Origin: Clostridia bacterium
GTDB lineage: Bacteria; Bacillota; Peptococcia; DRI-13; SM3-B62
Direction of reading: 5' to 3'
Assembly (NCBI GenBank): GCA_018432615.1
Contig: JAHDSQ010000031.1
Span: forward strand, 6,009-70,008
DNA length: 64,000 nucleotides
Shown here: piece by piece, positions 1 through 64,000 of the stretch
How the letters are laid out: each line of letters starts with the position of its first letter
Numbering within the stretch: position 1 is the first letter of the stretch
Notes under the pieces: model-generated
What the model saw: only the letters and a program-made list of their open reading frames with translations
What the model was told of the DNA's origin: nothing
Databases searched by the model: none
Translations under genes and position numbers: made by a program

Positions 1-2
1 TG

Positions 3-1706
3 ACACCTTGGTATATAGGTAATACATCCGTCAGAAGCGCATTTCGTCTACGTGACGGTTTAGTTGCACTTTCTACATCGTATCTTCAAGGTAATATGCG
101 CGGACAGGATGGTGATCGCGCCTTCCGTGACTTGTTAGGTCAGCATGGTATCGTTTCGCTGAAAACAGATGAAACATATAGCGTGGGGCGAAAATGGCGA
201 TCGGCTCTTGGCAAGCTGGGATTTTTATACCCGGAGATCCCACATTCTGCTACAATTCGTCAAGAGGATGTTGGCGCAATGGATACAATTACGCCAAATG
301 GATGGCGGCTGATACGTGCAGATACAGTACCTGCAATGCAGGAATGCTTTTTACGTGCTTTAGCAGCTCAATTTATTGAAATTAAAAACGGTGAAGAACA
401 GCCAACTTGGTTTTCGCCACTTCGACACACTTTAGCTGTATTACTTGAATTAGAACGACAAACCGGTGAAGCCTCGGTTAATTTTATAGAAATGGCTCTT
501 CATATTCAGACAACAACCAGCGCTGATAATGTTGTTACAGTAGCTAAACGCATTATTGAACTAAGGAATGAGCGTAATTTTGCCGAATCAAAACGTCGTT
601 TTGATTCGGCAAAATATGAAGAAGCGGGTACTATATTTGGTCTAAGAGCAGCTACCTTTCGTGATTATGCTGATGCAAATATCAGGTATTTGAAGGCTAC
701 CGGTCTTGTCCAAAACAAAGGACGTGGTATCGCCTTAATACCCGAAAAGCGTCTATTTGCGGAGTTAATGGCGAGGGATACTTCCGCACCAACAAGTGAG
801 CTTGAAAGGTATACCACTCTATGTAATGGTGCGCAACTTCCTACTGATACGCAGGACGCAGCCCTGGATGTGCTTCATGATTTAATTGCGCAATTAAATC
901 AAATGGGAATTCCGTTTGTGCTTGGTGATCGGCCTGTAAATACACCAGCCGATATTGCTATTATTAGGCACGAAATAGAAGATATCATTTTTAAGCAAAA
1001 AGAAGAAATATATGCTAGCGAGCAAGCAGGTCGGTGGGAAGAAATATCAACTTATATTGACCTCATCGCATCACGTAGAGATCGCCGCCGCATAGACGAA
1101 GAAACCGAAATAGTTATCCCTCGTAGTGAGACTCCTGCCTATTTAGAGTGGACGTTATGGCGGGCCTTCTTGGCTATCGATAGCTTAGAAAACAAGCCGT
1201 ATGAAGCCAGACGGTTCAAAGTGGATCAAGACTTCTTACCGGTTGGCACTGCTCCGGGAAATGGTCCCGATTTGATTATGGAATTCCGTGATTTTGTTAT
1301 TGTTATTGAAGTTACGTTGACTGAGAGTTCAAGACAAGAGGCTGCTGAGGGTGAACCTGTCCGTCGGCATGTAGCTGATTTAATGAACCAATATGCTGAG
1401 GCAAATGGGAAACCGGTATATGGCTTGTTTATAGCTAATAATATAGACTCAAACACTGCAGAAACATTTAGAATCGGCGTTTGGTATACACGAAATGATG
1501 AGAGGATGTACTTACATATTGTTCCCTTAACTATTTCTCAATTTAATTCATTTTTTAGGGCTTTGTTTACCACAAACAATGTCACACCAGAAGCAGTGAT
1601 AAATCTAATGAACGATTGTGAGCAATACCGAGCAGACTGTGAGGCTCCTGAATGGAAAGACATGATCAGTCAGGCTGTTGAAAGAACAGTTAATGAATTG
1701 TATTAG
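3..1706 (+). CDS. AlwI-family-like type II restriction endonuclease (5' end probably beyond the window edge)
   Basis: The ORF track gives 96..1706 (536 aa), but the same frame is stop-free from nt 3 (TPWYIGNTSVRSAFRLRDGLVAL...), so the ATG at 96 may be internal. Blocks I associate from memory with Pfam RE_AlwI: GRKWRSALGKLGF near the N-terminus and APGNGPDLIMEF..VIEVTLTESSRQEAAEGEPVRRH near the C-terminus. No search was run. Confidence 0.5.
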   Translation, partial: TPWYIGNTSVRSAFRLRDGLVALSTSYLQGNMRGQDGDRAFRDLLGQHGIVSLKTDETYSVGRKWRSALGKLGFLYPEIPHSATIRQEDVGAMDTITPNGWRLIRADTVPAMQECFLRALAAQFIEIKNGEEQPTWFSPLRHTLAVLLELERQTGEASVNFIEMALHIQTTTSADNVVTVAKRIIELRNERNFAESKRRFDSAKYEEAGTIFGLRAATFRDYADANIRYLKATGLVQNKGRGIALIPEKRLFAELMARDTSAPTSELERYTTLCNGAQLPTDTQDAALDVLHDLIAQLNQMGIPFVLGDRPVNTPADIAIIRHEIEDIIFKQKEEIYASEQAGRWEEISTYIDLIASRRDRRRIDEETEIVIPRSETPAYLEWTLWRAFLAIDSLENKPYEARRFKVDQDFLPVGTAPGNGPDLIMEFRDFVIVIEVTLTESSRQEAAEGEPVRRHVADLMNQYAEANGKPVYGLFIANNIDSNTAETFRIGVWYTRNDERMYLHIVPLTISQFNSFFRALFTTNNVTPEAVINLMNDCEQYRADCEAPEWKDMISQAVERTVNELY

Positions 1707-1845
1707 GAGATATTATGTATATTGCAAATATCACAATGCGAATTTTAAAGAGGATGTTCCCCTGCGTATTGAGGTTGTAGTCAATATGATGATGTATAGT
1801 GAGGAAAACCGATGGTAAAACAACTAAACAGGGGTAGGTGCAATT

Positions 1846-4752
1846 GTGGATTATGAAGAGTTGTTTCTAAAATATCAAGCAGTATTGAAGGAAAATGAAA
1901 AATTAAAAGATGAGATAGGAAAACTGAAGTCCCAATTGCAGTTCCCAAAACCACTAAGCGGAACGGAGAATATGAGCTTTGAGATAACTAAGCCTGAAAT
2001 AAAAAGGGCAGAAGAAAATATTTTAAACTTAGACAATATGGCAGCTCCTGAAGAAAAAATCAAACTGTTCATGTCACTCTTTAGGGGACGGGAAGATGTT
2101 TATGCAAAAAGATGGGAAAACCGTAAAAAAGGGACTGCAGGGTATTCCCCGGTTTGTTTGAATGAATGGAAACCAGGGTTATGCAATAAACCAAAGGCAA
2201 ATTGCTATGGATGCAAAAACAAGGATTATGCAGCCTTGGATGAAAATGTTGTGGCTGATCATTTAAGGGGACACAATAGCTTTGTTGTGGGAATATATCC
2301 TTTGTGTCTTGATGAAACCTGTTATTTTCTCGCCATAGATTTTGACGGAGAAAATTGGCAAAAGGATATATCTGTGCTCCGTGTTATATGCTCGGAATTC
2401 TCTGTTCCATTAGCTGTTGAACGCTCTCGTTCCGGCCAAGGTGCACACGCTTGGTTTTTCTTTATTGAGCCGATACCGGCAGTACTAGCAAGAAAATTTG
2501 GCAGTGCTTTGCTTACTAATGCTATGACAAAAAGACACGAGATTAAGTTTAAGTCATATGACAGGCTCTTTCCCAATCAGGACACCATGCCTAAGGGTGG
2601 ATTGGGCAACCTTATTGCCCTACCCTTACAAAAAGCTGCCAGAAATAATGGGAATAGTGAGTTTATTGATGAAAACGGCAGATCATATGATGACCAATGG
2701 GCATATTTATCAAGTGTACAAAGAATCTCCAAAAACGAGATTGAGCAGTTTATAACGGTATTATGTCAAGGCAGTGAACTTGGAGATTTAAGAATGAACG
2801 AAGAAGAGGAAAAACCATGGGATACAAAAAAACGTGAATTGAAAAGGAATGATTTCCCGGCAAGTATTGAAATTATCAAGGCTGATATGTTGTATGTTTC
2901 AAAAACCGATATAACACAACAGGCATTAAACTATCTAAAACGATTAGCTGCTTTTAAAAACCCTGAATTCTATCGGGCACAGGCTATGCGCCTTCCTGTT
3001 AGAAAAATACCAAGAATTATTTCTTGTTCTGATGAAACTGATGAGTATTTATGCCTGCCAAGGAGCTGTGAGGCTGATATAATTGAAATATCCAGCGAAA
3101 TAGGAGTTGATGTTAGCTTTACAGATAAAACAAATCATGGCAAAAGAATTAATGTGGAGTTTAACGGAAAACTTAGGGATGATCAGCCTTTGGCAGTTAA
3201 CAGGCTGCTGCAGCATAATAATGGCATATTGTGTGGGACAACAGCGTTTGGGAAAACAGTAGCAGCAATAAAATTGATTGCCGAAAGAAAAGTTAATACG
3301 CTTGTTATTGTTGATAAGGTTAATCTGGTATCACAATGGAAAAAGAGAATCGGTGAATTTCTGACAATAAATGAGAAGCTACCTGATATGGAGACAGTGA
3401 AAAGAAGAGGACGGAAAAAATCAAGAAGTATTATTGGTCAATTAGGAGGAGGAAAGAATGAGTTAAGCGGTATCATTGATATTGCTGTTATGCAATCGCT
3501 AAACAGGATGGGTGAAATAAAGGATTGTGTAAAGGATTACGGATTAGTTATTGTTGATGAATGCCATCATGTTTCTGCTTTTAGTTTCGAAGAAATACTA
3601 AAAAAGGTTAATGCCAGATATGTTTATGGTTTAACAGCAACTCCGACAAGAAAAGACGGGCATCATCCGATTATATATATGCAGTGCGGTCCTATCCGTT
3701 TTAGGGATGATGCAAAAAAACAGGCAGAGAAAAGGCCGTTTGAACATTATATTATACCCAGATTTACATCTTTGAGGATTCCCGTAAATAAAGACGAAAA
3801 AGATGTGATGATTCAAGACTGCTATTCGGAAATCATAGTTAACGAAATGCGAAATCAGCAAATAATTGAAGATGTAATCAAGTGCTATAAAAATGGCAGG
3901 AACTGTCTTGTTTTAACGCAAAGAACTGCGCATGTAAAATTATTGACAAAAGAACTATCCAAGACGATTCCTGATGTTATAACTCTTGTGGGAGGCATGG
4001 GCGTAAAAACAACTAGAGAAACATTGCAGAGAATTTCAGATACCCCCAGTGATAAGCAACTTACATTGGTAGCCACAGGAAAGTATATAGGCGAAGGTTT
4101 TGATGAGCCGAGACTGGATACTTTGTTTCTGGCGATGCCGATTTCCTGGAAAGGTACCTTGCAGCAATATGCCGGCAGACTGCACAGGCTGTTTGAAAAC
4201 AAGGATGAGGTACAGATTTATGATTATGTTGATATAAACGTCAGAATGCTGGAGAGGATGTACCATAAGCGGCTTTCCGGCTATGCGGCTATCGGTTATA
4301 AGGCAAAAGGGGAAAGCATTGCAGCAGAATCAATTGATATTATCTTTAATAAAACCACCTTTTCTCCCGTATACGCTAATGATATATTAAATGCAACAAG
4401 GGAGATTCTGATTGTCAGCCCGTTTGTAACCAGAAAACGCAGTATGCAGTGTTTGCAAAATCTTAAAACTGCTATGCAAAATGGTGTTAATATCATTGTT
4501 GTTACCAGGCCTGCAGCTGATTTCAAAAACAAAGACTTACAAACAGTGCAAAACATCTTGGATTTATTAATTGACTCCGGCGTTAGTGTTGTATTCAAGT
4601 CAAATATACACCAGAAATTCGCTGTTATTGATCAAAAGGTTGTCTGGTACGGGAGTATAAACTTGTTAAGTTACGGAAGTGCGGAGGAAAGTATCATGCG
4701 GCTTGAAAGCGCAAACATTGCAAATGAGCTAATAAAAACCATTAATGATTGA
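1846..4752 (+). CDS. Fusion protein: archaeo-eukaryotic primase (prim-pol, of the type NCBI labels TOTE conflict system) + SF2 DEAD/DEAH helicase + C-terminal PLD/HKD nuclease-like domain
   Basis: AEP part: FRGREDVYAKRW, a Cys cluster (CLNEW..C..C..C), the DxD motif LAIDFDG, SRSGQGAHAWFFF and GNLIALPL. Helicase part: Walker A GTTAFGKTV, DECH box VIVDECHH, motif III GLTATPTR and motif VI QQYAGRLHR. C-terminus: a single HKD motif, HQKFAVIDQKVVWYGSINLL. Confidence 0.8.
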   Translation: MDYEELFLKYQAVLKENEKLKDEIGKLKSQLQFPKPLSGTENMSFEITKPEIKRAEENILNLDNMAAPEEKIKLFMSLFRGREDVYAKRWENRKKGTAGYSPVCLNEWKPGLCNKPKANCYGCKNKDYAALDENVVADHLRGHNSFVVGIYPLCLDETCYFLAIDFDGENWQKDISVLRVICSEFSVPLAVERSRSGQGAHAWFFFIEPIPAVLARKFGSALLTNAMTKRHEIKFKSYDRLFPNQDTMPKGGLGNLIALPLQKAARNNGNSEFIDENGRSYDDQWAYLSSVQRISKNEIEQFITVLCQGSELGDLRMNEEEEKPWDTKKRELKRNDFPASIEIIKADMLYVSKTDITQQALNYLKRLAAFKNPEFYRAQAMRLPVRKIPRIISCSDETDEYLCLPRSCEADIIEISSEIGVDVSFTDKTNHGKRINVEFNGKLRDDQPLAVNRLLQHNNGILCGTTAFGKTVAAIKLIAERKVNTLVIVDKVNLVSQWKKRIGEFLTINEKLPDMETVKRRGRKKSRSIIGQLGGGKNELSGIIDIAVMQSLNRMGEIKDCVKDYGLVIVDECHHVSAFSFEEILKKVNARYVYGLTATPTRKDGHHPIIYMQCGPIRFRDDAKKQAEKRPFEHYIIPRFTSLRIPVNKDEKDVMIQDCYSEIIVNEMRNQQIIEDVIKCYKNGRNCLVLTQRTAHVKLLTKELSKTIPDVITLVGGMGVKTTRETLQRISDTPSDKQLTLVATGKYIGEGFDEPRLDTLFLAMPISWKGTLQQYAGRLHRLFENKDEVQIYDYVDINVRMLERMYHKRLSGYAAIGYKAKGESIAAESIDIIFNKTTFSPVYANDILNATREILIVSPFVTRKRSMQCLQNLKTAMQNGVNIIVVTRPAADFKNKDLQTVQNILDLLIDSGVSVVFKSNIHQKFAVIDQKVVWYGSINLLSYGSAEESIMRLESANIANELIKTIND

Positions 4753-4772
4753 AAGAAGGGGTCGGCAAAGCA

Positions 4773-5534
4773 ATGAATTATAAGGAATTTATGAAAGCAG
4801 TTGATGAAATACTATCTAATATGACTGAAGTGGAAAAAACGGAATGGATACATAATGTGGCTCGAACTACGAAAGAGCATAAGAGATTTACGTTCTTAAA
4901 TTCTTTAAAAGAAGAACCGGTTTATATGCCGCTTATTGCAAAAAATGAAGTAGAGGAATGGTGTAGGAAAATAGAGAATCAGGAAATATATTTTGAAGCC
5001 AGCAGTTATGAAATTTATGGAGCAAGCTATTGGGACACCGACTATGCATATGAGTACGCCGATAGTTTTGAAATAGGGAAGGAGCTTTCCAGAGCATTTC
5101 AGATAGCAGAGGATTTGCTGTTTCAAAAAGAATATCAGCAAGCATCAGTGTTATATGAGTGGCTTTGCAGTTTATCATTCCCAACATTGGACAGCGATAT
5201 AGAGGAATGGGATGAATTGGATTTGGAGAGTTTGGTAGAAGAAAGACTGGTAAGCTTGAATTTAAAGCAGATTGCCTTGAACTTGATGTATGCAAAATAT
5301 CAGGTTGCTGCGGATGAGGAAAGGGTAGCTGCATTATACCGATATTTATCGTGGAATATGTGTAAGAACATAAAAGTAGAAGAAATGTTTACCGTAGGAC
5401 CGGAAGAACTTAAAGGAATAGGCACATTTATGGAGGAGTGGATTTCTTTTCTAAAAAATACAGCTGGCGATCGGGCAGGGGGGGCTATTGTCAGAAGCAT
5501 GTATTTATCAAGGAGATATCAACTGCTTATCTAA
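4773..5534 (+). CDS. Hypothetical protein, N-terminal part of a gene split by a frameshift at a G7 run
   Basis: The ORF track gives 4749..5534. The ATG at 4773 (MNYKEFMKAVDEIL) follows an AAGGGG Shine-Dalgarno-like site. It sits directly downstream of the primase-helicase gene (their ends overlap). No domain recognised. Confidence 0.5.
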   Translation: MNYKEFMKAVDEILSNMTEVEKTEWIHNVARTTKEHKRFTFLNSLKEEPVYMPLIAKNEVEEWCRKIENQEIYFEASSYEIYGASYWDTDYAYEYADSFEIGKELSRAFQIAEDLLFQKEYQQASVLYEWLCSLSFPTLDSDIEEWDELDLESLVEERLVSLNLKQIALNLMYAKYQVAADEERVAALYRYLSWNMCKNIKVEEMFTVGPEELKGIGTFMEEWISFLKNTAGDRAGGAIVRSMYLSRRYQLLI

Positions 5535-6432
5535 AACAGCAAGGGAAGTATGGAGAAAGCATCCGGCTCTGTATAAAGATGCTTGTGAGTATTTGCTAAA
5601 TAAAAAAAGCGCGCTTGAGTGTGAAAAGCTAGGAGTGGAAGCAATACGCACATTGCCTCGAAAGCTTATTATTCGTGGGATAATTGCAAATTTAACTGCA
5701 AAAGCTGCTGCACAACTAAAACATGCTGATATAATGAATGAATGTTATGAAGCCGCTTTTTTTTCCAAATCCACTCTGGAGCATTATTTGCGGTTATTTG
5801 AACTTCCGGACTATCAGAGCGTAGTAAAACGAGGGGCGCAGTATATTAAATCGCTGCCGGAACGTTCTGCATGGGAAGAATATCATGATAATAGACAACT
5901 GAAAGTGAATGAGCTTTCAAAGTCACATAAAAAAGTTATCCTTTTCTTTAGTGGAGACTTTGATAATATTTATGAAGAATGCATAAAAGATGAGGCTGTA
6001 TTAGGTTGGAGTACCCAGTTTAAAGGAGTTGCTGTTCCGCTTTTTATATTATTACTAAATCAAGATAAGAGGATTACAAAAGCCAAACAAGAGCTAATAG
6101 ACGGAATAAGACAAAGAATAGGATTGGCGGAAGACGATAACAAAAGCTTTGTGGACCTGTTTTTAATCTGGAAAGAAAAAACAGCCTTAAGTAAGGAACA
6201 ATATGAAAAATACATTGCATGGTTAAAAAAAGAAGTAGGGGAAAGGACAGAGGCTATTGTAGGAGAAGGTCACCGGAAAAGCTATTATAAGGCAGCCTTA
6301 TTGGTAACGGCATTAGGTGAAACATTGGAGTCAAATGGGCAGCTCTGTGGAAGAAGAGATATGATAGAGCATTATAAAAAAAAGTATCCCAGAAAAAGGG
6401 CGTTTAAAGGAGAATTTGAGAGGTTAAAATGA
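5488..6432 (+). CDS. Hypothetical protein, C-terminal part of the same split gene
   Basis: This ORF overlaps the previous one by 47 nt in another frame. Its frame is open back through the G7 run at 5478..5484, and removing one G joins the two ORFs. Helix-rich sequence with no recognisable motifs. Confidence 0.5.
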   Translation: MSEACIYQGDINCLSKTAREVWRKHPALYKDACEYLLNKKSALECEKLGVEAIRTLPRKLIIRGIIANLTAKAAAQLKHADIMNECYEAAFFSKSTLEHYLRLFELPDYQSVVKRGAQYIKSLPERSAWEEYHDNRQLKVNELSKSHKKVILFFSGDFDNIYEECIKDEAVLGWSTQFKGVAVPLFILLLNQDKRITKAKQELIDGIRQRIGLAEDDNKSFVDLFLIWKEKTALSKEQYEKYIAWLKKEVGERTEAIVGEGHRKSYYKAALLVTALGETLESNGQLCGRRDMIEHYKKKYPRKRAFKGEFERLK

Positions 6433-6620
6433 GAGACTCGGCCAGTTCTTCTTTCGAATTGATGTTTTTGTACCCTCTTTTGCTAAGCGGATGTAATATT
6501 GTAATATAGTTTCTACCATCAAGAATCGATTATGCTATAATATGCAGAAAGGAAAATATATTAAGGCAATAATCAGAGCAGTATCGACAAAAGGGAAGTT
6601 CCCGAATCTTATGGTGATGT

Positions 6621-7343
6621 ATGATGAATAAGTATAAAATCGCGGTCTGTGATGACCGTCCGGAGGAATTGAATAAGATTTGCGATAAGATCGGGCGTAT
6701 ACTCGAGAACATTAATGGGGGTTACACCATTACCAAGTTTATGTCCGGAGAAGGTGTAGCGGATGCTATTGTCAATCAGAAAAAGAAGTTCGATATTGTG
6801 TTTCTTGATATTATAATGGCTAAAGTAAATGGCCTTGTAGCTGCACGAAAAATAAGGGAACAGGATGAGGATGTGAGTATAGTCTTTATCACCGGTTCCC
6901 CGAATTTTGTCTTTGAAGGATATGATGTTCAGGCATTGCACTATATTCTCAAACCCGTTGATGAGAGTAAACTTGCGAAAATATTGCTATACGACTGGAA
7001 GAAAAGAAATGAGAAACACTATATAGACGTAAAACTGAAAAATTCTGTCTGCCGGATAATACTAGATGACATCTGCTACTTGGAATCTAGTGGCAGAAAA
7101 GTAAGGATTATTACGAAAGACGGACAATACGAGACCTATGGATCATTAAGCCGGTTTACTGATATACTTCCTACAAGCCGGTTTATATCGTGTCACAAGA
7201 GTTTTGTGGTCAACCTAGATTATATCTCGGAAATATCCAGGACATCTTTTACCACAATCTACAATCAGGTTATTCCCATCAGTAAGGCTTGCTATTCCGA
7301 GGCAAAAAAAGCTTTTATAAACTTTATAGGAAGCACTACCTGA
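6621..7343 (+). CDS. LytTR-family response regulator (REC + LytTR DNA-binding domain)
   Basis: N-terminal receiver (KIAVCDD..., FLDIIM, ITGS) and a C-terminal LytTR-like block (ICYLESSGRKVRIITKDGQYETYGSLS...FISCHKSFVVNLDYI). Confidence 0.9.
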   Translation: MMNKYKIAVCDDRPEELNKICDKIGRILENINGGYTITKFMSGEGVADAIVNQKKKFDIVFLDIIMAKVNGLVAARKIREQDEDVSIVFITGSPNFVFEGYDVQALHYILKPVDESKLAKILLYDWKKRNEKHYIDVKLKNSVCRIILDDICYLESSGRKVRIITKDGQYETYGSLSRFTDILPTSRFISCHKSFVVNLDYISEISRTSFTTIYNQVIPISKACYSEAKKAFINFIGSTT

Positions 7344-9168
7344 CCTTAATAACCAGTTTTATGATGAAGCGGTTTCTGTCATACTCAATATCCAGCACAC
7401 CGTGGTATTTTTCCACTATCTCTTCGATTATACCCATACCCAGGCCGCGCCTTGTATCACTTTTCGTAGCAGAAGATTTTGTCGAGATGTACCTGCCATC
7501 CTCCATAATAATGTCATTGTTTTTACTGTTCATGCAAGATACATGCATGAACTCGTTTTTTATATTACAGACCAGCTCTATATCTTTGGGTGAATTATCC
7601 TCTATAGCTGCACAGGCCTCTATGGCATTATCGATAATATTGATAAAGAGGCTATAGAAATCACTGTCATTGATTTTGATATTTTCCGGCAGGTCGATGT
7701 CATGTTTAAAGCTAATATTTTTCTGTTCCGCTTCTTTAATCGCGTACCCCATGATATGGTTAAGAAGCTGGTTTTTGCTGAAGACTATTTGTTTTTTCAA
7801 GGGATAACTTGTGCAAATTTGGGATAGATATTCCCTGGCCCGGGGCAGGTCCCCCTGCTCCAGTAAAAGTTCCAGGGCGTTAAAATGGTGATTGATATCG
7901 TGGTTTAATATGCTAGCCTCTTTTATATATTCTTGGATATCTTCAAAATGCTCAAGGGCCAGCCTGTTCTTGACCTCTGAGGCTTGAAAATCTGCCAGCA
8001 GCCGGGCATTCTCCCGGAAATAATCATTAATTCTGCCTACCACCTCAATGGTGATAAACAAGACGAGCCCGAATTTTGAAAATGTTTCTACATCGCTAAA
8101 GTGCATGGGATTTCCCAACTTACTGTTGGCCTTGTCGGCTAAAACCATGAATATGAGGATAAACCCGGCATATTTTAATCTTTGCAGAGCCGTATCATTT
8201 GCATGTATTTCCCTGATAAAAGCGCCAACACTGAGGGCATAATAGAGCGGAACAAGATAGACGAAGATGGCCAGAAGCCTTGTCGGGGGGGCGGGCATAA
8301 AAACCTGCATAAGTGAAAGGGGTAAATAGCCTACAAGATGCAGGATAAGAGCAATAAGAATAGGGACCCTGAATTTGCTGCACGAGGTATAAGTAAACAA
8401 AAGCACTGAGCATGGCAGCAGATAATTTACCATCATCAAGACCAGAGTTGCTTGCATAGGTTCAAACAGTATCAGAGGCAAAAGGGTTTTCCCCGGAAGA
8501 AAAAGGCCAACCAGAATCACAAACACTCCAAACCAGAAATCCGCTGTAACGGCCTGTTCATTATTCCTACGAATAAAATAGATGCAAAATAGGGTTAGGC
8601 CCAAGAGGCAAAGGAAAATTCCCGCGGCGAACAGGGGAATTGATTTTCCCACAGCAAAGGAGATTAAGGATTCCTCATCTCCCATGTATATACTGTTCAG
8701 GCGAAGATTCATGGTAGGTGTCAGTGTAAGGGTAATTTCCTTACCGACATAATCATTTGGCAGAGGAATCAGGACGAGTTTTTTCCCCGGTGAGGAAAAT
8801 GATGTTTTTTCATAGCCGTAACGGTAGATTTCCTCCCCATCAAGCTGGGCAATGACTTGTAGATAATCTGATCTGAACATCAGAGCAGCGTTATTTCCCC
8901 GGTCGGACAGGCTATGACTAAGATAACAGTTTTCATGGAGATAGATGCCTTCCGTACCACTAGGAAGTTTGATGGGTTTTGGTGTTGGGTCATGTTCCGT
9001 ATAATACTGCCACTGTTCTGATATATCCGTGATGTTTTGGGTCAGATAGGGGGAAGAGCATACCTGAATGAAAGCATATATTAACGTTATAAGGAGAAGA
9101 AGTAATAAAACCGGTAAGAGATAGCTGGACGGTTTTATTTTTTTATTTGCTTTTCCGAACAGGTGCAT
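7336..9168 (-). CDS. Membrane sensor histidine kinase, HPK10/AgrC-like GHKL type, with an extracytoplasmic N-terminal domain and multi-TM region
   Basis: Signal/TM segment, a ~150-aa outside domain and about 7 hydrophobic segments. H-box HDINHHFNAL, N-box NIIDNAIEA and G-box RRGLGMGIIEEIVEKYHG. Confidence 0.85.
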   Translation of the reverse strand: MHLFGKANKKIKPSSYLLPVLLLLLLITLIYAFIQVCSSPYLTQNITDISEQWQYYTEHDPTPKPIKLPSGTEGIYLHENCYLSHSLSDRGNNAALMFRSDYLQVIAQLDGEEIYRYGYEKTSFSSPGKKLVLIPLPNDYVGKEITLTLTPTMNLRLNSIYMGDEESLISFAVGKSIPLFAAGIFLCLLGLTLFCIYFIRRNNEQAVTADFWFGVFVILVGLFLPGKTLLPLILFEPMQATLVLMMVNYLLPCSVLLFTYTSCSKFRVPILIALILHLVGYLPLSLMQVFMPAPPTRLLAIFVYLVPLYYALSVGAFIREIHANDTALQRLKYAGFILIFMVLADKANSKLGNPMHFSDVETFSKFGLVLFITIEVVGRINDYFRENARLLADFQASEVKNRLALEHFEDIQEYIKEASILNHDINHHFNALELLLEQGDLPRAREYLSQICTSYPLKKQIVFSKNQLLNHIMGYAIKEAEQKNISFKHDIDLPENIKINDSDFYSLFINIIDNAIEACAAIEDNSPKDIELVCNIKNEFMHVSCMNSKNNDIIMEDGRYISTKSSATKSDTRRGLGMGIIEEIVEKYHGVLDIEYDRNRFIIKLVIKVR

Positions 9169-9424
9169 ATCTATCCGACACCTTTCCTGTATTTTCTACC
9201 TTGTTCTAATAGTAGCAGTACGAAATCATTTACTCAACAGGGGACTCCCCCAAATATTACAAAAAGTAGCCCAATTTTGACAACCGAGTAGGAATCATTA
9301 AGGCTATTCGGTAACATAGAAACAGAGAATCTTTATGCTATTAAATTTTCATGCTATTAAATAAGGCCTTTATTTGTATTGGACTTTTAGCATATTAATA
9401 AAATCGAAGAGGAGGAGTACTTTA

Positions 9425-12400
9425 GTGAATATCAAGAAGATTTCGAAGCTGCTTATTGCGGCGTTGCTATTCCCAATTTTATCATGTTTTCTCTTTAGCT
9501 TTAACCTAGAGAGAGCGCAGGCGGAACCCTTGTCGTTCAACGGACTATATGAAACCTGGTATAACTCTGTTAGGCTTGATAAAAACGATCGTAGTATACC
9601 GGATGTCGTATTCGGATATAGTCACAACGTAACCGAGGGTAATGCAAAAGATCCTGAGGATAACATAGCCGGCTTTGCAAAAGAAGAGACAAGAAAAGCG
9701 TATGATACTTTTGACAAAAGTGTGGTATTCAAGGAGACGGGCATCTATCAAGGCAAGTACGGGTTCAGGATTAACAGCCTTGACTGGGATGATGAATGGT
9801 ACAGCAAGTACATCTGGGGGGAATTTACCGGATATATTAAATTTCCTGTGGGTGAAACTCTATTCCATGGAACCCTTGACAGCAGATCCAGGTTAATTGT
9901 TGAAATTGACGGAAAGAGAGTTGTTGATAAATGGGATAGTATCCCAAACACAAAAGAAGCATTGGAGGGGAATCCTTATGATAGTTCCATTAGAAACACA
10001 TATTTATCAAAGATAAAGGTGGAAGAAGAGGGAGCTCTTATCAGGATACAGAACGAACCGGGGAATCAATACAAGCAGATTCGTATTCTGATAGGGAGGA
10101 CCGGCGAGAGAATACCTGAGGATTATTATTATTGTAAGGAGGCAGTTTCAATTGGTTATTATGGACTAGCTGAATTGTGGGCTTACAAACCTTTTCCCAT
10201 ATCCTCGTTCTATACCACAATTCCGGCCAAAGACCTGGGACCATATCTTAAACTTGATGATGAAAAGGATGACGTGCGATTCACCGGTGTTGCCAGAACT
10301 CTGGATTTATCACGGTATCAGTACGGTTTTGGGCAATTGACCCCTTCGGGTCAATTGCAAATGCCGCAAGAATTTTACGATTTCGATTTTTATAACCAGT
10401 ATGTGGGTGATGTGGCCGGAATATTGATGATTAAAGACAAGGGCTCAAATTCCCAAGCGGAAATGCTGCAAGCCGGGGAGTTCACCAAAGGCCTGACCGC
10501 GCCGAAAGATCTTGCCATAACCTGTCGGGGCATTGCTGAAAACACCCTGGAATGGACAGCCGCCAAAACTAGCAGCGCCATCAAAGAATACCAAATATAC
10601 AGGCGGACTATTAGGGATACGGAAGGATTTATTCAGATTAATCCTGCCTCGGAGAAGATTGGGGTAACAACAGCAACAAGGTACACTGATGAGGCGTTGG
10701 AGGTCAATTATATTCAGGAAGGAATTTATGAATACACGGTCAAGGCGGTAGACAAGAAGGGCAATATCTCGGAGGAAAGCAACCCGGTCAGAACCGACAA
10801 AGTGCCGATTACGGATCCTCCCACAACTCCCGCCGGTTTGGAGCTGGTGTCCAAGGGACCCGACGAGGTTAATCTGAAGTGGAAGGCATCTTCCGACAGT
10901 AGCGGTATAGAAAAATATGTAGTTTTGCGGCAAATGACCTGGCAGGAAAACGGCACCGGAAGATTAGAGTTGTTGCCTAAACTTATCGGGTCCTCCACAA
11001 GAACGGAATATAAAGATACTTCATATGAGGATGGTCCATACAAAGACCACTCCTTGGAAATGGGTCAGGCCTACAAATACTGGGTAATGGCCGTAGATTC
11101 CGACAAAAACCCCTCCGCAAGAAGCAATGCAGTGACTGTCAGGGTTCCTACGGCACCCTTGGCACCCACAGAGCTGAAAGCCGGTTCAATCTATCAGCCT
11201 GAAGGGAAGGTGGAATTCTTCATCCCGCCCAGCAAAAGGGAAGGGGTAGTAAATGCGGCCTATTCCGTTTTCTTAGGTCCGCAAAAAGAAGCCTACCTGG
11301 AGTGGAAACCCTCAGAGGGTGAGTATAAAGTTGTTGGCTATGATATCTATCGTGAAGGTCGTGGGTTGAACTATTCTGAAAGGGCCGAGTCGCTAGCCTG
11401 GCTGGAAGATAAGCATAAAGTGGCTACTACAAGGGATACATTCTTTACCGACAGCGGTCTTAATCCCGGTGGCAGCTATACTTATACGGTTGTAGCCCGG
11501 GGTGAGGAAGATTGCGGATTTCCCGGAGAGCAGGTTCGTGTGCATACCATATGTCCCTATTTGCATGATTTGACCTTAAGCAGCGGCACGTTGGAACCCT
11601 CTTTCAGCTACCATCATCAGGAGTATACCGCCCAGGTGGAATATGCGGTGGAAACTATCACATTAAAGCCTACGCATCTTGATGACTGTTCCACGGTCAT
11701 GGTGAACGGAAAAGAAGTGCTTCCGGGCAGAGTATCGGAGAAGGTGCGGTTGGATCTCGGGCCCAATACTATAAATGTTGATGTCCTTTCGAGAAAAACT
11801 GATAATCCCTACATGGAAAAGCAGGTGCGCTATACAATTACGGTCAACCGGGAAAATATGAAAAACCCTCCTAAGCTGACTCTGCCTCAAGAGGTAACGG
11901 TTTTAGATGAGGGTGACACATACCGGGCGGAAGGACTTCTTGCTGTTACAGAGGAAACTCAGGCAATTTCAAAGGGCAAGTGGCAGGGTCTGGTTGATTA
12001 CGGTGACGGCACCAAGCCGCAGAAGCTTTCTCTTAATTCCGACGGCACTTTCCAACTGCAGCATCAATATAAGGACGACGGGGATTATGACGTCGCTGTT
12101 ACCTTTATTTATCAAGGTGTGGGTGAAGTTACCGAACACACATCTGTAAAAGTTCATAACGTGGCGCCTGAATTTAAAGGGCCGGGTATGGTTGACGAGG
12201 TCGAGGCCATGGAGGGAGAGACCGTCAGTTTGGATGGAATGGTTGTTGACCCCGGGGATGACACTTGGGAATTGGCTGTGGATTATGATAATGCCCTGGG
12301 GCCTCTAACGGTTTCTTTAAATCCTGATAAGACTTTTACCCTTAAACACAAGTTTTATGATTCTCGCCCCCTTTATGATATCTCCATAAAGGTAGCAGAC

Positions 12401-13702
12401 GATGAAGGCGCTTTTGCGAAAAGGGATATCAAGGTGAACGTAAATAATGTAATTCCTGCTGTGGAAATCGGTTCGGATGCGGTTGTTCAGAAGGGAGTCA
12501 CTTTTACCAGGGCAGGACAGTTTAGCGATCCCGGTCTTGACACTTGGAAGGCGTATGTTAATTACGGTGACGGCAGGGGTGAACAGGAACTGAGTTTAAG
12601 TGAGGGCAAAACCTTTAATCTAAGGCATGTTTACCCGACTAAAGGCAGTTATACGGTTACCGTAAGAGTTGAGGATAATGACGGAGGCGAAGGCCGGGCC
12701 TCTTTTGCGGTAAAGGTAAAGGACTATGTAATATCACCTCAGGCCGGGGATGATGCTTCCCTTGATGAAGGGCAGAATTTGCAGCGGACTGTTCAAATAA
12801 ATGGTCCGGGGGACAAAATTGACAGTGTCACAGTCGATTATGGGGATGATTCCGGTGAGAAAACTCTTCCATTGTTAGAGAGGAACATCAGCGTGGGGAT
12901 GACGGATGCTGTTGACAGGAGAGACGCAGGCGGTGCGTCTGGTATCGGTGGTAATCAGACGGATGCCATAACAATGAAAACAGGGGCGGTTCAGTTGGGA
13001 CATGTTTATAGCGATGACGGAAGTTATACCGTGTCGGTGAAAGTAACGGATGAGGACGGGGACTGCTATGAAGATTCCTTCCATGTAGATGTTGCTAACG
13101 TGGCACCAGAGGTTAAGATTAACAGTTCCGGGAACATACGAGAGGGGGAAACATTCATCTGTTCAGGTTCTTTCAGCGACCCGGGAGCTGATGAATGGAT
13201 GGCCACTATTGATTTTGGAGACGGCAGAGGAGAGCTTCCGCTTGATCTCAGCGGCGATAAAACATTCAGCGCAAGTCACTGTTATAATTCATTCGGGAAC
13301 TATACAGTATCGGTCAAAGTACGCGACAAGGACGGCGGCGAAGGTGAGGATACAGTCTTACTATGGGTTCAGTCAAGAGGAGGCGGAGCTTCCGGCAATG
13401 CCGATTTGAGCAACCTTGTCTTGAATGGCTGTGTCCTTAGCCCTGAGTTTAGTGCGGATTGTCTGGATTACACCGTAGTCTACGGAGATGATTCAACAAG
13501 TGTTACGGCTACGGCGTCCGATTCGGAAGCTAGCATAGCTGCCTATAATTGGGGAACTGACACTTGGGTTAGTATGACAAGCGGAGAGTCGCAGAGTGTG
13601 TCCTTCGGAGGGGGGGCTACGCCTGAGGACTCGGCGAGGATGTTAATAAGAGTAACTGCAGCCAATGGTGCGACCAAAACATATACGGTTACAAAATCAT
13701 GA
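9425..13702 (+). CDS. Very large secreted multidomain protein (Fn3-like, repeated PKD-like DYGDG modules, cadherin-like beta-sandwich domains)
   Basis: The ORF track gives 9374..13702. A GTG at 9425 follows GGAGGAGGA and gives the signal-like N-terminus VNIKKISKLLIAALLFPILS. The sequence has repeated (V/N)(D/N)YGDG...V(T/K)D(E/N)DG units and two (L/V)SPEF/LEPSF..Y cadherin-like segments. Confidence 0.8.
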   Translation: MNIKKISKLLIAALLFPILSCFLFSFNLERAQAEPLSFNGLYETWYNSVRLDKNDRSIPDVVFGYSHNVTEGNAKDPEDNIAGFAKEETRKAYDTFDKSVVFKETGIYQGKYGFRINSLDWDDEWYSKYIWGEFTGYIKFPVGETLFHGTLDSRSRLIVEIDGKRVVDKWDSIPNTKEALEGNPYDSSIRNTYLSKIKVEEEGALIRIQNEPGNQYKQIRILIGRTGERIPEDYYYCKEAVSIGYYGLAELWAYKPFPISSFYTTIPAKDLGPYLKLDDEKDDVRFTGVARTLDLSRYQYGFGQLTPSGQLQMPQEFYDFDFYNQYVGDVAGILMIKDKGSNSQAEMLQAGEFTKGLTAPKDLAITCRGIAENTLEWTAAKTSSAIKEYQIYRRTIRDTEGFIQINPASEKIGVTTATRYTDEALEVNYIQEGIYEYTVKAVDKKGNISEESNPVRTDKVPITDPPTTPAGLELVSKGPDEVNLKWKASSDSSGIEKYVVLRQMTWQENGTGRLELLPKLIGSSTRTEYKDTSYEDGPYKDHSLEMGQAYKYWVMAVDSDKNPSARSNAVTVRVPTAPLAPTELKAGSIYQPEGKVEFFIPPSKREGVVNAAYSVFLGPQKEAYLEWKPSEGEYKVVGYDIYREGRGLNYSERAESLAWLEDKHKVATTRDTFFTDSGLNPGGSYTYTVVARGEEDCGFPGEQVRVHTICPYLHDLTLSSGTLEPSFSYHHQEYTAQVEYAVETITLKPTHLDDCSTVMVNGKEVLPGRVSEKVRLDLGPNTINVDVLSRKTDNPYMEKQVRYTITVNRENMKNPPKLTLPQEVTVLDEGDTYRAEGLLAVTEETQAISKGKWQGLVDYGDGTKPQKLSLNSDGTFQLQHQYKDDGDYDVAVTFIYQGVGEVTEHTSVKVHNVAPEFKGPGMVDEVEAMEGETVSLDGMVVDPGDDTWELAVDYDNALGPLTVSLNPDKTFTLKHKFYDSRPLYDISIKVADDEGAFAKRDIKVNVNNVIPAVEIGSDAVVQKGVTFTRAGQFSDPGLDTWKAYVNYGDGRGEQELSLSEGKTFNLRHVYPTKGSYTVTVRVEDNDGGEGRASFAVKVKDYVISPQAGDDASLDEGQNLQRTVQINGPGDKIDSVTVDYGDDSGEKTLPLLERNISVGMTDAVDRRDAGGASGIGGNQTDAITMKTGAVQLGHVYSDDGSYTVSVKVTDEDGDCYEDSFHVDVANVAPEVKINSSGNIREGETFICSGSFSDPGADEWMATIDFGDGRGELPLDLSGDKTFSASHCYNSFGNYTVSVKVRDKDGGEGEDTVLLWVQSRGGGASGNADLSNLVLNGCVLSPEFSADCLDYTVVYGDDSTSVTATASDSEASIAAYNWGTDTWVSMTSGESQSVSFGGGATPEDSARMLIRVTAANGATKTYTVTKS

Positions 13703-13733
13703 TTTTTTCGTAATCGCTTGTATGTTCCCCCTG

Positions 13734-13781
13734 ACAAATAGAGTAGGGAAACCATATAAATGGTTTCCCTACTCTATTTGT
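13734..13781. terminator. Bidirectional rho-independent terminator between convergent genes
   Basis: Perfect 22-bp stem ACAAATAGAGTAGGGAAACCAT / ATGGTTTCCCTACTCTATTTGT with a 4-nt loop, between the stops at 13702 (+) and 13801 (-). Confidence 0.7.
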
Positions 13782-13800
13782 ACAGGCAGCCTACAGTATT

Positions 13801-16671
13801 CTACAGAAAATACCCGGCGGCTTCTTCATAAATCTCTCGGTATCTAATTCTTTTTTCAACTGCCCAATGTGCTTCGAAATCTGATAAATACTCCCCTTTA
13901 TACAAGGATAGCAGCTTTCGGGCTTGTTCCTTGGTATTTTGCAGCTTGAATGCTTGATATGAACTTTCATAGAGGTCACAGTCCCACGCAATTTCGTCCC
14001 GACAGATAAAATAGCGGTTTTCCCGGCAGATAACCGCTTCCGCTATGCCGGCGTGTTTAAGGTCATTTCTGAGGTGCGTCAGATTGACTGCAATCAAATT
14101 CTTGATGTTATTGGCCTCCGAATCTTGCCAAATAGCGTTATATATCTGTTCTTTTGTAGCTCCCCGTTCACCGGCATCAAGCAAAAAGGCCAGAAGCTCA
14201 CGTTCCTTTTTCGACCTGAATTTCAGGTGCTTTTGCCTGTTTTTGCCTTCATAAGCGGCAAAGCCGCCCAAAGTTTCAATATACACTATCTTTGGCTTGT
14301 ATCCGGCAAAATCCATCATCTGCCTTGTGAATTCCGGTTCAATCCCATTGTCATACGCAAACTCAAGAACCTGGTCGTAAGCTTTACGCATCCTGAAATA
14401 TTCATAGAGCCCATTGTCGGAGCAGAGCTTAAGATAACGCTGCGTGAGAACGGTCGCCTTTTCATAATCCTTTGTCTCTATGGCTGCTTTTACGAGTATT
14501 CCGTAGGCTAGGGAGGGATGAAGCATCATATTGGCTTTCTCTCCGACTTCTACACACAGGCTGGCACACTTTACCGCATTCGGGTAATCGGATATAGCGG
14601 AAAAATACCCCATCAGTCTTGCCAGGACAAGGTTCTTCAAATAAGCACCTGCCTTGTCGAGGTTTTCAAAGATTTCCCCCACACTGTCTTCCTGTGGGAT
14701 GTCGGAGAAAATGAGACTATAGGTAAGCCGCTGCATTTTTGCCCAATGCATCTGGAAATCGGTTTTACGATAGAGAGGCGCGTACTCGTCCGCCAAGGTA
14801 AAATACTTAATCGCAGCCTCAAAGGAAGCATTTTCACCGTTCATTTTATCTATAAAGGCGTTCTGGTAATGGATTTCAGCCGCAAGCAGGTAGCCTGCCC
14901 ACATTTCTTCATAGTTGCCTGTGTTGATGAGTTGTTGAAGCTCCTCCGACAATATTGACAGGGAACGGTTTCTGTCTCCCAACATCTGATAAGCCTTGGC
15001 AGCATAGATGTCGGTGCTGTGCATCCCGAGGTATTTCAGTTCCTCCACGGGTATCGCGAGGGATTTTTCATAATAGTAAACAGATTCTTTCATTCTTCCT
15101 GCAAAAAAATGTATAGTGCTCAAATACCTCTCAAACCAAAGCATGACCTTCAGATTACCGCCATTGGCACAGGCTTCTATCATTTGCCGGGACAGAGAAT
15201 ATGCTTCGTTGATCCGGGAATCCCAGCATAGGTTGTATAACTTTTCAATGACTACAGAATAAGCTAATTCGTCGGCTTGACTGTCAAGCTTTGCAATCAG
15301 TTCGTCCAGCAGTCTGTTGGATTCCTCAAAGGAGATAAAATTACGGAGAACCCTTGCTTTATGCAGCATGGCTTCAAAGTACAGGCTCTTTTCGTCAGTA
15401 TTTAATGAAGGTAACGCCGCTTCAAGGCAGGCCTTGGCCCGGACAAAATTGCCCATAACGGAAAGCAAGGCACCCTTTGCTACAAGGAGCTCCGGGCTCC
15501 ATTCATAAGTAGCATTATCCAGTGCCTTAAACCATATTCGGAGCTCATGGAAATTACCTGTCTTGATAAAATCCCTGTAACAGGTCAGGATGATTGTTCC
15601 CAGCAGTTCGTAGTCTTGTGAATCCATAGCGTAACGGGCTGCCCTTGAGTATTGCTTCTTTTTAAAATAATATCGGGCTGCTTTCTGTAGCAGTACAGGT
15701 TTTTGGGATTTATCCCCCGCTTCCAGCAGGCTGTTCCTAAAAAGCGAGTGGTAACGGTAGAATCCTTCGCTCGTCTTAATAATGAAAATATTACGGGATA
15801 CAAGGCTTTCCAAGATAAGCCTTGTATTTTTTATATTCAGGACAACATCCAGCATCTCTGCGTCCAGTTCGTCAAAGAAGGCGGATTTTTTTACGAAATC
15901 TACCATGCCGGAGCTCAGATTAGCGATGCATTCATAGAAAAGGTAAGAGTACAGGGCTTCGTTTCCATAAGCAGGAATGTCATCAATGGATATACCGTTC
16001 TCCAGTAAGACCTTGAAAGAACCGATGGCAAGGGGCCACCCCTCTGTTGTACTGTAAAGGGAGAAATCGTCAAAGCCCAGGATACAGGCGGTCTCCTCCC
16101 TCGTAAAAGCAAGTTCCTTTTGAGTTACCTCCAGGAGATCACCTCTTATTCTGAGGGGTAGAAGATCACTCCAAGGAGCCTCCCTGCTGCCGAAACAGAT
16201 TCTGGCGTTTTTGGGAGGATAATTGGTCAGGTAAGTTAAAAGCTTTTTAACTCCGGCTTCCTCAATTGTATGTACATCATCCAGGATCAAAACAAAATCT
16301 TGGGGGATATTTTCAATACCGCATATCAGCGAGCCTGCAAGCATAGAGACGAAATTATCTCTTTCGAAAAAGGGCAGGTATTCCGACACGGTGAAGTTAA
16401 AATCCGGGAAAGTCTGCTTTATGGCTTCGCAGAATGTATTTACCCAGATAAAAATATCATCCTCTCCATCCAGTGAAAGCCAGACGGCGTATTCCGCCGT
16501 ATTGGCAATCTGTGAAAGGAGGGTTGTCTTGCCGTAGCCCGCACCCCCGTGGATGTATGCCAGTTTTTTTGAACCGGTAAGGACTTTATCCATTAAACTT
16601 TTTCGCTCGATTTGCCCCAGGGCGGGTTTCGGAACCGTCAGTCTTGCACTTGGTATCTTGAGCATATTCAA
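13801..16671 (-). CDS. STAND-type ATPase transcriptional regulator with a C-terminal SARP-like winged helix + BTAD segment
   Basis: N-terminal P-loop GGAGYGKTTLLSQ, Walker B-like LILDDVH and a long helical/TPR-like middle. The C-terminus ETLGGFAAYEGK...KERELLAFLL...IYNAIW...LRNDL followed by LYKGEYLSDF..W is typical of SARP/BTAD DNA-binding regions. Confidence 0.7.
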   Translation of the reverse strand: MNMLKIPSARLTVPKPALGQIERKSLMDKVLTGSKKLAYIHGGAGYGKTTLLSQIANTAEYAVWLSLDGEDDIFIWVNTFCEAIKQTFPDFNFTVSEYLPFFERDNFVSMLAGSLICGIENIPQDFVLILDDVHTIEEAGVKKLLTYLTNYPPKNARICFGSREAPWSDLLPLRIRGDLLEVTQKELAFTREETACILGFDDFSLYSTTEGWPLAIGSFKVLLENGISIDDIPAYGNEALYSYLFYECIANLSSGMVDFVKKSAFFDELDAEMLDVVLNIKNTRLILESLVSRNIFIIKTSEGFYRYHSLFRNSLLEAGDKSQKPVLLQKAARYYFKKKQYSRAARYAMDSQDYELLGTIILTCYRDFIKTGNFHELRIWFKALDNATYEWSPELLVAKGALLSVMGNFVRAKACLEAALPSLNTDEKSLYFEAMLHKARVLRNFISFEESNRLLDELIAKLDSQADELAYSVVIEKLYNLCWDSRINEAYSLSRQMIEACANGGNLKVMLWFERYLSTIHFFAGRMKESVYYYEKSLAIPVEELKYLGMHSTDIYAAKAYQMLGDRNRSLSILSEELQQLINTGNYEEMWAGYLLAAEIHYQNAFIDKMNGENASFEAAIKYFTLADEYAPLYRKTDFQMHWAKMQRLTYSLIFSDIPQEDSVGEIFENLDKAGAYLKNLVLARLMGYFSAISDYPNAVKCASLCVEVGEKANMMLHPSLAYGILVKAAIETKDYEKATVLTQRYLKLCSDNGLYEYFRMRKAYDQVLEFAYDNGIEPEFTRQMMDFAGYKPKIVYIETLGGFAAYEGKNRQKHLKFRSKKERELLAFLLDAGERGATKEQIYNAIWQDSEANNIKNLIAVNLTHLRNDLKHAGIAEAVICRENRYFICRDEIAWDCDLYESSYQAFKLQNTKEQARKLLSLYKGEYLSDFEAHWAVEKRIRYREIYEEAAGYFL

Positions 16672-17137
16672 TTACCTCGTATTCAATTTGGGTGATTAAA
16701 TTATATCAGATATCGGAAAATTTGCGAAAAAGTTGTTATAAAAAGTCATAAATTGCAGTTTTGTTAACGGTTTTGTTAATTACCGCAGGTTTACAATGAT
16801 ATGGAATATGATATCGAAAATAATGTGCTTGAATGTCATAGGGATCGAAGCAAAAGCGAGGTGTATCCGGATGCGGGATGACGATACGAAAAAATTTCCC
16901 GGGGAAGATTGCGATGTAAGTGAAAAAGACTTTCCCTGCAAGGGGAAATGCTGTCATCAAAGCGTCGCGCCGTTTATGGCAAGCTATGTAAGTGATTGTC
17001 CCCACTGTCGTATATCTACATCTCTTCCGTATGGTACAGGCATGAAGACGGTGACGATTTTCGAATGCGAAAAACTCGGGTATGGCAGAAGAATAACGGA
17101 ATAGGTAAAGGGTTAAATAGAATGGTTAGATGGAGGA

Positions 17138-20100
17138 GTGGAGATTGTGAAAAAAGATTTAGGTAAGGTATATTTTAGGCTGATTTTAATATTTCTATTG
17201 CTTATTTCTCTTTGGACCGGGGCGAGCACGGATATTGTCAATGCTATCTCCTTACCTGTAGCCGGATTTAGCAAGGCACTTGACTTTTCGACAGATAGGA
17301 GGATCGATATCCCCAATAATGCTTCAACCAGACTGGCCGGAAATTCCGATTTCACTGTTTCCATGTGGATTTATCCTGAAGCGGAAACCGGTTGCAGAAC
17401 CTTGTACCGTCAGTCCGGAGCTAGCGGAGCATTGGGGGTATGGCTCAGATATGATTATGACGACGCTTCAGGTAAAGGATATTTATATTATGGATTTGAC
17501 AAGCTAGGTACCGGCTGGCAATGGTCATGGCCTTGGGGAACTTTGCCTGAGGAGGTCACGAAGTTCCCTCTGAACCAATGGACTCACGTTGCCCTTACAA
17601 AGTCCGGCAACAGTGTAAAAACTTACGTTAATGGGGTAGTTGATTATGAAATGACTTTAGATGCCATACACTCTGGGGCACCTGCTCCTTTAACCGGTGG
17701 GATCAGTGTTGGCGGTGATAGTGGGAACTATTTTGATGGATGTATTGATGAGATTCGATTCTGGAATACCGGGTTGGACCAGAATAAAATAAGCAGTTGG
17801 ATGTACAGGGAGATTGACGACACACACCCCAATTATGAAAATTTAGTCGTAAACTATAGACTAAATCAAAGCAGCGGAGCTGTAGTGGAAGATACTAGAA
17901 TAACAGACAACAATGGAACTGCAATTAATATAACTGACGGCAACTGGATTCCTTCAGATATCCGCGGGTGGACTGTCAATGCGGGTACTACTTTAAGTGG
18001 GAAGCTGGTTGGCTCCCATGATATGGGGACAAGTACAAACGGATACGACTGGAATCTAACCTTCGAAATCGTAGATCAAGGTAGCAAGGGAACGGCTGCT
18101 GTTACCGGGGATAATCAGTTTACATATACTGTCGATACCGATCAGGAAGGCAGCGATTCTTTCACATATAGGGTTAGAAATGCAGATTCAAATTATTCTA
18201 ATACTCAAACCGTGGACATTAACATCATCCCGGTCAAGGTCATCTCCGGTAATGCAGGGGTTGCGGAGGCAATCTTAAGCTATAACGATGGGAGTGATAA
18301 GACTGTCACTGCTGATGGAACCGGGGTTTACAGCTTCTTAGTACCATCTAACTGGTCGGGCACAGTGACACCCAGCAAGGCGGGTTATACATTTACACCG
18401 GCTAACATGGCATATACAAATGTGTTGGCCGACCAGGCGTCCCAGGACTATACGGCTACCGCTATAACCTACAGCGTAGACTCGATTTCCAACCAGACCA
18501 TGGCACCCCTGACAGCAGGCTATGGCGCCGGGACCCAGGAAACCAAAACTATAACAATAACCAGGACAGGCGCAGGAGATTTGGTGAATCTCGCGGCGGC
18601 CTTAAGCGGAGCTAATGCCGGGGATTTTGAAATAACGCAGCCATTAGTGACCACATTAAATGACGGGGTACCAAACACCACCTTTACAGTGAAAGCAAGG
18701 GACGGGTTAGCGGCCGGAACTTATACCGCAACGGTAACGGTATCTGCAGACAACATGGCCCATGAGACCTTTGCGGTAACCCAGGTGGTAAATCCGCTTT
18801 CGTCACCGGTGCTCCAGTCGGCGAATGCAGGAGACTCCCAGGTTAGTATCATCTGGAATTCGGTTGACGGAGCTACCGAATATAGAATATTTCAAAGCAC
18901 CACTTCCGGTTCCTACGGGGCGGCAATTGCAACTGTTGATAATACCGTCAGCAGCTATGATGCTACGGGTCTAACCAATGGGACAACCTATTACTTTGTT
19001 GTCAAAACTATTGTCGGGGCTAGCGAAAGCGTTAACTCCAATGAAATGAATGCAACACCTCAAGTGCCTGCGCCGGGAGCGCCGGTGCTGCTGTCGGCAG
19101 TCGCGGGAGACGGGTATGTTAATATAACCTGGAATACGGTCCCCGGTTCAACAGGCTATAAAATATATGCAAGCACTACTTCAGGCAGCTATACATTACC
19201 TGCCGATACAGTTGCCGGTGGGGTAAGCAGCACTGATGTAGAAGGACTTGTCAATGGGACAACCTATTGCTTTGTTGTCAAAGCAACCAATCCGGGTGGT
19301 GACAGTGCAGCTTCAAATGAAATCAGCGCTGTGCCACAAAGCGTACCGGGTGCGCCGACAAATGTAACAGCAGTAGCCGGCAACGGTGAAGCTACGGTAA
19401 GCTTCACTGCGCCGGCAGATAACGGTGGGAGCCCAATCACCGGGTACGTTGTTACCTCCGATCCCGATAATATTACGGCAACAGGGATAGCTACAACCAT
19501 TACGGTTACCGGTTTGACTAACGGTACTGCTTATACCTTTTCTGTGCAAGCCTCCAACGGGGTAGGCTATGGTATGGCTTCGGCAGCATCAAATGCGGTA
19601 ACACCTTATAGCCCTTCAAGCGGAGGAGATTCGGACAGCGGTTCGTCATCGCAAGCGGGAGGAGTAGGTACGGAAATACTCATTAACGGGAAAAGGGAGA
19701 TAGCAGCTACAGCACAAACAACAACGATTGAAAACAGAACCGTTATGACTGTTACCGTTAACAATGCAATAGTAGAAGAAAAATTACAACAAGAAGGCGA
19801 TTACACTGTGGTCACCATACCTGTGAAAGATGAAGCTGATGATATTGTTAGTCAATTGAACGGACTGACGGTCAAGAATATGGAAAATAAAGAGGCTGTC
19901 CTGGAGATCAAAACCGAAGGTGTGACTTATACACTTCCTGCATCGCAAATCAATATAGATAGTGTTTCACAGCAGATTGGAGAAGAAACGGAATTACAGG
20001 ATATTGCCGTTAATATCCGTGTGTCTTCGCCTCCGCAGGATGTGGTAGAGGTTGTGGAAGATGTGGCGAAGGAGAATAATTATCAAATTATAGTGGAGCC

Positions 20101-20917
20101 TGTTACCTTTGAAATTAACTGCACTAATGGTGATAAGACAATTGATGTATCGAGATTTAATGCGTACGTGGAGAGGATAGTTGCCATACCGGATGGAATA
20201 GATCCCCACAAAATCACAACAGGCATTGTAGTGAATACTGATGGGACTTTTTCCCATGTGCCTACTGTGATTACTGTAATTGATGGTAAATACTACGCGA
20301 AAATTAGTAGTCTTACTAACAGTACCTATTCCGTTATTTATCATCCACTGGAATTCAAAGATGTCTTCAAACATTGGGCGAGGGTTGCGGTAGACGACAT
20401 GGGAGCAAGGCTTGTTATCGACGCTCTTGGGAACGGTTATTTTGAACCGGACGGAGATATAACGAAAGCGGAATTTACTGCAGTAGTGGTGAGGGCACTT
20501 GGACTCATGCAGCCCGGAACCGGAAAGGATATATTTAATGATGTAACAAAAGATGCCTGGTATTACGATGGGGTATCTATTGCCTATGAATATGGCATTA
20601 TATCCGGCAACGACAACGGTGAATTTGAACCTTTGGACAAAATCACACGTGGGCAGGCCATGGCTATGATAGCAAGTGCCATGAGAATCACAGGACTGGA
20701 AGCTAAATTGAGCGAAGATGAAGCTGATAAGCTACTGGCAGGGTTTTATGATGCAAAAGAGACGGCGGATGATGCGAAAAACAGTACTGCGGAATGCATA
20801 AAAACCGGAATTGTTATCGGTAGAAATGGAAAACTGTTGGCACCAAAAGATAACTTAACCAGAGCGGAGGCTGCGGTGGTTGTAAGGAGATTGCTGCAAG
20901 TATCTAAGTTGATTTGA
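17138..20917 (+). CDS. Secreted cell-surface protein: LamG/concanavalin-like lectin domain, Fn3 repeats, C-terminal SLH domains
   Basis: Signal peptide, then a LamG-like block (FTVSMWIYPE...WTHVALTKSGNSVKTYVNG...DEIRFWN). Three Fn3-like repeats (GDSQVSIIWNSV.., GDGYVNITWNTV.., GNGEATVSFTAP..). C-terminal SLH-like repeats (FKDVFKHWA..., FNDVTKDAWYY..., FEPLDKITRGQA). Confidence 0.8.
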   Translation: MEIVKKDLGKVYFRLILIFLLLISLWTGASTDIVNAISLPVAGFSKALDFSTDRRIDIPNNASTRLAGNSDFTVSMWIYPEAETGCRTLYRQSGASGALGVWLRYDYDDASGKGYLYYGFDKLGTGWQWSWPWGTLPEEVTKFPLNQWTHVALTKSGNSVKTYVNGVVDYEMTLDAIHSGAPAPLTGGISVGGDSGNYFDGCIDEIRFWNTGLDQNKISSWMYREIDDTHPNYENLVVNYRLNQSSGAVVEDTRITDNNGTAINITDGNWIPSDIRGWTVNAGTTLSGKLVGSHDMGTSTNGYDWNLTFEIVDQGSKGTAAVTGDNQFTYTVDTDQEGSDSFTYRVRNADSNYSNTQTVDINIIPVKVISGNAGVAEAILSYNDGSDKTVTADGTGVYSFLVPSNWSGTVTPSKAGYTFTPANMAYTNVLADQASQDYTATAITYSVDSISNQTMAPLTAGYGAGTQETKTITITRTGAGDLVNLAAALSGANAGDFEITQPLVTTLNDGVPNTTFTVKARDGLAAGTYTATVTVSADNMAHETFAVTQVVNPLSSPVLQSANAGDSQVSIIWNSVDGATEYRIFQSTTSGSYGAAIATVDNTVSSYDATGLTNGTTYYFVVKTIVGASESVNSNEMNATPQVPAPGAPVLLSAVAGDGYVNITWNTVPGSTGYKIYASTTSGSYTLPADTVAGGVSSTDVEGLVNGTTYCFVVKATNPGGDSAASNEISAVPQSVPGAPTNVTAVAGNGEATVSFTAPADNGGSPITGYVVTSDPDNITATGIATTITVTGLTNGTAYTFSVQASNGVGYGMASAASNAVTPYSPSSGGDSDSGSSSQAGGVGTEILINGKREIAATAQTTTIENRTVMTVTVNNAIVEEKLQQEGDYTVVTIPVKDEADDIVSQLNGLTVKNMENKEAVLEIKTEGVTYTLPASQINIDSVSQQIGEETELQDIAVNIRVSSPPQDVVEVVEDVAKENNYQIIVEPVTFEINCTNGDKTIDVSRFNAYVERIVAIPDGIDPHKITTGIVVNTDGTFSHVPTVITVIDGKYYAKISSLTNSTYSVIYHPLEFKDVFKHWARVAVDDMGARLVIDALGNGYFEPDGDITKAEFTAVVVRALGLMQPGTGKDIFNDVTKDAWYYDGVSIAYEYGIISGNDNGEFEPLDKITRGQAMAMIASAMRITGLEAKLSEDEADKLLAGFYDAKETADDAKNSTAECIKTGIVIGRNGKLLAPKDNLTRAEAAVVVRRLLQVSKLI

Positions 20918-20952
20918 TCCATACTTCTAAATAATGTTGATGTCTATGAGAT

Positions 20953-20982
20953 AAAGCGGTTTGCACGCAAACCGCTTTATCC
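20953..20982 (+). terminator. Probable rho-independent terminator
   Basis: AAAGCGGTTTGCACGCAAACCGCTTT hairpin 36 nt after the stop at 20917. The T tract is weak. Confidence 0.5.
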
Positions 20983-21217
20983 CGTTCCCTATTTTGGCAG
21001 AAGCATGCATGCCTATGACAATAGGCGACACTTCTTAATAACCCTATCTTAGAATGTTAATATGCGACTACGACTTGACTATCCGAATAATCAAGAATAA
21101 TATAAAATAAAATAGAAGTATCATGAAAACAAGAGAGCAGAATCTATTTGTTTTTATAACAGTAAACAGTGAGCAGATGGAAATAGCACATCGGAATTAT
21201 TTCAAGGGTGGAAGGGC

Positions 21218-22006
21218 ATGATGACAAAAAAAACAAGCCATGAGCCTGATATAAATAGGCTGCGGGCATCTTTTAAGGACATTTGGAAAGAGGAGGAACT
21301 TTCATCAAAGATTATTGAATTTTTTCCCTACCCGATACAAGTATATGGACCTGATGGGACATCGGTAATGGTAAATAAAGCAATGATGGATGAATTTGAA
21401 ATTGCTGACAGAGAATTCATCATTGGCAGGTATAATATTTTTAAAGACCCCGATATAGCTGTTTCCGGACTTGTAAAACAAGTAAAGCGTGCTTTTAAAG
21501 GTGAAACAGTATATTTAAGCGATTTACATGTCCCTCTTAAAACAATTAAGAAATGCTATGCAACCGACAGCCATGATGTTAACGTAATGTATCAGGATGC
21601 AACTTTGTTCCCTATATACAACGGTGCCGGAAAAACGGTGTATGTGGTGGTAATACTCATCACCAGAAGAATATATAAGGGAAAGGAGAGTATTATAAAA
21701 GCGAAGGAGTATTTGAAAAACAACTGGGGAAAGGAGTTTAACATTGATGAAGTTTCAAAAGCAGCAAACCTTAGTCCTTATCATTTTTCCCGTGTTTTTA
21801 AACATGAAGAGGGTATAACCCCCTATAACTATTACTTGAATATGAAGATTGAAAAGATAAAAGAAAAGCTGTTTGACACCAATCTTTCCATCTCCGAGGT
21901 GTTTGCGGCTTGCGGTGTTGACTATCATGGACATTTTGCCGGTTATTTCAAAAAGATTGTTGGTGTTACCCCCTCGGAATACCGTAGGAAAATCAGAAAT
22001 AAATAG
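21218..22006 (+). CDS. AraC-family transcriptional regulator with an N-terminal PAS-like sensor region
   Basis: C-terminal double HTH (LSPYHFSRVFKHEEGITPYNY...GHFAGYFKKIVGVTPSEYRR). Confidence 0.85.
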   Translation: MMTKKTSHEPDINRLRASFKDIWKEEELSSKIIEFFPYPIQVYGPDGTSVMVNKAMMDEFEIADREFIIGRYNIFKDPDIAVSGLVKQVKRAFKGETVYLSDLHVPLKTIKKCYATDSHDVNVMYQDATLFPIYNGAGKTVYVVVILITRRIYKGKESIIKAKEYLKNNWGKEFNIDEVSKAANLSPYHFSRVFKHEEGITPYNYYLNMKIEKIKEKLFDTNLSISEVFAACGVDYHGHFAGYFKKIVGVTPSEYRRKIRNK

Positions 22007-22266
22007 GATTGAAAAATAAATAGGATTGGGTTGCAATTCGGGCTTTCAGGGTTTAAACTCTGAAGGCTTTTTTATGCAAAAATATAGCAATATTATGACT
22101 AACTTGAGCATTCAGTATAATATCTGCCGGAAGCAATTCAAGATATAATCAATTTTTGAAAGAAAGCATCAAGATAAAGAAGAACAGTTGTCCCCTATGG
22201 TACGTGTACCAATTGATTGGAAGGTATAAACCAATATTAAAGCAAGGATTATAAGGAGGGAGAACG

Positions 22267-22851
22267 GTGAATAAAAAATTTTTAATGGTATTAATGCTAC
22301 TGATAATAGTAGTTGCAGGTTGCGGGGGAGAAGACTCTATTTCCGGTGCGGAGCCATCTGAAATTACAAATAAAGAAGGAAATGAAGCTATACAGGAGAA
22401 AGGAAATTCGGGTGGTACTACCCCGGAGGATAAAAACTCCTCAGCCAAAGATGTAAGTGTGGTTATTTCTCCTCCCGATGGGTGGGAGCGCGTTGATTCG
22501 TTAGGTTTTCTCGTACATTATAAGAAAAGCGGTGCCACTTTTATTGTAAAGGAGGAGCCGTACAGCGGCAAAACCTTAGACGATGTGGTGCAACAGGCCA
22601 AAGAGATTTTTGAAAAATCTTTTGATAAAGTTCAATTTCTGGATGAAGTAGAAGACATTATAGTGGATAACAAAAACGCAAAAAAGCTTGTCTTTTCCTG
22701 CGAGGTATTTGATATCCAAATGAAGTATCAATATATTTTCCTGTTTATTGATAAAGATGTTTATGTAATTACCATTGGAAGTGCAACTGAAAATTATGAG
22801 ACACTTGCCCCTGACTTTAAAAAGCTACTTGATGAAATAAGGTTCGAGTAA
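22267..22851 (+). CDS. Putative lipoprotein
   Basis: Lipobox LIIVVAGCGG after a hydrophobic N-terminus. No other motif. Confidence 0.55.
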   Translation: MNKKFLMVLMLLIIVVAGCGGEDSISGAEPSEITNKEGNEAIQEKGNSGGTTPEDKNSSAKDVSVVISPPDGWERVDSLGFLVHYKKSGATFIVKEEPYSGKTLDDVVQQAKEIFEKSFDKVQFLDEVEDIIVDNKNAKKLVFSCEVFDIQMKYQYIFLFIDKDVYVITIGSATENYETLAPDFKKLLDEIRFE

Positions 22852-22879
22852 AGAGAGAGGAAGAAGGAGGAAGAATCAG

Positions 22880-23374
22880 ATGAAAAAAAAGCTTCTATGG
22901 GGACTTTTAATACTGTCGCTTATATTATCCTCGGTTTCATGCAACAGTACACAGGACGAAACGGAAAAAACGGTTCGGGAGGAAGTTGCTGAAGACTTGC
23001 AAGATGTTAAGGTTGATAATGACAGCGGTGAAGTTACTTTTACGGATAAGGACGGAGAAAAGGTCGTTTACGGAAGTACCGAATGGCCCAAGACAGATAT
23101 CGCTAAAACCATTCCGGAATTCACCAAGGGTACTATTATGTCGGTAATTTCAAATAAAGAAGGTGCATTGATTGATATAGATCAAGTTGAGGAGAAAGAC
23201 TTTCAAGAGTATTTAGAGGAAGTAAAAAAGAATTATTCCGAAGATGCCGTCGAAGGTAATTCGGACGGAATCTTTACATACAGTGCCGGAAATGGCAGCG
23301 GGATATTGGTGTTAGTTAATTATGACTCCGAGATGGGGGTAATGGATATCAGTTTATCAAAAATGATGGATTAA
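22880..23374 (+). CDS. Putative lipoprotein
   Basis: Signal sequence ending in a lipobox-like LSSVSCNS. Strong RBS GGAGGAAG upstream. Confidence 0.55.
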   Translation: MKKKLLWGLLILSLILSSVSCNSTQDETEKTVREEVAEDLQDVKVDNDSGEVTFTDKDGEKVVYGSTEWPKTDIAKTIPEFTKGTIMSVISNKEGALIDIDQVEEKDFQEYLEEVKKNYSEDAVEGNSDGIFTYSAGNGSGILVLVNYDSEMGVMDISLSKMMD

Positions 23375-23391
23375 AGAGGAGGTTTTCAATT

Positions 23392-24888
23392 ATGAAAAGA
23401 AAAGCTTTGGTCTGCGTTTTTCTGTTTATTATGATATCAACAGTGCTGTCTTTTACAACACTTGCGTCCGGCTATATTCCGTCTTCGAATTATGGATCCC
23501 CGCAAAATATAGGGGTTTCGTTTGATTTCAGTGATGATGATAATTGGGATTTTGTTCTGGGGTACGGAGCATCCGAAGAAATCCGCAGTGTTTTGGCAGC
23601 AGAAGCTGATGGTCGGTTTGGGGACGCCGGATTCATGAATCTGGGTATCTCCGTTGAAGTGGATTATAAATTGGAAAATGGACAGTGGAAGTCTGATATG
23701 GTAGGAGCGGAAGGGCTTATTAGTAATAGTGCCTGGTTCAATGTAGAGGAAGGTAAATATACTGATCAAATATATATCTACTGCTACGATCTTGATGACT
23801 GCTTTACGGACGGTGTACTGTCCGGAGGTAAGTCCTATTTTGACAGCCACACAATGTATTTTCGTCTGCGCTTCTGCATAGACTATAACGATGAAAATGA
23901 CGACTATACATATTATTCATCCTGGTCTGATGAGGTTTCGTATAATAACGGGGAAACAGAGAATCCCGCGGTATTGATTAATCATACCCCTGTTCTCAAG
24001 TCTGCGGAGTTAAAGAAATATGACAATGGTGAACCTTACTTGTTCCTCACAATAGAAAAACCCCATGATGATATCATGAAACTCAACAGTATATCCAACC
24101 AAGAAGTGCATACCAATGTCTGGCTGAAAGTGGGCTCGGGCGAATGGAAGGATAACGATACATACGGAGTAGGACTGGAAGGATTTGAAGTGGAAATAGA
24201 TGACTACTTTAATGATGGGGGTACTTCTTTTGACTCTTTCGTTTATGATGTAAAATTCCGCTATGAATTTGATTATGAGAATTATCCTACGGCAGGTAAA
24301 ACAGGCAAAATCTACAGCCCGTTCTCCAATGTGATATCCCATGGAATGCCTGCATATTCCAATGCATCCTCCTGGGCGCAAGCAGATCTTGACAAGGCAC
24401 AAGAGTATGGCTTGATTACTGACAGAATGAAGAATAACATGAGTGGGCCGATTACTCGGGAAGAGTTTGCGGAACTGGCCACAAGACTTTATGAGGTGTA
24501 TACAGGGCAAAAGGCCGAGCCTGCCCCTGCCTCGACATTTACCGATACTACTAATCCGGAAATACTCAAAGCCTTTAAATTGGGTATCGTTGCCGGTGTG
24601 GGCAATAACAAGTTTGCACCTCAGGTTCTCATTAACCGTGAACAGATGGCCGCCATGTTGAACCGGGCTGTAAAGGTGATTGCTCCGACTGTAGATTTGT
24701 CTATTGCGGGGGCTCCAACCTTTGCTGATGAAAAGGAAATTGAATCATACTTCGTGGAGAATGTGAAGTTTATGGCTAAAAACGGCTTTATCGGCGGTGT
24801 GGGCAACAATAAATTTGCGCCTAAAAACACCAGCACCCGTGAACAGGCGGTATTAATAGCTTTAAGGGTGTACGAAACATATAAATAA
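23392..24888 (+). CDS. Secreted SLH-domain protein
   Basis: Signal peptide, then C-terminal SLH repeats (SSWAQADLDKAQEYGLI.., FTDTTNPEILKAFKLGIVAGVGNNKFAP.., FADEKEIESYF...GVGNNKFAPKNTSTREQA). Confidence 0.8.
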   Translation: MKRKALVCVFLFIMISTVLSFTTLASGYIPSSNYGSPQNIGVSFDFSDDDNWDFVLGYGASEEIRSVLAAEADGRFGDAGFMNLGISVEVDYKLENGQWKSDMVGAEGLISNSAWFNVEEGKYTDQIYIYCYDLDDCFTDGVLSGGKSYFDSHTMYFRLRFCIDYNDENDDYTYYSSWSDEVSYNNGETENPAVLINHTPVLKSAELKKYDNGEPYLFLTIEKPHDDIMKLNSISNQEVHTNVWLKVGSGEWKDNDTYGVGLEGFEVEIDDYFNDGGTSFDSFVYDVKFRYEFDYENYPTAGKTGKIYSPFSNVISHGMPAYSNASSWAQADLDKAQEYGLITDRMKNNMSGPITREEFAELATRLYEVYTGQKAEPAPASTFTDTTNPEILKAFKLGIVAGVGNNKFAPQVLINREQMAAMLNRAVKVIAPTVDLSIAGAPTFADEKEIESYFVENVKFMAKNGFIGGVGNNKFAPKNTSTREQAVLIALRVYETYK

Positions 24889-24937
24889 GCGACAGTATGT
24901 TATGAAGCGGAGATAATTATAAAGAGAAGGAGGTAGT

Positions 24938-25750
24938 GTGTTGATGCGCAGGGCACATGAGATCGATTATCAGATATATGGAGATGACATGCAATTCGTG
25001 AAAATAGGTCTTGATCCCGGGGAAACTGTAGTTGCCGAAGCGGGGGCCATGATGTACATGGACGGCGGCATTGAATCTGATACGGTATTTGGTGACGGCT
25101 CTGATAGGGATAAGGGCAAAGGGTTGATGGATAAGGTTATAGGAGCCGGGAAACGGGCCTTGACAGGGGAAAGCGTCTTTATGACTACCTTCACTAATCA
25201 TGGTTCCGCTAAAAAAGAGGTTGCATTTTCCGCTCCTTATCCGGGCAAAGTTATTCCCTTGGATTTGGGTGACTGTCAGGGTCAGTTGATTTGCCAGCGT
25301 GATGCCTTCTTATGCGCAGCCAAAGGTATTGCTATTGAAATAGCCTTTCAAAAAAAGATCGGAGCAGGCTTCTTCGGGGGAGAGGGCTTCATTATGCAGC
25401 GGTTGGTTGGAGACGGCTTGGCCTTTCTTCATGCCGGTGGCACTATTATAAAAAAAGAATTACAGGCCGGTGAAATGCTCAAACTGGATACAGGCTGTCT
25501 TGTGGCTATGTCAACGACCGTTAATTACGATGTGCAATTTGCCGGTAATGTGAAAAGTGCGATTTTTGGCGGGGAAGGTCTCTTTTTAGCTACACTTAAA
25601 GGTCCGGGTCTTGTGTGGCTACAGTCACTTCCCTTTAGCCGTTTGGCAAACCGCATGCATGCCGCCAGCAGCAAGGGAGGCGGTGAAAACAAGGGCGAAG
25701 GAGGACTGCTGGGCGGTATCGGTGTAAAAAATCTGTTGGGCATGGATTGA
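24938..25750 (+). CDS. AIM24/TIGR00266 (DUF124) family protein
   Basis: The N-terminal signature [33 protein letters not shown] and the overall ~270-aa Gly-rich beta pattern match my memory of this family. Confidence 0.7.
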
Positions 25751-25890
25751 GCGTAAAAAAATTAGAATGTAAGTAAAAAAAGCCCTATGTCACTTGGCGG
25801 CATTCTTCATTATAAGGGATCCCGCAAACCACAGTCGATCTGGGTTAGTCAAAAACGATGAGCTCTTAATGGGGAATTGTATACAAAAAT

Positions 25891-25931
25891 AGCCGGGACA
25901 GCCTGCATTGGAGGCTGTCCCGGCTATTTTT
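25891..25931 (+). terminator. Rho-independent terminator
   Basis: 14-bp perfect stem AGCCGGGACAGCCT / AGGCTGTCCCGGCT with a 7-nt loop, followed by ATTTTTG. Confidence 0.7.
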
Positions 25932-26067
25932 GATGGTACGCTTATCACTTTATATAAAAATTTATAAAATCATGGAGGGAAATGACTTTCATTGCTGAAT
26001 ATTCTAATACGATATCATTTTATACATTTAATACGTTAATACAATAAATAGGGGCGGGTGAATTAGT

Positions 26068-27648
26068 ATGGAGAGAAGAATAGCACTTGTTGGTTCCAGT
26101 GGAGGGAACTTATACGAGTCAGGGGGAAAGGATCCAAACAAATTGATTGGAGAGGTTATTCGACAATCCCAAGCGGCAGGAATTATAGTATCAAAAGTTC
26201 TCTTTATTGCAGCAAAAGCATCTATGGATCAGGTGAAACCGGATACTCTGGCATCTATCTATGTTCTTGAGGATAATGAGCCAAAAAGCATATTCACAGG
26301 AACCTTATCAGAAGTAAATGAGAAAGCGGCAGAATTAGATAAAGAAATTGCGGCCATGATTCAAGGTGGTAGTATTGACGGACTTTTCCTTGCAAGCGCA
26401 GATCCTGATGGTGTCAATAATTACAGCATCAGTGCCGCGGCAGAAAAGAAACTGGCTGTGGTAGGCACCGGAGGCACATCAATGGGGAAAGTACAGTCTA
26501 AGGGGTTAAACGTGATTGCTGTCTCCGGGACTACCGGGACAACTAACAGAACCCGGGCTATTGCCGGTGTTTCTGCTCTAGCTAAGCATTGGAATCTGAA
26601 GTACAAGCCTGTTATAGGAACGTCAAATGCTAAGGAGGAATTAAGTGGTTCTGTGTGGCAGCGTATTAATGTTAGGGGAATTATGATGTCGTCACTGCCG
26701 GGATTTATTGCCATGGCCCTGGTATTAGCTATCGGGAAAATTCCGGGACTTGGTGTTTTTAGTAGTATATTTGACGTCATGATTGCCGCCCTTCCCGTAA
26801 TTGTTGCAGTGGTTGCAGCAAAACAAGTTTCGGGGTTAGACGAAGTAGGTATAATTGCAGGTGTGATTGCCGGTGTTCTTTCTGTAGATGGCGGTATTAT
26901 CGGAGGTATTTTGGGCGGTATAATTGCCGGTGTTCTGGTTCAATATATTCTTACACTTTGTTTTAAGTGGAAATTCCCGGCAACCACAGCAAATATAATA
27001 GCGGGGAGTTTCGCAGGGCTTATATCCGGCTTGCTTATTTATTTTGTTTTAGCACCGGTTGCATTGTTAGCCGGAAATGGGATTAGGGCTACAATAGATA
27101 CCCTGATTGCTATCAACCCTGCTCTGACAGGACTTATAGCCGGAATCTTAATATGGCCTGCTATTATGGGCGGGGTATATCATGCAGCAATACTACCTAT
27201 TGTTTTATTGGAAATGGAGAAAACGGGAAATAGTTTTTTAGGCGCTGTTGATATGACGGGTTTGGTTATGGTCTCTGCAGGTATAACACTTGCTAATATA
27301 CTGTTCCCCAGAGTAAAAGAGGAAGCCACACTGGCAGCCCCCGGCTTTTTGGTTAATGTAGGGTTTGGAACCTTTGTAGAGGCCGCATATCCCTTTATGT
27401 TTTCAGACAAATTAGTTTTTGCAGGGGCACTTGTTTCAGCAGGTGTTTCCGGTGGTTTAGTAGGCTTGATGAATGTTAGGGGAACTGCATATGTGCCCTC
27501 AATTGTTGCTCCGACCATGTCCAATAACCCCTTAGGTTTCTTACTGGCAATGCTGGCGGCTTTGGTTTGTGCCTTTACATTTACGGTTGTTGCGAATAAG
27601 AGGGCGAAAAAAAGACAAGTACAGGATGCAAAACAAATAGCGGGCTGA
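26068..27648 (+). CDS. Integral membrane protein with a ~190-aa cytoplasmic N-terminal domain (uncharacterised permease-like)
   Basis: After residue ~200 there are about 10 Gly/Ala-rich hydrophobic segments (GGIIGGILGGIIAGVL etc.). Family not recognised. Confidence 0.45.
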   Translation: MERRIALVGSSGGNLYESGGKDPNKLIGEVIRQSQAAGIIVSKVLFIAAKASMDQVKPDTLASIYVLEDNEPKSIFTGTLSEVNEKAAELDKEIAAMIQGGSIDGLFLASADPDGVNNYSISAAAEKKLAVVGTGGTSMGKVQSKGLNVIAVSGTTGTTNRTRAIAGVSALAKHWNLKYKPVIGTSNAKEELSGSVWQRINVRGIMMSSLPGFIAMALVLAIGKIPGLGVFSSIFDVMIAALPVIVAVVAAKQVSGLDEVGIIAGVIAGVLSVDGGIIGGILGGIIAGVLVQYILTLCFKWKFPATTANIIAGSFAGLISGLLIYFVLAPVALLAGNGIRATIDTLIAINPALTGLIAGILIWPAIMGGVYHAAILPIVLLEMEKTGNSFLGAVDMTGLVMVSAGITLANILFPRVKEEATLAAPGFLVNVGFGTFVEAAYPFMFSDKLVFAGALVSAGVSGGLVGLMNVRGTAYVPSIVAPTMSNNPLGFLLAMLAALVCAFTFTVVANKRAKKRQVQDAKQIAG

Positions 27649-27822
27649 TGATAAGCTGCAAATTAAACGCCCACCAGCCATATTCTATTGGGAACCCATT
27701 CGGTTGTCAAAATGATGGAAGAGTTGCGTATGTAGGATGTGAACCAACGGTTTTGGGCGACGGAACCGTTGGTTCATTAAAAAACATTGGGTGGCAAGAG
27801 AAAATACAAGGGGAGGGAAAAA

Positions 27823-29169
27823 ATGAACGGTAAATTGTTCAAACCCAAATTATTATACCGAAAGCGTATTAGTAAAATGCTTGAGGGGATATTTGAAGCA
27901 CCTCTTTTTTTCTTGCTTTCCTCTATTGGCTATGGTAAGACAACAGCAGTAAAGACTTTTCTTAGCTCCAAGAAAAATCTTCGATATGTATGGTTTTCAT
28001 TGAGTACCGGAGAAAGCGATGAGCTGTGGATGTGGCAGAAATTCTGTCATAGCCTTGAAGACATAAGCCTGGAGCTCTCAAACCGATTTGCCGAATATGG
28101 ACTTCCGAAAAATGCAGTGGATTTGGACCGTATAATCAGTATTTTAAAGAAAAATGTGACAGAGCGCACGGTTATTGTTATAGATGATTATCATGAAAAC
28201 AAAAGCGAGTATATGAACCGTTTAATTACATGTATTGCAGGGGAGAGGGTTTCCAATCTGCATATAGTGTTAATCAGTCGCAGTATTCCGGAAATCCCAA
28301 TTGAAGAGTTAATTTTAAAAGGTTTGTGCATAGAACTCTCCCAGGACAAATTTGAATTTAATAAGGAAGAAACAATAGAGTTGTTTGTGCAGAACGGATT
28401 TTTACTTTCACCGAAGGAACAGGAACTATTGGTAAAAAATACAGATGGTTGGGCAGCGGCCATCTATCTTGCCCTCCTTAAGTACGCTGAGGACAAAACT
28501 GTTGAAGACATTAGCAATGTCACAAGGCTGGTTAAAACAGCCATATATGATAAATTTGACAGAGAAACACAGCAAATCCTGTTAAAACTTTCCCATCTTG
28601 ATAGCTTCACCCTTGACGGGGCCGTGTTTGTGACCGGAGAAAAGAAGGCAGGTAGACTGGTAAGTAAAATTAAAGGAAACAACTGCTTCATACGGTATGA
28701 TAATAAAAGCGGAACCTATTTTCTTCATGCCATATTTAAAACAGTGCTGCTGGAGCTTTTTAATACTGCGGATATGGACAAAGCCGCTCTGTTTTCCCGA
28801 TGCGGTGATTGGTGTGCAAAGTGTGGAAGGCACATTGAAGCGGTGGATTTCTATCACCGGGCGGGATGCTATGAAAGAATCCTTGACATATTTGAACTGC
28901 CGGGCGCGGCAGAGCTTATAGACAAGGCGCCTAATATCATTATCAGCGCTTTTAACAGTATTGATAAAGAAACTAAACTTTCACGCCCTATGGCTTATAT
29001 CACATACATATACTCTTACCAGGTGGCAATAGACGCTGAGGAAGGAGCCAAGCTGCTTTATGAGGCGAAAGCGATTTATGAAGCAGATGATAAGCTGGTG
29101 GACAAGGAGCAGATTTTAGGTGGATCGCCCTTGCGGAAAGTGTTCTTCAATTTAATAGTGTATCTATAA
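27823..29169 (+). CDS. LuxR/MalT-like STAND regulator, N-terminal part (gene interrupted by a frameshift)
   Basis: Paralogue of the intact 823-aa gene at 41085..43556. P-loop SSIGYGKTTAVK and Walker B VIVIDDYH. The ATG at 27823 follows GGGGAGGG; the track start at 27787 is less likely. Confidence 0.7.
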   Translation: MNGKLFKPKLLYRKRISKMLEGIFEAPLFFLLSSIGYGKTTAVKTFLSSKKNLRYVWFSLSTGESDELWMWQKFCHSLEDISLELSNRFAEYGLPKNAVDLDRIISILKKNVTERTVIVIDDYHENKSEYMNRLITCIAGERVSNLHIVLISRSIPEIPIEELILKGLCIELSQDKFEFNKEETIELFVQNGFLLSPKEQELLVKNTDGWAAAIYLALLKYAEDKTVEDISNVTRLVKTAIYDKFDRETQQILLKLSHLDSFTLDGAVFVTGEKKAGRLVSKIKGNNCFIRYDNKSGTYFLHAIFKTVLLELFNTADMDKAALFSRCGDWCAKCGRHIEAVDFYHRAGCYERILDIFELPGAAELIDKAPNIIISAFNSIDKETKLSRPMAYITYIYSYQVAIDAEEGAKLLYEAKAIYEADDKLVDKEQILGGSPLRKVFFNLIVYL

Positions 29170-30299
29170 TGAGTGAATACCATAAAAAGGCCTACAATCT
29201 GTTCGGTGGTACGAGTTCCCGCATAGCAAACCCCGATGCGGTATTTACATTTGGTTCACCCCATACGCTTTATCTCTATCATAAGGAAGAGGGAACACTG
29301 CTTTCTCTGGTAGAGCTAATCGAAAATGACAACTGGTATTATACTAAAGCATCTAACGGTTGCGGGGCAGGCTTTGAACATACAACAAGGGCGGAATACT
29401 GCCTTGAAACGGGTAGTTTAACTGATGCAGAGCATTTTGCCTACAAGGCTGTCTTTAAAGCAAAAACCCAGAATCAGTTGAGCCTTGTTATCTGTGGAAA
29501 TCTTTGTCTTGCCCGTCTTGCTGTCTTAAACGGCAGACCAAACGAAGCCTTTAATTTAATGGATAAACTCCGGTTGGAAGTAGAGGCTTTAGGAAATCCT
29601 ATACTGCTCAACAGTATTGATATTGCGGAAGGCTTTATATACGGCAGTTTGGGCAAATTAGAGCGAATACAAAAGTGGCTGCAGGATGGAGACATATCTC
29701 AATGTAATCTCTTTCATCAAGGAATGGGAATAAACTATATTATCATAGGCAGAGCAGCAATTTTACGGAAGAGCTATCCGGAACTTGAAGTAATCGTGGA
29801 AACCATGAGAGAAATCTATAAACCCACTAATCATATATTCGGTTTCATTTATGCCGGTATTTATGAGGCAATAGCGAAAAAACATTTATATGGTATGGAA
29901 AAAGCAAAGAAAGTCTTGCTTCCTATCATACAGCTTGCACAGGCCGACAGTATCATCACACCTTTTGCGGAAAGCATGCCGGAGCTTGAGCCTGTTTTGC
30001 AGGAAATAAAAAGAACCCATGACAGTGAATGGCTTAGTAGAGTTATCAGCCTAGGTGAACGGTTCAAAAAAGGATTCCAGAAGGTCAATAGCCTGGAAGA
30101 AATTGAACCATTGACCGAGAGAGAAATCGATGTACTAACCCTCCTAAATGAGGGACTCAAGCAGACGGAAATTGCTGAAAAACTATGCCTGTCTAAGAAT
30201 ACAGTCAACAGGCATTTACAGAACACCTATGAAAAGCTTGGTGTAAACAACAAAACCCTGGCAATTAACAAAGCGAAAGAACTGCGCATCATCCTCTAG
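29169..30299 (+). CDS. LuxR/MalT-like STAND regulator, C-terminal part with the LuxR HTH
   Basis: FGSPHTLYLYH and the following TPR-like region align with residues ~480-823 of the 41085 paralogue. The C-terminus is LTEREIDVLTLLNEGLKQTEIAEKLCLSKNTVNRHLQNTYEKLGV. Confidence 0.7.
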   Translation: MSEYHKKAYNLFGGTSSRIANPDAVFTFGSPHTLYLYHKEEGTLLSLVELIENDNWYYTKASNGCGAGFEHTTRAEYCLETGSLTDAEHFAYKAVFKAKTQNQLSLVICGNLCLARLAVLNGRPNEAFNLMDKLRLEVEALGNPILLNSIDIAEGFIYGSLGKLERIQKWLQDGDISQCNLFHQGMGINYIIIGRAAILRKSYPELEVIVETMREIYKPTNHIFGFIYAGIYEAIAKKHLYGMEKAKKVLLPIIQLAQADSIITPFAESMPELEPVLQEIKRTHDSEWLSRVISLGERFKKGFQKVNSLEEIEPLTEREIDVLTLLNEGLKQTEIAEKLCLSKNTVNRHLQNTYEKLGVNNKTLAINKAKELRIIL

Positions 30300-30374
30300 A
30301 GAGATGGTTTCACTGGGGAGTGTACCTGAGAGTTTAGAATAAAAAATGGTACTTTTACGTGATGCACAAAGGCA

Positions 30375-30415
30375 AAAAACCCCACTATACTTTTAGTATA
30401 GTGGGGTTTTTGCAC
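30375..30415 (+). terminator. Rho-independent terminator
   Basis: AAAAACCCCACTATAC / GTATAGTGGGGTTTTT hairpin followed by a T run. It is homologous to the hairpin at 43598. Confidence 0.75.
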
Positions 30416-30465
30416 CGAAAGCAACTATGATTCCCTATTGATCGCTTATCGAAAAGGAGAAAAAC

Positions 30466-30699
30466 ATGAATAAAATTCTTTCAGTACTGCTTATGGATGA
30501 TCATAGAATTGCGGTAGAACTTGAAAACGGTTCAAGCTTTGTGTACAACCTCAAACCCAAGCTGCGAACGGCACGGTTTGCAGCCCTAGAAGATATTGAA
30601 TTCTTTAAAAGCGGCAGGCTGGTGAATAATGACTATGTACGGTGGAGCGATAGCCTGATGCTGTACGCTTATGAAATGTTGGATGGGATGAAAAGATAG
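30466..30699 (+). CDS. DUF2442-family small protein
   Basis: 77 aa with the pattern I..V....D..I.VE...G....Y.L.......RF..L.D...F......V.W, typical of DUF2442. Paralogue of 43674..43907. Confidence 0.65.
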   Translation: MNKILSVLLMDDHRIAVELENGSSFVYNLKPKLRTARFAALEDIEFFKSGRLVNNDYVRWSDSLMLYAYEMLDGMKR

Positions 30700-30843
30700 A
30701 ATCTGTTGGCTGACAAGGGTCAACAATAAACTGCAAAGGGGTGTTTTTTAATGAAGGGAAAAGGCGGAGTTTTTGCCTGCTCAAGCAGGCGGCGTATGGG
30801 AACGAATGGGCGGGAACTTTTAATAACCGGTGGCAGGAAGTTA

Positions 30844-32754
30844 ATGATGTGGGTATTTATTGTCGGCCTGCTTGGGAGTATTGTCTTACCGGGAGTAGTC
30901 TTTGGGGCGGATGTAATTGCCGCCCGAGAGGCGGGCAAGAGAATATCGGGGGGATATAATCACACTCTGGCCCTGAAGTCAGATGGCACAGTGGAGGCTT
31001 GGGGGGATAATAGTTATGATCAGTGTAACGTGCCGGTGGGGCTGTCCGATGTAGTGGGAGTATCGGCAGGATACCGTCATTCTCTGGCGTTGAAGTCGGA
31101 CGGTACGGTGAAAGCGTGGGGAAATAATGATAACGGTCAGTGTAACGTACCGGCAGGATTGTCTGATGTAGTGGCGGTGTCGGCAGGATACAATTATTCT
31201 TTGGCGTTGAAGTCGGATGGCACAGTGGAGGCCTGGGGTGTTAATAGTTATGATCAGTGTAACGTGCCGGTGGGGTTGTCTGATGTAGTGGGAGTATCGG
31301 CAGGATACCGCCACTCTTTGGTCTTGAAGGCGGACGGTACGGTAGCAGCGTGGGGAAATAATGATAGCGGTCAATGTGATGTGCCGGTAGGGTTGTCTGA
31401 TGTAGTGGCAGCGTCGGCGGGAGCCAATCATTGTTTGGCGTTGAAGTCGGATGGTACGGTGGTAGCCTGGGGAAATGATGGACAAGGGCAGAGTACTGTA
31501 CCGACAGGGTTATCTGATGTAGTGGCGGTATCGGGAGGTCATGCCCACTCCTTGGTGCTGAAGTCGGATGGCACAGTGGAGGCCTGGGGAGGAAATGCTC
31601 AAGGTCAGAGCAATGTACCGACGGGGCTCAATCTGGCCGGGCAATTGAGCAATCTCACTATCAGCAATGGCACACTAACCCCGGTTTTTGATGCAGATAC
31701 TTTTAACTATAGCGTAGAAGTAGATAACTCAACTACTTCTGTTGATTTAACTGCAACTCTGGCCGATAGCTCCGACCAGCTTTCCGTGCAGGGACAGATG
31801 CAGGCCAGTGGGGTGGCGAAAACAATCTCTTCGCTGGCTGTGGGGGCGAATACCATCATAATAGATGTGGTTACACCGTCCTGTGGCCTTACCCACACTT
31901 ATACGGTGATGGTAAACCGGGCAATTACACCAGGCGCGGATATAATCACCGCCCGAGAGGCGGGCAAGAAAATTTCTGCGGGAGCCAATCACTGTCTGGT
32001 TTTAAAGCCGGATGGCAGTGTGGAGTCCTGGGGTAATAATGATAATAATCAGTGTGAGATACCTGCGGGTCTGTCCGATGCAGTGGCAGTATCGGCTGGA
32101 CAGCTTTATTCTTTAGCATGTAAGTCGAATGGTACAGTAGAGGCTTGGGGAGATAATGCCCAAGGTCAATGTGACGTACCGGCAGGGTTAGCCGATGCAG
32201 TGGCAGTATCGGCAGGAAATTTTCACTGTCTGGCACTGAAATCAGACGGTTCGGTTGTAGTTTGGGGGTATGGGAGTAACAGGCGGAATGCAGTTCCCGA
32301 AGGACTTTTTGGAGTGGTGGAAGTGTCCGGGGGATATAACCACTCTTTGGCACTAAAATCGAATGGAACAGTAGTGGCTTGGGGTGGGAACGGTAAAGGA
32401 CAGTGTGATGTACCGGCAGTGTTGTCCGATGCAGTGGCGGTGTCGGCCGGAGGGTTCCATTCCCTCGCGCTGAAATCAGATGGGACAGTGGTAGTTTGGG
32501 GAGATAATACTGAAGGACAGTGTGACGTACCGGCAGGGCTGTCTGATGCAGTGGCGGTGTCGGCAGGATACTATTATTCTCTAGCCTTGAAGTCGGATGG
32601 TACCGTAGTGGCCTGGGGCAGTAACAGTAATGGTCAATGTGACGTACCGGCGGGGCTGTCTAATGTAGTGGCAGTGTCGGCGGGAACCTATCACTGTCTG
32701 GCCTTGAAGTCAGACGGCACCGTGGTGGCTTGGGGGCCAATGCAAGTGGGATGA
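30844..32754 (+). CDS. Secreted RCC1-repeat (beta-propeller) protein with cadherin-like domains, upstream part of a frameshifted gene
   Basis: The ATG at 30844 gives the signal peptide MMWVFIVGLLGSIVLPGVVFGA. About 14 RCC1-like blades follow (G..HSLALKSDGTV.AWG.N..GQC(D/N)VP.GLSDVVAVSAG). Confidence 0.8.
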   Translation: MMWVFIVGLLGSIVLPGVVFGADVIAAREAGKRISGGYNHTLALKSDGTVEAWGDNSYDQCNVPVGLSDVVGVSAGYRHSLALKSDGTVKAWGNNDNGQCNVPAGLSDVVAVSAGYNYSLALKSDGTVEAWGVNSYDQCNVPVGLSDVVGVSAGYRHSLVLKADGTVAAWGNNDSGQCDVPVGLSDVVAASAGANHCLALKSDGTVVAWGNDGQGQSTVPTGLSDVVAVSGGHAHSLVLKSDGTVEAWGGNAQGQSNVPTGLNLAGQLSNLTISNGTLTPVFDADTFNYSVEVDNSTTSVDLTATLADSSDQLSVQGQMQASGVAKTISSLAVGANTIIIDVVTPSCGLTHTYTVMVNRAITPGADIITAREAGKKISAGANHCLVLKPDGSVESWGNNDNNQCEIPAGLSDAVAVSAGQLYSLACKSNGTVEAWGDNAQGQCDVPAGLADAVAVSAGNFHCLALKSDGSVVVWGYGSNRRNAVPEGLFGVVEVSGGYNHSLALKSNGTVVAWGGNGKGQCDVPAVLSDAVAVSAGGFHSLALKSDGTVVVWGDNTEGQCDVPAGLSDAVAVSAGYYYSLALKSDGTVVAWGSNSNGQCDVPAGLSNVVAVSAGTYHCLALKSDGTVVAWGPMQVG

Positions 32755-33070
32755 GTAATGTGTCGGCGGGGCTCAATCTAGCCGGGCAATTGAGCAGTCT
32801 TACTATCAGCAATGGAACACTAACCCCGGTTTTTGATACAGATACCTCTAACTACGACGCAAATGTAGATAATTCAACCACCACTGTTGATTTAACTGCA
32901 ATTCTGGCCGACAATTCCGATGAGCTTTTCATTCAAGGACAGATGCAGGCCAGTGGGGTGGCGAAAACAATCTCTTCACTGGCTGTGGGGGTCAACACCA
33001 TCATAGTGGATGTGGCTACTCCGTCTAGTGGCCTTACCCGCACTTATACGGTGACGGTAAACCGCGCGCC
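30907..33070 (+). repeat. Intragenic tandem duplication of an RCC1-propeller + cadherin-like module (offset about 1029 nt)
   Basis: GCGGATGTAATTGCCGCCCGAGAGGCGGGCAAGAGAATATCGGG at 30907 recurs as GCGGATATAATCACCGCCCGAGAGGCGGGCAAGAAAATTTCTGCGGG at 31936. The junction AGCAATGG(C/A)ACACTAACCCCGGTTTTTGAT also recurs. Confidence 0.8.
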
Positions 33071-34520
33071 GGGGATAAGCATGACAGCAAGTCCGGGGCA
33101 GGTAAGAATCAGTTCCGGCTTTGACCAAGTGTTCACCTTAGTCATTGATAATGACACATTGACAGGGTCAGTATCTGCAGCAGATATTATACTTGGAGCG
33201 TTGTTCGATAGTTTGAGCGTAGGAGAAGTCACAAGAACCAGTGATGACACGATAACAGTACAGGTATATGGTAACCTGTCAGATACAGGCACAGGGACCA
33301 TAATAATAAATGAAAATGCCCTGACTTACAGTAACAGCCCCCTGCAGGCTGAAGTAACAGTAATTACCGACAGAGCAAGCGATAGCTCATCATCGTCACC
33401 GGAAATCACAACAACCATCTTGGAAGATGGAACGACAGTTGTATTATCGACAATAGCAACCTCAACAAAAGACGATGAAACCGAGAAAAAAACTGCAAAA
33501 ATAGTAGCGGGAATCATAAAGGAAATGGCTCTAAAGGCTAAGGATAATGAAACAAAAGGGCGAAATGTTGTTGTGGAGATAAAGGTTAAGACAGAATCAG
33601 ACACAGAAGCGGTAGAAGTGGAAATTTCCGCTGAGGCCTTCAGACAGCTTGCAGAAACAAGCAGCGCTCTTTTAAGCGTAAATACCGGAATAGCAGTAAT
33701 CAGCTTCGATGAAAAAGCGGTTGAAACCATAAGCAGTGCAGAAGCGGAAGGGGATGTTAACATTAGCGTCACCAAAGTCGATCTTAACTCACTAACAGAA
33801 GAAGCACGGGCTATAGTTGGCGACAAGCCGGTATATGATTTTAGTGTAAAAGTGGGAGAAACCACAGTATCAGATTTTGGCGGTGGATATGCACAGATCA
33901 GCGTTCCCTATACCCCAGAACCCGGTGAAAATAAAGACTGCATAGTAGTGTACTACCTAGACAACGAGGGAAACTTGAAGTCGGTAAGAGGAAAGTATGA
34001 TGAAACAACGGGAACAGTGAACTTCAAGACAGCCCACTTTTCACATTTCATGATAGGTTACAAAGAAGTCAGTTTCAATGATGTACCGGAGGATGCATGG
34101 TATAGCAAAGCAGTAAGCTTCATGGCTGCAAGAAGTGTTGTCAACGGAGTAGGTGATGCTAGCTTTGCACCCCAAGGCATCGTAACCAGGGCCGATTTTC
34201 TCGTCATGGTCATGAACGCATACATCATAGAACCTGACCAAGATACCGTAGAGAACTTCGCTGATGCAGGAAATACGTATTATACTCCCTATCTGGCAGC
34301 AGCCAAAAAGTTGGGACTGGTAGCGGGAGTGGGTGATAATCGCTACTTGCCTCAAGAAAGCATCAGCCGCCAGGATATGTTTGTAATCCTCCACCGCATA
34401 CTGGATAAATTGGGGGAACTCCCCGAGGGTAGTGCTATTGAAGACGACGTTAAGCTTCTACCTAAAACCGCTTCCACAAGGGCTGAGGCAGTATACGTTT
34501 TGTACAACCTCCTAAAATAA
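32730..34520 (+). CDS. Downstream part of the same gene: cadherin-like domain, linker region, C-terminal SLH domains
   Basis: The N-terminus NASGMSNVSAGLNLAGQLSSLTISNGTLTPVFDTD repeats the blade-to-cadherin junction seen at ~31600. The C-terminal SLH motifs are FNDVPEDAWYSKAVSF, FAPQGIVTRADF and YLPQESISRQDM. Confidence 0.8.
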   Translation: MGANASGMSNVSAGLNLAGQLSSLTISNGTLTPVFDTDTSNYDANVDNSTTTVDLTAILADNSDELFIQGQMQASGVAKTISSLAVGVNTIIVDVATPSSGLTRTYTVTVNRAPGISMTASPGQVRISSGFDQVFTLVIDNDTLTGSVSAADIILGALFDSLSVGEVTRTSDDTITVQVYGNLSDTGTGTIIINENALTYSNSPLQAEVTVITDRASDSSSSSPEITTTILEDGTTVVLSTIATSTKDDETEKKTAKIVAGIIKEMALKAKDNETKGRNVVVEIKVKTESDTEAVEVEISAEAFRQLAETSSALLSVNTGIAVISFDEKAVETISSAEAEGDVNISVTKVDLNSLTEEARAIVGDKPVYDFSVKVGETTVSDFGGGYAQISVPYTPEPGENKDCIVVYYLDNEGNLKSVRGKYDETTGTVNFKTAHFSHFMIGYKEVSFNDVPEDAWYSKAVSFMAARSVVNGVGDASFAPQGIVTRADFLVMVMNAYIIEPDQDTVENFADAGNTYYTPYLAAAKKLGLVAGVGDNRYLPQESISRQDMFVILHRILDKLGELPEGSAIEDDVKLLPKTASTRAEAVYVLYNLLK

Positions 34521-34604
34521 TACGCTCATTATATTCATCCGAATCTATTACAATATAAAGTGTTAAGTATAAATACCGACAGCCATGATATTGAAAAATA
34601 GAAT

Positions 34605-34647
34605 GCAAGAAAAAAGCACCTTCAATGCGGGTGCTTTTTTCTTGCAT
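34605..34647 (+). terminator. Rho-independent terminator
   Basis: Perfect 16-bp stem GCAAGAAAAAAGCACC / GGTGCTTTTTTCTTGC with a 9-nt loop. The inner GC stem is followed by T6. Confidence 0.75.
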
Positions 34648-34786
34648 CTGCATAAGGCTTCAGAAGCGAGCCGCGCAAAGAACTTTGCTTGAAGAAAAAT
34701 CATTAAACCGATATATTGAAGAGGAAATAGAACAATATGCGGTTAAAGATAAGGATAAAAGTTTCCGATATATTTACAGGAGATGA
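34625..34786 (+). pseudogene. hicB-derived ribbon-helix-helix tail fragment (53-codon ORF, probable remnant)
   Basis: Nt 34664..34742 align without gaps to 36990..37068 (the 3' end of hicB), identical at 68 of 79 positions by hand alignment and in the same reading frame (KRAAQRTLLEEKSLNRYIEEEIEQY versus KRAAQRALLEGKSLNQYVEEAIEQY). Its stop TGA overlaps the sigI ATG (ATGA). Confidence 0.5.
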
Positions 34787-35451
34787 TTATGCTGAGAGAA
34801 ATTGATCAAATGGCAGTCCAAGCAGCGAATGATGATGAGATCTTATCTGCATTTATTGAGCAACATGAATTTTTTATATTAAAAATTGCCTCACAAACAG
34901 CCAAGCGTTATGTATCAAAAAACGACGATGAATGGTCAATTGCCTTGGTTGCTTTTTCTGATGCCGTAAAAAAGTATGATTATGAGCGAGGCAGCTTTAT
35001 TTCGTTTGCGGAACTCATAATCCATCGAAATCTTGTCGATTACTACAGGGTACAGGGCAGACATAGTGTGGAAATTCAGGTTGACCGAATCGAAGAGGAG
35101 GCCATTGTTGAATACAATGATAATAATCTAAAATTGGAAATTGAAGCTATAACGCCGATTCTTAAAAGCTATGAGTTTACCTTTATGGATTTGGCTGATT
35201 GTTCACCAAAGGCAAAAAAAACGAAGAAGGCCTGTGCCAAAGCTGTTTCTTATATCTTAAACAATCCCATATTAGTGGAGGAGATGCAGGCCTCAAAACA
35301 ATTGCCGGCTAAAATAATAGAAAAAAACACAAGTATACCCCGAAAAATTCTGGAACGTCATCGTAAATATATAATAGCAGCAATCGAAATACTCCACGGA
35401 GATTATCCGTATCTTTCGGAATACTTAAGCTATATCAGAGGGAGGGTATGA
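34783..35451 (+). CDS. sigI: RNA polymerase sigma factor SigI
   Basis: DDEWSIALVAFSDAVKKYDYERGSFISFAELIIHRNLVDYYR closely resembles the SigI region-2 signature (DDEFSIGLIAFNEAI.KY....FAELII.R...DY.R). It is followed by an RsgI-type gene. Confidence 0.85.
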   Translation: MIMLREIDQMAVQAANDDEILSAFIEQHEFFILKIASQTAKRYVSKNDDEWSIALVAFSDAVKKYDYERGSFISFAELIIHRNLVDYYRVQGRHSVEIQVDRIEEEAIVEYNDNNLKLEIEAITPILKSYEFTFMDLADCSPKAKKTKKACAKAVSYILNNPILVEEMQASKQLPAKIIEKNTSIPRKILERHRKYIIAAIEILHGDYPYLSEYLSYIRGRV

Positions 35452-35452
35452 A

Positions 35453-36493
35453 ATGAAAGCAACGGTATTGGAGATTAAAGACGGATTTGCTGCCTTGCTA
35501 CAGGAAGATGGAACTGTCGTAAAAATAAAGAGCAGAAATTTAAGGATTGGGGATGTGGTGAACATGAAAGATACGACAATACTGAAAAAAGGGAAGCTAG
35601 GTGCTATGGCAGCGGTAGCAGCAATGTTTGTCATGCTGATGGGAGGCGGAATCTATACATATGCAACTCCTTCTTACTATGTGAGTCTTGATGTCAATCC
35701 CGGGATATTGATGGAAGTCAATATGTTTGAGCGTGTCGTTGGGATACAAGCGGCCAATGAAGATGCAAAAGAAGTGCTTTGGGAATTGGATTTAAAAAAT
35801 AAAGACATTGAGGATGCTATATCCTTAGCTGTTGAACGTGTCAAGGAATTGGGCTATTTTGATGGAGAGGACGGTAATATTTTGATTGCAGCTACCGGGA
35901 AAAATGAAGAAAAGGCTGAACGGTTGGCCGGAAAACTGCAAAACGCAGCAGAAGAGGAAATTACGGAAAATGGTGTCAAGGCTGAAGTAACGGCCGGAGC
36001 TATCGGCTATGAAATGGTACAGGCAGCGAAGGCTATTGAGGGAATGACACCCGGTAAATACAATATCATTGTTAACTTGCTGGGAAAAGATGCAAAAGAC
36101 TACGCTGATACCTCTATCAAAGATATCATGAAAGAATACACAGCATCAAAGGGAGCAAAAGGCAAGGCGAGAGCCGAAAAAGCTACTGAGAATGAACAAA
36201 ATAGAGAAAAAAATGGCGAAGAAGATGAAAAGGCCAGGTTAAAGGAACAAAATGCCGCAGGTAAAGCAGAACAAGCCGGAAATCAAGAAAGAAACGCAGA
36301 TGTTGAAATTCCTGCTTCGGATCAGGAAACGGCCAATGCTAATACAATGCAAAACGATGCAGCAGAAGAAAAATCAGAGATGCCGGGAAATACTAATATG
36401 CAAGAACACCTTGAAAAACCGGGAAATCCGGGGAAACCCGAAAAACCTGGAAAACCCGAAAAACCAGAAGTCCCGGAAGATAAAAAAATATAA
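35453..36493 (+). CDS. rsgI: Anti-sigma-I factor RsgI-like (RsgI_N domain, one TM segment, acidic/Pro-Lys low-complexity tail)
   Basis: The N-terminus MKATVLEIKDGFAALLQEDGTVVKIK matches the RsgI N-terminal pattern. TM segment LGAMAAVAAMFVMLMGGGIY and a juxtamembrane YYVSLDVNPGILMEVN block. The start lies 1 nt after the sigI stop. Confidence 0.8.
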   Translation: MKATVLEIKDGFAALLQEDGTVVKIKSRNLRIGDVVNMKDTTILKKGKLGAMAAVAAMFVMLMGGGIYTYATPSYYVSLDVNPGILMEVNMFERVVGIQAANEDAKEVLWELDLKNKDIEDAISLAVERVKELGYFDGEDGNILIAATGKNEEKAERLAGKLQNAAEEEITENGVKAEVTAGAIGYEMVQAAKAIEGMTPGKYNIIVNLLGKDAKDYADTSIKDIMKEYTASKGAKGKARAEKATENEQNREKNGEEDEKARLKEQNAAGKAEQAGNQERNADVEIPASDQETANANTMQNDAAEEKSEMPGNTNMQEHLEKPGNPGKPEKPGKPEKPEVPEDKKI

Positions 36494-36530
36494 TAATATG
36501 GCTGAATTCAGAAGCAATTTTAGCCAGGAT

Positions 36531-36569
36531 ATCCTGCAACTTAAGGTTAGTTGCAGGATTTGGTTTTTG
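36531..36569 (+). terminator. Rho-independent terminator
   Basis: ATCCTGCAAC / GTTGCAGGAT stem with a 9-nt loop, followed by TTGGTTTTT. Confidence 0.7.
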
Positions 36570-36598
36570 CCGGTATATTACACATATACGTGAGGTGT

Positions 36599-36706
36599 AT
36601 GATGAGCAAAAAAGATAAACTGGTAGAAAGACTGCTTAATAGACCTGCTGATATTGAATATGATGAGGCGAAAAGTTTATTAGAAAAGTTCAGATTGAGC
36701 AGCTGA
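36599..36706 (+). pseudogene. hicA: Truncated hicA-like toxin gene (35 codons)
   Basis: MMSKKDKLVERLLNRPADIEYDEAKSLLEKFRLSS* matches only the N-terminal third of HicA-family toxins (..K..L...L..P....F.E...LL...GF) and stops before the catalytic GSHH region. It lies 34 nt upstream of hicB. Confidence 0.55.
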
Positions 36707-36740
36707 TTGAAGACTTGAGAAATCGAGGAGTGATTAAATA

Positions 36741-37085
36741 ATGAAAGACGTAATGATATACAAAGATTATATTGGTTCAGTGCATTACAGTACAGAGGAC
36801 GAAGTGTTCTGCGGTAAGATTGAAGGTATAAACGATCTTATCAGTTTTGAGGGCAATAGCGTAGCGGAACTTAAGTCCGCATTTGAAGAGGCAGTTGAAG
36901 ATTATCTTGAGTTATGTAATATAAATGATAAAGAACCGGAAAAAATGTATAAAGGTAGTTTTAACGTAAGGATAAGACCTGAGCTTCATAAGCGAGCCGC
37001 ACAAAGAGCTTTGCTTGAAGGGAAATCATTAAACCAGTATGTTGAAGAGGCAATAGAACAGTACTCGGAAAAAGGTCGAGGATGA
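36741..37085 (+). CDS. hicB: HicB-family antitoxin (N-terminal HicB fold + C-terminal ribbon-helix-helix)
   Basis: YKDYIGSVHYSTEDEVFCGKIEGINDLISFEGNSVAELKSAFEEAVEDYLE is the classical HicB N-terminal pattern. The C-terminal part, SFNVRIRPELHKRAAQRALLEGKSLNQYVEEAI, is RHH-like. Confidence 0.85.
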   Translation: MKDVMIYKDYIGSVHYSTEDEVFCGKIEGINDLISFEGNSVAELKSAFEEAVEDYLELCNINDKEPEKMYKGSFNVRIRPELHKRAAQRALLEGKSLNQYVEEAIEQYSEKGRG

Positions 37086-37158
37086 AAAAACTTTTAGGAA
37101 CCGCCACTTGTTTTATTTTACCGGCCTCATTAGAGGAGATTTATTTTAGGGGGAAGTA

Positions 37159-37512
37159 ATGGAAGAATACAGCATTGGCGAAATAGCAAAGCACTTCAAT
37201 GTCTCAACGGATACCCTGCGTTTGTACGATAAAAAGGGCATCGTATGCCCGGAAAGAAAGAAAAACGGCTACAGGTATTATTCCAGAAATAAGATGATAG
37301 CTCTTGCCTATGTTATGTTTTTGCGAAAAGCGGAACTCTCTTTAGAACAAATTCGCATAATACTGAATGCGAACTTAGAGCTTATTCTTGATCAGAATGA
37401 AGGCGGAATGTATTTCCATAGTGTAAGTGAAGAGCTCACGCCTTTGGCCTTGACGATACATAATGAGAAGTCCTTCGTCGATACAAAAGACAAATGGTAT
37501 TGGCAACAATAA
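37159..37512 (+). CDS. MerR-family transcriptional regulator (C-terminal half looks degenerate)
   Basis: N-terminal HTH YSIGEIAKHFNVSTDTLRLYDKKGIVCPERKKNGYRYYS. The 3' end runs into an SLH-domain gene fragment in another frame. Confidence 0.6.
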   Translation: MEEYSIGEIAKHFNVSTDTLRLYDKKGIVCPERKKNGYRYYSRNKMIALAYVMFLRKAELSLEQIRIILNANLELILDQNEGGMYFHSVSEELTPLALTIHNEKSFVDTKDKWYWQQ

Positions 37513-37612
37513 ATTTGCTCCTGAAAAGCTCATAACACGAGAGGAGGCAGTCACGGTGATATGGAGGCTGCTGCAAAAAGCCGGTCTCGTGGATATAGGG
37601 GTAACTGCCTGA
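37463..37612 (+). pseudogene. SLH-domain gene fragment
   Basis: The frame encodes ..GIGNNKFAPEKLITREEAVTVIWRLLQKAGLVDIGVTA*. This matches the GVGNNKFAP..(T/N)REQA SLH repeats of the gene at 23392..24888, with no signal peptide or upstream domains. Confidence 0.6.
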
Positions 37613-37636
37613 TATAAAGAGAGTGGGGAAGAACCT

Positions 37637-38410
37637 ATGATTAAGCAATTAAAGATGGAAATTATGGCTGAGGATTCAGGCCTATTCTTTATCAAAGCAG
37701 GAGACGGCTCAGAAGATGTTTTTTTCCGTTTTAATCCTGACACAAAGGAATTGTCATTTGAGAGCAAGAATCAACTGACCTCTTTTCTAAAAGCTAATGA
37801 ATATCAATTTAGAAAACTATTGCATAACAAGAGGAAAGAAACATTTCATGCTGGGTTCAAATTGGCGTTTTCTATTATTGACGGCAAAGACATTGCTGCT
37901 TTTAACGATAAACAAAATATATTGGTAGCGGAGCAGGGAAAGGTGTATGCCCTGAATGAAGCTAAGAAAAGACAGCTGGTGGAAATCTTTACCGACGGCA
38001 GTTATAGTGAAAAGCATGCCGTGGGAGCGTATAGCTTTCTGGTTAAGGGTCTTGATGGTTCCTATACGGAAAGGAGCTTTACATCGGAAAGCAAGAATTC
38101 GTCATTGCTGGAATTAGAGGCGGTAATTGCTGCTTTAACCTGGTATCCGGGGGACGTGCGAATCGTAACTGATTCACAATATGTGAGAAAGGGCATTACA
38201 GAATGGATTATTCACTGGAAATTGAATAATTGGACAACGGCAAACGGCACAAAGGCTAAACACATCGGCAAATGGAAGCGCCTAGACGAGCTTTGTTGTC
38301 AACGGTATGTAGAGTTTCAGTGGGTTAAGGCCCACAATAATCATTTTGAAAATGAATACTGCGACCTTCAGGCGAAGCAATTAGCTTCCGGGCATTACCG
38401 GGGTAATTGA
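37637..38410 (+). CDS. RNase HI domain protein with a ~110-aa unknown N-terminal extension
   Basis: The C-terminal 145 aa carry the RNase H pattern: FTDGS (Asp), LELEAV (Glu), IVTDSQYV (Asp), WVKAHNNH..NEYCDLQAK (Asp). Confidence 0.8.
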   Translation: MIKQLKMEIMAEDSGLFFIKAGDGSEDVFFRFNPDTKELSFESKNQLTSFLKANEYQFRKLLHNKRKETFHAGFKLAFSIIDGKDIAAFNDKQNILVAEQGKVYALNEAKKRQLVEIFTDGSYSEKHAVGAYSFLVKGLDGSYTERSFTSESKNSSLLELEAVIAALTWYPGDVRIVTDSQYVRKGITEWIIHWKLNNWTTANGTKAKHIGKWKRLDELCCQRYVEFQWVKAHNNHFENEYCDLQAKQLASGHYRGN

Positions 38411-38470
38411 CTCAAAAATACCAGAAAAGATACTGAGGTTTTGAAGAAGATGACAGAAGAGGCGAATAAA

Positions 38471-40315
38471 TTAGCGGTCTATTTTTACCCGATATTCCTC
38501 CATCCAGGTATTTATCTGGATAAAGTAAGCAATCAACTGGGGACCGGTCATTAATTGTCCATACCATGGTTTGTGCATAGACTTTCCACCCGTCTCAACA
38601 ATTTCAGCGACCTTTTGACGGTCCAGCAACTCAAATATTGGGGCTTTTTTATCAGAGATAATTCTTTTCATCCGATCTTGAACAGCTATTGTATAAGCTA
38701 CATGGTGTGTTTTAGGATACGGGCTTTTTTTCCTATCAATAATCTCTTTCGGCAGGATTCCTCTTAGAGCTTCTCTCAACAAGCCCTTCTCTCTGCCTCG
38801 GTAAAACTTCATGTTATTAGGGATATTAAAGGCGTATTCTACAAGCCTGTAATCGGCAAAGGGCACTCTTACCTCCAGGCTATGTGCCATGCTCATGCGG
38901 TCCTTTCTATTCAGCAAAGTAATCATAAACCACTTAATATTGAGAAAGAATAGCTCTCTCATTCTTGCTTCTTTTTTGGATTCACCCTTAAGCTTTGGAA
39001 CCTGTCTGATTGTATCCAGATACTTTTGGGCCACATATTCTTCGAGAGGATAGTTTTGCAAGCATTTATTGATTATCTCTTTTCTTTCTTTTGTCGGATT
39101 TGCCCAGGGAAAGGTAGTGGCATTAGTAACGCCGGGCTTGGTAAACCAGGGATATCCCCCGAAAATCTCATCGGCACATTCTCCTGAAAGAGCTACGGTC
39201 GCCTTTTTTTTGACTTCTTTACAGAACAAATATAAGGAAGAATCAATATCCGCCATGCCTGGTAGGCAATTGGCCTTGACGGCATCCTTTAAGGCATCTA
39301 CCAGTTGGATGTTATCGATAATTACAGTATTATGATTGCTTCCGATGAACCTTGCCATCTTTTCCGCCCATACTTGATCGGAGTCCGGTTGAAACTCATT
39401 TGCTTGAAAATATTTATCATTATCTTCGTATTCTATGGAGAAGGTTTCAAGCCGATTTTCCCCCTCTCTTTTAAAGAAGTTCGATGTAATAGCAGAAATA
39501 GCGCTTGAATCTAATCCGCCTGACAAGAATGTACATACCGGCACATCTGAGACCAGCTGTCTTTCAATCGTATCCACCAGAAGGTGCCTTGTATGATCAA
39601 TCGTTGTGGTTAGATTTTCTTCGTGGGGTTTTGCCTCCAGTTTCCAATACTCGGTCAGTTTAGGTACACCATTCTTATATAATAAATAATGGGCCGGAGG
39701 TATTTCGTGTATATCCTTAAAAACTCCGTGTCCCAATGATCTGGCCGGTCCCAAACCGAGTATCTCCATAACCCCTTCCTGGCTTATAATTGGTTCTATC
39801 AGGGGATGGGTTAAGATGGCTTTGATTTGGGAGGCGAAGATAAGATGATTCTTTTTAAGGCTATAAAATAAAGGTTTGACTCCCAAATGATCTCTGGCCA
39901 AAAACATTGTCTTTTCTTTTTCGTTCCACACACCAAAAGCAAAAATGCCGTTAAGATAACTTAAACAGTCGATACCCCACTCAATATATGAAACCAGTAA
40001 TACTTCTGTATCCGAGTAGGATTTAAAAACATGTCCTTTTTTCTGAAGTTTTTCTCGTATCTCATCCGTGTTATAAAGCTCACCGTTATAGACGATTACA
40101 TATTCATGTCCGCCCATCTTTCTTATCATAGGCTGAGCCCCACCCTCGGGGTCTATAATAATCAATCTTCTGTGTCCTAGCTGTACATTTTCCGAACTGT
40201 AATAACCAAAGTCATCGGGCCCTCTGGCAGCAAGTATTGTAGTCATATTTTCAATAATCTTTGTCTTGTCTTTAAGACCCATTTCTTTACTTACCCATCC
40301 CGCAATTCCGCACAT
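38471..40315 (-). CDS. asnB: Asparagine synthase (glutamine-hydrolysing)
   Basis: N-terminal nucleophile MCGIAG, PP-loop FLSGGLDSS, 614 aa. Confidence 0.9.
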   Translation of the reverse strand: MCGIAGWVSKEMGLKDKTKIIENMTTILAARGPDDFGYYSSENVQLGHRRLIIIDPEGGAQPMIRKMGGHEYVIVYNGELYNTDEIREKLQKKGHVFKSYSDTEVLLVSYIEWGIDCLSYLNGIFAFGVWNEKEKTMFLARDHLGVKPLFYSLKKNHLIFASQIKAILTHPLIEPIISQEGVMEILGLGPARSLGHGVFKDIHEIPPAHYLLYKNGVPKLTEYWKLEAKPHEENLTTTIDHTRHLLVDTIERQLVSDVPVCTFLSGGLDSSAISAITSNFFKREGENRLETFSIEYEDNDKYFQANEFQPDSDQVWAEKMARFIGSNHNTVIIDNIQLVDALKDAVKANCLPGMADIDSSLYLFCKEVKKKATVALSGECADEIFGGYPWFTKPGVTNATTFPWANPTKERKEIINKCLQNYPLEEYVAQKYLDTIRQVPKLKGESKKEARMRELFFLNIKWFMITLLNRKDRMSMAHSLEVRVPFADYRLVEYAFNIPNNMKFYRGREKGLLREALRGILPKEIIDRKKSPYPKTHHVAYTIAVQDRMKRIISDKKAPIFELLDRQKVAEIVETGGKSMHKPWYGQLMTGPQLIAYFIQINTWMEEYRVKIDR

Positions 40316-41084
40316 GTTTCGTCCCCCTTACTTAAAACCAAGTCTGTGATTTGATAAATCTCCACTATTTTTTCAGTATATGTAGCAAATAATTGTAAGG
40401 GAACAGAAGCGAAAAAGGGCATTTTTATAAGAAACAGTACTGGGGCTGTAAAGCAAGGAGGATGGAATAAAGGTCCGTTGCTTTTGGTTGGTAACGGAGA
40501 AGCTCAACGAACTTGTCAAGGACGGGGACTGGAAAGAGATATTTACTGATTACAGCGAATTTCAGAAGCAGTTAAAAAAAATGTACTTCTTTGGGTTGCT
40601 AGAAGATACTCAGTAGTATTTAGGACCTATGGAACAACTAGAAATGCATGATGCGTAATGATAAAAGGTGGGTGTTGGTTATTTCCTGAAGCTTTTCATG
40701 CACGCACAGAGGGATAAAGTACGTTCTGGGTTTGGGTTAGCTGCTCACTTTATTCCTGCAGTCGGCAAGCCCGGATCCTTTGCACTGCTTAACGCTCCCG
40801 TAGCATTTGAAGGATATCAAAGCTTGATGTCTGAGTCAGAGCATTTTGTGAATAAAGTCTGTGGCAGTAGTATACTTGTCGTGTAACGAGTGGTTCTGTT
40901 ATAAGGGCTGCCGTAATGGCAGCATATTGAGCAGGATTATGGGGATTAATGTTATCGCCGGTTGAGCCTGGTTTACGATAGATAATTGCCGCAGATTATT
41001 ATAGCAGAGAATTACGACAATAGTTATATGATATAATAAACCGTAAACTAGGTAGTCAGATTCGGCAAAGGTGGTATCTCTTTA

Positions 41085-43556
41085 ATGCGGCAACAAATTT
41101 TGCATCGCAGGCATATCAGCGCAGAGCTTGATAATCTGTTCAGTCATCCGCTGACATTGGCAGTAGCGGCTATGGGATATGGCAAAACCACATCGGCTAA
41201 GGACTATCTGAATGAAAAGGCCGTAAGGTATACATGGTTATCAATCGAAAGCGATGAATCATCCCCGCAGTACATCTGGGACTCTCTGACGAGCCAGCTG
41301 GTCAAAGACAAGCCGGAGCCGGGTAAACAGTTACGCGCGTTAGGGTTTCCGGTTGATGCTCCCCAAAGAGAACGGGTTTTAAAGATGATTGAAGACTTAG
41401 TTTATATGACTAATACCGTATTAGTCATTGATGATTACCATCATGTCCATTCCCCGGAACTTGACAAACTGGTGGAACGATTGGTGCGGATGAAGATTGA
41501 GGGATTTCATATCCTGATTCTCTCCCGGACAGTTCCTGAGATAAATATTTATGAATTAACGCTCAAAGGATATTGTTATCAGGTAAAAAGCCGCGTATTT
41601 GAAGTTGGTGCGGCGGAAATAAAGAGCTATTTCGAAATGTACTCCCATAGAATATCCGATGATACGGCAAAACAGGTTCAGGAGATTTCGGAAGGCTGGG
41701 TGTCCGCTGTGTACCTGATTATGCAGAGATATGCCGAAACAGGCAGAGTGGAACCCGGCGAGAGTATTGAAAAGCTGATTGAAACAGCAGTTATGTCTAG
41801 GTATACGGGCAGGGAAGTATTGATATTAAAATCACTTTCCCTCCTTGAAAACTTTACACCGGCACAAGCAGGCTATGTGACCGGGGAGCGGGAAGCCGGA
41901 AAAATCATTCGCAGATTAAGCGAAGAAAATTCCTTTATTCGGTATGATGAAATAAACGGCGTATATCGGATTCATAATATATTAAATAACTACCTGCGAA
42001 AAATCCTTGCGGAGCAACCGGAGAATATTGAGATAGCAGATTTATATAAGCGTTCCGGTCAGTGGTACATTCAAAACGGTGATACTATTTCCGGTCTGAA
42101 ATATCTCTTAAAGGCAAAGGAATATGACCTAATTTTGGCGGAATTCGAAAAAAGTGCTATCAATATCGTGATAGACAGCAATCCCCAATATATCTTGGAA
42201 ATATTTCAGCAGATACCCATGGAAGTAAAATACCGTCATCCCATCGGTTTGCTTGCCTATATCGGCTTTTATGTGACAAATGTTGATCGAAACAAAGGTG
42301 CCTGCCTTCTTGGGGAAATCGAAAAGCATTATCAAAACGATAATATTTCCGCTGTAGTGAAAAAACGCATTGCGGGAGAGATAGAGCTAATCAGAGCCTA
42401 TATCGCCTTTAATGATGCTGCCTTAATGCGGGAAAGGATGATCAGGGCACATGAGATGTTGGAGGGGCATTCGCTGATTGCCAATAAAGATAAGATTATC
42501 ACCTTCGGCTCGCCCCACTCGGCCTACCTATATTATCGTGAAAAAGGGAGATTCTCGTGGAGTGTGCGGTGCGTGCAAGAGATGTTCCCCTATTATTCGG
42601 AAATGGCCGGGGGTTGTGGTAAAGGATTCGACGATTTGCTGCAGGCGGAATACTATCTGGAGACCGGAGAACTGAAGCAGGCTGGGATTTATGCCCGGAA
42701 AGCCATATACAAGGCTCAAGTTTTGGAACAGGTTGATGTGATTTTATGCGGGCGGTTTGTGCTGGCTAGAATTTCTTTGGCTCGGGGCCAAATGAACGAA
42801 GCCTTAGAGGTTATGGACGATTTGAGCGTGGAAGTTGAGGCTTGCAGTATACCTATACTTAGCAGTGCTTTTGATTTGTGTTCCGGTTATATAGGGGCTG
42901 TAAGCGGAACAGACAACCGGATAGCCAACTGGCTGAAGCTGGGGGATATTGAGCAGAGCGAGGTTTTATACCAGGGGATGGGGTTCAATTATATTGTCTA
43001 CGGAAAATACCTTTTGGTTCAGAAGCAATATATCAAACTTGAGGTACTGTGCGAGGAGATGCGGCAGGTATTTTCCTATTTTAATAACCTGCTGGGCTAT
43101 CTTCATGCCTATATATTAGAGGCTGCCGCCAAATACAACCTTTACGGTCTGAAAGAAGCAAAGCCCGCAATTGCGGAGGCTTTGGATATCGGAAGGGCGG
43201 ACGGGATTATATTCCCTATTGCAGAATACGGCCTTCATATTCTCGAACTCCTGCAAGACCTGCAAACAGATTATGAGGGGGATGAGTATTTAGCCGAGCT
43301 TGTAGCCCAAACGACCCAATATTCCGTTAATCAGAAGCGATTTAAGTTCAGGGGGACAAAAAAGCTTGAACTGACAAAGCGTGAGAAGGAGATACTTATG
43401 CTTGTTACAGATGGTAAAACCAACGGGGAGATTGCTGCAGAGCTTTTTCTGGCGGAGGTTACCGTCAGAAAAAACATCACGGCCATCTACCGGAAATTGG
43501 ATGTCGCCGGCAGGGCAGCGGCGGTTAAAAAGGCCCTTATGCTGAAAATAGTATAA
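41085..43556 (+). CDS. LuxR/MalT-like STAND ATPase transcriptional regulator (intact)
   Basis: P-loop AAMGYGKTTSAK, Walker B VLVIDDYHH, long TPR-like middle, and C-terminal LuxR HTH LTKREKEILMLVTDGKTNGEIAAELFLAEVTVRKNITAIYRKLDV. Confidence 0.85.
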   Translation: MRQQILHRRHISAELDNLFSHPLTLAVAAMGYGKTTSAKDYLNEKAVRYTWLSIESDESSPQYIWDSLTSQLVKDKPEPGKQLRALGFPVDAPQRERVLKMIEDLVYMTNTVLVIDDYHHVHSPELDKLVERLVRMKIEGFHILILSRTVPEINIYELTLKGYCYQVKSRVFEVGAAEIKSYFEMYSHRISDDTAKQVQEISEGWVSAVYLIMQRYAETGRVEPGESIEKLIETAVMSRYTGREVLILKSLSLLENFTPAQAGYVTGEREAGKIIRRLSEENSFIRYDEINGVYRIHNILNNYLRKILAEQPENIEIADLYKRSGQWYIQNGDTISGLKYLLKAKEYDLILAEFEKSAINIVIDSNPQYILEIFQQIPMEVKYRHPIGLLAYIGFYVTNVDRNKGACLLGEIEKHYQNDNISAVVKKRIAGEIELIRAYIAFNDAALMRERMIRAHEMLEGHSLIANKDKIITFGSPHSAYLYYREKGRFSWSVRCVQEMFPYYSEMAGGCGKGFDDLLQAEYYLETGELKQAGIYARKAIYKAQVLEQVDVILCGRFVLARISLARGQMNEALEVMDDLSVEVEACSIPILSSAFDLCSGYIGAVSGTDNRIANWLKLGDIEQSEVLYQGMGFNYIVYGKYLLVQKQYIKLEVLCEEMRQVFSYFNNLLGYLHAYILEAAAKYNLYGLKEAKPAIAEALDIGRADGIIFPIAEYGLHILELLQDLQTDYEGDEYLAELVAQTTQYSVNQKRFKFRGTKKLELTKREKEILMLVTDGKTNGEIAAELFLAEVTVRKNITAIYRKLDVAGRAAAVKKALMLKIV

Positions 43557-43597
43557 ATTCATAGGAAATATATCGCATGCGATAATATATTTATTTT

Positions 43598-43632
43598 AAA
43601 AACCCTACTATGATGATAGTAGGGTTTTAATC
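43598..43632 (+). terminator. Rho-independent terminator
   Basis: AAAACCCTACTAT..ATAGTAGGGTTTT hairpin after the LuxR stop. It resembles the hairpin at 30375. Confidence 0.7.
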
Positions 43633-43673
43633 TGCTTTGCTATCCTATTCTATTGTGAGGGGGAAGTTCTATA

Positions 43674-43907
43674 GTGCCTCGGATTATTGATGTTATACCC
43701 CACGATGATTATACACTGACCATTGAACTCAACAACCATCATAAAGTCGTTTACGATATGAAGACCAGAATCCAATCATCCCGTTTTTGTGAGCTTGCCG
43801 ATATCAATAAATTCAAAGCTCTGCGGGTCGAATACGGGAAGACACTGGTATGGGACGGCTTATGCCAGATTACCATTGATGAGATTTTAAGCAACCTTGA
43901 ACGTTAA
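43674..43907 (+). CDS. DUF2442-family small protein
   Basis: MPRIIDVIPHDDYTLTIELNNHHKVVYDM...RFCELADINKFKALRVEYGKTLVWDG fits the DUF2442 pattern. 77 aa, like its paralogue at 30466. Confidence 0.7.
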   Translation: MPRIIDVIPHDDYTLTIELNNHHKVVYDMKTRIQSSRFCELADINKFKALRVEYGKTLVWDGLCQITIDEILSNLER

Positions 43908-44046
43908 GAAAAAGGCGCAAGAGAGGGATAAAGGGAGACTGCGAATTATGAAGGGGGATGGTTGAAAGCATGTAATTGATAGTCAGGGTAAGACTTGGGC
44001 ATGACCTGTCATAAAAAGAAATAAATCATAAAAAGGAGAGAAAACG

Positions 44047-44304
44047 ATGAGTGAGATTAGCAGATTCAATAATGATGTCAGAGAAAACAAGGAAATGTTG
44101 GATGCGGTAAAAGAAATAGGCAACGACCTGGGAAAAGTGGTCGCCTATGCAAATTCCAAGGGGTACGCGATTAGTATTGAAGAGCTGGAGGCGCAAATCA
44201 AAGAGGAAGGGGAACTCTCCGAAGAGAATCTCGATAAAGTGGCGGGAGGACTATCTGCCGTTATAACCGGAGTAGCCGACATCACTATGGTATTAGTCCT
44301 CTAA
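44047..44304 (+). CDS. Nif11-like leader RiPP precursor 1 (68-aa leader ending VAGG, 17-aa core LSAVITGVADITMVLVL)
   Basis: The leader pattern MSEISRF..........L...KEIGNDL..VVAYANSKGY.ISIEEL......ELSEENLDKVAGG fits the Nif11-type leader (TIGR03798 as I recall). RBS AAGGAGAG 6 nt upstream. Confidence 0.85.
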   Translation: MSEISRFNNDVRENKEMLDAVKEIGNDLGKVVAYANSKGYAISIEELEAQIKEEGELSEENLDKVAGGLSAVITGVADITMVLVL

Positions 44305-44341
44305 TCACGGTGAGACGGTATCGTACAATCGAGAAAGGAGG

Positions 44342-44647
44342 ATGATGATGATGTCCGAGCTTGAAAGGTTCACTCAAGCACTTCAAGGTGATAAGGAGCT
44401 GGTGGAAGAACTGAAGTCTAGAGGAAACGATCTGGAAGAGATTGTCCGTTTCGCTAATTCCAAAGGATATAATTTTTCACTGCAGGAGTTGGTTACTGCA
44501 GCGGAAGAAAACGAAACCCTGTCCGAGGAGGAACTGGAGAGTGTAGCGGGTGGGTTTTTGACTTGCCTGGCCGGTGTTTCTTTTCAGATAGGAGATGGGA
44601 CCGGTCTTACGATTGCGGCCAAGGCCAAGGCTTTGGCGGTACTGTAA
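44342..44647 (+). CDS. Nif11-like leader RiPP precursor 2 (core FLTCLAGVSFQIGDGTGLTIAAKAKALAVL, 30 aa)
   Basis: The leader ...GNDLEEIVRFANSKGYNFSLQEL...LSEEELESVAGG is paralogous to precursor 1. There are four consecutive ATGs after GGAGG, and the true start is probably 44348 or 44351. Confidence 0.85.
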   Translation: MMMMSELERFTQALQGDKELVEELKSRGNDLEEIVRFANSKGYNFSLQELVTAAEENETLSEEELESVAGGFLTCLAGVSFQIGDGTGLTIAAKAKALAVL

Positions 44648-44679
44648 AAACTATAAAAGCGGGGAAAGGACAGCGAAAT

Positions 44680-44952
44680 ATGGTTATAAAAGAAATTAAG
44701 CGCTTTAATGAAGCTATACGTCACGACGAAGAACTTCAAAACCGGATCAAGGTCATTGGAGCGAATTTGGAAGAGATTGTCCGTTTCGCCAACCAAAAGG
44801 GATTCGATTTCACGGTAGATGATCTTAAAAAAGCACAAGACGGGGATATTGAGTTGTGCGATGAAGAATTAGAGTCTGTAGCGGGCGGAATCGTTGGTGC
44901 AATTGTGGCGCAGACGATAACAGTTGTCGGACTTGCTATAGTTTGCAATTAA
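44680..44952 (+). CDS. Nif11-like leader RiPP precursor 3 (core IVGAIVAQTITVVGLAIVCN, 20 aa)
   Basis: The ORF track starts at 44563 and overlaps precursor 2. The in-frame ATG at 44680 (MVIKEIKRFNEAI...) follows GGAAAGGA and aligns with the other two leaders. The leader ends CDEELESVAGG. Confidence 0.8.
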   Translation: MVIKEIKRFNEAIRHDEELQNRIKVIGANLEEIVRFANQKGFDFTVDDLKKAQDGDIELCDEELESVAGGIVGAIVAQTITVVGLAIVCN

Positions 44953-44973
44953 CAGGGTTACCGGGGGAGGTTA

Positions 44974-46407
44974 ATGGCGTTGAGCAGCTCACTGCTTTAT
45001 CAGGATTATATAAAAGGTACGAGCCCCGACGAATTAAAAATCATTGCCAATATCAAACGCTTTTTTGAGTGTATGACCGGTGATCCGGAGTTTCGTGCCG
45101 AGGTGGAAAGTAATATGTCCGGATGCGGACCGCTCTTGGAGTCAAGGGGCGTTTTTGGTGTAGACCCTACCCAGTTAATGGCGTTGTTTTCCAGGGGATC
45201 ATCGGAAGCCGAGCCTTCGGAGTCTGATTTGCAGGACAAGCCCCAGGGGCTGCTGTGGTACCGCTGGTGCAAGACGCATGAAGAATTGCGCCGGGCATGG
45301 AGAAAGCGCAGTGACGGTACACCCAATAAACGCTTTAATCAGTGGCACCGTCGCCAGGTGAACCGCTGCGGCAGTCAGCTGGGTAATTTAACAAACGAGC
45401 AATTAATCCATGCTACCGTTGTTTTTGAATTAACCCAGGGGTGTTCTCTCCAGTGCCCATTTTGCGGCCTGGCAGCCGAACCGCTAAAAAAGGTGTTTCC
45501 ATATACGAAGGAGAACGCCAGGCTGTGGCGGGAGGTGCTGGATGTGTCCGTTAAGCACCTGGGAGATACGGTAGGTACCGGAGTTTGCTACTGGGCGACT
45601 GATCCGACGGATAATCCGGATTATTTGAAGTTTGTGGCCGATTATGGTCAAAAGACGGGTTTTTACCCCCAGACCACAACCTCCGCACCCCTAAGAAAGC
45701 TTCAATGGACCCAGGACTTACTGGGATTCCGACGGCAACATAATACCTCTGTGGATCGCTTTTCAGTGCTTTCCCTTGATGGTCTGCGCCGTATTCATAA
45801 GACGTTTAGCGCGGAAGAGCTGTTATTTACCCAATTGGTTCTGCAGTATATTGATGTCATGAAAAAGGCCATGGCTCGTTCCGGGCGTAATCGACATAGT
45901 GAGGTTGAGCAAGAAGGGCTTGAGACTTTCAAGGATCATACTATCGCCTGTGTAACCGGTTACCTGATAAATATGGCCAAAGGCACGGTACGGCTAATCA
46001 GTCCGTGTCCTCCTTCGGAGATTGCGCCCCTAGGGTATCTCGTCCATACGGAAGGAAGATTCTCTAATGCCGGGGAGCTGGATGAGTTTATCGCCGAAAC
46101 CATGGAAAATTGTATGCCCGAGCATTGCGGGTCTGAAGATATCTTGTCCTTCCGTTGTGACTTGCAGTACGGGGTGTTGGCTAACGGCTTTCAGCTATCC
46201 AATGAATACAAGTCCCACAAGGTAGAGGGTAAACCCTATCTGATTAAGCTGGGAGGACTTATTTCAGGAGGGGATTTGACGTTTTCGCAAGTACTGGAGG
46301 AGATGTCAAAAGAGAGTGCCGATATCTTAGCGGTGATTACCACCATTCAGAAACTGTTTTCCCAAGGATTATTGGCTGACAAGACGGCTTGCGGCGGGAG
46401 GGTTTAG
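44974..46407 (+). CDS. Radical SAM RiPP maturase (Nif11-class; candidate PoyD-like epimerase)
   Basis: A single CxxxCxxC motif (GCSLQCPFCG; Cys codons at 45442, 45454 and 45463) follows a ~150-aa N-terminal extension. It starts 22 nt after precursor 3. The epimerase assignment is inference. Confidence 0.6.
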   Translation: MALSSSLLYQDYIKGTSPDELKIIANIKRFFECMTGDPEFRAEVESNMSGCGPLLESRGVFGVDPTQLMALFSRGSSEAEPSESDLQDKPQGLLWYRWCKTHEELRRAWRKRSDGTPNKRFNQWHRRQVNRCGSQLGNLTNEQLIHATVVFELTQGCSLQCPFCGLAAEPLKKVFPYTKENARLWREVLDVSVKHLGDTVGTGVCYWATDPTDNPDYLKFVADYGQKTGFYPQTTTSAPLRKLQWTQDLLGFRRQHNTSVDRFSVLSLDGLRRIHKTFSAEELLFTQLVLQYIDVMKKAMARSGRNRHSEVEQEGLETFKDHTIACVTGYLINMAKGTVRLISPCPPSEIAPLGYLVHTEGRFSNAGELDEFIAETMENCMPEHCGSEDILSFRCDLQYGVLANGFQLSNEYKSHKVEGKPYLIKLGGLISGGDLTFSQVLEEMSKESADILAVITTIQKLFSQGLLADKTACGGRV

Positions 46408-46410
46408 GTT

Positions 46411-48387
46411 ATGAGTTTAAATAACAAAACCGTTGCCCTGCCCTTTACGTCTGCGGAGGTGTGCCTGGTAAGTATGCCTTACCATAACCCGCATTTGCCG
46501 TCATTAGCCTTGGGCTTGCTACAGGCGGCCTTAATGGCAGAAGGAATCGAAACGAGAAGCGTTTACGCCAACCTCTTGTTTAACGAGCAGTTAGGACATC
46601 CTCTCTATAACCGGCATCACGTTCCTGATCCCAGGTTGCCTTTGGCAGAGTGGTCTTTTTCACCCCTTGCTTTTCCGGGGTTTGACGCCGATGAGGGAAG
46701 GTTTATCAAAGCGACTTATCCCTTGTTAGGCAGAATAAGACGGCAGACTATAGAAGCCTACCGTGAAGAACTTCGCTTTGTACGCCGCCAAGCGGAAGTA
46801 TTTATTAGTGATCTGGCGGAGAAAATCCTCAGTCTGTCGCCACGCATCGTGGGCTGTACATCAAGTCTGGCCCAGAAAGTGCCTTCCTTGGCCTTGTTGC
46901 GGAAAATCCGTGAGCTTGACCCAAAAGTAGTTACTTTAATGGGAGGTGCGGATTGTGAGACAGTGATGGGTCTTGCGGCTCATCAGCATTTCACCTGGCT
47001 TGACTATATCGTGTCAGGGGAAGGGGAAGATTTAATCGTTCCTTTGGTAAACAGTATCTTCGAGTTCAACCGAGAGGTTCCGCCTGACAGGCTGTCCAAA
47101 GGGGTATTTGCTCCTTGTCACAGGGATAGCGGATACCTTGAGATAAAAGAACAGGGAGAGGACAGCTATCGAGCGGTGGCGGAGTCCTTTGGGAGGCAAC
47201 GTCTCCCGCTCTATCAGGACTATTTTGACACATTGGCGCTACTGCCTACCCTGAGCGGTTTAATCCGGCCAAGCCTGCCTATCCAGGCCTCAAGAGGGTG
47301 CTGGTATGGAAAGTGCAAATTTTGCGGTTTGAATGCCCCGGAAATTCCCTACCGCTCACGCCCGTCTGAAGACGTACTTTCTGAAATGGATGAGCTTAAC
47401 GACCGACACGGTGTGACACATTTTGAGTTTCTGGATAACGTCCTTGCTAAGGGGCATATTGATGATTTATTGCCTAAACTTGCGGATAGGGGAGCCCCTT
47501 ATAAGTTGTTTTATGAAATCCGTTCGGATTTGTCGAAAAAGCAAATTGCATCCCTGCGGGCGGCGGGGGTCGTCATTTGCCAACCCGGGATAGAAAGCCT
47601 GCATAGCGAGGCTTTAAGAGCGATGAAAAAAGGGGTTACAAGCTGGCAGAATATCCAGACGTTGAAATGGTGCCGCCAGTATGGCATCAAGGCTAAATGG
47701 TCTATCATACACGATCTTCCGGGGGATCAGGACCACTGGTACCGGGAGATGGCGGAACTTGTTCCCCTGCTGGCTCATTTAAGCGAGCCCATGGGAATGC
47801 TGGAGGTTCAGTATCAACGCTACAGCCATTATTTTGACCACGCTGATGAGTATGGTCTAAAACTGGAACCCCTGTCATTGGACTCGCTGATTTATCCACT
47901 ATCTGAGGAAGTTATCAAGAATCTTTCCTATACACTGGACGACCGGTTCAGTGCCGGGGTTAGAGATAATCCCGGATTAGCTATATTATTTGCTCGTCCG
48001 GGACTGCGGAATTTGAAGAAGGCTGTTATCCGGTGGATGATGGGGGCTGATAATCGGAACGGGCCCATGTTGAGCATGAAAGTGGCTGACGACAAAATAG
48101 TCATCAGTGATTCCCGTTCTGTGGCTACAGCCTCTTCATTTCAGCTTGACGGAGCCGAAAGGGAGATATATCTTCTGTGTGATGAGGCCAGACCGGAGGA
48201 GCAGGTGAGACGGCTCCTGTTGGATAAGGGATATAACGAGCAGACTGTGGATACAGGTATCCACAGTCTGCTGGAAAAGAAAGTGATGCTTCGGGTTGAC
48301 CGACGCTTACTGGCCTTAGCCTTAGAGGAGCCTGTTTTGGAATATATCTCCCCGGATCAGAACCCTATGGGATGGGTGAGTATCTAG
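46411..48387 (+). CDS. B12-binding-domain radical SAM enzyme (RiPP maturation rSAM, TIGR03975-like; candidate C-methyltransferase)
   Basis: The N-terminus VCLVSMPYHNPHLPSLALGLLQAAL is typical of the cobalamin-binding-domain rSAM group found next to Nif11/NHLP precursors. The cluster motif is RGCWYGKCKFCG (Cx4Cx2C as read; Cys codons at 47299, 47314 and 47323). Confidence 0.7.
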   Translation: MSLNNKTVALPFTSAEVCLVSMPYHNPHLPSLALGLLQAALMAEGIETRSVYANLLFNEQLGHPLYNRHHVPDPRLPLAEWSFSPLAFPGFDADEGRFIKATYPLLGRIRRQTIEAYREELRFVRRQAEVFISDLAEKILSLSPRIVGCTSSLAQKVPSLALLRKIRELDPKVVTLMGGADCETVMGLAAHQHFTWLDYIVSGEGEDLIVPLVNSIFEFNREVPPDRLSKGVFAPCHRDSGYLEIKEQGEDSYRAVAESFGRQRLPLYQDYFDTLALLPTLSGLIRPSLPIQASRGCWYGKCKFCGLNAPEIPYRSRPSEDVLSEMDELNDRHGVTHFEFLDNVLAKGHIDDLLPKLADRGAPYKLFYEIRSDLSKKQIASLRAAGVVICQPGIESLHSEALRAMKKGVTSWQNIQTLKWCRQYGIKAKWSIIHDLPGDQDHWYREMAELVPLLAHLSEPMGMLEVQYQRYSHYFDHADEYGLKLEPLSLDSLIYPLSEEVIKNLSYTLDDRFSAGVRDNPGLAILFARPGLRNLKKAVIRWMMGADNRNGPMLSMKVADDKIVISDSRSVATASSFQLDGAEREIYLLCDEARPEEQVRRLLLDKGYNEQTVDTGIHSLLEKKVMLRVDRRLLALALEEPVLEYISPDQNPMGWVSI

Positions 48388-48407
48388 CCCGGGGCTAAAG
48401 ATAGACA

Positions 48408-49037
48408 TTAACTGTGCTCATGGATTATTATGCCTTTTAAGAGCATCTGAAAATGGTCCAGGCATTGTTCCTTTAAATCCAAGTCCGGGTAGCGAATGCA
48501 CCATTCGTAAGTAATACCCCTGATGGCCAGAATACAGTGTTTGGCCAGAGTATCAACAGGCAGGTCCTTTTTGAAATCACCTTTTCTAACACCATCCTCC
48601 AGTATCGCGGCAAAGGCTTTGTAGAGTGCCCTGTCATAGCTTAAAGCCGCATCTGTATCTATGGTTTTGGTCAAGTGAGACTTATAGAGCATTTTAATAT
48701 TTTCATAACCGATTGTGTTAACAATGACATCGGCAATTTTCCCTGTCAGGGCCAGGAGAGTATCGGATATTGAAAGGGCAGGATCAAGGGCATCCAGAAA
48801 TGATTGATAATCCATATCCATTTCATTGACATAATCGACCATTAAAAGAGCCGCCAAGGAGTCCTTGGATTTAAAATGCACGTAGAAAGCGCCTTTGGAG
48901 ACACCTGCCGCTTCTACGATGGAGTCAACAGTAACGTTTTCATAGCCGTATTTCAGAAAGAGCGTCCTGGCGGCCGCGAAAATATTCTTTTTTGTTTGTT
49001 CGGCTTGGATTTTTCGCTTATTTATCCCTTTTTTCAT
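48408..49037 (-). CDS. TetR/AcrR-family transcriptional regulator
   Basis: N-terminal HTH IFAAARTLFLKYGYENVTVDSIVEAAGVSKGAFYVHFKSKDSL. Confidence 0.9.
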   Translation of the reverse strand: MKKGINKRKIQAEQTKKNIFAAARTLFLKYGYENVTVDSIVEAAGVSKGAFYVHFKSKDSLAALLMVDYVNEMDMDYQSFLDALDPALSISDTLLALTGKIADVIVNTIGYENIKMLYKSHLTKTIDTDAALSYDRALYKAFAAILEDGVRKGDFKKDLPVDTLAKHCILAIRGITYEWCIRYPDLDLKEQCLDHFQMLLKGIIIHEHS

Positions 49038-49068
49038 GGTGTTATTCCTTTACTCGACAAAGGATTTA

Positions 49069-49109
49069 TTATATAATGACTACAGTATGTGACTGCGGTC
49101 ATTATATAA
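49069..49109. promoter_or_regulatory. Perfect 12-bp inverted repeat in the tetR-MFS divergent intergenic region (candidate operator / paired -10 elements)
   Basis: TTATATAATGAC (49069..49080) and GTCATTATATAA (49098..49109) are separated by 17 nt. Each arm contains TATAAT on its own strand. Confidence 0.35.
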
Positions 49110-49208
49110 GATATTCATGATTATAGCAAGCCCTTATACATATTCTAAGGCTGCAAAGACGTGGGTGAAAGCGTCGGGTATGCGAGCCCTTGAGGATGAA
49201 AGGAATTT

Positions 49209-51473
49209 ATGGGAAACGAGGAAAGAGGTATACGGCGCAAGGTACTGATGATAGCTTTTGGCCTGCTGATTGCGATCATGTCTTTCACGGGTTTTGTCAA
49301 TTATATGACTTTTTCCTCCAGTTATAATCACGCTCTGGTTAATACCTATTCAGTGGCAGGTAATGAGTTTGTCCGGAGTATTGAATATGCGCTGGGTTAC
49401 GGTAAGCCGATTGACAATTACTATGGGATGCAGGACACCCTTAATGAATTACATAGTCTTGTTCCCGAGCTTGAAGATGTTTTTATTGTCTCCCCTCAGG
49501 GTGAGGTTTTGTACGATTTAGACGGTTTTGTCGAAGATAGTCGCTTGCCTGATGAACTCTTGGAGGCGGCGGTTTTCCGGCAAGGATTGATCAAAGAAAA
49601 ACTGAGTTGGCGATTCTTTAAAGAAAAGGCTTATGTCTTCATCGGCATCAGCCATCATTCCTCAGAGCAAAGCACAGCCAATCATGTTGCCAGTCTGATG
49701 TTGGTTTTCCCCAAGAGTACTTTTTTACAAGCCAACAGCCCCTTTGCCAGGAACTTGGGGGCCTGGCTGGCGGGAATTGCGCTAATTGCCCTGGCTTTAT
49801 TGTCCTTCATTTTTTTCAAGACCAAACTGTTTAATAAGGGGACCTTTAGCAAGAAAAGGCTCTTTCTTACTTTAATTATGACTATTGGCTTAGCACAGCT
49901 TTGTTACACCGGCGTAAATTACTCCCTTTTCAAAAACTCCTACACGGATATGGCCTATAAAAGCAGGGATTTTATCCATACCATCGTGACAAGGAATATG
50001 GAAGACGTATACGATAAAGGGCTTAGCCCGGAGAATATTACGGGGCTTGACGAATACCTGGCTTCAATCAAAGAAAGTTTGCCTCAGATTTCCGAAATCG
50101 GTATTGAGCCGGTTCGAGTTACTGTTTCCGGTGATTATGTACACCAGCAGATTTTCAAGGTTCTGTTGGATATGTTGACGGTGCTGGTTATCTCAGTATT
50201 TTTTATGACCGAGCTCGCCTTATTGGCGGTATTAGTTATCATGGCCAGAGGCCCTACCCAGGCCGCCTATCAAAGTATTGGTGCTAATGCCGGACATGGC
50301 TTGGCAAGATCGTTGATTTTTTTCGTTAACCTATGTGCCTGCATGTCCCTGACCTTTGTTCCGATCGTTATGAAAACTCTTTATCAGCCGATTCCGGGAG
50401 TGGCTAAGGATGTGGTTTTAGGTCTGCCGCTTTCGGCGGAAATGCTGGGAGGGATCCTTGCTATTATCCTGGCGGGGTGGGCAATCAATAAACGGGGATG
50501 GCGCTCAATCTTCTATGTTGGGGTTTTGCTCTTAGCGGCAGGGAATATACTGGCAGCGCTCAGTGCGAACGGAATGTTGTTCGTTGTTTCCCGAGGGATA
50601 GCCGGCTTGGGATTAGGACATATTCTGATGGCTATTCGCAGCTTAGTAGTATCACTGCCAGAGCCTAATGCCGCCATTGCGGAATTCAGTGCGGGATCGA
50701 TAGCGGGTTTAAACTGCGGTCTGGTAGTCGGCGGTTTGCTGGCTGACCGAATCGGTTACGCTGCGGTATTTTACATAGCAGCTGCTTTGGCTATAGTCCC
50801 GGTTATTCTTGTCCGACGGTTCATGACTGAACTTGAAATCCGCGAAAGAGAAGGGGAGCACGCCCCCATCCGGGAAAAAGTCAGGGAGTTTATCATAAAC
50901 AAGAAGACACTCTTGTTTCTGGCCTGTATATTTATTCCTTACTTTATCAGTGGAGCATTTCTGGATTACTACTTTCCTTTGTTTGCGTCTGCTCACGGTC
51001 TTTCCCAAAGTGATATCAGTAGGGGCTTTTTACTGAACGGCCTGTTCATTATCTATTTAGGGCCGATTTTGACCAGGTATGTTACCGGGAAACTGGGCAG
51101 TGTCAGGGGGATTATGGCCTCGATGACGATTGTGATAGGCGCCTTGACAACCTTCTTTGTTTGCGGCACTGTGCCCGCCGCCTTGGTGACAATTGCTTTA
51201 TTGGGCATTGCCGAGGGTTTCGGAGTTTCGCTGAAAACCACCTATTTTCTTAATTTGCAGGGAATCAGGGATTTGGAGATTAATCAAGGGATCGCTTATT
51301 TTAGTGGGATGGTTAACTTAAGCAGAATGACAGGGCCGATAATCTATGGGTTAGCTTTATCGTTAGGTGCGAAAACGGGGATAGGTCTTATTTCGCTAAG
51401 TATGTTTGTATTATTACTGGTGTTTATCTTTTCCGTGGGATTGAAGCCAACATACGGAAAAAGTGGGAATTGA
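49209..51473 (+). CDS. MFS transporter with a ~340-aa N-terminal extension (TM, extracytoplasmic domain, TMs)
   Basis: The C-terminal ~400 aa have about 12 hydrophobic segments and MFS-like loops (NKRGWRS, SRGIAGLGLG). The N-terminal part is not recognised. Confidence 0.65.
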   Translation: MGNEERGIRRKVLMIAFGLLIAIMSFTGFVNYMTFSSSYNHALVNTYSVAGNEFVRSIEYALGYGKPIDNYYGMQDTLNELHSLVPELEDVFIVSPQGEVLYDLDGFVEDSRLPDELLEAAVFRQGLIKEKLSWRFFKEKAYVFIGISHHSSEQSTANHVASLMLVFPKSTFLQANSPFARNLGAWLAGIALIALALLSFIFFKTKLFNKGTFSKKRLFLTLIMTIGLAQLCYTGVNYSLFKNSYTDMAYKSRDFIHTIVTRNMEDVYDKGLSPENITGLDEYLASIKESLPQISEIGIEPVRVTVSGDYVHQQIFKVLLDMLTVLVISVFFMTELALLAVLVIMARGPTQAAYQSIGANAGHGLARSLIFFVNLCACMSLTFVPIVMKTLYQPIPGVAKDVVLGLPLSAEMLGGILAIILAGWAINKRGWRSIFYVGVLLLAAGNILAALSANGMLFVVSRGIAGLGLGHILMAIRSLVVSLPEPNAAIAEFSAGSIAGLNCGLVVGGLLADRIGYAAVFYIAAALAIVPVILVRRFMTELEIREREGEHAPIREKVREFIINKKTLLFLACIFIPYFISGAFLDYYFPLFASAHGLSQSDISRGFLLNGLFIIYLGPILTRYVTGKLGSVRGIMASMTIVIGALTTFFVCGTVPAALVTIALLGIAEGFGVSLKTTYFLNLQGIRDLEINQGIAYFSGMVNLSRMTGPIIYGLALSLGAKTGIGLISLSMFVLLLVFIFSVGLKPTYGKSGN

Positions 51474-51483
51474 GGTCGTTGAT

Positions 51484-52629
51484 ATGATGAAAACGAAAAA
51501 AGTCATAATTTTATACCTGCTTTTGTTTATCGGACTGGTAGGGTGTTCTGCCGGGGATTTAGCCACACAAAGGGAAAGGCAGGTGCAGCAAGGTCGCGAT
51601 ATCCTTATCGCAGTTCCTGTTCCGCTGGAGTTTGCTGAGAAAAACACAAAATTTTTACAAGGGGTTGAACTTGCCCTGGAAGACATCAATAGGGAGGGTA
51701 TCAAGGGTAAGAAATTCAAGCTGGAAATCGTGGATGATCAGGCCAATTTTAAGACAGCTGTTGATCTGGCTCAGCGGTTCAGCAAAGAAACCGGCACTCT
51801 CGCAGTCATCGGACATTGGTATTCCGACATTTGCCTGCCCATATCCCAAATATATGAAGAAGCGGAGCTTTTGACTATAGTGCCTACCGTTTCCAATCCG
51901 GAGTTAACGGAAAAAGGGTATGAATACATTTTTCAGAGTATTACCAGTGACAAGAGGATTGCTGAAAAAATGTGCGCCTATGCTAAGAGTAAAGGGTATA
52001 CACGGGTAGTAGTCTACTATGAAGATAGCTCCTACGGAGAGAATCTGGCCAAAGCCCTGGAGGAAGAAGCAAGCCGCAGCGGCCTTGTCGTTGTTGACAG
52101 AAGGTCGGGAGTGGTAACCGGGGAACAGTTCAGAAATGCCTATGACAAATGGACGGCTTTGGAATTCGACTCGGTTATGCTGGCGGTGAACATGCCTGAA
52201 GGGGCAGATTTCATCAGGAACTTGAGACAGATCGATCAGGAGGCCGCCGTTATAGCTGCCGATGGCTTGGATGTGGCCGATTTCATAACTGAGATTGGGG
52301 AGGATGCCGAAGGTGCGGTTATTATGACCACCTATAACCCCAACGATAGCAGGACTAAACTGGAGGGCTTTACCGGAAGATACCGGGCGAAATATCAGGA
52401 AGAGCCGGATATCTGGGCCATTCAGGGATACGAATCATTACAGCTTATCGCCCACGCCCTGGAGGAAACCGATAGTTATTCACCGGCTGTGTTGGCTGAA
52501 TACTTGCGGCAAATGGAGCCGTGGCCGAGTGTTTCCGGAACGATTAATTTTAATCAAAACGGAGAGATTGAAGGACGCAGGATTTACGCTAAAGAAGTAG
52601 TGAACGGTCAATTCCGATATGCCGACTGA
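51484..52629 (+). CDS. Lipoprotein, LivJ/Peripla_BP_6-type ABC substrate-binding protein (no cognate permease in the window)
   Basis: Lipobox LVGCSAG. Blocks ILIAVPVPL, VDDQAN...A, AVIGHWYS and YYEDSSYG are typical of branched-chain amino-acid-type SBPs. The ATG at 51484 is 7 nt after GAGGT; the track start at 51463 overlaps the MFS gene. Confidence 0.7.
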   Translation: MMKTKKVIILYLLLFIGLVGCSAGDLATQRERQVQQGRDILIAVPVPLEFAEKNTKFLQGVELALEDINREGIKGKKFKLEIVDDQANFKTAVDLAQRFSKETGTLAVIGHWYSDICLPISQIYEEAELLTIVPTVSNPELTEKGYEYIFQSITSDKRIAEKMCAYAKSKGYTRVVVYYEDSSYGENLAKALEEEASRSGLVVVDRRSGVVTGEQFRNAYDKWTALEFDSVMLAVNMPEGADFIRNLRQIDQEAAVIAADGLDVADFITEIGEDAEGAVIMTTYNPNDSRTKLEGFTGRYRAKYQEEPDIWAIQGYESLQLIAHALEETDSYSPAVLAEYLRQMEPWPSVSGTINFNQNGEIEGRRIYAKEVVNGQFRYAD

Positions 52630-52656
52630 CTCCACGAAGTAAGGAAGGATTAAGCT

Positions 52657-54000
52657 ATGACGGAAAACAAGATTTTCAGAAAAATATCCCTGGATCGGTT
52701 ATCTTCCCCCGAAGAATTGGACCAGCGCCTAACTGTCATTTCACCCACAGGCTGGGTAGCGTTGTTTGCGGTGGGTATCTTAATTTTTGCCACCTTGGTG
52801 TGGGGTGTTTTCGGGAGGATTTCCGATAAGGCAATGGGTAGCGGAATTATTATCTCCGGCGGGGGTATTACCGGTTTGGTTCACCATGCCACCGGTCAGA
52901 TTAGCGATGTCAGCGTCCGTGACGGCGATTATGTCGGCAAGGGTCAGGTGATGGCACGTCTGGAGCAGACCCAGCTTATCGCGGATATTAATAAAAACAG
53001 AGAAGACCTGGCTGCGGTAAAAGCCATTGATTTGGATAGTCTGGAATTGAATGACAGCACGCGCAATTTTAATGTGTATAGCAGGTTTGGGGAGATTTAC
53101 AAGGGTTATCTGACGGCCCAGGCCAATTTGAATACCCAGACAAAGTATTACGAGGCGGAAAAAGCCAAAGCCGAGAACGAACTGGAAAAGGCCGGAATGC
53201 AATACGAGGCTGCTTTGGATAAATACAACAATTATAAAATTTTGTATGAACATGGTGCTGTTTCCAAAGACGAACTGGATGAGGCAGAGCGGGAAATGCT
53301 TAACTCCGAATCTTCCTACAATACCGTGAAGTACCATTTGAATGAACTGCCGCTGGCCCAGCTTAAGGAGGCGGAAACAGCCTTTGAAGCTCAGCGACAG
53401 TTGCTGAAGGACAATATCATCGCTTCTGTGATAGATTTGGAAAACACCATTCAAAAACAGCAAAATGAACTCCTAAGTAATAATGAGATAATAGCCGAGG
53501 TTTCCGGACGGGTCTTGGAAATGCAGGTGCAAAAAGGTGATATTTATCAAGCAGGAGAGGTCGTTTGCACGATAGCGGAAGAAGGTGAGCAAATCGATAC
53601 CCTGGAGGCTGTTATTTATGTACCGGCGGAGAAGGGCAAAAGAATTAGGCCCGGGATGGAAGTAAATATATCCCCGACTACGGTGCAGAAGGAAGAAAGC
53701 GGCTTTATGCTGGGCAACGTGGTAGAGGTTTCCGAGTACCCGGCCAGTGTCCAGGGAATGATGCTGACACTGGGCAATGCGGACTTGGCCAGACAGTTGT
53801 CGGGGAACAGTTCTCCCATCGAGGTCAGGGTAAAATTGATCAGGGACAGCAATACAGTCAGCGGATATAAGTGGTCGACGCCTAAGGGGCCGTCGATTGT
53901 CATAGACGGCGGGACGTTCTGCGCCGGGGAAGTAAAGATTGAGAAAAAACGACCGATCAGTATGGTCATACCTTTTATCAAGAAGCTTTTGCCTATCTGA
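52657..54000 (+). CDS. HlyD-family NHLP/Nif11 bacteriocin-system secretion protein (TIGR03794-like)
   Basis: The N-terminus IFRKISLDRLSSPEELDQRLTVISPTGWVALFAV is the signature of this subfamily as I recall it. It also has a coiled-coil middle and a beta-barrel C-terminus. Confidence 0.8.
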   Translation: MTENKIFRKISLDRLSSPEELDQRLTVISPTGWVALFAVGILIFATLVWGVFGRISDKAMGSGIIISGGGITGLVHHATGQISDVSVRDGDYVGKGQVMARLEQTQLIADINKNREDLAAVKAIDLDSLELNDSTRNFNVYSRFGEIYKGYLTAQANLNTQTKYYEAEKAKAENELEKAGMQYEAALDKYNNYKILYEHGAVSKDELDEAEREMLNSESSYNTVKYHLNELPLAQLKEAETAFEAQRQLLKDNIIASVIDLENTIQKQQNELLSNNEIIAEVSGRVLEMQVQKGDIYQAGEVVCTIAEEGEQIDTLEAVIYVPAEKGKRIRPGMEVNISPTTVQKEESGFMLGNVVEVSEYPASVQGMMLTLGNADLARQLSGNSSPIEVRVKLIRDSNTVSGYKWSTPKGPSIVIDGGTFCAGEVKIEKKRPISMVIPFIKKLLPI

Positions 54001-54052
54001 TAGATGCTAAAAAACCCGAACCAATGTATTGTGCTTTCAAGATTCTGAGGTG

Positions 54053-56218
54053 ATGAGCTTGCAAAGAAAAGGAAAAATGAAAAGGGTTCCCTCCATTTTG
54101 CAGATGGAAGCTGTGGAATGCGGCGCGGCTTCACTGGCAATGATTTTTGCTTATTATAAAAAATATCTGCCTTTAGAGCAGTTGCGTGTGGACTGTGGGG
54201 TCACTCGCGATGGGGTTAAGGCCAACAGTATCTTAAAAGCTGCCCGGAGGTATGGGTTTGTTGCCAAGGGTTTCCGGAAGGAGCCCGAAGGTTTGAGAGA
54301 GATGCCTTTACCGGCTATCATCCATTGGAATTTTAATCACTTCGTGGTCTTGGAAGGATTCGGGAAAGACGGGGTTTACATTAATGATCCGGGCTCCGGA
54401 CCCAGGACTATTGATTACGAAGAGTTTGACATGGCCTTTACCGGCGTGATTCTGACCTTTGAACCGGGGGAAGAATTTCAGCCCAGCGGGACAAAGAATA
54501 GTTTTATCGTTTCCTTGCGGCAGTGGTTGTCCGGTTCCCATACCGCAGTTATTTATCTGGTTCTGATTGGTCTCATTATGGTTATTCCGGGCTTGCTGGT
54601 ACCGGCTTTCAGTAAAATTTTTATCGATGACATCCTACTCGGGGGCAAAGGTGATTGGTTGAAACCTCTGCTGTGGGCCATGGGAGCGGCGGCCATTTTA
54701 CAGGGGGTATTGGTTGCCCTTCAGCAGTATTACCTGCTGAAAATGGAGACCAAAACCGCCATCAGTAATGCCGGGAAATTCTTTTGGCACATCTTCCGTT
54801 TGCCGGTGGAATTTTTTCAGCAGCGTTCAGCCGGAGATGTTTCCAACCGCCTGCAGAGCAACGACCAGGTAGCCGCGTTTTTATCCCGGGAGTTAGCCGA
54901 AACGGCGATAGGTTTTTTGACCATAATATTCTACTTTGTAGTCATGTTGCAGTTCAGCGTTATTTTGGCCTTGATTGCCCTGCTGATTGCCGCTTTGAAT
55001 ATCTGCTACCTCTTTTATTCTTCCAGTAAAATAGAGACCTTAAATGCCAAGCTTTTGCAGGATCAGGGCAAGGTAATGGGTTTTTCCATGTCCGGCTTAT
55101 TTATAATGGAAACTTTGAAAGCTTCCGCCTCAGAGTCGGACTTTTTTGCCAAATGGTCGGGATACCACGCCAAAGAAATCAATTCTCAACAAAAATTGGG
55201 CAAAACAGCGCAGGTGTTGTTACAATTGCCTGATTTTCTGTCGGAGTTTGCTAATGTTATTGTCTTGTTTGTGGGAGGGTTGACGATTATCAGCGGGAAT
55301 CTGACCATCGGCTCCCTGATTGCTTTCCAGGGACTGTTGGGTAGCTTTATGCAGCCGGTTAACGACTTGACACAGATGGGTATGAGGGTGAAAGAAGTCC
55401 AGGGTGATATTAACCGTTTGGAAGACGTTTTCAAGTACAAGTTGGATGAAAATGTTATTCGAGAAACAGAGACTGAGCATGAAGAGGATACTTGTCGGAA
55501 ACTGGAAGGCGACATAGAAATAAAGGATTTGTCTTTTGGCTATAGTCCATGGGATCCGCCCCTGATTGAGAACTTTAGCCTGAGACTCAAATCAGGTTCC
55601 CGGGTGGCCCTGGTGGGCGGATCCGGCAGTGGCAAGAGCACCGTTGCCAAACTAATCAGTGGAATTTATCTTCCCTGGTCGGGGGAAATACTTTTTGATG
55701 GCAAACGCCGGGAGGATTTACCTCGCGAGGTGATAGTCAACTCGATGGCCGTTGTGGATCAGGATATCACCATGTTTGACGGAACCATCAGGGAAAACCT
55801 TACCATGTGGGATGCCACCATCTCGGAATTAGATTTGATCCGGGCAGCCAAAGACGCCTGTATTCATGATGACATTACCTTACGGGACAAGGGGTATGAC
55901 CATAAGGTCAGTGAGGGTGGCAGTAACTTCAGCGGCGGCCAGAGGCAAAGACTGGAGATTGCCCGGGCCCTAACCGGTAATCCCTCCGTTTTGATTCTGG
56001 ATGAAGCAACCAGCGCCCTTGATGTCCATACGGAGAAACTGGTTGATGAGAACATCCGCCGTCGGGGCTGTACCTGTATAATTGTGGCCCATCGCCTGAG
56101 CACTATCCGGGATTGTGATGAAATCATTGTTCTGGAAAAGGGTAAGATTGTGGAACGCGGCACCCATGATCAGTTGAAAAATACCGGGGGGCTATATGCC
56201 CAGCTAATCAGCGCTTAA
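54053..56218 (+). CDS. Bacteriocin export ABC transporter with an N-terminal C39 double-glycine peptidase domain (TIGR03796-like)
   Basis: C39 motifs QMEAVECGAASLAMI (Cys), HWNFNHFVVL (His) and YINDPGSG (Asp). Six TM segments, Walker A GGSGSGKST, signature FSGGQRQR and Walker B LILDEATS. The start is ambiguous (TTG 54029, ATG 54053, ATG 54077). Confidence 0.9.
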   Translation: MSLQRKGKMKRVPSILQMEAVECGAASLAMIFAYYKKYLPLEQLRVDCGVTRDGVKANSILKAARRYGFVAKGFRKEPEGLREMPLPAIIHWNFNHFVVLEGFGKDGVYINDPGSGPRTIDYEEFDMAFTGVILTFEPGEEFQPSGTKNSFIVSLRQWLSGSHTAVIYLVLIGLIMVIPGLLVPAFSKIFIDDILLGGKGDWLKPLLWAMGAAAILQGVLVALQQYYLLKMETKTAISNAGKFFWHIFRLPVEFFQQRSAGDVSNRLQSNDQVAAFLSRELAETAIGFLTIIFYFVVMLQFSVILALIALLIAALNICYLFYSSSKIETLNAKLLQDQGKVMGFSMSGLFIMETLKASASESDFFAKWSGYHAKEINSQQKLGKTAQVLLQLPDFLSEFANVIVLFVGGLTIISGNLTIGSLIAFQGLLGSFMQPVNDLTQMGMRVKEVQGDINRLEDVFKYKLDENVIRETETEHEEDTCRKLEGDIEIKDLSFGYSPWDPPLIENFSLRLKSGSRVALVGGSGSGKSTVAKLISGIYLPWSGEILFDGKRREDLPREVIVNSMAVVDQDITMFDGTIRENLTMWDATISELDLIRAAKDACIHDDITLRDKGYDHKVSEGGSNFSGGQRQRLEIARALTGNPSVLILDEATSALDVHTEKLVDENIRRRGCTCIIVAHRLSTIRDCDEIIVLEKGKIVERGTHDQLKNTGGLYAQLISA

Positions 56219-56251
56219 TTAATCTTAGCAATCGGAAATGAGGTATTTGTT

Positions 56252-58933
56252 TTGGGTTTCATTGACCGTTTAGCATCTGTCACAATCAAAACAGAAGGAA
56301 ACAAACCATTGCTTTTAACCGACTCTAAAGTCTGGCTGGTTAAAGAAGGCAAGGTCGATTTGTTTATCACCCGGACAGTCAACGAGGAAAGCGTAGGCAG
56401 CAGAAACTATCTGCTCACAGTTGACAAGGGGGAGATTTTCTGCGGACTAAAACCCATAAAAGCAGAAGATGAAGATTACGCCCTTCTGGCCGTGGGTCGT
56501 ACCGATACCTCGCTTTTGGAATTTAACCGTCATGAATTCACCCGGACAAAAACAAAGCCGGAACGTGATGAGATGGTCGGCTTCTTCAAGGAATGGATTA
56601 AAAAGTGGCAGGACTTGGGGCTTAAGGAAAACGGGGAATTTGATTGGGACAAAGATTTCGAGCCGGAAAAGCTGATGGAATACAATAGCCTTCTTTTTGC
56701 CGAGGGGCTCACAAGAATGCTTGAGGCCAGAAAAGAAGAGGTTTTGAGGATAAAAGCAAAACGTGCCCAGGATGAAGCCCGCATGAGTAGCGGATTGAAA
56801 AGACTGGCCGATACCTTAAACATTGGGGTACAAGTAAGTCAGGAAGCAGAAGAATACCACAGCGATAATCTGCTCTTTAAGGCTTGTGTGGCTGTGGGAA
56901 AGGCCAAGAAAATAACTATTCTTCCTTCCCATGGTCTGCGAAAAAACAAGCCTGATTCAAAAGACCTCTTGGGGGATATAGCCAGGGCCTCCCAAATTCG
57001 AATCAGAAAGATCATTTTAAAGGAAAACTGGTGGAAAGAAGATAACGGAGCCCTCCTTGTTTACAGGGAGGCCGACAAGCAGCCTTTGGCCCTTTTACCC
57101 GTATCTCCTTCCAAATATAAATTATATGACCCGGCTGAAGGCAGCCAGGTTATGGTGGATCAGGCGGTGGCGGATACGATAGATGCCCAAGCCTATACCT
57201 TCTATCGCCCGTTGCCGGCTAAGGCCATTGGGTATAAGGACCTTCTCAAGTATTTGGCGGATGGGATTTGGAAGTCGGACGTGATTACCGTATTGGTGAT
57301 GGGCTCACTGGGGGGGTTGTTGGGAGCTTTGACACCGGTAGTAACAGGAATTATTTTCGACAGCGTAATTCCTGACGGGGAAAGACTGCTATTAAGTCAA
57401 ATCGGCTTTTTACTCATTGCTATCGCTATTTCCTCCTTTGCCTTTGATTTAACCAGGTCATTCGCCTTGCACAGGATAGAAGGACGAACGGAAAGCGACT
57501 TGCAAGCTGCGGTTTGGGATCGTCTCTTGAGCCTGCCGGTACCTTTTTTTAAAGACTACACAGCAGGGGAGTTGGCCGGTCGTGCTATGGGTATCAGTCA
57601 AATCCGAAGTATCCTGTCGGGTGCGGCAGTAAATTCCATTATCTCGGGAATCTTCGCGATATTTTATTTTATCCTCTTGTTTTATTATAGCTGGATATTG
57701 GCCTTGATTGCTACGGCTATCGTAGCCGTCAATATGGGGGTATCCCTCTTATTCGGCTATCTGCAAATACGCTATGAACGTCAGCTGATCGATCTGAATA
57801 ACAGCCTGGCAGGAAAGATATTCGGCCTCTTAACCGGTATCAATAAAATCAAAACATCCGGATCGGAAAAGCGGGCTTTTCATAACTGGGCCACGGACTT
57901 CGGTCAGGTTAGGGACGTTACATACCGTAAAGAGACCCTGGGCAACAGAATGGCCGTTTTTAATTCTACGATAAATATCATTGCTACCGGGATTATCTTT
58001 TTCGCCTTAATAAGGGTCAGCGGAATCAACTTAGGCGCCGGTAAGTTTATTGCCTTTAACGCGGCCTTTTCAAGCTATTTGGGTGCCGTACTGCAAATAT
58101 CAGGCGTGGTTCTCCAACTCAATATCGTTAAACCCTTATATGAAAGGGTCAAACCGATTTTGGTGACCTTGCCCGAATTTGACGTTGATAAGGCCGATCC
58201 CGGGGAACTCGAAGGTAGTATTGAAGTGAAGCATGTGAACTTCCGCTACTATCCGGAGGGGCCTTTGGTTCTGAATGATATTGTTTTGGAAATCAAAAAG
58301 GGAGATTATGTGGGCATCGTCGGGACTTCCGGCAGTGGGAAGTCTACTCTGTTCAGATTGTTGCTCGGCTTTGAAAAAGCGGAGTCAGGTCAGATTTTTT
58401 ATGACCAGCATGACTTGGAGAAAGTGGATATCCGTTCTATTCGTCGTCAGTTAGGGGTTGTGTTACAAAGCGGTCAGTTGATGCATGGCAGTATTTTCGA
58501 CAATATTGTTGCTGCAGGTATCGGTTTGACCATGGATGATGCCTGGGAAGCGGCACGGATGGCTGGGATGGAAGAAGATATCAAGGGTATGCCTATGGGC
58601 ATGCATACCATGGTCAGCACAGACGGAGGCACACTTTCCGGCGGACAGCGGCAACGGCTGCTTATTGCCCGGGCTATTATCTCCAAGCCGAAAATCATTT
58701 ATTTCGACGAGGCTACCAGTGCTTTGGACAACAGAACCCAAAAAATTGTCAGTGAAAGCCTGGGCGGTTTAGGTGCTACCAGAGTCGTTATTGCCCATCG
58801 TCTGAGCACGATTGCTAACTGCAATAGGATTATCGTTATGGATAAAGGGCGGATTGTAGAGCAAGGCAATTATCAGGAACTGCTTGAGCAAGGCGGCCTC
58901 TTTACCCAACTGGTGAAGAGACAGCTAGCCTAA
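56252..58933 (+). CDS. Second bacteriocin export ABC permease/ATPase with an N-terminal cyclic-nucleotide-binding-like domain (TIGR03797-like)
   Basis: The N-terminal beta-barrel-like region (VWLVKEGKVDLFITR...GEIFCGL) is followed by a ~200-aa linker and a 6-TM domain. Walker A GTSGSGKST, signature LSGGQRQR and Walker B IYFDEATS. Confidence 0.85.
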   Translation: MGFIDRLASVTIKTEGNKPLLLTDSKVWLVKEGKVDLFITRTVNEESVGSRNYLLTVDKGEIFCGLKPIKAEDEDYALLAVGRTDTSLLEFNRHEFTRTKTKPERDEMVGFFKEWIKKWQDLGLKENGEFDWDKDFEPEKLMEYNSLLFAEGLTRMLEARKEEVLRIKAKRAQDEARMSSGLKRLADTLNIGVQVSQEAEEYHSDNLLFKACVAVGKAKKITILPSHGLRKNKPDSKDLLGDIARASQIRIRKIILKENWWKEDNGALLVYREADKQPLALLPVSPSKYKLYDPAEGSQVMVDQAVADTIDAQAYTFYRPLPAKAIGYKDLLKYLADGIWKSDVITVLVMGSLGGLLGALTPVVTGIIFDSVIPDGERLLLSQIGFLLIAIAISSFAFDLTRSFALHRIEGRTESDLQAAVWDRLLSLPVPFFKDYTAGELAGRAMGISQIRSILSGAAVNSIISGIFAIFYFILLFYYSWILALIATAIVAVNMGVSLLFGYLQIRYERQLIDLNNSLAGKIFGLLTGINKIKTSGSEKRAFHNWATDFGQVRDVTYRKETLGNRMAVFNSTINIIATGIIFFALIRVSGINLGAGKFIAFNAAFSSYLGAVLQISGVVLQLNIVKPLYERVKPILVTLPEFDVDKADPGELEGSIEVKHVNFRYYPEGPLVLNDIVLEIKKGDYVGIVGTSGSGKSTLFRLLLGFEKAESGQIFYDQHDLEKVDIRSIRRQLGVVLQSGQLMHGSIFDNIVAAGIGLTMDDAWEAARMAGMEEDIKGMPMGMHTMVSTDGGTLSGGQRQRLLIARAIISKPKIIYFDEATSALDNRTQKIVSESLGGLGATRVVIAHRLSTIANCNRIIVMDKGRIVEQGNYQELLEQGGLFTQLVKRQLA

Positions 58934-58969
58934 GAGAACTTTGTTACCGGGAGAAGAGGTGAGCGGAAC

Positions 58970-59515
58970 TTGAATAAAATCGGCAGTCCTTTGGTTGTGG
59001 CGGAAGAATCCGACAGTATTTCCAAGCTGTATCGTGACTACTATCCAAAGCTGTATAAATATACCCTTTACCGGGTAGGCGATTCAGCCACGGCAGAAGA
59101 CTTGGTCAGTGAGGTGTTTACCAAAATGCTGGCCAAATATCACACATATAACCCGGAGCGGGGTAAGTTCAGCACATGGCTTTTTACCATAGCGAATAAT
59201 ACAATTATTAATTACCATAATAAAAATCGCCATTATACTTCCATTGAGCCAAAACAGGCAGATCATAGGAATCCGCCGGAGGATGCGGTTATGAAGAAAG
59301 AATTAAAACATATGCTGGTTCAGGCAGTCATGAAGCTGGATGGGCGCCAGCGAAGCATAATTGCCCTTAAATTCGGTGCTTGTGAGACCAACCGGGAGAT
59401 TGCCCGGATGCTGAATCTGACGGAAAGCAATGTGGGAACGATCCTCTATCGAGCATTACAGCAATTACGGGATATTTTAAAGGAACAAGGCGTAGTGTAT
59501 GATTCGGAAATATAA
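58970..59515 (+). CDS. ECF-type sigma-70 family sigma factor
   Basis: Region 2 (YRDYYPKLYKYTLYRVGDSATAEDLVSEVF...FSTWLFTIANNTIINYH) and region 4 (RQRSIIALKF..ETNREIARMLNLTESNVGTILYRALQQLR). TTG start 6 nt after GAGGTGAG, 36 nt after the ABC gene. Confidence 0.85.
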   Translation: MNKIGSPLVVAEESDSISKLYRDYYPKLYKYTLYRVGDSATAEDLVSEVFTKMLAKYHTYNPERGKFSTWLFTIANNTIINYHNKNRHYTSIEPKQADHRNPPEDAVMKKELKHMLVQAVMKLDGRQRSIIALKFGACETNREIARMLNLTESNVGTILYRALQQLRDILKEQGVVYDSEI

Positions 59516-59530
59516 GCTGAGGTGAGGCCA

Positions 59531-59773
59531 ATGAAGGAAAAACCATCAAAACCGTTTCTGACGGCTGTGGATAAGATTGTATCCGGCAGGCGGCTGAAAC
59601 CGTCAGAATATGAGCAACACGACAAAGAAGATCAAGAACTGCTTTCTCTTGCGCAGGTGCTGGCGGAGGGGGTTTCAGCTGTGCAAAACGATGAATTGGC
59701 AGACGATGAGCTGGATATGGTGGCGGGGGGCGTAAACCCCAACGCATTACCCAACAAAAAAGATAAGCCTTAA
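59531..59773 (+). CDS. Small soluble protein in the anti-sigma position, carrying a double-glycine leader-type motif (..DDELDMVAGG / VNPNALPNKKDKP)
   Basis: It starts 6-15 nt after the sigma stop (GTG 59522 or ATG 59531 after GAGGTGAGG). There is no TM segment and no zinc-finger Cys/His. Residues just before GG match the (D/E)(D/E)xL(D/E)xVAGG ends of the six precursors in this locus. Confidence 0.55.
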   Translation: MKEKPSKPFLTAVDKIVSGRRLKPSEYEQHDKEDQELLSLAQVLAEGVSAVQNDELADDELDMVAGGVNPNALPNKKDKP

Positions 59774-59788
59774 TTGATATTAGAAAAA

Positions 59789-59820
59789 TATGTGGAAAAA
59801 TGTGTGGAAAATCTGTGATA
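59789..59820 (+). promoter_or_regulatory. TGTG(A/G) direct-repeat motif upstream of the HExxH gene
   Basis: ATATGTGGAAAAATGTGTGGAAAATCTGTGATA. Confidence 0.3.
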
Positions 59821-59893
59821 CTTTTGCCGCTGGCTTGTATAAGTAAACAGGAAAGGTAAAAACGAGACCGGAAGCGACGATGGGAAGAAAGGG

Positions 59894-60928
59894 GTGTCTG
59901 CTATTATGCCCGGATTAAAGTTATTAAAGGAAAATCATTTTACGCATACCGAGTCCTTATCCCGGGAGCAGATGCCTCTTGCGGACGAGCTTTTTGTGCA
60001 AGCCTGGGAAGATTATATCCGAAACATACCCGGTTTGGGCGTCTTGGGAGCCTTGCAGCAAGGACTGGTCCAGCTTTGTTTCCCAATCCGGGAGGGAATG
60101 AGTACCAATCAAGATTACCTGCAGGCAACCCGCCGGGGGGCCAATCCGACAGAATTTGAAAGTGCTGAGGGTATCAGACTTGAGAATTCGGAGGGGCTGA
60201 AGGTTTATTTATATCAGACTCCGGCAGGCCGAATTCCTGTCTTGGAAACTAAAAGCCGCCGGGATTTTGAATCCCTAATCCGGGCTATATGTTACAAAAA
60301 TGAACCGATTGCTATCCCCGCGTCCCTGGGAGCCTTTATGATCAAAGGATACAACAATTGGGACAGGGTAGCCCGGTATAAGCGAAAGTGCGGACAGTCC
60401 TTTGACTTTAATTATATGAAAGCCAACCGGGAGCTATATCAAGACACCTTCCTCATTTTGACCGATGCCGAATACAGCGGTGTAGCGGCAGAGATGTTGG
60501 GGATGGCGAAAGAGGAATGGCGCAGGCTGTCCTTAATAATCCGCAGGGAGCATGAAGCCACCCATTATTTTACCCAGCGCTTTCTTGGCTCCGCCAAGAA
60601 TCATCCTCTTGATGAGTTTATCGCTGATTATATGGGTATAGTAGCCGCCCTCGGCTACTATCGAGCAGACTGGTTTCTTTGTTTTATGGGACTGGAGGAA
60701 TACCCCGCTTTCCGAGCGGGAGGTCGGTTGACCAATTACCTGGAAAACAAAGAATTATCTCAGAGGGAATTTGACGAATTAAAGAGTTGTCTCAAAAGAG
60801 CGGCTGAAAACGTCGAAAGGCTTGGCACAGAGAACCCCGATATTTATTCTCCCCAAGGCAGGTATGAAATGCTGCTGCGTTTGTCCCAAAGTAATTTGTT
60901 AGCTTTGGCTGAAAACCTTTTTACATAA
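59894..60928 (+). CDS. Hypothetical protein with an HExxH motif (possible metallopeptidase)
   Basis: 344 aa, with REHEATHYF (HEATH) about 110 aa from the C-terminus and an acidic residue downstream (HPLDEFIADY). No signal peptide or TM segment. Family not recognised. Confidence 0.4.
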   Translation: MSAIMPGLKLLKENHFTHTESLSREQMPLADELFVQAWEDYIRNIPGLGVLGALQQGLVQLCFPIREGMSTNQDYLQATRRGANPTEFESAEGIRLENSEGLKVYLYQTPAGRIPVLETKSRRDFESLIRAICYKNEPIAIPASLGAFMIKGYNNWDRVARYKRKCGQSFDFNYMKANRELYQDTFLILTDAEYSGVAAEMLGMAKEEWRRLSLIIRREHEATHYFTQRFLGSAKNHPLDEFIADYMGIVAALGYYRADWFLCFMGLEEYPAFRAGGRLTNYLENKELSQREFDELKSCLKRAAENVERLGTENPDIYSPQGRYEMLLRLSQSNLLALAENLFT

Positions 60929-60984
60929 ATGATTACGTGAAGGGAGGGTTGAAAAGAAGCGTATTACGGAAAGATTGAATAATT

Positions 60985-61020
60985 CGTGTGAAGTTTGAAA
61001 AGCATGTGAACCTATGAAAA
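60985..61020 (+). promoter_or_regulatory. TGTGA direct-repeat motif upstream of precursor 4
   Basis: CGTGTGAAGTTTGAAAAGCATGTGAACCTATGAAAA. The TTGAAA(A)GCATGT part also occurs at 43962..43975, upstream of precursor 1. Confidence 0.3.
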
Positions 61021-61037
61021 AGAAAGGATGGATCGAA

Positions 61038-61394
61038 GTGGCAACAAATTTTGAATTATTGCAGGCAAAACTGGAGGCAGACCCGGCTTTTGGGAAAAAA
61101 CTGATTGAACTGGAAACGGCAGAGGAAGCCCAAAGAATCTTAAAAGCAGAAGGAATGGAATTTACAGTGGAAGAGCTCAACTCTTTTGCTGAGGCGGTAA
61201 ACAAATACGGGGACAGCGAGGGCGAGCTTTCCGACGAAGCCCTGGAGGGCGTAGCCGGCGGTGTTGCTCTGGCCACCGTTGCGGCAGCGGCGACACTTTT
61301 CTCAATTGGCGATAGTATGACCGGCGGCCATGTCAGGAGAGCAGTTTCCAGCGGGGTCAGACGGGCGGCCAGGCGTATTTTCAGAGGTTGGTAA
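61038..61394 (+). CDS. Long Nif11-like leader RiPP precursor 4 (43-aa core VALATVAAAATLFSIGDSMTGGHVRRAVSSGVRRAARRIFRGW)
   Basis: Leader ATNFELLQAKLEADPAFGKKLIELETAEEAQRILKAEGMEFTVEEL...ELSDEALEGVAGG. The GTG at 61038 sits 6-8 nt after AAAGGATGG. The track start ATG 61014 lies inside a conserved upstream motif that reads GTG in the sister copy. Confidence 0.8.
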   Translation: MATNFELLQAKLEADPAFGKKLIELETAEEAQRILKAEGMEFTVEELNSFAEAVNKYGDSEGELSDEALEGVAGGVALATVAAAATLFSIGDSMTGGHVRRAVSSGVRRAARRIFRGW

Positions 61395-61413
61395 GCAGAG
61401 TAAAGTAAAAAAA

Positions 61414-61431
61414 CATGTGAATCTGTGAAAA
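61414..61431 (+). promoter_or_regulatory. TGTGA direct-repeat motif upstream of precursor 5
   Basis: CATGTGAATCTGTGAAAA. Confidence 0.3.
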
Positions 61432-61448
61432 AGAAAGGATGGATTGAA

Positions 61449-61805
61449 ATGGCGACAAGTTTTGAATTATTACAGGCGAAACTGGAGGCAGACCCGGCTT
61501 TTGGGAAAAAACTCGTTGAACTGGAAACGGCAGAGGAAGCCCAAAGCTTCTTAAAAGCAGAAGGCTTGGAATTCACGGTGGAAGAGCTTAAGTCTTTTGC
61601 TGAGGCGGTAAACAAATACGGGGACAGCGATGGCGAGCTTTCCGAAGAAGCCTTAGAAGGCGTAGCCGGCGGTGTTGCCCTTGCCACCGTTGCAGCGACG
61701 GCGACGATAGTGTCGGTTACTGATGATATGACCGGCGGTCATGTCAGAAGAACTGTTTCCAGTGGTGTCAGGCGGGCGGCCAGGCGCGTTTTCAGAGGGT
61801 GGTAA
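61449..61805 (+). CDS. Long Nif11-like leader RiPP precursor 5 (core VALATVAATATIVSVTDDMTGGHVRRTVSSGVRRAARRVFRGW)
   Basis: Tandem paralogue of precursor 4. The ATG at 61449 follows the same RBS; the track start is GTG 61425. Confidence 0.8.
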   Translation: MATSFELLQAKLEADPAFGKKLVELETAEEAQSFLKAEGLEFTVEELKSFAEAVNKYGDSDGELSEEALEGVAGGVALATVAATATIVSVTDDMTGGHVRRTVSSGVRRAARRVFRGW

Positions 61806-61823
61806 GGACTGGACAAGCGATAG

Positions 61824-61841
61824 ATGTGTGAAACTGTGAAT
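61824..61841 (+). promoter_or_regulatory. TGTGA direct-repeat motif upstream of precursor 6
   Basis: ATGTGTGAAACTGTGAAT. Confidence 0.3.
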
Positions 61842-61904
61842 ATTTGAATTTTCGCGGATTCAGTATGATTCGAATAGTGAAAAATGAGGGTTGGAGGGGA
61901 AAAT

Positions 61905-62279
61905 ATGGAAAACCAAATTTTATCGACCTTAGAGTTGAATGAATTAATCGGCAAGAAAGCGGCTGAAGACGAAGCATTTCGACTTGCTTTGTTAAGCGAT
62001 CCCAAAGCGGCTTTGGAAAAGGAATTGGGAGTGGTGATTCCGGAAGATATTAAAATAGAGGTGCATGTGGAAAGCATGAAGTCCCTGCATCTGATTATAC
62101 CGCCTGCCAATACCGACGAACTGACGGATGATGATCTGGAATCGGTCGCCGGCGGTGCCGCCTCTTTTAGGCCGGATGTAATAATGATGTATGCCGTGCG
62201 TCCGCCTTCTGATTTCAAAAAAGGTGGCGGAACCGGGAGTCCGGCCTGGCGAGTAGCATTAGAAAAATTCAGAAAATGA
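61905..62279 (+). CDS. NHLP (nitrile-hydratase-like) leader RiPP precursor 6 (40-aa Cys-free core AASFRPDVIMMYAVRPPSDFKKGGGTGSPAWRVALEKFRK)
   Basis: The leader LIGKKAAEDEAFRLALLSDPKAALEKELGVVIPEDIKIEVHVESMKSLHLIIPP....LTDDDLESVAGG fits the NHLP pattern (TIGR03793 as I recall). The ATG at 61905 follows GGAGGGG; the track start at 61884 is less likely. Confidence 0.85.
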   Translation: MENQILSTLELNELIGKKAAEDEAFRLALLSDPKAALEKELGVVIPEDIKIEVHVESMKSLHLIIPPANTDELTDDDLESVAGGAASFRPDVIMMYAVRPPSDFKKGGGTGSPAWRVALEKFRK

Positions 62280-63823
62280 TAATCCAACGACCGATAACAG
62301 CAGTTTGGGAGATTACCATGGGTTGCAACATGCGCTGCAAACACTGCGGCTCTGCCTGCCATGACGTTCTCCCGGGAGAGTTGACGACAACAGAAGCCCT
62401 GCGGTTATGCGATGATATTGGCAAGCTTGGGATGAAGTGGATTACTTTATCCGGCGGTGAGCCGACCACCCGGAAAGACTGGCCGGACATTGCCGGAAGG
62501 TTGAAGGAGCGGGGTGTGGCTACCACTATAATTACCAATGGATGGCTCTTTGACGAGGTAATTCTGGAACAGGCAATTCAGGCCGGAGTCGCTACCATAG
62601 GCTTCAGCCTGGACGGCCTTCAGGAAACACACGATTTCATGCGCCGGGAGGGTTCTTACCAAAAGATTATGAAGGCTATTGAACTGTGCCTTAGCAGAAA
62701 CATGCACGCTACCGCCATTACCACGGTCAATAAAAAGAACCTGGGCGAGCTGGACAGGATAAAACAAGAATTGGCGGACAGAGGGGTCAAGGAATGGCAG
62801 GTTCAGATGGGTTGTCCCATGGGCAATATGGCTGAACACGACGATTTAGTCTTAGAGCCTACTGATATGGATACGATTATTGATTTGGCTTATCGGTGTA
62901 TGCAGGAGTCTTCGCTTAAAATCAACCTGGGTGACTGTGTCGGCTACTATAGTCTGCAAGAAATACAGATGGCCAAATACAGCCGGGAAAGCATCTATTG
63001 CCCTCAGTGTACTGCCGGAAAATATACCTTCGGTATCCTGCATAACGGGGATATTGTGGGATGTACTTCCATCAGGGATCCTGAGTTTACGGAAGGTAAT
63101 ATCAGGAAAACTCCCCTGAAAGAGATCTGGGAGAATCCGGACAGTTTCAGATGGAGCCGCACCATGAAAAAAGAAGACCTGCAGGGTTTTTGCGGAGTAT
63201 GTCGTTTTGCCGATGATTGCCTGGGCGGGTGTCCGAATTCCAGGTTAACCATGGGAGGCAGCATTTACGCAGAAAATCGTTACTGTTCTTATTTTCAGGC
63301 CGTTCAGAAAAGAATTCGCATCTTTGAAGAAATACAGGATTTCGACGAACTGGCGGCAATGGGCCGAAGCTTTACGGAAAAAGGATACTGGCAGTTGGCT
63401 GAAACCGCATTAAGCGTGGCCCTGGGCAGGCAAGGTGCGGATAGCGATTCTGGGCTTTTGAGCCATTATGGGTATGTGAATTTCAGGCTAGGTAATTATC
63501 ATGTTGCCCTGGAAGCAAACGAGAAGCTGTTGCAAAGAAGCCCTACTGATGTATACGGACTTAAAGGAAAAGGATTGTGCTTACTACGTATGGGTAAGAC
63601 GGAAGAGGGAATCGAACTGCTGAAAAGGGCTATGGCTTTGACGGATGAAAGCTTTATGGATCCCTATTATGATTTGGCTATTGCCTTGTCGGAAATAGGT
63701 CGTGAGAAGGAAGCAATGGCAGTTCTTGAAGAAGGCCGTAAGAAGTCGGAGGGCTTTGTGGACCAAAGCGAGGATTTGTATCAGAAGTTGGCGGATAGTG
63801 CTAAAAAAGCTGTGGGGGTTTAG
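62276..63823 (+). CDS. Radical SAM / SPASM-domain peptide maturase with a C-terminal TPR domain
   Basis: GCNMRCKHCG (CxxxCxxC) at the N-terminus. SPASM-type Cys set CPQC...GCTS...GFCGVCRFADDCLGGCPNS. The last ~170 aa are TPR-like (YWQLAETALSVAL..., NYHVALEANEKLLQ..., GKTEEGIELLKRAMAL...). Its start ATG overlaps the precursor stop (ATGA at 62276..62279). Confidence 0.85.
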   Translation: MIIQRPITAVWEITMGCNMRCKHCGSACHDVLPGELTTTEALRLCDDIGKLGMKWITLSGGEPTTRKDWPDIAGRLKERGVATTIITNGWLFDEVILEQAIQAGVATIGFSLDGLQETHDFMRREGSYQKIMKAIELCLSRNMHATAITTVNKKNLGELDRIKQELADRGVKEWQVQMGCPMGNMAEHDDLVLEPTDMDTIIDLAYRCMQESSLKINLGDCVGYYSLQEIQMAKYSRESIYCPQCTAGKYTFGILHNGDIVGCTSIRDPEFTEGNIRKTPLKEIWENPDSFRWSRTMKKEDLQGFCGVCRFADDCLGGCPNSRLTMGGSIYAENRYCSYFQAVQKRIRIFEEIQDFDELAAMGRSFTEKGYWQLAETALSVALGRQGADSDSGLLSHYGYVNFRLGNYHVALEANEKLLQRSPTDVYGLKGKGLCLLRMGKTEEGIELLKRAMALTDESFMDPYYDLAIALSEIGREKEAMAVLEEGRKKSEGFVDQSEDLYQKLADSAKKAVGV

Positions 63824-63824
63824 C

Positions 63825-64000
63825 ATGAGCAAGGCAAAGGAAAGACAGCCGGGGTTTAAAGACCTGCAGGATATTTTTAAGGAAATATCCCAAAAGGCGG
63901 CGGTGGACGGAGCATATCGGGAATTATGCCTGAAAGACGCTCAGGCCGCTATCCGGGAAGTAGCGGGGCAGGAGATAGAAATTCTTGAAGGGATTGTTTT
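63825..64000 (+). CDS. Further small ORF, possibly another NHLP-like leader peptide (3' end cut by the window)
   Basis: The ATG is 1 nt after the rSAM stop. MSKAKERQPGFKDLQDIFKEISQKAAVDGAYRELCLKDAQAAIREVAGQEIEILEGIV resembles the ..A..D..FR..LL.DP.AAI.E..G.EIPEG.. part of NHLP leaders. Confidence 0.45.
   Translation, partial: MSKAKERQPGFKDLQDIFKEISQKAAVDGAYRELCLKDAQAAIREVAGQEIEILEGIV

Follow-up and report, generated by a model that had tools for sequence, protein, structure and literature searches.

A soluble protein with a double-glycine leader motif is the candidate anti-sigma factor of an ECF sigma factor encoded at the end of a C39 exporter operon

The gene that directly follows an ECF sigma factor gene at the end of a C39 peptidase-exporter operon encodes a soluble protein of 80 residues with a double-glycine leader motif close to its C-terminus. 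We lean towards the view that this protein is the cognate anti-sigma factor, that the double-glycine leader replaces a transmembrane sensor and that the C39 exporter frees the sigma factor for the transcription of the cargo genes. The presence of an export tag in place of a membrane anchor suggests that the peptidase-exporter switches on the production of its own cargo. The window mentioned in the following is the whole 64-kb stretch of DNA that was analysed, and the parts described from 52657 to 63823 are located on its forward strand.

The sigma factor (181 aa, positions 58970 to 59515) was assigned to the ECF group (group 4) of the sigma-70 factors. It consists of region 2 and region 4 only (Sigma70_r2, 9e-21; Sigma70_r4_2, 1e-9) and matched the ECF superfamily model TIGR02937 with 118 bits at a cutoff of 42.9. 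None of the specific equivalog models reached its cutoff with the sigma factor, the top one being TIGR02952 with 144.8 against 206. Orthologues with at least 49% identity formed about 95 clusters. The gene is the last but one of the exporter operon, which has the order MFS-PBP-HlyD-ABC1-ABC2-sigma-small. The HlyD-type adaptor of an NHLP bacteriocin exporter (52657 to 54000; TIGR03794, 354 bits, cutoff 156) is followed after 28 nt by the C39 peptidase/permease/ATPase subunit ABC1 (54029 to 56218), when the TTG at 54029 is taken as the start. The gaps between ABC1 and ABC2 and between ABC2 and the sigma gene are 33 and 36 nt, respectively. An earlier note on this DNA had placed the sigma gene at the end of the exporter operon with gaps of 27-52, 33 and 36 nt, in agreement with these values. 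ABC1 was recognised by TIGR03796 with 1089 bits (cutoff 853) and by Peptidase_C39 with 3.4e-37. Its candidate catalytic residues Cys (in ECGAAS), His (in NHFVVL) and Asp (in NDPG) were read from the sequence, and ABC1 is presumed to be the processing enzyme for the double-glycine motifs. The second ABC subunit, ABC2 (56252 to 58933), matched TIGR03797 with its residues 206-892 (921 bits, cutoff 709), and for its 205-aa N-terminal extension no Pfam match was obtained. Beside the exporter, the genes for a periplasmic-binding protein (51463-52629) and for a membrane protein with an MFS fusion are also conserved. A search of the window with Rfam showed no RNA element, and a plasmid comparison gave no match.

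On the other side of the sigma and small genes, a bipartite ECF-like promoter was found at 59814 to 59844, with the -35 element tGTGATAC at 59814-59821 and the -10 element tTGTATAAgt at 59835-59844. Its core is GTGATAC-N14-TGTATAA (59815-59842), from which transcription would be expected to start at about 59849-59852. When 19 loci were aligned without gaps, GTG.T.C and TGTAT.A were invariant and their spacing was fixed, whereas the spacer was variable. A relaxed form of the pattern matched only once in the window. The promoter is located directly 3' of the small gene in every locus that bears the sigma/small pair (19-20), including those with rearranged gene orders, and it faces the operon of DUF7005, the precursors and the radical SAM (rSAM) enzyme. 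Upstream of the sigma gene the motif was absent in all loci examined, and an autoregulation of the sigma factor by way of this motif, for which the usual second copy is missing, was rejected. From the co-occurrence of the two we infer that the sigma factor uses the GTGATAC-N14-TGTATAA promoter. In the scan for sigma-70 promoters and terminators, the stretch from the small gene to DUF7005 was free of terminators, and read-through could therefore express the cargo genes without the sigma factor.

The first gene past the promoter encodes a DUF7005 protein (59894 to 60928; PF22541, 3.7e-116) with the HExxH motif HEATH at 60551-60565, which was kept in 10 of the 10 homologues checked. It is followed by three RiPP precursors with double-glycine leaders (61014 to 62279), which scored above the cutoffs of TIGR03798 and TIGR03793; two are of the Nif11 type (61014-61394 and 61425-61805) and one is of the NHLP type (61884-62279). 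The precursors are followed by the gene of a radical SAM/SPASM maturase with C-terminal TPR repeats (62276 to 63823; Pfam Radical_SAM, SPASM and TPR) that stayed below the cutoffs of TIGR04103 and TIGR03913. The coupling of precursor transcription to exporter capacity proposed in the earlier note is in line with a conserved ECF-type promoter facing the precursor and maturase genes, the presumptive step being the use of this promoter by the sigma factor.

The small ORF (59531 to 59773) is in the same frame as the sigma gene. It could start with the GTG at 59522, 6 nt past the sigma stop codon, or with the ATG at 59531, 15 nt past it. The ATG has the stronger ribosome binding site (GAGGTGAGG, 59519 to 59527, by direct sequence reading) and agrees with the N-termini of the homologues, where equivalent GAGGTG sites precede the ATG starts. 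The protein of 80 aa has a pI of 4.7 and a GRAVY of -0.77, contains no cysteine and has no hydrophobic stretch of transmembrane length. Its C-terminus reads ...ELADDELDMVAGG/VNPNALPNKKDKP or, in a longer form, ...NDELADDELDMVAGG/VNPNALPNKKDKP, where the slash marks the predicted cut. The description in the earlier note of a soluble, acidic protein of 80-83 aa that starts 6-15 nt past the sigma gene, without a transmembrane helix and without a zinc-binding anti-sigma motif, was thus confirmed. The H-x3-C-x2-C motif of the ZAS subfamily is absent from the small protein. A zinc site was also rejected for the family because cysteines at the three candidate positions are sporadic, with all three present in only 2 of 36 members. 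Searches of Pfam and NCBIfam, including relaxed Pfam scans of each member, assigned no family at cutoff to the small protein and did not find zf-HC2.

About 36 to 49 homologues of the small protein were collected, all of them unnamed. Clustering gave no fewer than 36 groups at 90% identity and 23 representatives at 50%, and the proteins are 80-107 aa long. The hosts are MAGs of Peptococcaceae, Desulfotomaculia, Syntrophomonadaceae and Heliobacteriaceae, with the closest relatives in Peptococcaceae and Desulfotomaculum MAGs. The earlier note had asked whether the pair is conserved in homologous clusters. As for an anti-sigma factor, the gene is encoded immediately downstream of its sigma gene, not only with the gap of 6-15 nt in the window but directly 3' in 20 of 20 sigma-bearing loci (spacing about 0-60 nt), and the pair is mobile as a unit: in L021, L022, L024 and L025 both genes were relocated together to the other side of DUF7005. 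The C39 exporter was present in every locus of the sigma clade whose fetched DNA extends that far upstream. This conservation of position in the compared loci supports the small ORF as a genuine partner of the sigma factor.

The residues 1-53 (59531 to 59689) make up a helical N-terminal domain, the putative sigma-binding domain of the anti-sigma factor. AlphaFold2 predicted helices at 7-17, 24-27 and 32-53, with a pLDDT of 80-91 for residues 1-40 and of 76 for residues 41-50. An hhalign comparison was made with partner proteins that accompany the nearest outgroup ECF sigmas and are themselves uncharacterised; their N-termini matched the domain with a Prob of 97.1% and an E of 6.5e-11. With only the three single-pass transmembrane partners the values were 95.8% and 7.4e-9. 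In the controls, the reversed profile reached 0.4% and twenty column shuffles reached at most 1.0%. The matched region of the transmembrane partners is their cytoplasmic N-terminus. The genes of these transmembrane partners overlap the stop codon of their sigma genes, and the proteins carry DUF4367 or a weak match to the NCBIfam 'anti-sigma factor' model. The domain showed no match to the curated anti-sigma families (zf-HC2, RskA and RsgI models) and none to the solved anti-sigma structures. Its homology to the cytoplasmic part of such partners suggests that the N-terminal domain of the small protein binds the sigma factor.

The domain is followed by the residues 54-67 (DELADDELDMVAGG; 59690 to 59731), a leader-type recognition and cleavage motif with a predicted cut after G67. 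Among the 36 family members, L-12, D-10, L-7, D-6, V-4, A-3 and G-1 show no or almost no variation, and G-2 is a glycine in 34 and an alanine in 2. The family thereby agrees with the leader consensus, in which the positions -12, -7 and -4 are hydrophobic and -2/-1 are Gly-Gly (or GA/AG), and a C39 ABC transporter with candidate catalytic Cys and His is encoded alongside. The VAGG motif, the loss of which in orthologous loci would have spoken against the earlier note, is kept throughout the family, and an NHLP-type C39 peptidase exporter accompanies it wherever the fetched DNA extends far enough. The skeleton of the motif is found unchanged in 42 Nif11-type precursors encoded in these loci; the family departs from the precursors at -11, -6 and -5. 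When the window was translated in all six frames, the pattern L.[DE]..L[DE].VAGG was found 7 times, in the small ORF and in the six precursors (44047, 44342, 44563/44680, 61014, 61425 and 61884), and 30 shuffles gave 0 matches; the small ORF does share its cleavage-site pattern with all six precursors, as the earlier note had stated. The pLDDT of the GG region and the tail is 51-55, and therefore both are predicted to be flexible or disordered. Past the GG lies a short basic tail of the residues 68-80 (VNPNALPNKKDKP; 59732 to 59770) with a pI of 9.7, the part that a C39 exporter would translocate. On the sequence level, the GG leader is what stands in for the transmembrane and sensor part of the related partners.

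In the mechanism that we favour, the sigma and the anti-sigma factor would be the products of the two genes that close the exporter operon, and the helical N-terminal domain would keep the sigma factor inactive. Once the exporter is assembled, its C39 domain would bind the exposed leader helix at L-12, L-7, V-4 and GG and cut after G67, and the tail of 13 aa would take the cargo route. The remaining fragment of the anti-sigma factor would come off the sigma factor or be degraded, which would be the soluble counterpart of the regulated proteolysis of membrane anti-sigma factors. The free sigma factor would then direct RNA polymerase to 59815-59842, and DUF7005, the three precursors and the rSAM maturase would be transcribed. 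The precursors and the anti-sigma factor would compete for one peptidase site and in this way provide a homeostatic feedback. The C39 domain presumably cuts the small protein, and the cut presumably activates the sigma factor.

In C39 ABC exporters the leader side of a substrate stays in the cytoplasm and only the C-terminal cargo is translocated. The anti-sigma domain precedes the predicted cut and thus belongs to the leader part, which is expected to remain inside the cell, in contrast to FlgM. The earlier note had suggested a secreted anti-sigma factor. The linkage to the sigma gene and the homology of the N-terminus agree with a partner of the anti-sigma type, whereas the secretion of the domain does not fit its place on the leader side of the GG. 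The anti-sigma domain is probably not secreted in the way of FlgM, and its inactivation would therefore have to come from cleavage, capture or degradation. The chances are evenly balanced that this constitutes a new kind of input to an ECF sigma factor, in which a membrane sensor was swapped for a cargo leader, with C39 proteolysis of the anti-sigma factor and substrate competition as the feedback.

The deviations from the precursors at -6 (an invariant D instead of E) and at -5 (M/L instead of G/D/E) mean that the motif could be bound and remain uncut. The GG helix would then be a leader mimic that binds the C39 domain or another leader-binding protein reversibly, by partner switching. The sigma factor would be free while the exporter is unoccupied and be recaptured once precursors displace the anti-sigma factor, and the tail would never be exported. 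The partners in a sister clade of the sigma factor, which have weaker AG motifs, point in the same direction, and for soluble anti-sigma factors partner switching is reported as one of three modes of action (PMC8999054). However, G-1, V-4 and A-3 are invariant and G-2 is a glycine in all but two members, as the scissile site of a substrate needs, the C39 domain appears to have an intact catalytic triad, and a conserved tail of 11-25 aa always follows the GG. We consider reversible binding without a cut unlikely.

The tail itself might be the functional product. In this case VNPNALPNKKDKP would be exported as a signalling peptide of 13 aa, and the N-terminal part would be a long leader or have a dual role. 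Both the sequence and the size of the tail show moderate conservation; the consensus is [VL]-N-x-N-x-[LIM]..[DE]EK.KK, with N+2 in 31 and N+4 in 25 of the 36 members and a basic end. Its size is similar to that of the GG pheromones of the ComC/BlpC type, and the conserved periplasmic-binding and MFS-fusion proteins beside the exporter could sense a peptide. However, the window locus lacks genes for a histidine kinase or another known pheromone receptor, and the binding-protein and MFS genes are also found in L010, L020 and L028, where the sigma/small pair is absent. Moreover, the N-terminal half is homologous to partners of the anti-sigma type and not to a leader, and the conservation of the tail extends across families, which is at odds with the usual diversification of pheromones. 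A main function as a signal peptide of this kind is in our view decidedly unlikely.

Another reading takes the small protein for a normal RiPP precursor that would add a third type of substrate to those of DUF7005 or the rSAM enzyme and that is encoded next to the sigma gene only by coincidence. The small ORF is located directly upstream of DUF7005 in the window, weak sub-threshold matches to bacteriocin and RiPP leader models were seen, and the best PDB match of the family profile was a Nif11 domain protein (9zn4_A, E 0.11). The latter similarity was lost when the GG region was removed: the N-terminal region aligned to 42 Nif11 leaders by hhalign with a Prob of 3% and an E of 0.014, and neither Pfam nor NCBIfam placed a Nif11 leader domain (TIGR03798 / PF07862) N-terminal of the GG site. 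For this reason a Nif11 leader was rejected, and the weak 9zn4 match could be explained by the GG region that both have in common. In addition, the core has no cysteine or other conserved residues that could be cross-linked, the conserved promoter is found after and not before the small gene, and in four loci with DUF7005 upstream of the sigma gene, the small gene has kept its place behind sigma. An ordinary precursor is thus improbable. That the ORF, which is short and has no database name, arose by chance in the spacer between the sigma gene and DUF7005 can practically be dismissed, as it is refuted by the conservation across four MAG groups, with homologues that share invariant residues, a conserved length, a strong ribosome binding site and a fixed position.

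The proposed anti-sigma mechanism was compared with known systems. In the flagellar checkpoint of FlgM and sigma-28 (FliA), construction of the exporter comes before production of the cargo. The sigma factor transcribes the genes of the late substrates, and its antagonist FlgM leaves the cell through the very machine that exports them. FlgM is small, soluble and partly disordered, and the same is predicted for the small protein. In contrast to the proposal, a type III system carries the complete FlgM out of the cell, and sigma-28 belongs outside the ECF group. The small protein does not belong to the FlgM family (PF04316), as no Pfam match was observed at an E of up to 10, and the resemblance is one of logic only. 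In Bordetella, BtrA (BspR), the antagonist of the ECF sigma factor BtrS, is a substrate of the secretion system that is under the control of the sigma factor (PMC10732220, PMC7498569). In the proposal, too, the antagonist of an ECF sigma factor would be the substrate of an export system, but BtrA is a whole protein that takes the type III route of a Gram-negative bacterium with a chaperone of the CesT family, without a proteolytic tag and without a RiPP cluster.

Membrane anti-sigma factors are inactivated by regulated proteolysis in the pairs RsiW/SigW, RsiV/SigV and RseA/SigE, where a cytoplasmic N-terminal sigma-binding domain is followed by a segment that is cut by a dedicated protease, and the remnant is degraded (PMC10202637). 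The nearest relatives of the window sigma factor likewise have single-pass partners with a homologous N-terminus. The small protein differs in that it has neither a transmembrane helix nor an extracytoplasmic sensor, and the putative protease is a cytoplasmic C39 domain and not a pair of site-1 and site-2 proteases. With the substrates that have GG leaders, such as the class II bacteriocins, ComC/BlpC and the Nif11/NHLP precursors, the small protein has the identical motif skeleton and a gene that adjoins the transporter in common. In contrast to these, the motif of the small protein is preceded by a domain of the anti-sigma type and not by a Nif11/NHLP leader, its 'cargo' comprises only 11-25 residues and its positions -6/-5 are family-specific. 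The pair MibX/MibW of microbisporicin in actinomycetes is an ECF sigma/anti-sigma pair inside a lantibiotic cluster that drives the biosynthetic genes, with MibW as a membrane anti-sigma factor that is thought to sense the product outside the cell. The presence of an ECF pair within a RiPP cluster is shared, but MibW is in the membrane and has no leader-type tag.

In the literature on anti-sigma factors with a double-glycine motif, C39, a RiPP leader, DUF7005 or DUF4367 no relevant description was found, and the main text of the ECF reclassification paper mentions none of double-glycine, C39, RiPP leader, DUF7005 and DUF4367. A recent review names conformational change, partner switching and mechanosensing as the three mechanisms by which ECF sigmas with soluble antagonists are controlled (PMC8999054). 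If the proposal is true, the processing by a C39 peptidase would be a fourth soluble mechanism and the first link between ABC peptidase-exporters and the control of a sigma factor. It would also provide a switch for the silent Nif11/NHLP radical-SAM clusters of uncultured anaerobes, with the deletion of the small gene or the over-expression of the sigma factor as handles and GTGATAC-N14-TGTATAA as a defined promoter for natural-product use. To withhold the precursors until the exporter is present would be a plausible strategy of self-protection.

Among anaerobic Firmicutes, two or more sister clades of sigma factors share the proposed design, which suggests a general principle of a 'leader-tagged regulator' in RiPP clusters. 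The loci with transmembrane partners had no C39 exporter within the 3-5 kb fetched on each side. Soluble partners also accompany the sister sigmas P0146 and P0148, and in these proteins the N-terminal domain of the small protein is followed by a motif of the AG type (EEDLDRVAAAG and EEDLSYVTAG) and a tail that resembles a zinc ribbon. These AAG/AG motifs are a weaker match to the GG site. In both sister loci a Nif11 precursor, an rSAM gene and the genes PBP-HlyD-C39 ABC-ABC2 were found alongside.

The ECF sigma gene (58970-59515) and the small ORF directly 3' of it (59531-59773) lie in a single block of genes at 49.2-63.8 kb of the window, all on the plus strand. An MFS-fusion membrane protein (49209-51473, PF07690) and a periplasmic-binding protein (51463-52629, Peripla_BP_6) are followed by a HlyD adaptor (52657-54000, TIGR03794), the C39 peptidase/ABC subunit ABC1 (54029-56218; TIGR03796, 1089 bits) and a second ABC subunit, ABC2 (56252-58933, TIGR03797). 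The sigma factor matched Sigma70_r2 and r4 as well as TIGR02937 (118 bits, cutoff 42.9), and the small ORF matched no family. Behind the pair are a DUF7005 protein (59894-60928, PF22541), two Nif11-type precursors (61014-61394 and 61425-61805, TIGR03798), an NHLP-type precursor (61884-62279, TIGR03793) and an rSAM/SPASM-TPR enzyme (62276-63823; Pfam Radical_SAM, SPASM and TPR). The block is an NHLP/Nif11 'bacteriocin system' exporter together with its RiPP cargo. The C39 domain of ABC1 has the expected cysteine (ECGAAS), histidine (NHFVVL) and aspartate (NDPG) in its sequence.

The small ORF shares the frame of the sigma gene and can start at GTG 59522 or at ATG 59531; the latter, with the ribosome-binding site GAGGTGAGG in front, is the better start. 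Its product of 80 residues is acidic (pI 4.7) and hydrophilic (GRAVY -0.77), contains no cysteine and ends in ...NDELADDELDMVAGG/VNPNALPNKKDKP, where the slash marks the predicted cleavage after G67. The starts, product features and GG ending described in the earlier note matched the sequence exactly. When the 64-kb window was translated in all six frames, L.[DE]..L[DE].VAGG was found seven times, in the six precursors and in the small ORF, and not once in 30 shuffles. A word-indexed search returned three homologues. Profile searches found 23 at E <=1e-3 among 1.8 billion representatives (22 of them with 72-107 residues) and 36 homologue clusters in a 5.8-billion set, and none of the homologues carried a name beyond 'hypothetical protein'. 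The family is small, restricted to anaerobic Firmicutes and mostly metagenome-derived.

The sigma/GG-protein pair, whose recurrence in homologous clusters the earlier note had wished to see checked, was followed in 25 genomic loci collected via DUF7005. The small gene was directly 3' of the sigma gene in every locus with a sigma orthologue (19 of the 25, and the window), and the GG motif was found in the 36-member family. The loci come from MAGs and isolates that belong to Peptococcaceae, Desulfotomaculia, Pelotomaculum, Syntrophomonadaceae and Heliobacteriaceae. The usual gene order, ABC2-sigma-small-DUF7005, is replaced by ABC2-DUF7005-sigma-small in four of them (L021, L022, L024 and L025), where the pair is relocated as one unit.

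AlphaFold2, run with the 36-sequence alignment, predicted helices at residues 7-17, 24-27 and 32-53 of the small protein (pLDDT 80-91 over residues 1-40, 76 over 41-50), and an unstructured GG region and tail (pLDDT 51-55). The nearest outgroup sigma factors are 37-45% identical to the window sigma. Behind two of them, P0150 (Serpentinicella) and P0167, the next gene overlaps by 4-8 nt and encodes a single-pass membrane protein with a C-terminal DUF4367; behind P0153 it encodes a single-pass protein of 251 residues with a weak NCBIfam 'anti-sigma factor' match. Over their first ~55 residues, these membrane partners can be aligned with the small family; DLDAYLAG...EYKELLELGKLLIDNDFS, for instance, pairs with DIDKIISG...EYKELLxLAQLLAKADYT. 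For a profile-profile comparison with hhalign, the GG region was cut out of the small-family profile beforehand to keep it from carrying the score. The N-terminus matched five outgroup partners with Prob 97.1% (E 6.5e-11) and the three membrane partners only with 95.8% (E 7.4e-9), whereas the reversed control reached 0.4% and twenty column shuffles <=1.0%. With 42 Nif11 leaders of these loci, of which the N-terminal parts were compared, the result was 3% (E 0.014), and the N-terminal half was rejected as a RiPP leader. Therefore, the small protein is very probably an anti-sigma-type partner of the sigma factor, with the putative cytoplasmic domain of such a partner as its N-terminal half. This half matched no curated anti-sigma model or solved structure, and the alignment of the 36 members contained no conserved zinc site. 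Cysteines are enriched at three family positions (~ window residues 6, 27 and 30; about 8-10 of 36 members each), although just two members have the full set; a zinc-binding anti-sigma ancestor may have left this trace.

The C-terminal part resembles the precursors. Residues 54-67 read [DG]-E-L-[EA]-D-[DE]-[ED]-L-D-[ML]-V-A-G-G from -14 to -1 in the 36 members, and the 42 Nif11-type precursors of the same loci read G-E-L-S-D-E-[DA]-L-E-[GDE]-V-A-G-G. The recognition skeleton, hydrophobic residues at -12, -7 and -4 followed by GG, is identical, but the small family consistently departs at -11, at -6 (Asp instead of Glu) and at -5 (Met/Leu instead of Gly/Asp/Glu). The tail has 11-25 residues with the consensus [VL]-N-x-N-x-[LIM]..[DE]-E-K-x-K-K. 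Since the outgroup membrane partners have their TM helix where the GG motif stands, the simplest history would be an exchange of the TM and sensor module for the 3' portion of a precursor leader.

The genes of an NHLP-type exporter were found in every clade locus with DNA upstream of sigma, as far as the contig extends. In a sister clade (P0146 and P0148), the sigma partners are soluble proteins of 123-126 residues (L033:5563-5943 and L037:3563-3934; contexts L041 and L042) with the same N-terminal domain, a weaker AG-type motif (EEDLDRVAAAG or EEDLSYVTAG) and a Cys-rich, zinc-ribbon-like C-terminus (CPYCG...C..C). Within 10-kb flanks both sister loci contain a Nif11 precursor, an rSAM gene and PBP-HlyD-C39 ABC-ABC2. 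The three loci with membrane partners had no such exporter in 3-5 kb per side. Leader-tagged partners thus accompany peptidase-exporters and membrane partners do not, in the small numbers of 22 loci versus 3. The Cys-rich tail of the sister partners could itself be an rSAM substrate.

The spacer 3' of the small gene contains tGTG[AC]TAC, 14 nt and tTGTATAAgtaaATAGAA, a conserved ECF-type promoter motif on the plus strand (-35 at 59814-59821, -10 at 59835-59844). Nineteen loci aligned without gaps share invariant GTG.T.C and TGTAT.A blocks at a constant distance, with a variable spacer sequence. A relaxed pattern matched once in the whole window and, in the loci, almost solely at this position. 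Where the pair is 3' of DUF7005, the motif again stands behind the small gene, oriented towards the precursors; L024 and L021 have variants of it. No copy was found upstream of sigma in the loci, where 36-170 nt with nothing but a ribosome-binding site separate the sigma start from the gene before it, and there is no terminator between the pair and the cargo genes. The exporter genes, sigma and anti-sigma thus form one unit, and an ECF-type promoter stands between this unit and the cargo and maturase genes. From the co-occurrence and the ECF-like form of the motif, we infer that the window sigma uses the GTG.T.C/TGTAT.A promoter. In the sister-clade locus L037 and the sigma-less L020, TGTAATAC-N14-CGTAT stands ahead of Nif11 precursors.

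A circuit can be proposed, all functional steps of which we infer and which as a whole we hold to be slightly better than an even bet. The N-terminal domain would sequester sigma, and the flexible C-terminal leader would be offered to the C39 domain of the exporter, by which the small protein is probably recognised. Cleavage after G67 would inactivate it, either because residues that contribute to binding are lost or because the fragment becomes open to degradation, the fate of membrane anti-sigma remnants after site-2 proteolysis. The freed sigma would turn on DUF7005, the precursors and the maturase. Because the precursors use the same peptidase site, their accumulation would shield the anti-sigma factor and give negative feedback. 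Peptidase-containing ABC transporters translocate the C-terminal cargo alone and leave the leader side in the cytoplasm. The secreted anti-sigma domain of the earlier note is thus contradicted by established topology, and its analogy to FlgM/sigma-28 holds for the logic but not for the physical route.

A non-cleaved leader mimic that acts by partner switching, for which the family-specific -6 and -5 residues speak, is an unlikely alternative to cleavage. Export of the tail as a signal is less likely again as the main function and possible as a second one. An ordinary RiPP precursor is improbable, and a chance ORF is practically dismissed for a gene that recurs behind sigma in 19 further loci.

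Among known systems, the ECF sigma factor BtrS of Bordetella with its type III-secreted antagonist BtrA (PMC10732220, PMC7498569) has the logic in common with the proposed circuit. The regulated proteolysis of RsiW- and RseA-type anti-sigma factors is closer to the chemistry, and class II bacteriocins and Nif11/NHLP precursors carry the same tag. Among 8 million full texts, no paper was found that links anti-sigma factors in this way to double-glycine leaders, C39 exporters or RiPP leaders, and such terms were absent from the main text of the ECF reclassification paper. A review of non-canonical ECFs gives only three mechanisms for soluble anti-sigma factors (PMC8999054). A secretion machine that gates a sigma/anti-sigma pair is therefore known in kind, and the leader tag would be new.

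Several further observations were made. A short motif, (A)TGTG(A/G)AAnCT(A/G)TG, is repeated just upstream of each precursor gene (~59786-59817, ~61001-61016, ~61413-61427 and 61824-61838), overlaps with the -35 element of the conserved promoter too, and could be an operator, an internal weak promoter or an RNA processing signal. In the L020 locus (Pelotomaculum terephthalicicum JT), DUF7005 and the exporter are present, whereas a sigma/small pair is missing within 10 kb; TGTAATAC-N14-CGTATTAA stands ahead of its Nif11 precursor (L020:11030-11180), as in the sister clade, and the sigma that controls it may be encoded at another site of the genome. A SigI/RsgI-type pair at 34783-36493 (Sigma70_r2; RsgI_N, RsgI_M) is separate and unrelated.

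The MFS fusion (754 residues, with a membrane/sensor-like N-terminal region and an MFS domain) and the Peripla_BP_6/ANF_receptor binding protein precede HlyD (49209-52629) and keep this position in most loci with enough upstream DNA; the binding protein also occurs in sister-clade loci and in loci that lack the pair. ABC2 has an N-terminal extension of 205 residues (56252-56866) outside the TIGR03797 model and with no match in a Pfam search. As it occupies the place of the C39 domain of ABC1, it might be a degenerate leader-binding domain. The DUF7005 protein, of which no mention was found in the 8 million full texts, has an HExxH motif (EHEATHY; HEATH at 60551-60565). Its conservation in 10 of 10 homologues checked, including distant ones of Desulfatiglans and Chlorobiaceae, suggests a metalloenzyme that would be a protease or an oxidative HExxH enzyme. 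In the DUF7005 loci, most Nif11-type precursors (61014-61805; L007-L027) end in a conserved R-[GS]-R-W or FRGW motif behind a hydrophobic, variable core, and this extreme C-terminus may be a recognition or modification site. A second RiPP cluster (44047-48387 and 41085-43556) contains three Nif11-type GG precursors (44047, 44342 and 44563/44680), a weak radical-SAM protein (44974-46407) and a B12-binding radical SAM enzyme (46411-48387), with a MalT/LuxR-type regulator upstream. This cluster lacks a dedicated exporter and presumably makes use of the C39 exporter at 54029 as well.

Follow-up and report, generated by a model that had tools for sequence, protein, structure and literature searches.

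Tandem Nif11-leader precursors with arginine-rich, tryptophan-terminated cores linked to a putative peptide arginase

Nif11-leader RiPP precursors served by NHLM export systems (TIGR03798 together with TIGR03794, TIGR03796 and TIGR03797), the prochlorosins among them, were reportedly described by Haft et al. 2010. The locus studied here lies near the end of a 64,000-nt stretch of DNA from a Clostridia bacterium, which as a whole we call the window. It resembles those systems in its Nif11-domain leader of ~75 aa ending in a double glycine, in having several precursors in tandem whose leaders are conserved and whose cores vary, and in its dedicated HlyD/C39-ABC/ABC export trio. Unlike prochlorosin-type systems, it has a putative arginase, a PqqE-like radical SAM enzyme (rSAM) and a GNAT-fold protein and lacks a lanthionine synthetase, none being found among the called genes of loci L001, L004, L006 and L149 or, in the window, among the large ORFs. 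Its cores also differ in being Cys-poor, hydrophobic and Arg-x-Trp-ended.

Class II bacteriocins, including class IIb, likewise couple cleavage of a double-glycine leader to ABC export, come from tandem small genes, and join a cationic amphipathic helix to a hydrophobic segment rich in small residues. However, the leader here is of the Nif11 type and 75 aa long, against 15–30 aa in class II, and the two copies encode variants of a single peptide, 81% identical, rather than the complementary alpha and beta partners of class IIb. A further departure from class IIb is that most relatives (L001, L006, L007, L008, L088 and L090) are single-copy, which also tells against an obligate form of the two-peptide system in the original prediction; moreover the cluster contains modifying enzymes, and no adjoining immunity gene was found.

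In the PqqA/PqqE/PqqD and MftA/MftC/MftB systems, an rSAM/SPASM enzyme acts near the C-terminal aromatic residue of a peptide, with a chaperone of ~90 aa. Here there is a resemblance only, in that a ~90-aa protein (pep91) lies beside an rSAM/SPASM enzyme (rSAM341) and the peptides have an invariant C-terminal aromatic residue, whereas a Pfam comparison gives no sign that pep91 resembles PqqD.

Few peptide arginases have been characterised, and no product is known for several of the precursor families associated with them; NHLP and Nif11 precursors are substrates of these enzymes, among which OspR is promiscuous (PMC12703449). In arginase-containing clusters, Arg accumulates at core termini (PMC8784127). 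The locus shares with those pathways its NHLP or Nif11 precursors and the concentration of Arg at one core terminus (PMC8784127). As in landornamide biosynthesis (OspA/OspR), there is an arginase of PF12640 that has the three catalytic motifs complete and is homologous to OspR over its full length. The selidamides (kamptornamide, phaeornamide) pair their arginase with a GNAT; here a protein of predicted GNAT fold, a candidate for such an N-acyltransferase, adjoins the arginase, and the PF00583 model gives no match to it. Unlike landornamide and the selidamides, this cluster has no LanM, it includes extra conserved partners (the PqqE-like rSAM/SPASM enzyme and the small NHLP-like protein), and its peptides carry their Arg residues, as many as 7 each, at the C-terminus ahead of an invariant terminal Trp.

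The duplicated precursor genes

Both precursors are encoded on the forward strand and are 118 aa long. Copy A (61038..61394, GTG start) has its leader at 61038-61262, ending in VAGG, and its core at 61263-61391; copy B (61449..61805, ATG start) has its leader at 61449-61673 and its core at 61674-61802. A mechanical ORF listing gives 61014-61394 and 61425-61805 for the same genes. The true starts are likely the GTG at 61038 and the ATG at 61449, since these yield the length of the database proteins P0001 and P0002 and lie 7–9 nt 3′ of a conserved RBS, AAAGGATGG. The assignment as Nif11-leader precursors was borne out by TIGR03798 scores of 38.6 and 37.4 bits (curated cut-off, 32.3) and by PF07862 matches at or above the gathering score for both.

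The exact 411-nt period also held up: the two units align without gaps at 85.4% identity, and the pair is a true tandem duplication, not a chance arrangement. A 15-nt motif, RTGTGAAnCTnTGAA, flanks the unit at 61004..61018, with repeats at 61415-61429 and 61826-61840 (+ strand); the third copy, another 411 nt on, precedes the NHLP gene. The motif was not found at orthologous loci and is private to this genome. We therefore read it as a mark of the duplication boundary and not as a conserved regulatory site, and a role as conserved promoter or operator is ruled out on the same ground. Promoter and terminator scans gave background levels.

The two leaders differ at 8 of 75 residues, start codon excluded, and the cores at 8 of 43 (81% identity). 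The core differences cluster in the middle as first described, with six of the eight in a 12-residue patch (AAATLFSIGDSM in one copy, ATATIVSVTDDM in the other) and two in the 21-residue tail. Diversifying selection on this patch, which had been proposed, finds no support in a pairwise dN/dS of 0.32 there and 0.07 in the tail, with values below 1 everywhere. The copies may represent two long-lived core types born by unequal crossing-over, whose leaders would have been homogenised within the locus after duplication. An exhaustive search with the 43-aa core recovered only one 50%-identity cluster.

The double-glycine cleavage site, GELSDEALEGVAGG followed by Val, is at 61257..61262 in copy A and 61668-61673 in copy B (+ strand). 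It has hydrophobic V/L/L at -4/-7/-12, and the VAGG site is invariant in 17 aligned sequences. Beyond it the core is bipartite, as predicted: an Ala/Val-rich segment is followed by a 21-aa cationic amphipathic tail with 7 Arg and a terminal Trp. The tails (copy A, 61329..61391; copy B, 61740-61802; + strand), which end in FRGW and are the proposed target of the peptide arginase, read HVRRAVSSGVRRAARRIFRGW and HVRRTVSSGVRRAARRVFRGW, with 7 Arg each. A helical model of the tail is amphipathic (muH 0.68; best 18-mer 0.84), and only 1.5–2% of shuffles reach the observed value. It is under strong purifying selection by the pairwise dN/dS of 0.07, and its Arg codons show synonymous changes.

The internal Gly-Gly motif

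Each core contains an internal Gly-Gly, in MTGG (copy A, 61323..61328; copy B, 61734-61739; + strand), that had been put forward as a second double-glycine site. On this reading the exporter or another protease would free a 21-aa cationic peptide and a 22-aa hydrophobic fragment. Several features fit it: of 11 close homologues, 9 have MTGG or MSGG; C39 sites tolerate Met at -4; and the split would fall exactly at the boundary between the hydrophobic and cationic parts. Yet the other two homologues, P0011 and P0013, lack the motif and keep the cationic W-terminal tail, so that the conservation expected of a cleavage site is missing. The upstream residues are also wrong for the part, with M, G or T, and T at -4/-7/-12, against V/L/L at the VAGG site; neither -7 nor -12 is hydrophobic, and no acidic helix lies upstream of MTGG. 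Moreover, the position of the dipeptide varies, since GG is scattered over different positions in 19 of 56 related Gly/Ala-rich W-terminal cores. Finally, in the alignment MTGG falls opposite the T-R-G-R of the ...TRGRW terminus in shorter relatives, and TRGRW is replaced by SGGKW between near-identical orthologues. We judge that MTGG is probably no processing site, and the reading that requires a second cleavage there is very improbable. The motif may instead be an uncut remnant or variant of an ancestral T-R-G-R-W end.

Neighbouring genes and the maturation cassette

The genes upstream of the precursors are on the same strand. A HlyD-type adaptor of the NHLP/Nif11 system (52657..54000), a C39 peptidase-ABC exporter (54029..56218; C39 domain in the 54029-54500 region) presumed to cleave at VAGG and export the core, and a second ABC permease/ATPase subunit (56252..58933) score 354 bits with TIGR03794, 1088.9 with TIGR03796 and 921.3 with TIGR03797, respectively, all above cut-offs, which places a C39 double-glycine exporter close to the pair. 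They are followed by an ECF-type sigma factor (58970..59515) and a sigma-linked peptide of 80 aa (59531..59773), which itself has a double-glycine leader, here ahead of a 13-aa core rich in Lys. The cluster is flanked by two orphan substrate-binding proteins; the best match of one of them is the Trp-binding protein TrpX, at a sub-threshold score.

The HExxH protein next upstream of the precursors (59894..60928, +) belongs to DUF7005. It was rejected as a dedicated tailoring enzyme or protease since it trails the HlyD/PCAT/ABC2 trio in Nostoc, Acidobacteriota, Chthoniobacter and others that have no peptides of this kind; it appears to accompany the export machinery in several phyla as an accessory and not to be specific to these peptides. 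It is missing beside P0013. Its invariant HExxH...E hints at a metallopeptidase, and comparison of a confident AlphaFold model with the PDB gave no significant neighbour.

The statement in the original prediction that no dedicated modifying enzyme is adjacent is not supported and is an artefact of the window edge, which cuts off the cassette. Next downstream on the forward strand, as a separate sub-cassette, come an NHLP-leader precursor (61905..62279) and the rSAM/SPASM-TPR enzyme paired with it (62276..63823). This pair is unlikely to modify the Nif11 peptides since it is absent from four loci that keep the arginase (L004, L088, L011 and L019); some relatives without the pair still have the Nif11 peptide. 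The NHLP core in this genome contains 4 Arg, and the arginase could alternatively serve that core. The last gene, at 63825..64000 (+), is that of pep91, a small NHLP-clan-like protein; 58 codons from its start lie in the window and the rest beyond the window end.

Positions 1-2400 of the contig L149 are 100% identical to the last 2.4 kb of the window (61601-64000), and L149 continues with pep91, the arginase, a GNAT-fold protein (p241, 3439-4173), the second rSAM/SPASM enzyme (rSAM341, PqqE-like, 4209-5231) and a solute-binding protein. The pep91-arginase-GNAT-rSAM cassette occupies L149 2225-5231, with pep91 as its first gene. The putative peptide arginase (L149 2513-3427; PF12640), a homologue of OspR, aligns over its full length with the crystallised OspR (8BRP, E 2e-62) and matches the model for the FlmR/OhkR family of peptide arginases, NF052474 (E 3e-80; 269.6 bits, below the strict 350-bit cut-off). 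It carries EEHHEAW, DSHED and LDIDLDYFSC, the three catalytic motifs named for peptide arginases in PMC12703449. The predicted fold of p241 is GNAT (pLDDT 89.5; Foldseek probability 1.00; 588 matches at E<=0.001). The best NCBIfam matches of rSAM341 are PqqE, NirJ2, AhbD and MftC, all far below cut-offs, and the enzyme is always accompanied by a small protein of ~90 aa. Here that protein is pep91, whose similarity to NHLP leaders is sub-threshold only. It has no GG site, and no Arg is conserved in its C-terminal half, so that it was rejected as arginase substrate; in this genome it ends in FIKESWLWSQKKE.

Arginase co-occurrence and the role of the peptides

Co-occurrence was surveyed over ~50 loci, with tables made on de-duplicated loci, which are phylogenetically non-independent. 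On such loci, arginase presence is associated with Arg-bearing W-terminal cores (16/6 versus 2/24; Fisher p 3.6e-6), and on the same kind of loci, again not independent by phylogeny, so is rSAM341 with W-terminal cores (17/3 versus 4/24; p 1.1e-6). In two loci (L009 and L031) the arginase is found and no W-terminal peptide is detectable. Metagenome loci collected with the arginase as bait, whose arginases are 40–42% identical, hold arrays of 2–8 Nif11 peptides ending in TRGRW, FSRW, LRRW, RRWGW or IFRGW, and also contain pep91-like and rSAM341-like genes. Judged from their sequences, these peptides are a little-studied, uncharacterised class, defined by a Nif11 leader, a hydrophobic core rich in Ala, Val, Gly and Thr, and an Arg-x(0-2)-Trp-COOH end; in the window's subfamily that end is enlarged to a predicted 21-aa amphipathic helix with 7 Arg.

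We consider it somewhat better than even (roughly 0.55) that the two Nif11 precursors are substrates of the arginase, which would convert Arg to Orn, and that they then perhaps undergo other modifications before a cut at the first GG and export through the adjoining C39 ABC transporter. They are probably modified natural-product precursors, since their class is nearly always encoded beside a peptide-Arg-to-ornithine enzyme. The W-terminal class appears to be tied genetically to the NHLP-like protein, the PF12640 arginase and the PqqE-like rSAM/SPASM enzyme and, in this lineage, to the putative GNAT-fold acyltransferase. Since pep91 has no conserved Arg and the NHLP/rSAM-TPR pair is missing from the four loci named above, the Nif11 peptides are the only consistent Arg-bearing partner. 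The arginase would hydrolyse some or all of the tail Arg residues to ornithine with the leader still attached, and the rSAM and/or GNAT may then alter the Trp end or the new amines. The exporter would make a single cut after VAGG and release a peptide of ~43 residues, hydrophobic at the head and polycationic in the tail, which would probably act on membranes.

The canonical GG leader and the dedicated C39 exporter would serve equally if the peptides were, in line with the original prediction, unmodified class II-like bacteriocin variants, cut at VAGG into linear 43-mers, with the arginase, GNAT and rSAM acting on pep91 or the NHLP peptide instead. The tail is indeed cationic and amphipathic; W-terminal peptides occur without an arginase at L012; and P0013, on the short contig L092, is encoded directly 3′ of the transporter and followed by an NHLP gene alone. 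Against this, Arg outnumbers Lys by 111 to 7 in the final 10 residues of 56 distinct W-terminal cores, even though their neighbours are Lys-rich, with R:K of 11:76 and 17:74 in other GG peptides at the W-terminal loci. The C-terminal Trp is invariant (56/56 cores), arginase and rSAM341 closely accompany the peptides even where the enzymes share 40% identity, and pep91 offers no conserved Arg to act on; we therefore hold this alternative to be unlikely. Less probable again, and only a slim prospect in our view, is that the peptides are signalling or membrane-associated regulatory peptides, in a circuit made of the ECF sigma factor, the small GG-leader peptide, the orphan solute-binding proteins and an MFS-fused sensor. 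Conservation of the sigma factor and the 80-aa peptide in the cluster reaches as far as the distant L102, and the flanking substrate-binding proteins, with the weak TrpX match, would suit such a circuit. So would the failure to recognise an immunity gene, no conserved small membrane-protein gene being found beside the precursors (L001, L004, L006 and L149), although immunity proteins are hard to recognise. Against it, hydrophobic cores of 25–50 residues, with as many as 8 variants in an array, are more usual for membrane-active toxins than for signals, and the short Lys-rich sigma-linked peptide is the better pheromone candidate.

The arginase-substrate reading can be extended, tentatively and with less confidence than we place in its simpler form, to a new RiPP class with Arg-x(0-2)-Trp-COOH ends, matured by a conserved trio of a stand-alone NHLP-like leader-binding protein, an arginase and a Trp-modifying rSAM/SPASM enzyme of the PqqE/MftC kind. 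The last might introduce, for instance, an Orn/Arg-Trp cross-link at the invariant Trp or bring about an oxidative decarboxylation there. The 7-Arg helix of the window's subfamily might become a ribosomally made poly-ornithine tail on a membrane anchor, possibly N-acylated by the GNAT. This subfamily would be the most arginine-dense natural candidate substrate seen here, and therefore offers a direct way to test multi-site ornithine installation and any rSAM chemistry at the Trp end. For genome mining, the signature is a Nif11 leader, a hydrophobic core, Arg as the only basic residue, a terminal Trp and the conserved enzyme trio; the class is spread over distantly related anaerobes.

The tandem precursors and their neighbours

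The two Nif11 precursor ORFs lie on the + strand at 61014-61394 and 61425-61805, and a gapless alignment at a period of exactly 411 nt bears out the tandem arrangement, with copies A and B 85.4% identical across the unit. The start codons are most likely GTG 61038 (copy A) and ATG 61449 (copy B), since these give 118 aa each, the length of the database proteins of the pair (P0001 and P0002), and since every orthologue has its ATG at this position, 7-9 nt 3′ of the conserved ribosome-binding site AAAGGATGG. Both copies pass TIGR03798, the curated Nif11-leader model. They differ at 8 of 75 leader and 8 of 43 core residues; six of the core differences fall within one 12-residue patch and two within the 21-residue tail, which carries seven Arg in each copy as originally predicted and, taken as a helix, is amphipathic (muH 0.68, a value that only ~2% of shuffles reach).

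The 15-nt 'upstream motif' RTGTGAAnCTnTGAA occurs at 61004, 61415 and 61826, spaced exactly 411 nt, its third copy preceding the NHLP gene. Missing from the orthologous loci, it was rejected as a conserved signal; recurring here but not in orthologues, it instead marks where an unequal-crossover duplication begins and ends, a pattern that fits an origin of the precursor pair by unequal crossing-over between short repeats.

Upstream of the pair are a complete NHLP/Nif11 export trio (TIGR03794 HlyD, TIGR03796 C39-ABC, TIGR03797 ABC), an ECF sigma factor (58970-59515), directly after it the gene of an 80-aa peptide that carries a double-glycine leader of its own (59531-59773), and DUF7005, the 'HExxH protein' (59894-60928). 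Downstream are an NHLP-leader precursor with a radical SAM/SPASM-TPR enzyme (61905-63823) and, filling the final 176 bases of the window (63825-64000), the start of a further small gene, pep91. Contig L149 matches window positions 61601-64000 at 100% identity over 2400 bases and continues past them, with the gene order pep91 (2225-2500), a PF12640 protein, the 244-aa p241, a second rSAM/SPASM enzyme (rSAM341), a solute-binding protein and JetABCD. The absence of an adjacent modifying enzyme in the original prediction was therefore a window-edge effect, as the continuation carries the PF12640 arginase, p241 and rSAM341.

DUF7005 is present in ~470 species genomes and accompanies the HlyD-PCAT-ABC export trio in phyla that have no such peptides, the cyanobacteria and Acidobacteriota among them; it was not found beside the homologue P0013. 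AlphaFold models it with confidence (pLDDT 93), with no significant neighbour in the PDB, and an invariant HExxH...E suggests a putative metallopeptidase. We treat DUF7005 as an exporter accessory, and by its position it seems to be a fourth, unrecognised component of NHLP/Nif11 exporters.

The 80-aa sigma-linked ORF is kept immediately behind the sigma gene in all Bacillota loci and in the distant locus L102, with a perfect double-glycine leader end ELADDELDMVAGG followed by a Lys-rich core of 13-17 aa (VNPNALPNKKDKP). Its role could be that of a pheromone precursor, or of an anti-sigma factor removed via cleavage and export by the C39 transporter. The NHLP cores partnered by the radical SAM/SPASM-TPR enzyme share an (A/V)YGVP...G-W-x-W-P motif across loci, which suggests that this pair may make a distinct Trp-modified product.

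Arginase, rSAM341 and the W-terminal peptides

Copies A and B are genuine RiPP precursors with Nif11 leaders, and they belong to an arginase- and rSAM-linked class whose hydrophobic cores end in Arg-x(0-2)-Trp, here called W-terminal. Database searching found 11 close homologues besides the two window proteins, plus two distant ones, with the C-terminal Trp invariant. When the 43-aa core was searched exhaustively on its own, it gave a single 50%-identity cluster, so the bipartite subfamily is narrow, confined to Peptococcaceae/Desulfotomaculaceae-like Bacillota. The wider class was surveyed in 80 genomic loci baited with DUF7005 and in 56 metagenomic loci baited with the arginase, taken as an independent sample. 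In these clusters the cores behind Nif11 leaders are hydrophobic and 10-50 residues long; the peptides stand in arrays of up to eight and end in TRGRW, VRSRW, GRRW, RRISDARW, FSRW, LRRW, RRWGW or IFRGW. The arginase-baited loci include arginases only 40-42% identical to that of this genome, beside which pep91-like and rSAM341-like genes still stand but no GNAT; the leaders of their peptides are again of Nif11 type. The literature searched, which did not include the founding 2020 arginase paper, gave no description of the W-terminal class.

The PF12640 protein aligns over its full length with OspR, a peptide arginase of known crystal structure (E 2e-62), matches the NCBIfam FlmR/OhkR peptide-arginase model (E 3e-80) and has all three motifs by which peptide arginases are defined (PMC12703449). 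Among de-duplicated loci with any GG peptide, which are not phylogenetically independent, Arg-bearing W-terminal cores were found in 16 loci and lacking in 6 where the arginase was present, and found in 2 and lacking in 24 where it was absent (Fisher p 3.6e-6); for W-terminal cores and rSAM341 the counts were 17 and 3, and 4 and 24 (Fisher p 1.1e-6). Several mismatches in these counts are regex misses or truncated contigs (e.g. ...FDTSRW in L018, and L005). Counted over the ten C-terminal residues of 56 distinct W-terminal cores, Arg outnumbers Lys 111 to 7; in the same loci the sigma-linked small peptides have 11 Arg and 76 Lys, and the remaining GG peptides 17 Arg and 74 Lys. Positive charge alone is insufficient to account for this bias, which a requirement for arginine itself explains.

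A rival substrate would be pep91, a protein of ~90 aa that adjoins the arginase everywhere, always just upstream, and has a conserved end, ...LPPF.K(S/T)WL (in this genome FIKESWLWSQKKE). It is disfavoured because a double-glycine site is absent and its C-terminal half contains no conserved Arg; its sole database similarity, to the NHLP clan/leaders, is sub-threshold. It looks like an accessory protein rather than a substrate, perhaps a chaperone or a leader-like protein that stands alone. Several loci with the arginase lack the NHLP precursor and its rSAM-TPR partner, which leaves the W-terminal Nif11 peptides as the enzyme's only consistent Arg-bearing partner. Action on these peptides fits published accounts, in which precursors of the NHLP and Nif11 types are substrates of peptide arginases, OspR being promiscuous (PMC12703449), and clusters with an arginase have Arg accumulated at the termini of their cores (PMC8784127).

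With gene content, homologies and co-occurrence observed directly, we infer the following chemistry and activity. Tail arginines would be converted to ornithine; rSAM341 and p241, whose predicted structure is a confident GNAT acyltransferase fold, might modify the peptide further; a single cut would follow VAGG, and the exported peptide would have a polycationic tail and act on membranes. We rate this mechanism as a whole, the most likely one, slightly above even odds (about 0.55).

The ABC substrate-binding protein after rSAM341 (L149 5228-6376, ~3.2 kb beyond the window end) is an orphan and lipoprotein-like; its best NCBIfam match, below threshold, is the tryptophan-binding TrpX, curious beside Trp-terminated peptides. 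A complete JetABCD (Wadjet) anti-plasmid defence operon (L149 6676-13061) lies directly 3′ of the RiPP island.

The internal Gly-Gly and the divergence of the copies

The original prediction saw in the internal MTGG a possible second processing site, an idea that would fail if the motif were not conserved in homologues. An (M/I)(T/S)GG is present in 9 of 11 close homologues; P0011 and P0013 lack it and keep the cationic W-terminal tail, which by that criterion counts against the idea. Cleavage there is further disfavoured by the residues at positions -4/-7/-12 (M, G/T and T, versus V, L and L at the true site), by GG dipeptides at varying positions in 19 of 56 related cores, and by the alignment of MTGG opposite the T-R-G-R of the ...TRGRW end in shorter relatives. 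Pointing the same way, TRGRW versus SGGKW is the sole difference between two orthologous cores.

There is no evidence of diversifying selection in the variable patch: pairwise dN/dS between the copies is 0.20 for the leader, 0.26 for the hydrophobic segment, 0.32 for the patch and 0.07 for the tail, which indicates relaxed constraint in the patch. The core of P0008 is 90% identical to that of copy A and its leader only 68%, and copies A and B share 81% in cores and 89% in leaders. Between the copies, synonymous divergence is 0.72 for the core and lower, 0.26, for the leader. Leaders appear homogenised within a locus, and the cores seem to fall into three or more long-lived types (LFSIGD, ASVTDD and the GG-less SINxEI), whose combinations differ among loci. 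The window combines types 1 and 2, L004 combines types 2 and 3, and four loci (L001, L006, L088 and L090) have one type each, which argues against an obligate two-peptide system.

Other features of the window

In a second RiPP cassette (44047-48387), three precursors that have Nif11 leaders and short, very hydrophobic cores come first; behind them lie a PoyD-type radical SAM epimerase (TIGR04517, 445 bits) and a C-methyltransferase of the B12-rSAM kind (TIGR03975, 563 bits). Together this amounts to proteusin-like chemistry on leaders of Nif11 type. The stretch 41085-43556 encodes a MalT/LuxR regulator. The 968-aa protein at 1846-4752 joins an AEP-TOTE primase domain (PF22548, E 9e-102) to helicase and PLD nuclease domains, which indicates a TOTE conflict system. 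Surface proteins (S-layer, PKD, fn3) are found at 9374-20917 and 30751-34520.

Follow-up and report, generated by a model that had tools for sequence, protein, structure and literature searches.

Within the 64,000-nucleotide stretch of DNA analysed here (the window), an NHLP-leader precursor gene and the radical SAM/SPASM (rSAM-SPASM) gene that follows it most likely form a spliceotide-type system, predicted to be binary, i.e. to work without a Y protein. With moderate confidence we propose that the enzyme excises tyramine at M11-Y12-A13 of the precursor core, which would create an alpha-keto-beta-methionine residue (-135.07 Da), and that cleavage at Gly-Gly and export would follow. Both the Tyr-Ala site and the fusion of the enzyme to a TPR domain are unusual, being departures from known spliceotide systems.

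The precursor was called mechanically as an ORF at 61884..62279 (this and all other feature ranges of the window lie on the + strand) and matches the leader_NHLP model TIGR03793 with 74.2 bits (cutoff 50.9). Its true start is likely ATG 61905 (MENQIL...) rather than 61884, because a Shine-Dalgarno sequence, GGAGGGG at 61893-61899, lies 5 nt ahead of this codon and because the N-termini of homologues, which open with MExK(I/V)LSTLELN in the leader alignment, agree with it. The NHLP-type leader of 84 aa (61905..62156), delimited by TIGR03793, by reading of the sequence and by alignment with 13 homologues, ends in ...DDLESVAGG at 62156 and is followed by the 40-aa core AASFRPDVIMMYAVRPPSDFKKGGGTGSPAWRVALEKFRK (62157..62276; 62157..62279 with the stop). 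As the original prediction had described, the core holds no Cys and five aromatic residues, in F-R-P, Y-A-V, F-K-K, W-R-V and F-R-K contexts, and its stop codon TGA (62277-79) shares bases with the rSAM start codon ATG (62276-78) in an ATGA overlap. This 4-nt stop/start overlap is likewise found in loci L002, L005, L006, L012 and L077, and since the pair is conserved across many genomes, chance ORFs are excluded. The assignment of the two genes as a RiPP precursor and its maturase is borne out. Sactipeptide and ranthipeptide thioether chemistry had been ruled out from the start and remains so, the core being Cys-free; the corresponding enzyme models are also missed by far (StsB, 118 against 625 bits; PapB, 69 against 340 bits).

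Judged from its predicted gene content, the surrounding region is a large proteusin-type multi-RiPP cluster, so classified because a PoyD-type epimerase occurs together with NHLP/Nif11 leader precursors. The PoyD-type radical SAM epimerase (44974..46407; TIGR04517, 445 bits, cutoff 325), which may act on the NHLP precursor too, is followed by a RiPP radical SAM C-methyltransferase (46411..48387; TIGR03975, 563 bits, cutoff 282). An export system comprises an HlyD-type secretion adaptor of the NHLP bacteriocin system (52657..54000; TIGR03794, 354 bits, cutoff 156), a C39-peptidase/ABC exporter (NHLM_micro_ABC1, 54029..56218; TIGR03796, 1089 bits, cutoff 853; Peptidase_C39, 128 bits) and a second ABC subunit of the NHLP bacteriocin exporter (56252..58933; TIGR03797, 921 bits, cutoff 709). 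The cluster also encodes a peptide arginase homologue, a second rSAM-SPASM enzyme (4210-5232 of locus L081) and TIGR03798 precursors; two Nif11-leader peptides are located just upstream of the pair, at 61014 and 61425. Downstream lies the first part of a 91-aa ORF (63825..64000) that runs past the window end. By sequence comparison, it corresponds to the C-terminal ~90 aa of a protein of ~440 aa encoded in related clusters, here standing alone. As a candidate PlpY-like partner it was rejected, since its similarity to PlpY and PcpY is not significant (E 0.4-0.7).

The rSAM-SPASM-TPR enzyme (ORF 62276..63823) consists of a radical SAM and SPASM catalytic part, residues 1-344 (62276..63307; PF04055, 88 bits; PF13186, 41 bits), and a C-terminal TPR domain that occupies, with the stop codon, 63308..63823 and matches TPR_12, TPR_2, TPR_14 and ANAPC3. 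The CxxxCxxC motif is formed by C17/C21/C24 (62324-62347), and the set of SPASM cysteines is complete (C245, C263, C306, C309, C315, C319 and C337, encoded at 63008-63286) and invariant in 40 homologues. The TPR domain spans ~170 aa, residues ~345-515, with repeats assigned by Pfam to residues ~360-492, and it is found in about 64/79 related loci; in the homologue alignment its invariant polar residues are Q373, N407, K430 and D466. An AlphaFold2 model of the enzyme (pLDDT 89.8, pTM 0.84) depicts it as an all-helical solenoid, with the helices of residues 338-513 at pLDDT >90. No N-terminal RRE is present in this model, where the first barrel strand is formed already by residues 8-12, and the model and the Pfam matches agree with the domain organisation first proposed, a C-terminal TPR region without an N-terminal RRE. 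The further suggestion that the TPR region recognises the leader is one against which the sequences lean, because the same conserved TPR domain pairs with three unrelated N-terminal regions, namely NHLP leaders, ~20-aa GG leaders and chagasin-domain proteins.

What, then, does the catalytic part resemble? A fold search with the AlphaFold2 model matches PqqE, CteB, SkfB, SuiB and anSME, and the nearest solved structure in a PDB sequence search is SkfB with 55 bits; these matches are generic for rSAM-SPASM proteins and do not discriminate between chemistries. Among characterised proteins, the tyramine spliceases PlpX and PcpX are the ones most closely related to the enzyme. BLASTP aligns it with PlpX over 354 aa at 31% identity (E 9e-40), an identity that does not fix the chemistry among radical SAM enzymes. 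The two best NCBIfam models are TIGR03913 (GDL-motif peptide rSAM/SPASM maturase) with 207.3 bits and TIGR04103 (PlpX-type splicease, IPR026482) with 205.6 bits, scores that lie below the trusted cutoffs of 591.75 and 725 bits, respectively. PlpX itself hits TIGR04103 first (677 bits) and TIGR03913 second (322 bits); that it reaches 677 instead of >725 bits is because the PlpX, PcpX, PlpA and PlpY sequences were machine-read from the supplement of PMC9484694, reading errors included. The margin of TIGR04103 (206 bits) over the model of the cofactor enzyme AhbD (159 bits) is modest. An HMM of the catalytic part of the TPR family scores PcpX with 198 and PlpX with 179 bits; peptide rSAM-SPASM enzymes of other kinds, drawn from the same or related clusters, reach 46-115 bits. 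By these comparisons, the other rSAM-SPASM enzymes stand further from the window enzyme than the proven spliceases do. It had also been suggested to check for a grouping with non-peptide SPASM families; the NCBIfam models place the enzyme nearest to peptide-modifying SPASM proteins and not to sulfatase maturases. The TPR-fused family is large: its members in the protein database form at least 120 clusters when grouped at 90% identity, and related loci in genomes number 101. Our literature searches for a TPR-fused splicease, rSAM-SPASM-TPR, TIGR03913/GDL and chagasin with radical SAM returned nothing relevant, the splicease-type survey of Scott et al. 2022 (Chem 8:2659) being outside their scope.

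The adjacent precursors have, across the family, a sole conserved feature, x-Y-G/A-x-(x)-P. Among the ORFs adjoining the enzyme upstream, YG occurs in 55 and Y[GA] in 58 of 76 related loci, and these ORFs contain Y[GA]-x(1-3)-P about 56 times as often as distant ORFs do (19.3 as compared with 0.35 per 1000 aa). Tyr is followed by Gly far more often than by any other residue, and some relatives have Tyr-Met or Tyr-Ser. XYG is also the published splice site of spliceotides. The cores of the NHLP clade, hhh-x-Y-G-V-x-x-P-GG..W-x-W-P, align with PlpA AVAAMYGVVFPWDNEFPWPRWGG, and so does the window core with PlpA (AVAAMYGVVFPW...), where M-Y-A-V-R-P falls on A-Y-G-V-x-x-P of relatives and on M-Y-G-V-V-F-P of PlpA. 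The predicted modification site, M11-Y12-A13-V14-R15-P16 (62187..62204; Tyr codon TAT at 62190-62192), was assigned from conservation within the window's subclade, which comprises the window, L081, L001, L082 and L083 and has rSAM identities of 76-100%; in its cores only M-Y-A-V-R-P and one later Trp (W31) are kept. The window site thus reads M-Y-A (62187-62195) in place of the canonical X-Tyr-Gly. The enzymes of the Tyr-Ala subclade are set apart by no conspicuous substitutions other than L180C and K308V, too few to interpret.

Since Tyr-Ala deviates from the canonical site, the cluster holds several precursors and a paralogous precursor (L003 9598-9975) has no Tyr at all, one might suppose that the enzyme acts on the Nif11-leader peptides instead, or that the Tyr-Ala precursor is a decayed non-substrate. 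We regard this as highly improbable: M-Y-A-V-R-P is clearly under purifying selection across four distinct sequences, and the enzyme's adjacency to the NHLP precursor and the start/stop overlap are conserved, whereas the Nif11 peptides have neither a Tyr-Gly nor a Tyr-Ala site and accompany DUF7005, for instance in L004 and L006.

The same pattern of conservation bears on the chemistry that the original prediction had favoured, namely aromatic C-C or C-O crosslinks through the core's five aromatics, as triceptide-like three-residue cyclophanes or streptide- or darobactin-like links. A Cys-free, aromatic-rich core next to an rSAM-SPASM enzyme whose fold resembles SuiB among others is compatible with such links, as is the conserved Trp ~19 residues past the Tyr, which in close relatives is part of W-x-W-P. 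However, F4, F20 and F38 vary even where the enzymes are 76-82% identical, and distant members keep Y-G-x-P repeats only, with no second aromatic partner. The same Trp-rich tail is present in PlpA, known only as a spliced peptide, and any Trp chemistry could be explained by the second rSAM-SPASM enzyme of the cluster. On the enzyme side, the models of darobactin-type and Trp-Lys-crosslinking enzymes are far from reached (DynA, 68 against 450 bits; WgkB, 117 against 650 bits), and the enzyme has no N-terminal RRE, while the matched region of SuiB starts only at about residue 123. The model scores speak to these two kinds of enzyme, as the best 25 NCBIfam matches include no triceptide-enzyme model. 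With spliceases as the nearest relatives, the cyclophane proposal is not supported, and we consider crosslinking improbable.

A radical reaction directed at the conserved Tyr, yet other than splicing, is a more serious contender, although we deem it rather unlikely. It could be C-alpha-C-beta cleavage with release of p-cresol and no re-joining of the backbone, an MftC-like oxidation involving the adjacent residue, or an epimerisation, and the relaxed Y-[G/A/M/S] site would then reflect a mechanism unlike that of PlpX. The low identity to PlpX, just 31%, would allow for this, as would the non-Gly residues after Tyr in several clades; the mycofactocin maturase model, moreover, matches at 123 bits, and reviews have noted the chemical similarity of MftC and spliceases. 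Against this, Gly is the prevailing residue after Tyr, and the context hydrophobic-Y-G-V/I/L-x-x-P is that of proven splice substrates. In at least six distant loci, furthermore, the substrate begins with a protease-inhibitor domain of the chagasin family (I42) and continues with many xY[G/A/M]xP repeats, an arrangement that suits a protease warhead. Spliceotide keto-amides are reported to inhibit proteases, and the chagasin-domain substrates thereby fit with keto-amide protease inhibition. Counting against splicing are Tyr-Ala instead of Tyr-Gly, the 31% identity, scores far under both model cutoffs, and the Tyr-less L003 paralogue.

Returning to tyramine splicing, we envisage the following course. 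The precursor would be synthesised with its 84-aa NHLP leader, with translation of the rSAM gene coupled to it, as read from the overlapping codons. The rSAM-SPASM enzyme would bind the core and direct 5'-deoxyadenosyl radical chemistry at Tyr12 of M-Y-A-V-R-P, such that a tyramine equivalent (C8H9NO, -135.07 Da) is removed and the Tyr carbonyl is joined to the Met11 carbonyl. As homology and motif conservation suggest, the product would contain an alpha-keto-beta-methionine residue followed by Ala. From the gene content, the C39-ABC exporter is expected to cleave past Gly-Gly and to export the product, in which the keto-amide would serve as a warhead for Ser/Cys proteases; the epimerase, the C-methyltransferase, the peptide arginase and the second rSAM enzyme may modify it further. 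Y-less spliceases are known, and enzymes carrying PlpY or a leader helix as a C-terminal fusion are functional. By comparison with these, the TPR domain might perhaps stand in for PlpY or the leader helix, either by providing, in cis, an element for activation or docking or by gripping the Pro-rich core, rather than by reading one leader.

We tentatively extend this proposal to the whole family, in a version that may well turn out not to hold: the TPR-fused enzymes could be a distinct splicease type that follows an X-Tyr-[Gly/Ala/Met/Ser]-x-(x)-Pro rule and in which the role of Y protein or leader helix has passed to the TPR domain, the window being a case of Tyr-Ala splicing to alpha-keto-beta-Met-Ala warheads. 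With a built-in TPR domain, a single polypeptide could then process substrates with unrelated N-terminal regions.

To our knowledge, no reaction other than tyramine splicing equips ribosomal products with backbone beta-amino acids and keto-amide warheads, and splicing has already been applied in protein labelling and protease-inhibitor design. If true, a natural clade that splices at Tyr-Ala, with Tyr-Met used elsewhere, would relax the accepted splice-site rule and give the warheads a more diverse P1' position. A splicease with its own TPR "adaptor" could be a single-component, leader-agnostic enzyme, a counterpart of the engineered PlpY- and leader-enzyme fusions. The chagasin-domain substrates point to protease inhibition as a role of the whole TPR family. 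Should the chemistry not be splicing, this family, large and spread widely among anaerobes, would harbour a new radical reaction directed at Tyr.

Among known systems, the type I spliceases PlpXY/PlpA and PcpXY/PcpA from Pleurocapsa come closest to the one described here. They have a homologous rSAM-SPASM enzyme with the same two best NCBIfam models, and the plp cluster likewise holds Nif11 and NHLP precursors, with a Nif11/NHLP-type leader ending in GG, as well as a PoyD-type epimerase. The PlpA core shares hydrophobic-Y-small-V-x-x-P and the subsequent Trp/Pro-rich tail. In contrast to PlpXY, however, the window is without a Y protein, the 91-aa downstream ORF being unrelated to PlpY and PcpY; its enzyme ends in a TPR domain of ~170 aa, absent from PlpX, and scores far under the TIGR04103 cutoff (206/725 bits); the site is Tyr-Ala here and Tyr-Gly in PlpA; and the host is an anaerobic Bacillota bacterium instead of a cyanobacterium. 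The binary type II systems RhaX/RhaA, RasX/RasA and RcsX/RcsA from Rheinheimera share the two-component organisation without a Y protein. In these, the leader or an added helix is the activator, and its C-terminal fusion to the enzyme works. Compared by published description only, they differ from the window in having no TPR domain and LYG or MYG sites.

MftC is likewise an rSAM-SPASM enzyme, which modifies a Tyr of a ribosomal peptide in several chemical steps. It targets a C-terminal Val-Tyr and requires the RRE protein MftB, and on its model the window enzyme remains far under the cutoff (123 against 265 bits). The enzymes of the triceptide, streptide (SuiB/StrB) and darobactin/dynobactin (DarE/DynA) pathways act on aromatics of Cys-free peptides and have the general rSAM-SPASM fold in common with the window enzyme, whereas the substrates of the window family have no conserved aromatic-x-x motif, the model scores are low and an N-terminal RRE is missing. 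With proteusin clusters of the polytheonamide/landornamide kind, the window shares the NHLP/Nif11 leader, the PoyD-type epimerase, the rSAM C-methyltransferase, the peptide arginase homologue and the NHLM-type ABC/HlyD exporter. It differs from them by the splicease-like enzyme coupled to the NHLP precursor, and has DUF7005 and RW-terminated Nif11 peptides in addition.

The precursor and enzyme open reading frames are both present on the forward strand of the window as first described (61884..62279 and 62276..63823). The precursor matches the NHLP-leader model TIGR03793 with 74.2 bits, above the cutoff of 50.9, and is likely to start at the ATG at 61905, since a GGAGGGG ribosome-binding site lies in front of it and the resulting N-terminus fits the MExK(I/V)LSTLELN pattern with which homologues begin. 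The leader terminates in VAGG, the 40-residue core contains the five listed aromatic residues and no Cys, and the stop codon overlaps the enzyme start in ATGA (62276-62279), an overlap found identically in five related loci. The enzyme comprises a Radical_SAM domain (CxxxCxxC, C17-C24), a SPASM domain whose set of invariant cysteines is complete, and TPR repeats at residues ~345-515, which bears out the predicted C-terminal TPR region. The AlphaFold2 model, built with 40 homologues as input (pLDDT 89.8, pTM 0.84), opens straight with the first barrel strand and thus has no N-terminal RRE, in agreement with the original prediction, while a nine-helix solenoid forms its C-terminal end. In fold, the model is closest to familiar rSAM-SPASM enzymes, namely PqqE, CteB, SkfB, SuiB and anSME.

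The TPR-fused architecture is recurrent: each of the 120 best database clusters represents a full-length relative (48-100% identity), and relatives occur at 101 loci in species-representative genomes of Bacillota, Desulfobacterota, Bacteroidales, Myxococcota and other hosts. None of the curated NCBIfam models claims the window enzyme, the two top models being TIGR03913, at 207 of the 592 bits required, and TIGR04103, at 206 of 725. TIGR04103 is the family of PlpX, the prototype tyramine splicease (IPR026482 in the literature), whose sequence, machine-read with errors from a paper's supplement, scores 677 bits on it and 322 bits on TIGR03913. Compared directly, PlpX and the window enzyme are 31% identical across 354 residues (E 9e-40). 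On a profile of the catalytic part of the TPR family, the spliceases PcpX and PlpX reach 198 and 179 bits, and other peptide-associated rSAM-SPASM enzymes from the same or related clusters 46-115 bits; the top solved structure by sequence is SkfB (55 bits). A 2022 survey reportedly sorted several hundred predicted spliceases into types, and the TPR-fused enzymes may already be included there. One later paper gives the count of that survey as 939.

Translation of the sequence directly upstream of the enzyme gene at all related loci yielded NHLP-leader precursors in close relatives (62-82% identity), and ~20-residue double-glycine leaders or proteins of 180-415 residues in more distant ones. The sole common feature of these open reading frames is a hydrophobic-Tyr-Gly-(Val/Ile/Leu/Tyr/Phe)-x-Pro site, often in many repeats (e.g. 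AYGVRPP, PLYGIKP, VKYGVKPP, LKYGYPCG). YG is found in 55 of the 76 upstream frames, and the density of Y[GA]-x(1-3)-P is 19.3 per 1000 residues there versus 0.35 in frames more than 3 kb away. The pattern corresponds to the XYG site at which spliceases are described to act. The proven splice sites of the PlpX substrate PlpA are AVAAMYGVVFP and PIRPLYGLPI, and the NHLP-clade cores (x-Y-G-V-x-x-P-GG..W-x-W-P) can be aligned with PlpA MYGVVFPWDNEFPWPRWGG. Family sites lacking Gly also occur, as Y-A-A-P repeats (Desulfoluna and Polyangia loci), Y-M-A-P repeats (L030, L044) or Y-S (L052). At the related locus L003, a second NHLP precursor copy adjoining the enzyme (9598-9975) keeps the leader and the GWKWP tail, while its Tyr-Gly site is gone (..IITNLVSHP..); this paralogue may not be a substrate at all, or may serve other enzymes only.

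The window precursor carries M-Y-A-V-R-P, as do L081 (a near-identical strain) and L001, L082 and L083, whose enzymes are 82%, 81% and 76% identical to that of the window. Since the cores of this Tyr-Ala subclade differ almost completely outside M-Y-A-V-R-P, apart from one later Trp, the site is under selection and not a decayed Tyr-Gly. The original prediction had proposed cyclophane-type crosslinks on the core aromatics, three of which (F4, F20 and F38) are not conserved in the subclade. On balance, we lean towards tyramine splicing at M11-Y12-A13 as the probable reaction of the window enzyme, instead of cyclophane formation. The main rival is a different Tyr-directed reaction. On two tested counts the pair lies outside the strict spliceotide family: the enzyme scores below the model cutoff and the precursor site is Tyr-Ala, not Tyr-Gly. 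Enzyme residues 180 and 308 (nt 62813-62815 and 63197-63199) are the sole two otherwise conserved positions at which the subclade deviates, in each case from >80% of other family members; Cys replaces Leu in Q-x-G-L-P-M-G-N at 180 and Val replaces Lys within the SPASM C-x-x-C at 308. Both are candidate specificity determinants.

Spliceotide keto-amides, which result from Tyr excision, inhibit Ser and Cys proteases. At least six long substrate proteins beside TPR-family enzymes (L020, L030, L039, L046, L049 and L079; each encoded immediately before the rSAM homologue, for example L079 9245-9979) have an N-terminal chagasin-family (I42) peptidase-inhibitor domain that exceeds the Pfam threshold (33-53 bits, cutoff 27.2) and then carry arrays of xY[G/A/M]xP sites. 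Substrates of distant family members thus join a folded protease inhibitor with many putative keto-amide warhead sites in a row. This speaks for splicing and for a role of the predicted products as protease inhibitors.

The pair is located in a proteusin-type multi-RiPP cluster of >20 kb, which opens with a MalT/LuxR-type regulator and a Nif11 precursor. Next come a PoyD-type epimerase, an rSAM C-methyltransferase, a TetR regulator, the NHLP-bacteriocin-type exporter (HlyD, C39-ABC and ABC2), an ECF sigma factor and DUF7005, and at the end another two Nif11 precursors precede the NHLP precursor and the enzyme. The plp cluster, the source of the first known splicing system, also has a PoyD-type epimerase together with Nif11 and NHLP precursors. 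All window coordinates given here refer to the forward strand. The Nif11 precursor at 44563-44952 adjoins the rSAM epimerase and C-methyltransferase, together a polytheonamide-like module (44563-48387). Behind the ECF sigma factor (58970-59515), an 83-residue frame (59522-59773) ends like a double-glycine leader (...DELDMVAGG) with a 13-residue tail, VNPNALPNKKDKP; L082 and L083 have an 81-residue gene at the equivalent place, and the product could be an anti-sigma factor or signalling peptide. The Nif11 pair (61014-61394, 61425-61805) has a hydrophobic Ala/Val/Thr-rich core that closes with ...RRxFRGW, an Arg-rich tail; the corresponding ends of relatives are RSRW, RGRW or GRRW, and such precursors also occur at L082 2126-2473, L083 2112-2471, L004-L007, L051 and L077. 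DUF7005 (59894-60928; PF22541, 388 bits; HExxH motif REHEATH) is conserved beside them and may act in their pathway as a metalloenzyme or protease. Because they co-occur with DUF7005 and a peptide arginase homologue, the RW-terminated precursors look like a separate uncharacterised RiPP family within the same cluster. Right after the enzyme, a 91-residue frame (63825-64000, running on; complete in L081 at 2225-2500) without Pfam or NCBIfam match is homologous to the C-terminal ~90 residues of a ~440-residue protein in related clusters (L006, L007, L037, L051, L077), and stands alone in the Tyr-Ala subclade (also L001, L082, L083). In L081, the cluster continues (2505-6377) with the peptide arginase homologue (FlmR/OhkR family; 277 bits, below the cutoff of 350), a 244-residue protein, a second rSAM-SPASM enzyme (340 residues) and a substrate-binding protein, and from 6677 onward comes a Wadjet JetABCD system. 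At the beginning of the window (96-4752), defence genes encode an AlwI-type restriction endonuclease (422 bits) and, at 340 bits, a TOTE conflict-system protein with domains for AEP primase, helicase and PLD nuclease.

The TPR domain, originally proposed as a leader-recognition device, is kept across clades whose substrates have unrelated N-terminal regions, with invariant polar residues Q373, N407, K430 and D466, and TPR-less relatives (gut Lachnospiraceae; L070, L073, L080) are still paired with a V-M-Y-G peptide. We infer from this that a constant role in docking or activation, or a grip on the Pro-rich core, is more likely than the reading of a particular leader. PlpX requires its partner PlpY; in binary spliceases the leader helix takes PlpY's site, and C-terminal fusion of either to the enzyme works. 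The TPR domain of the window enzyme is a natural C-terminal extension.
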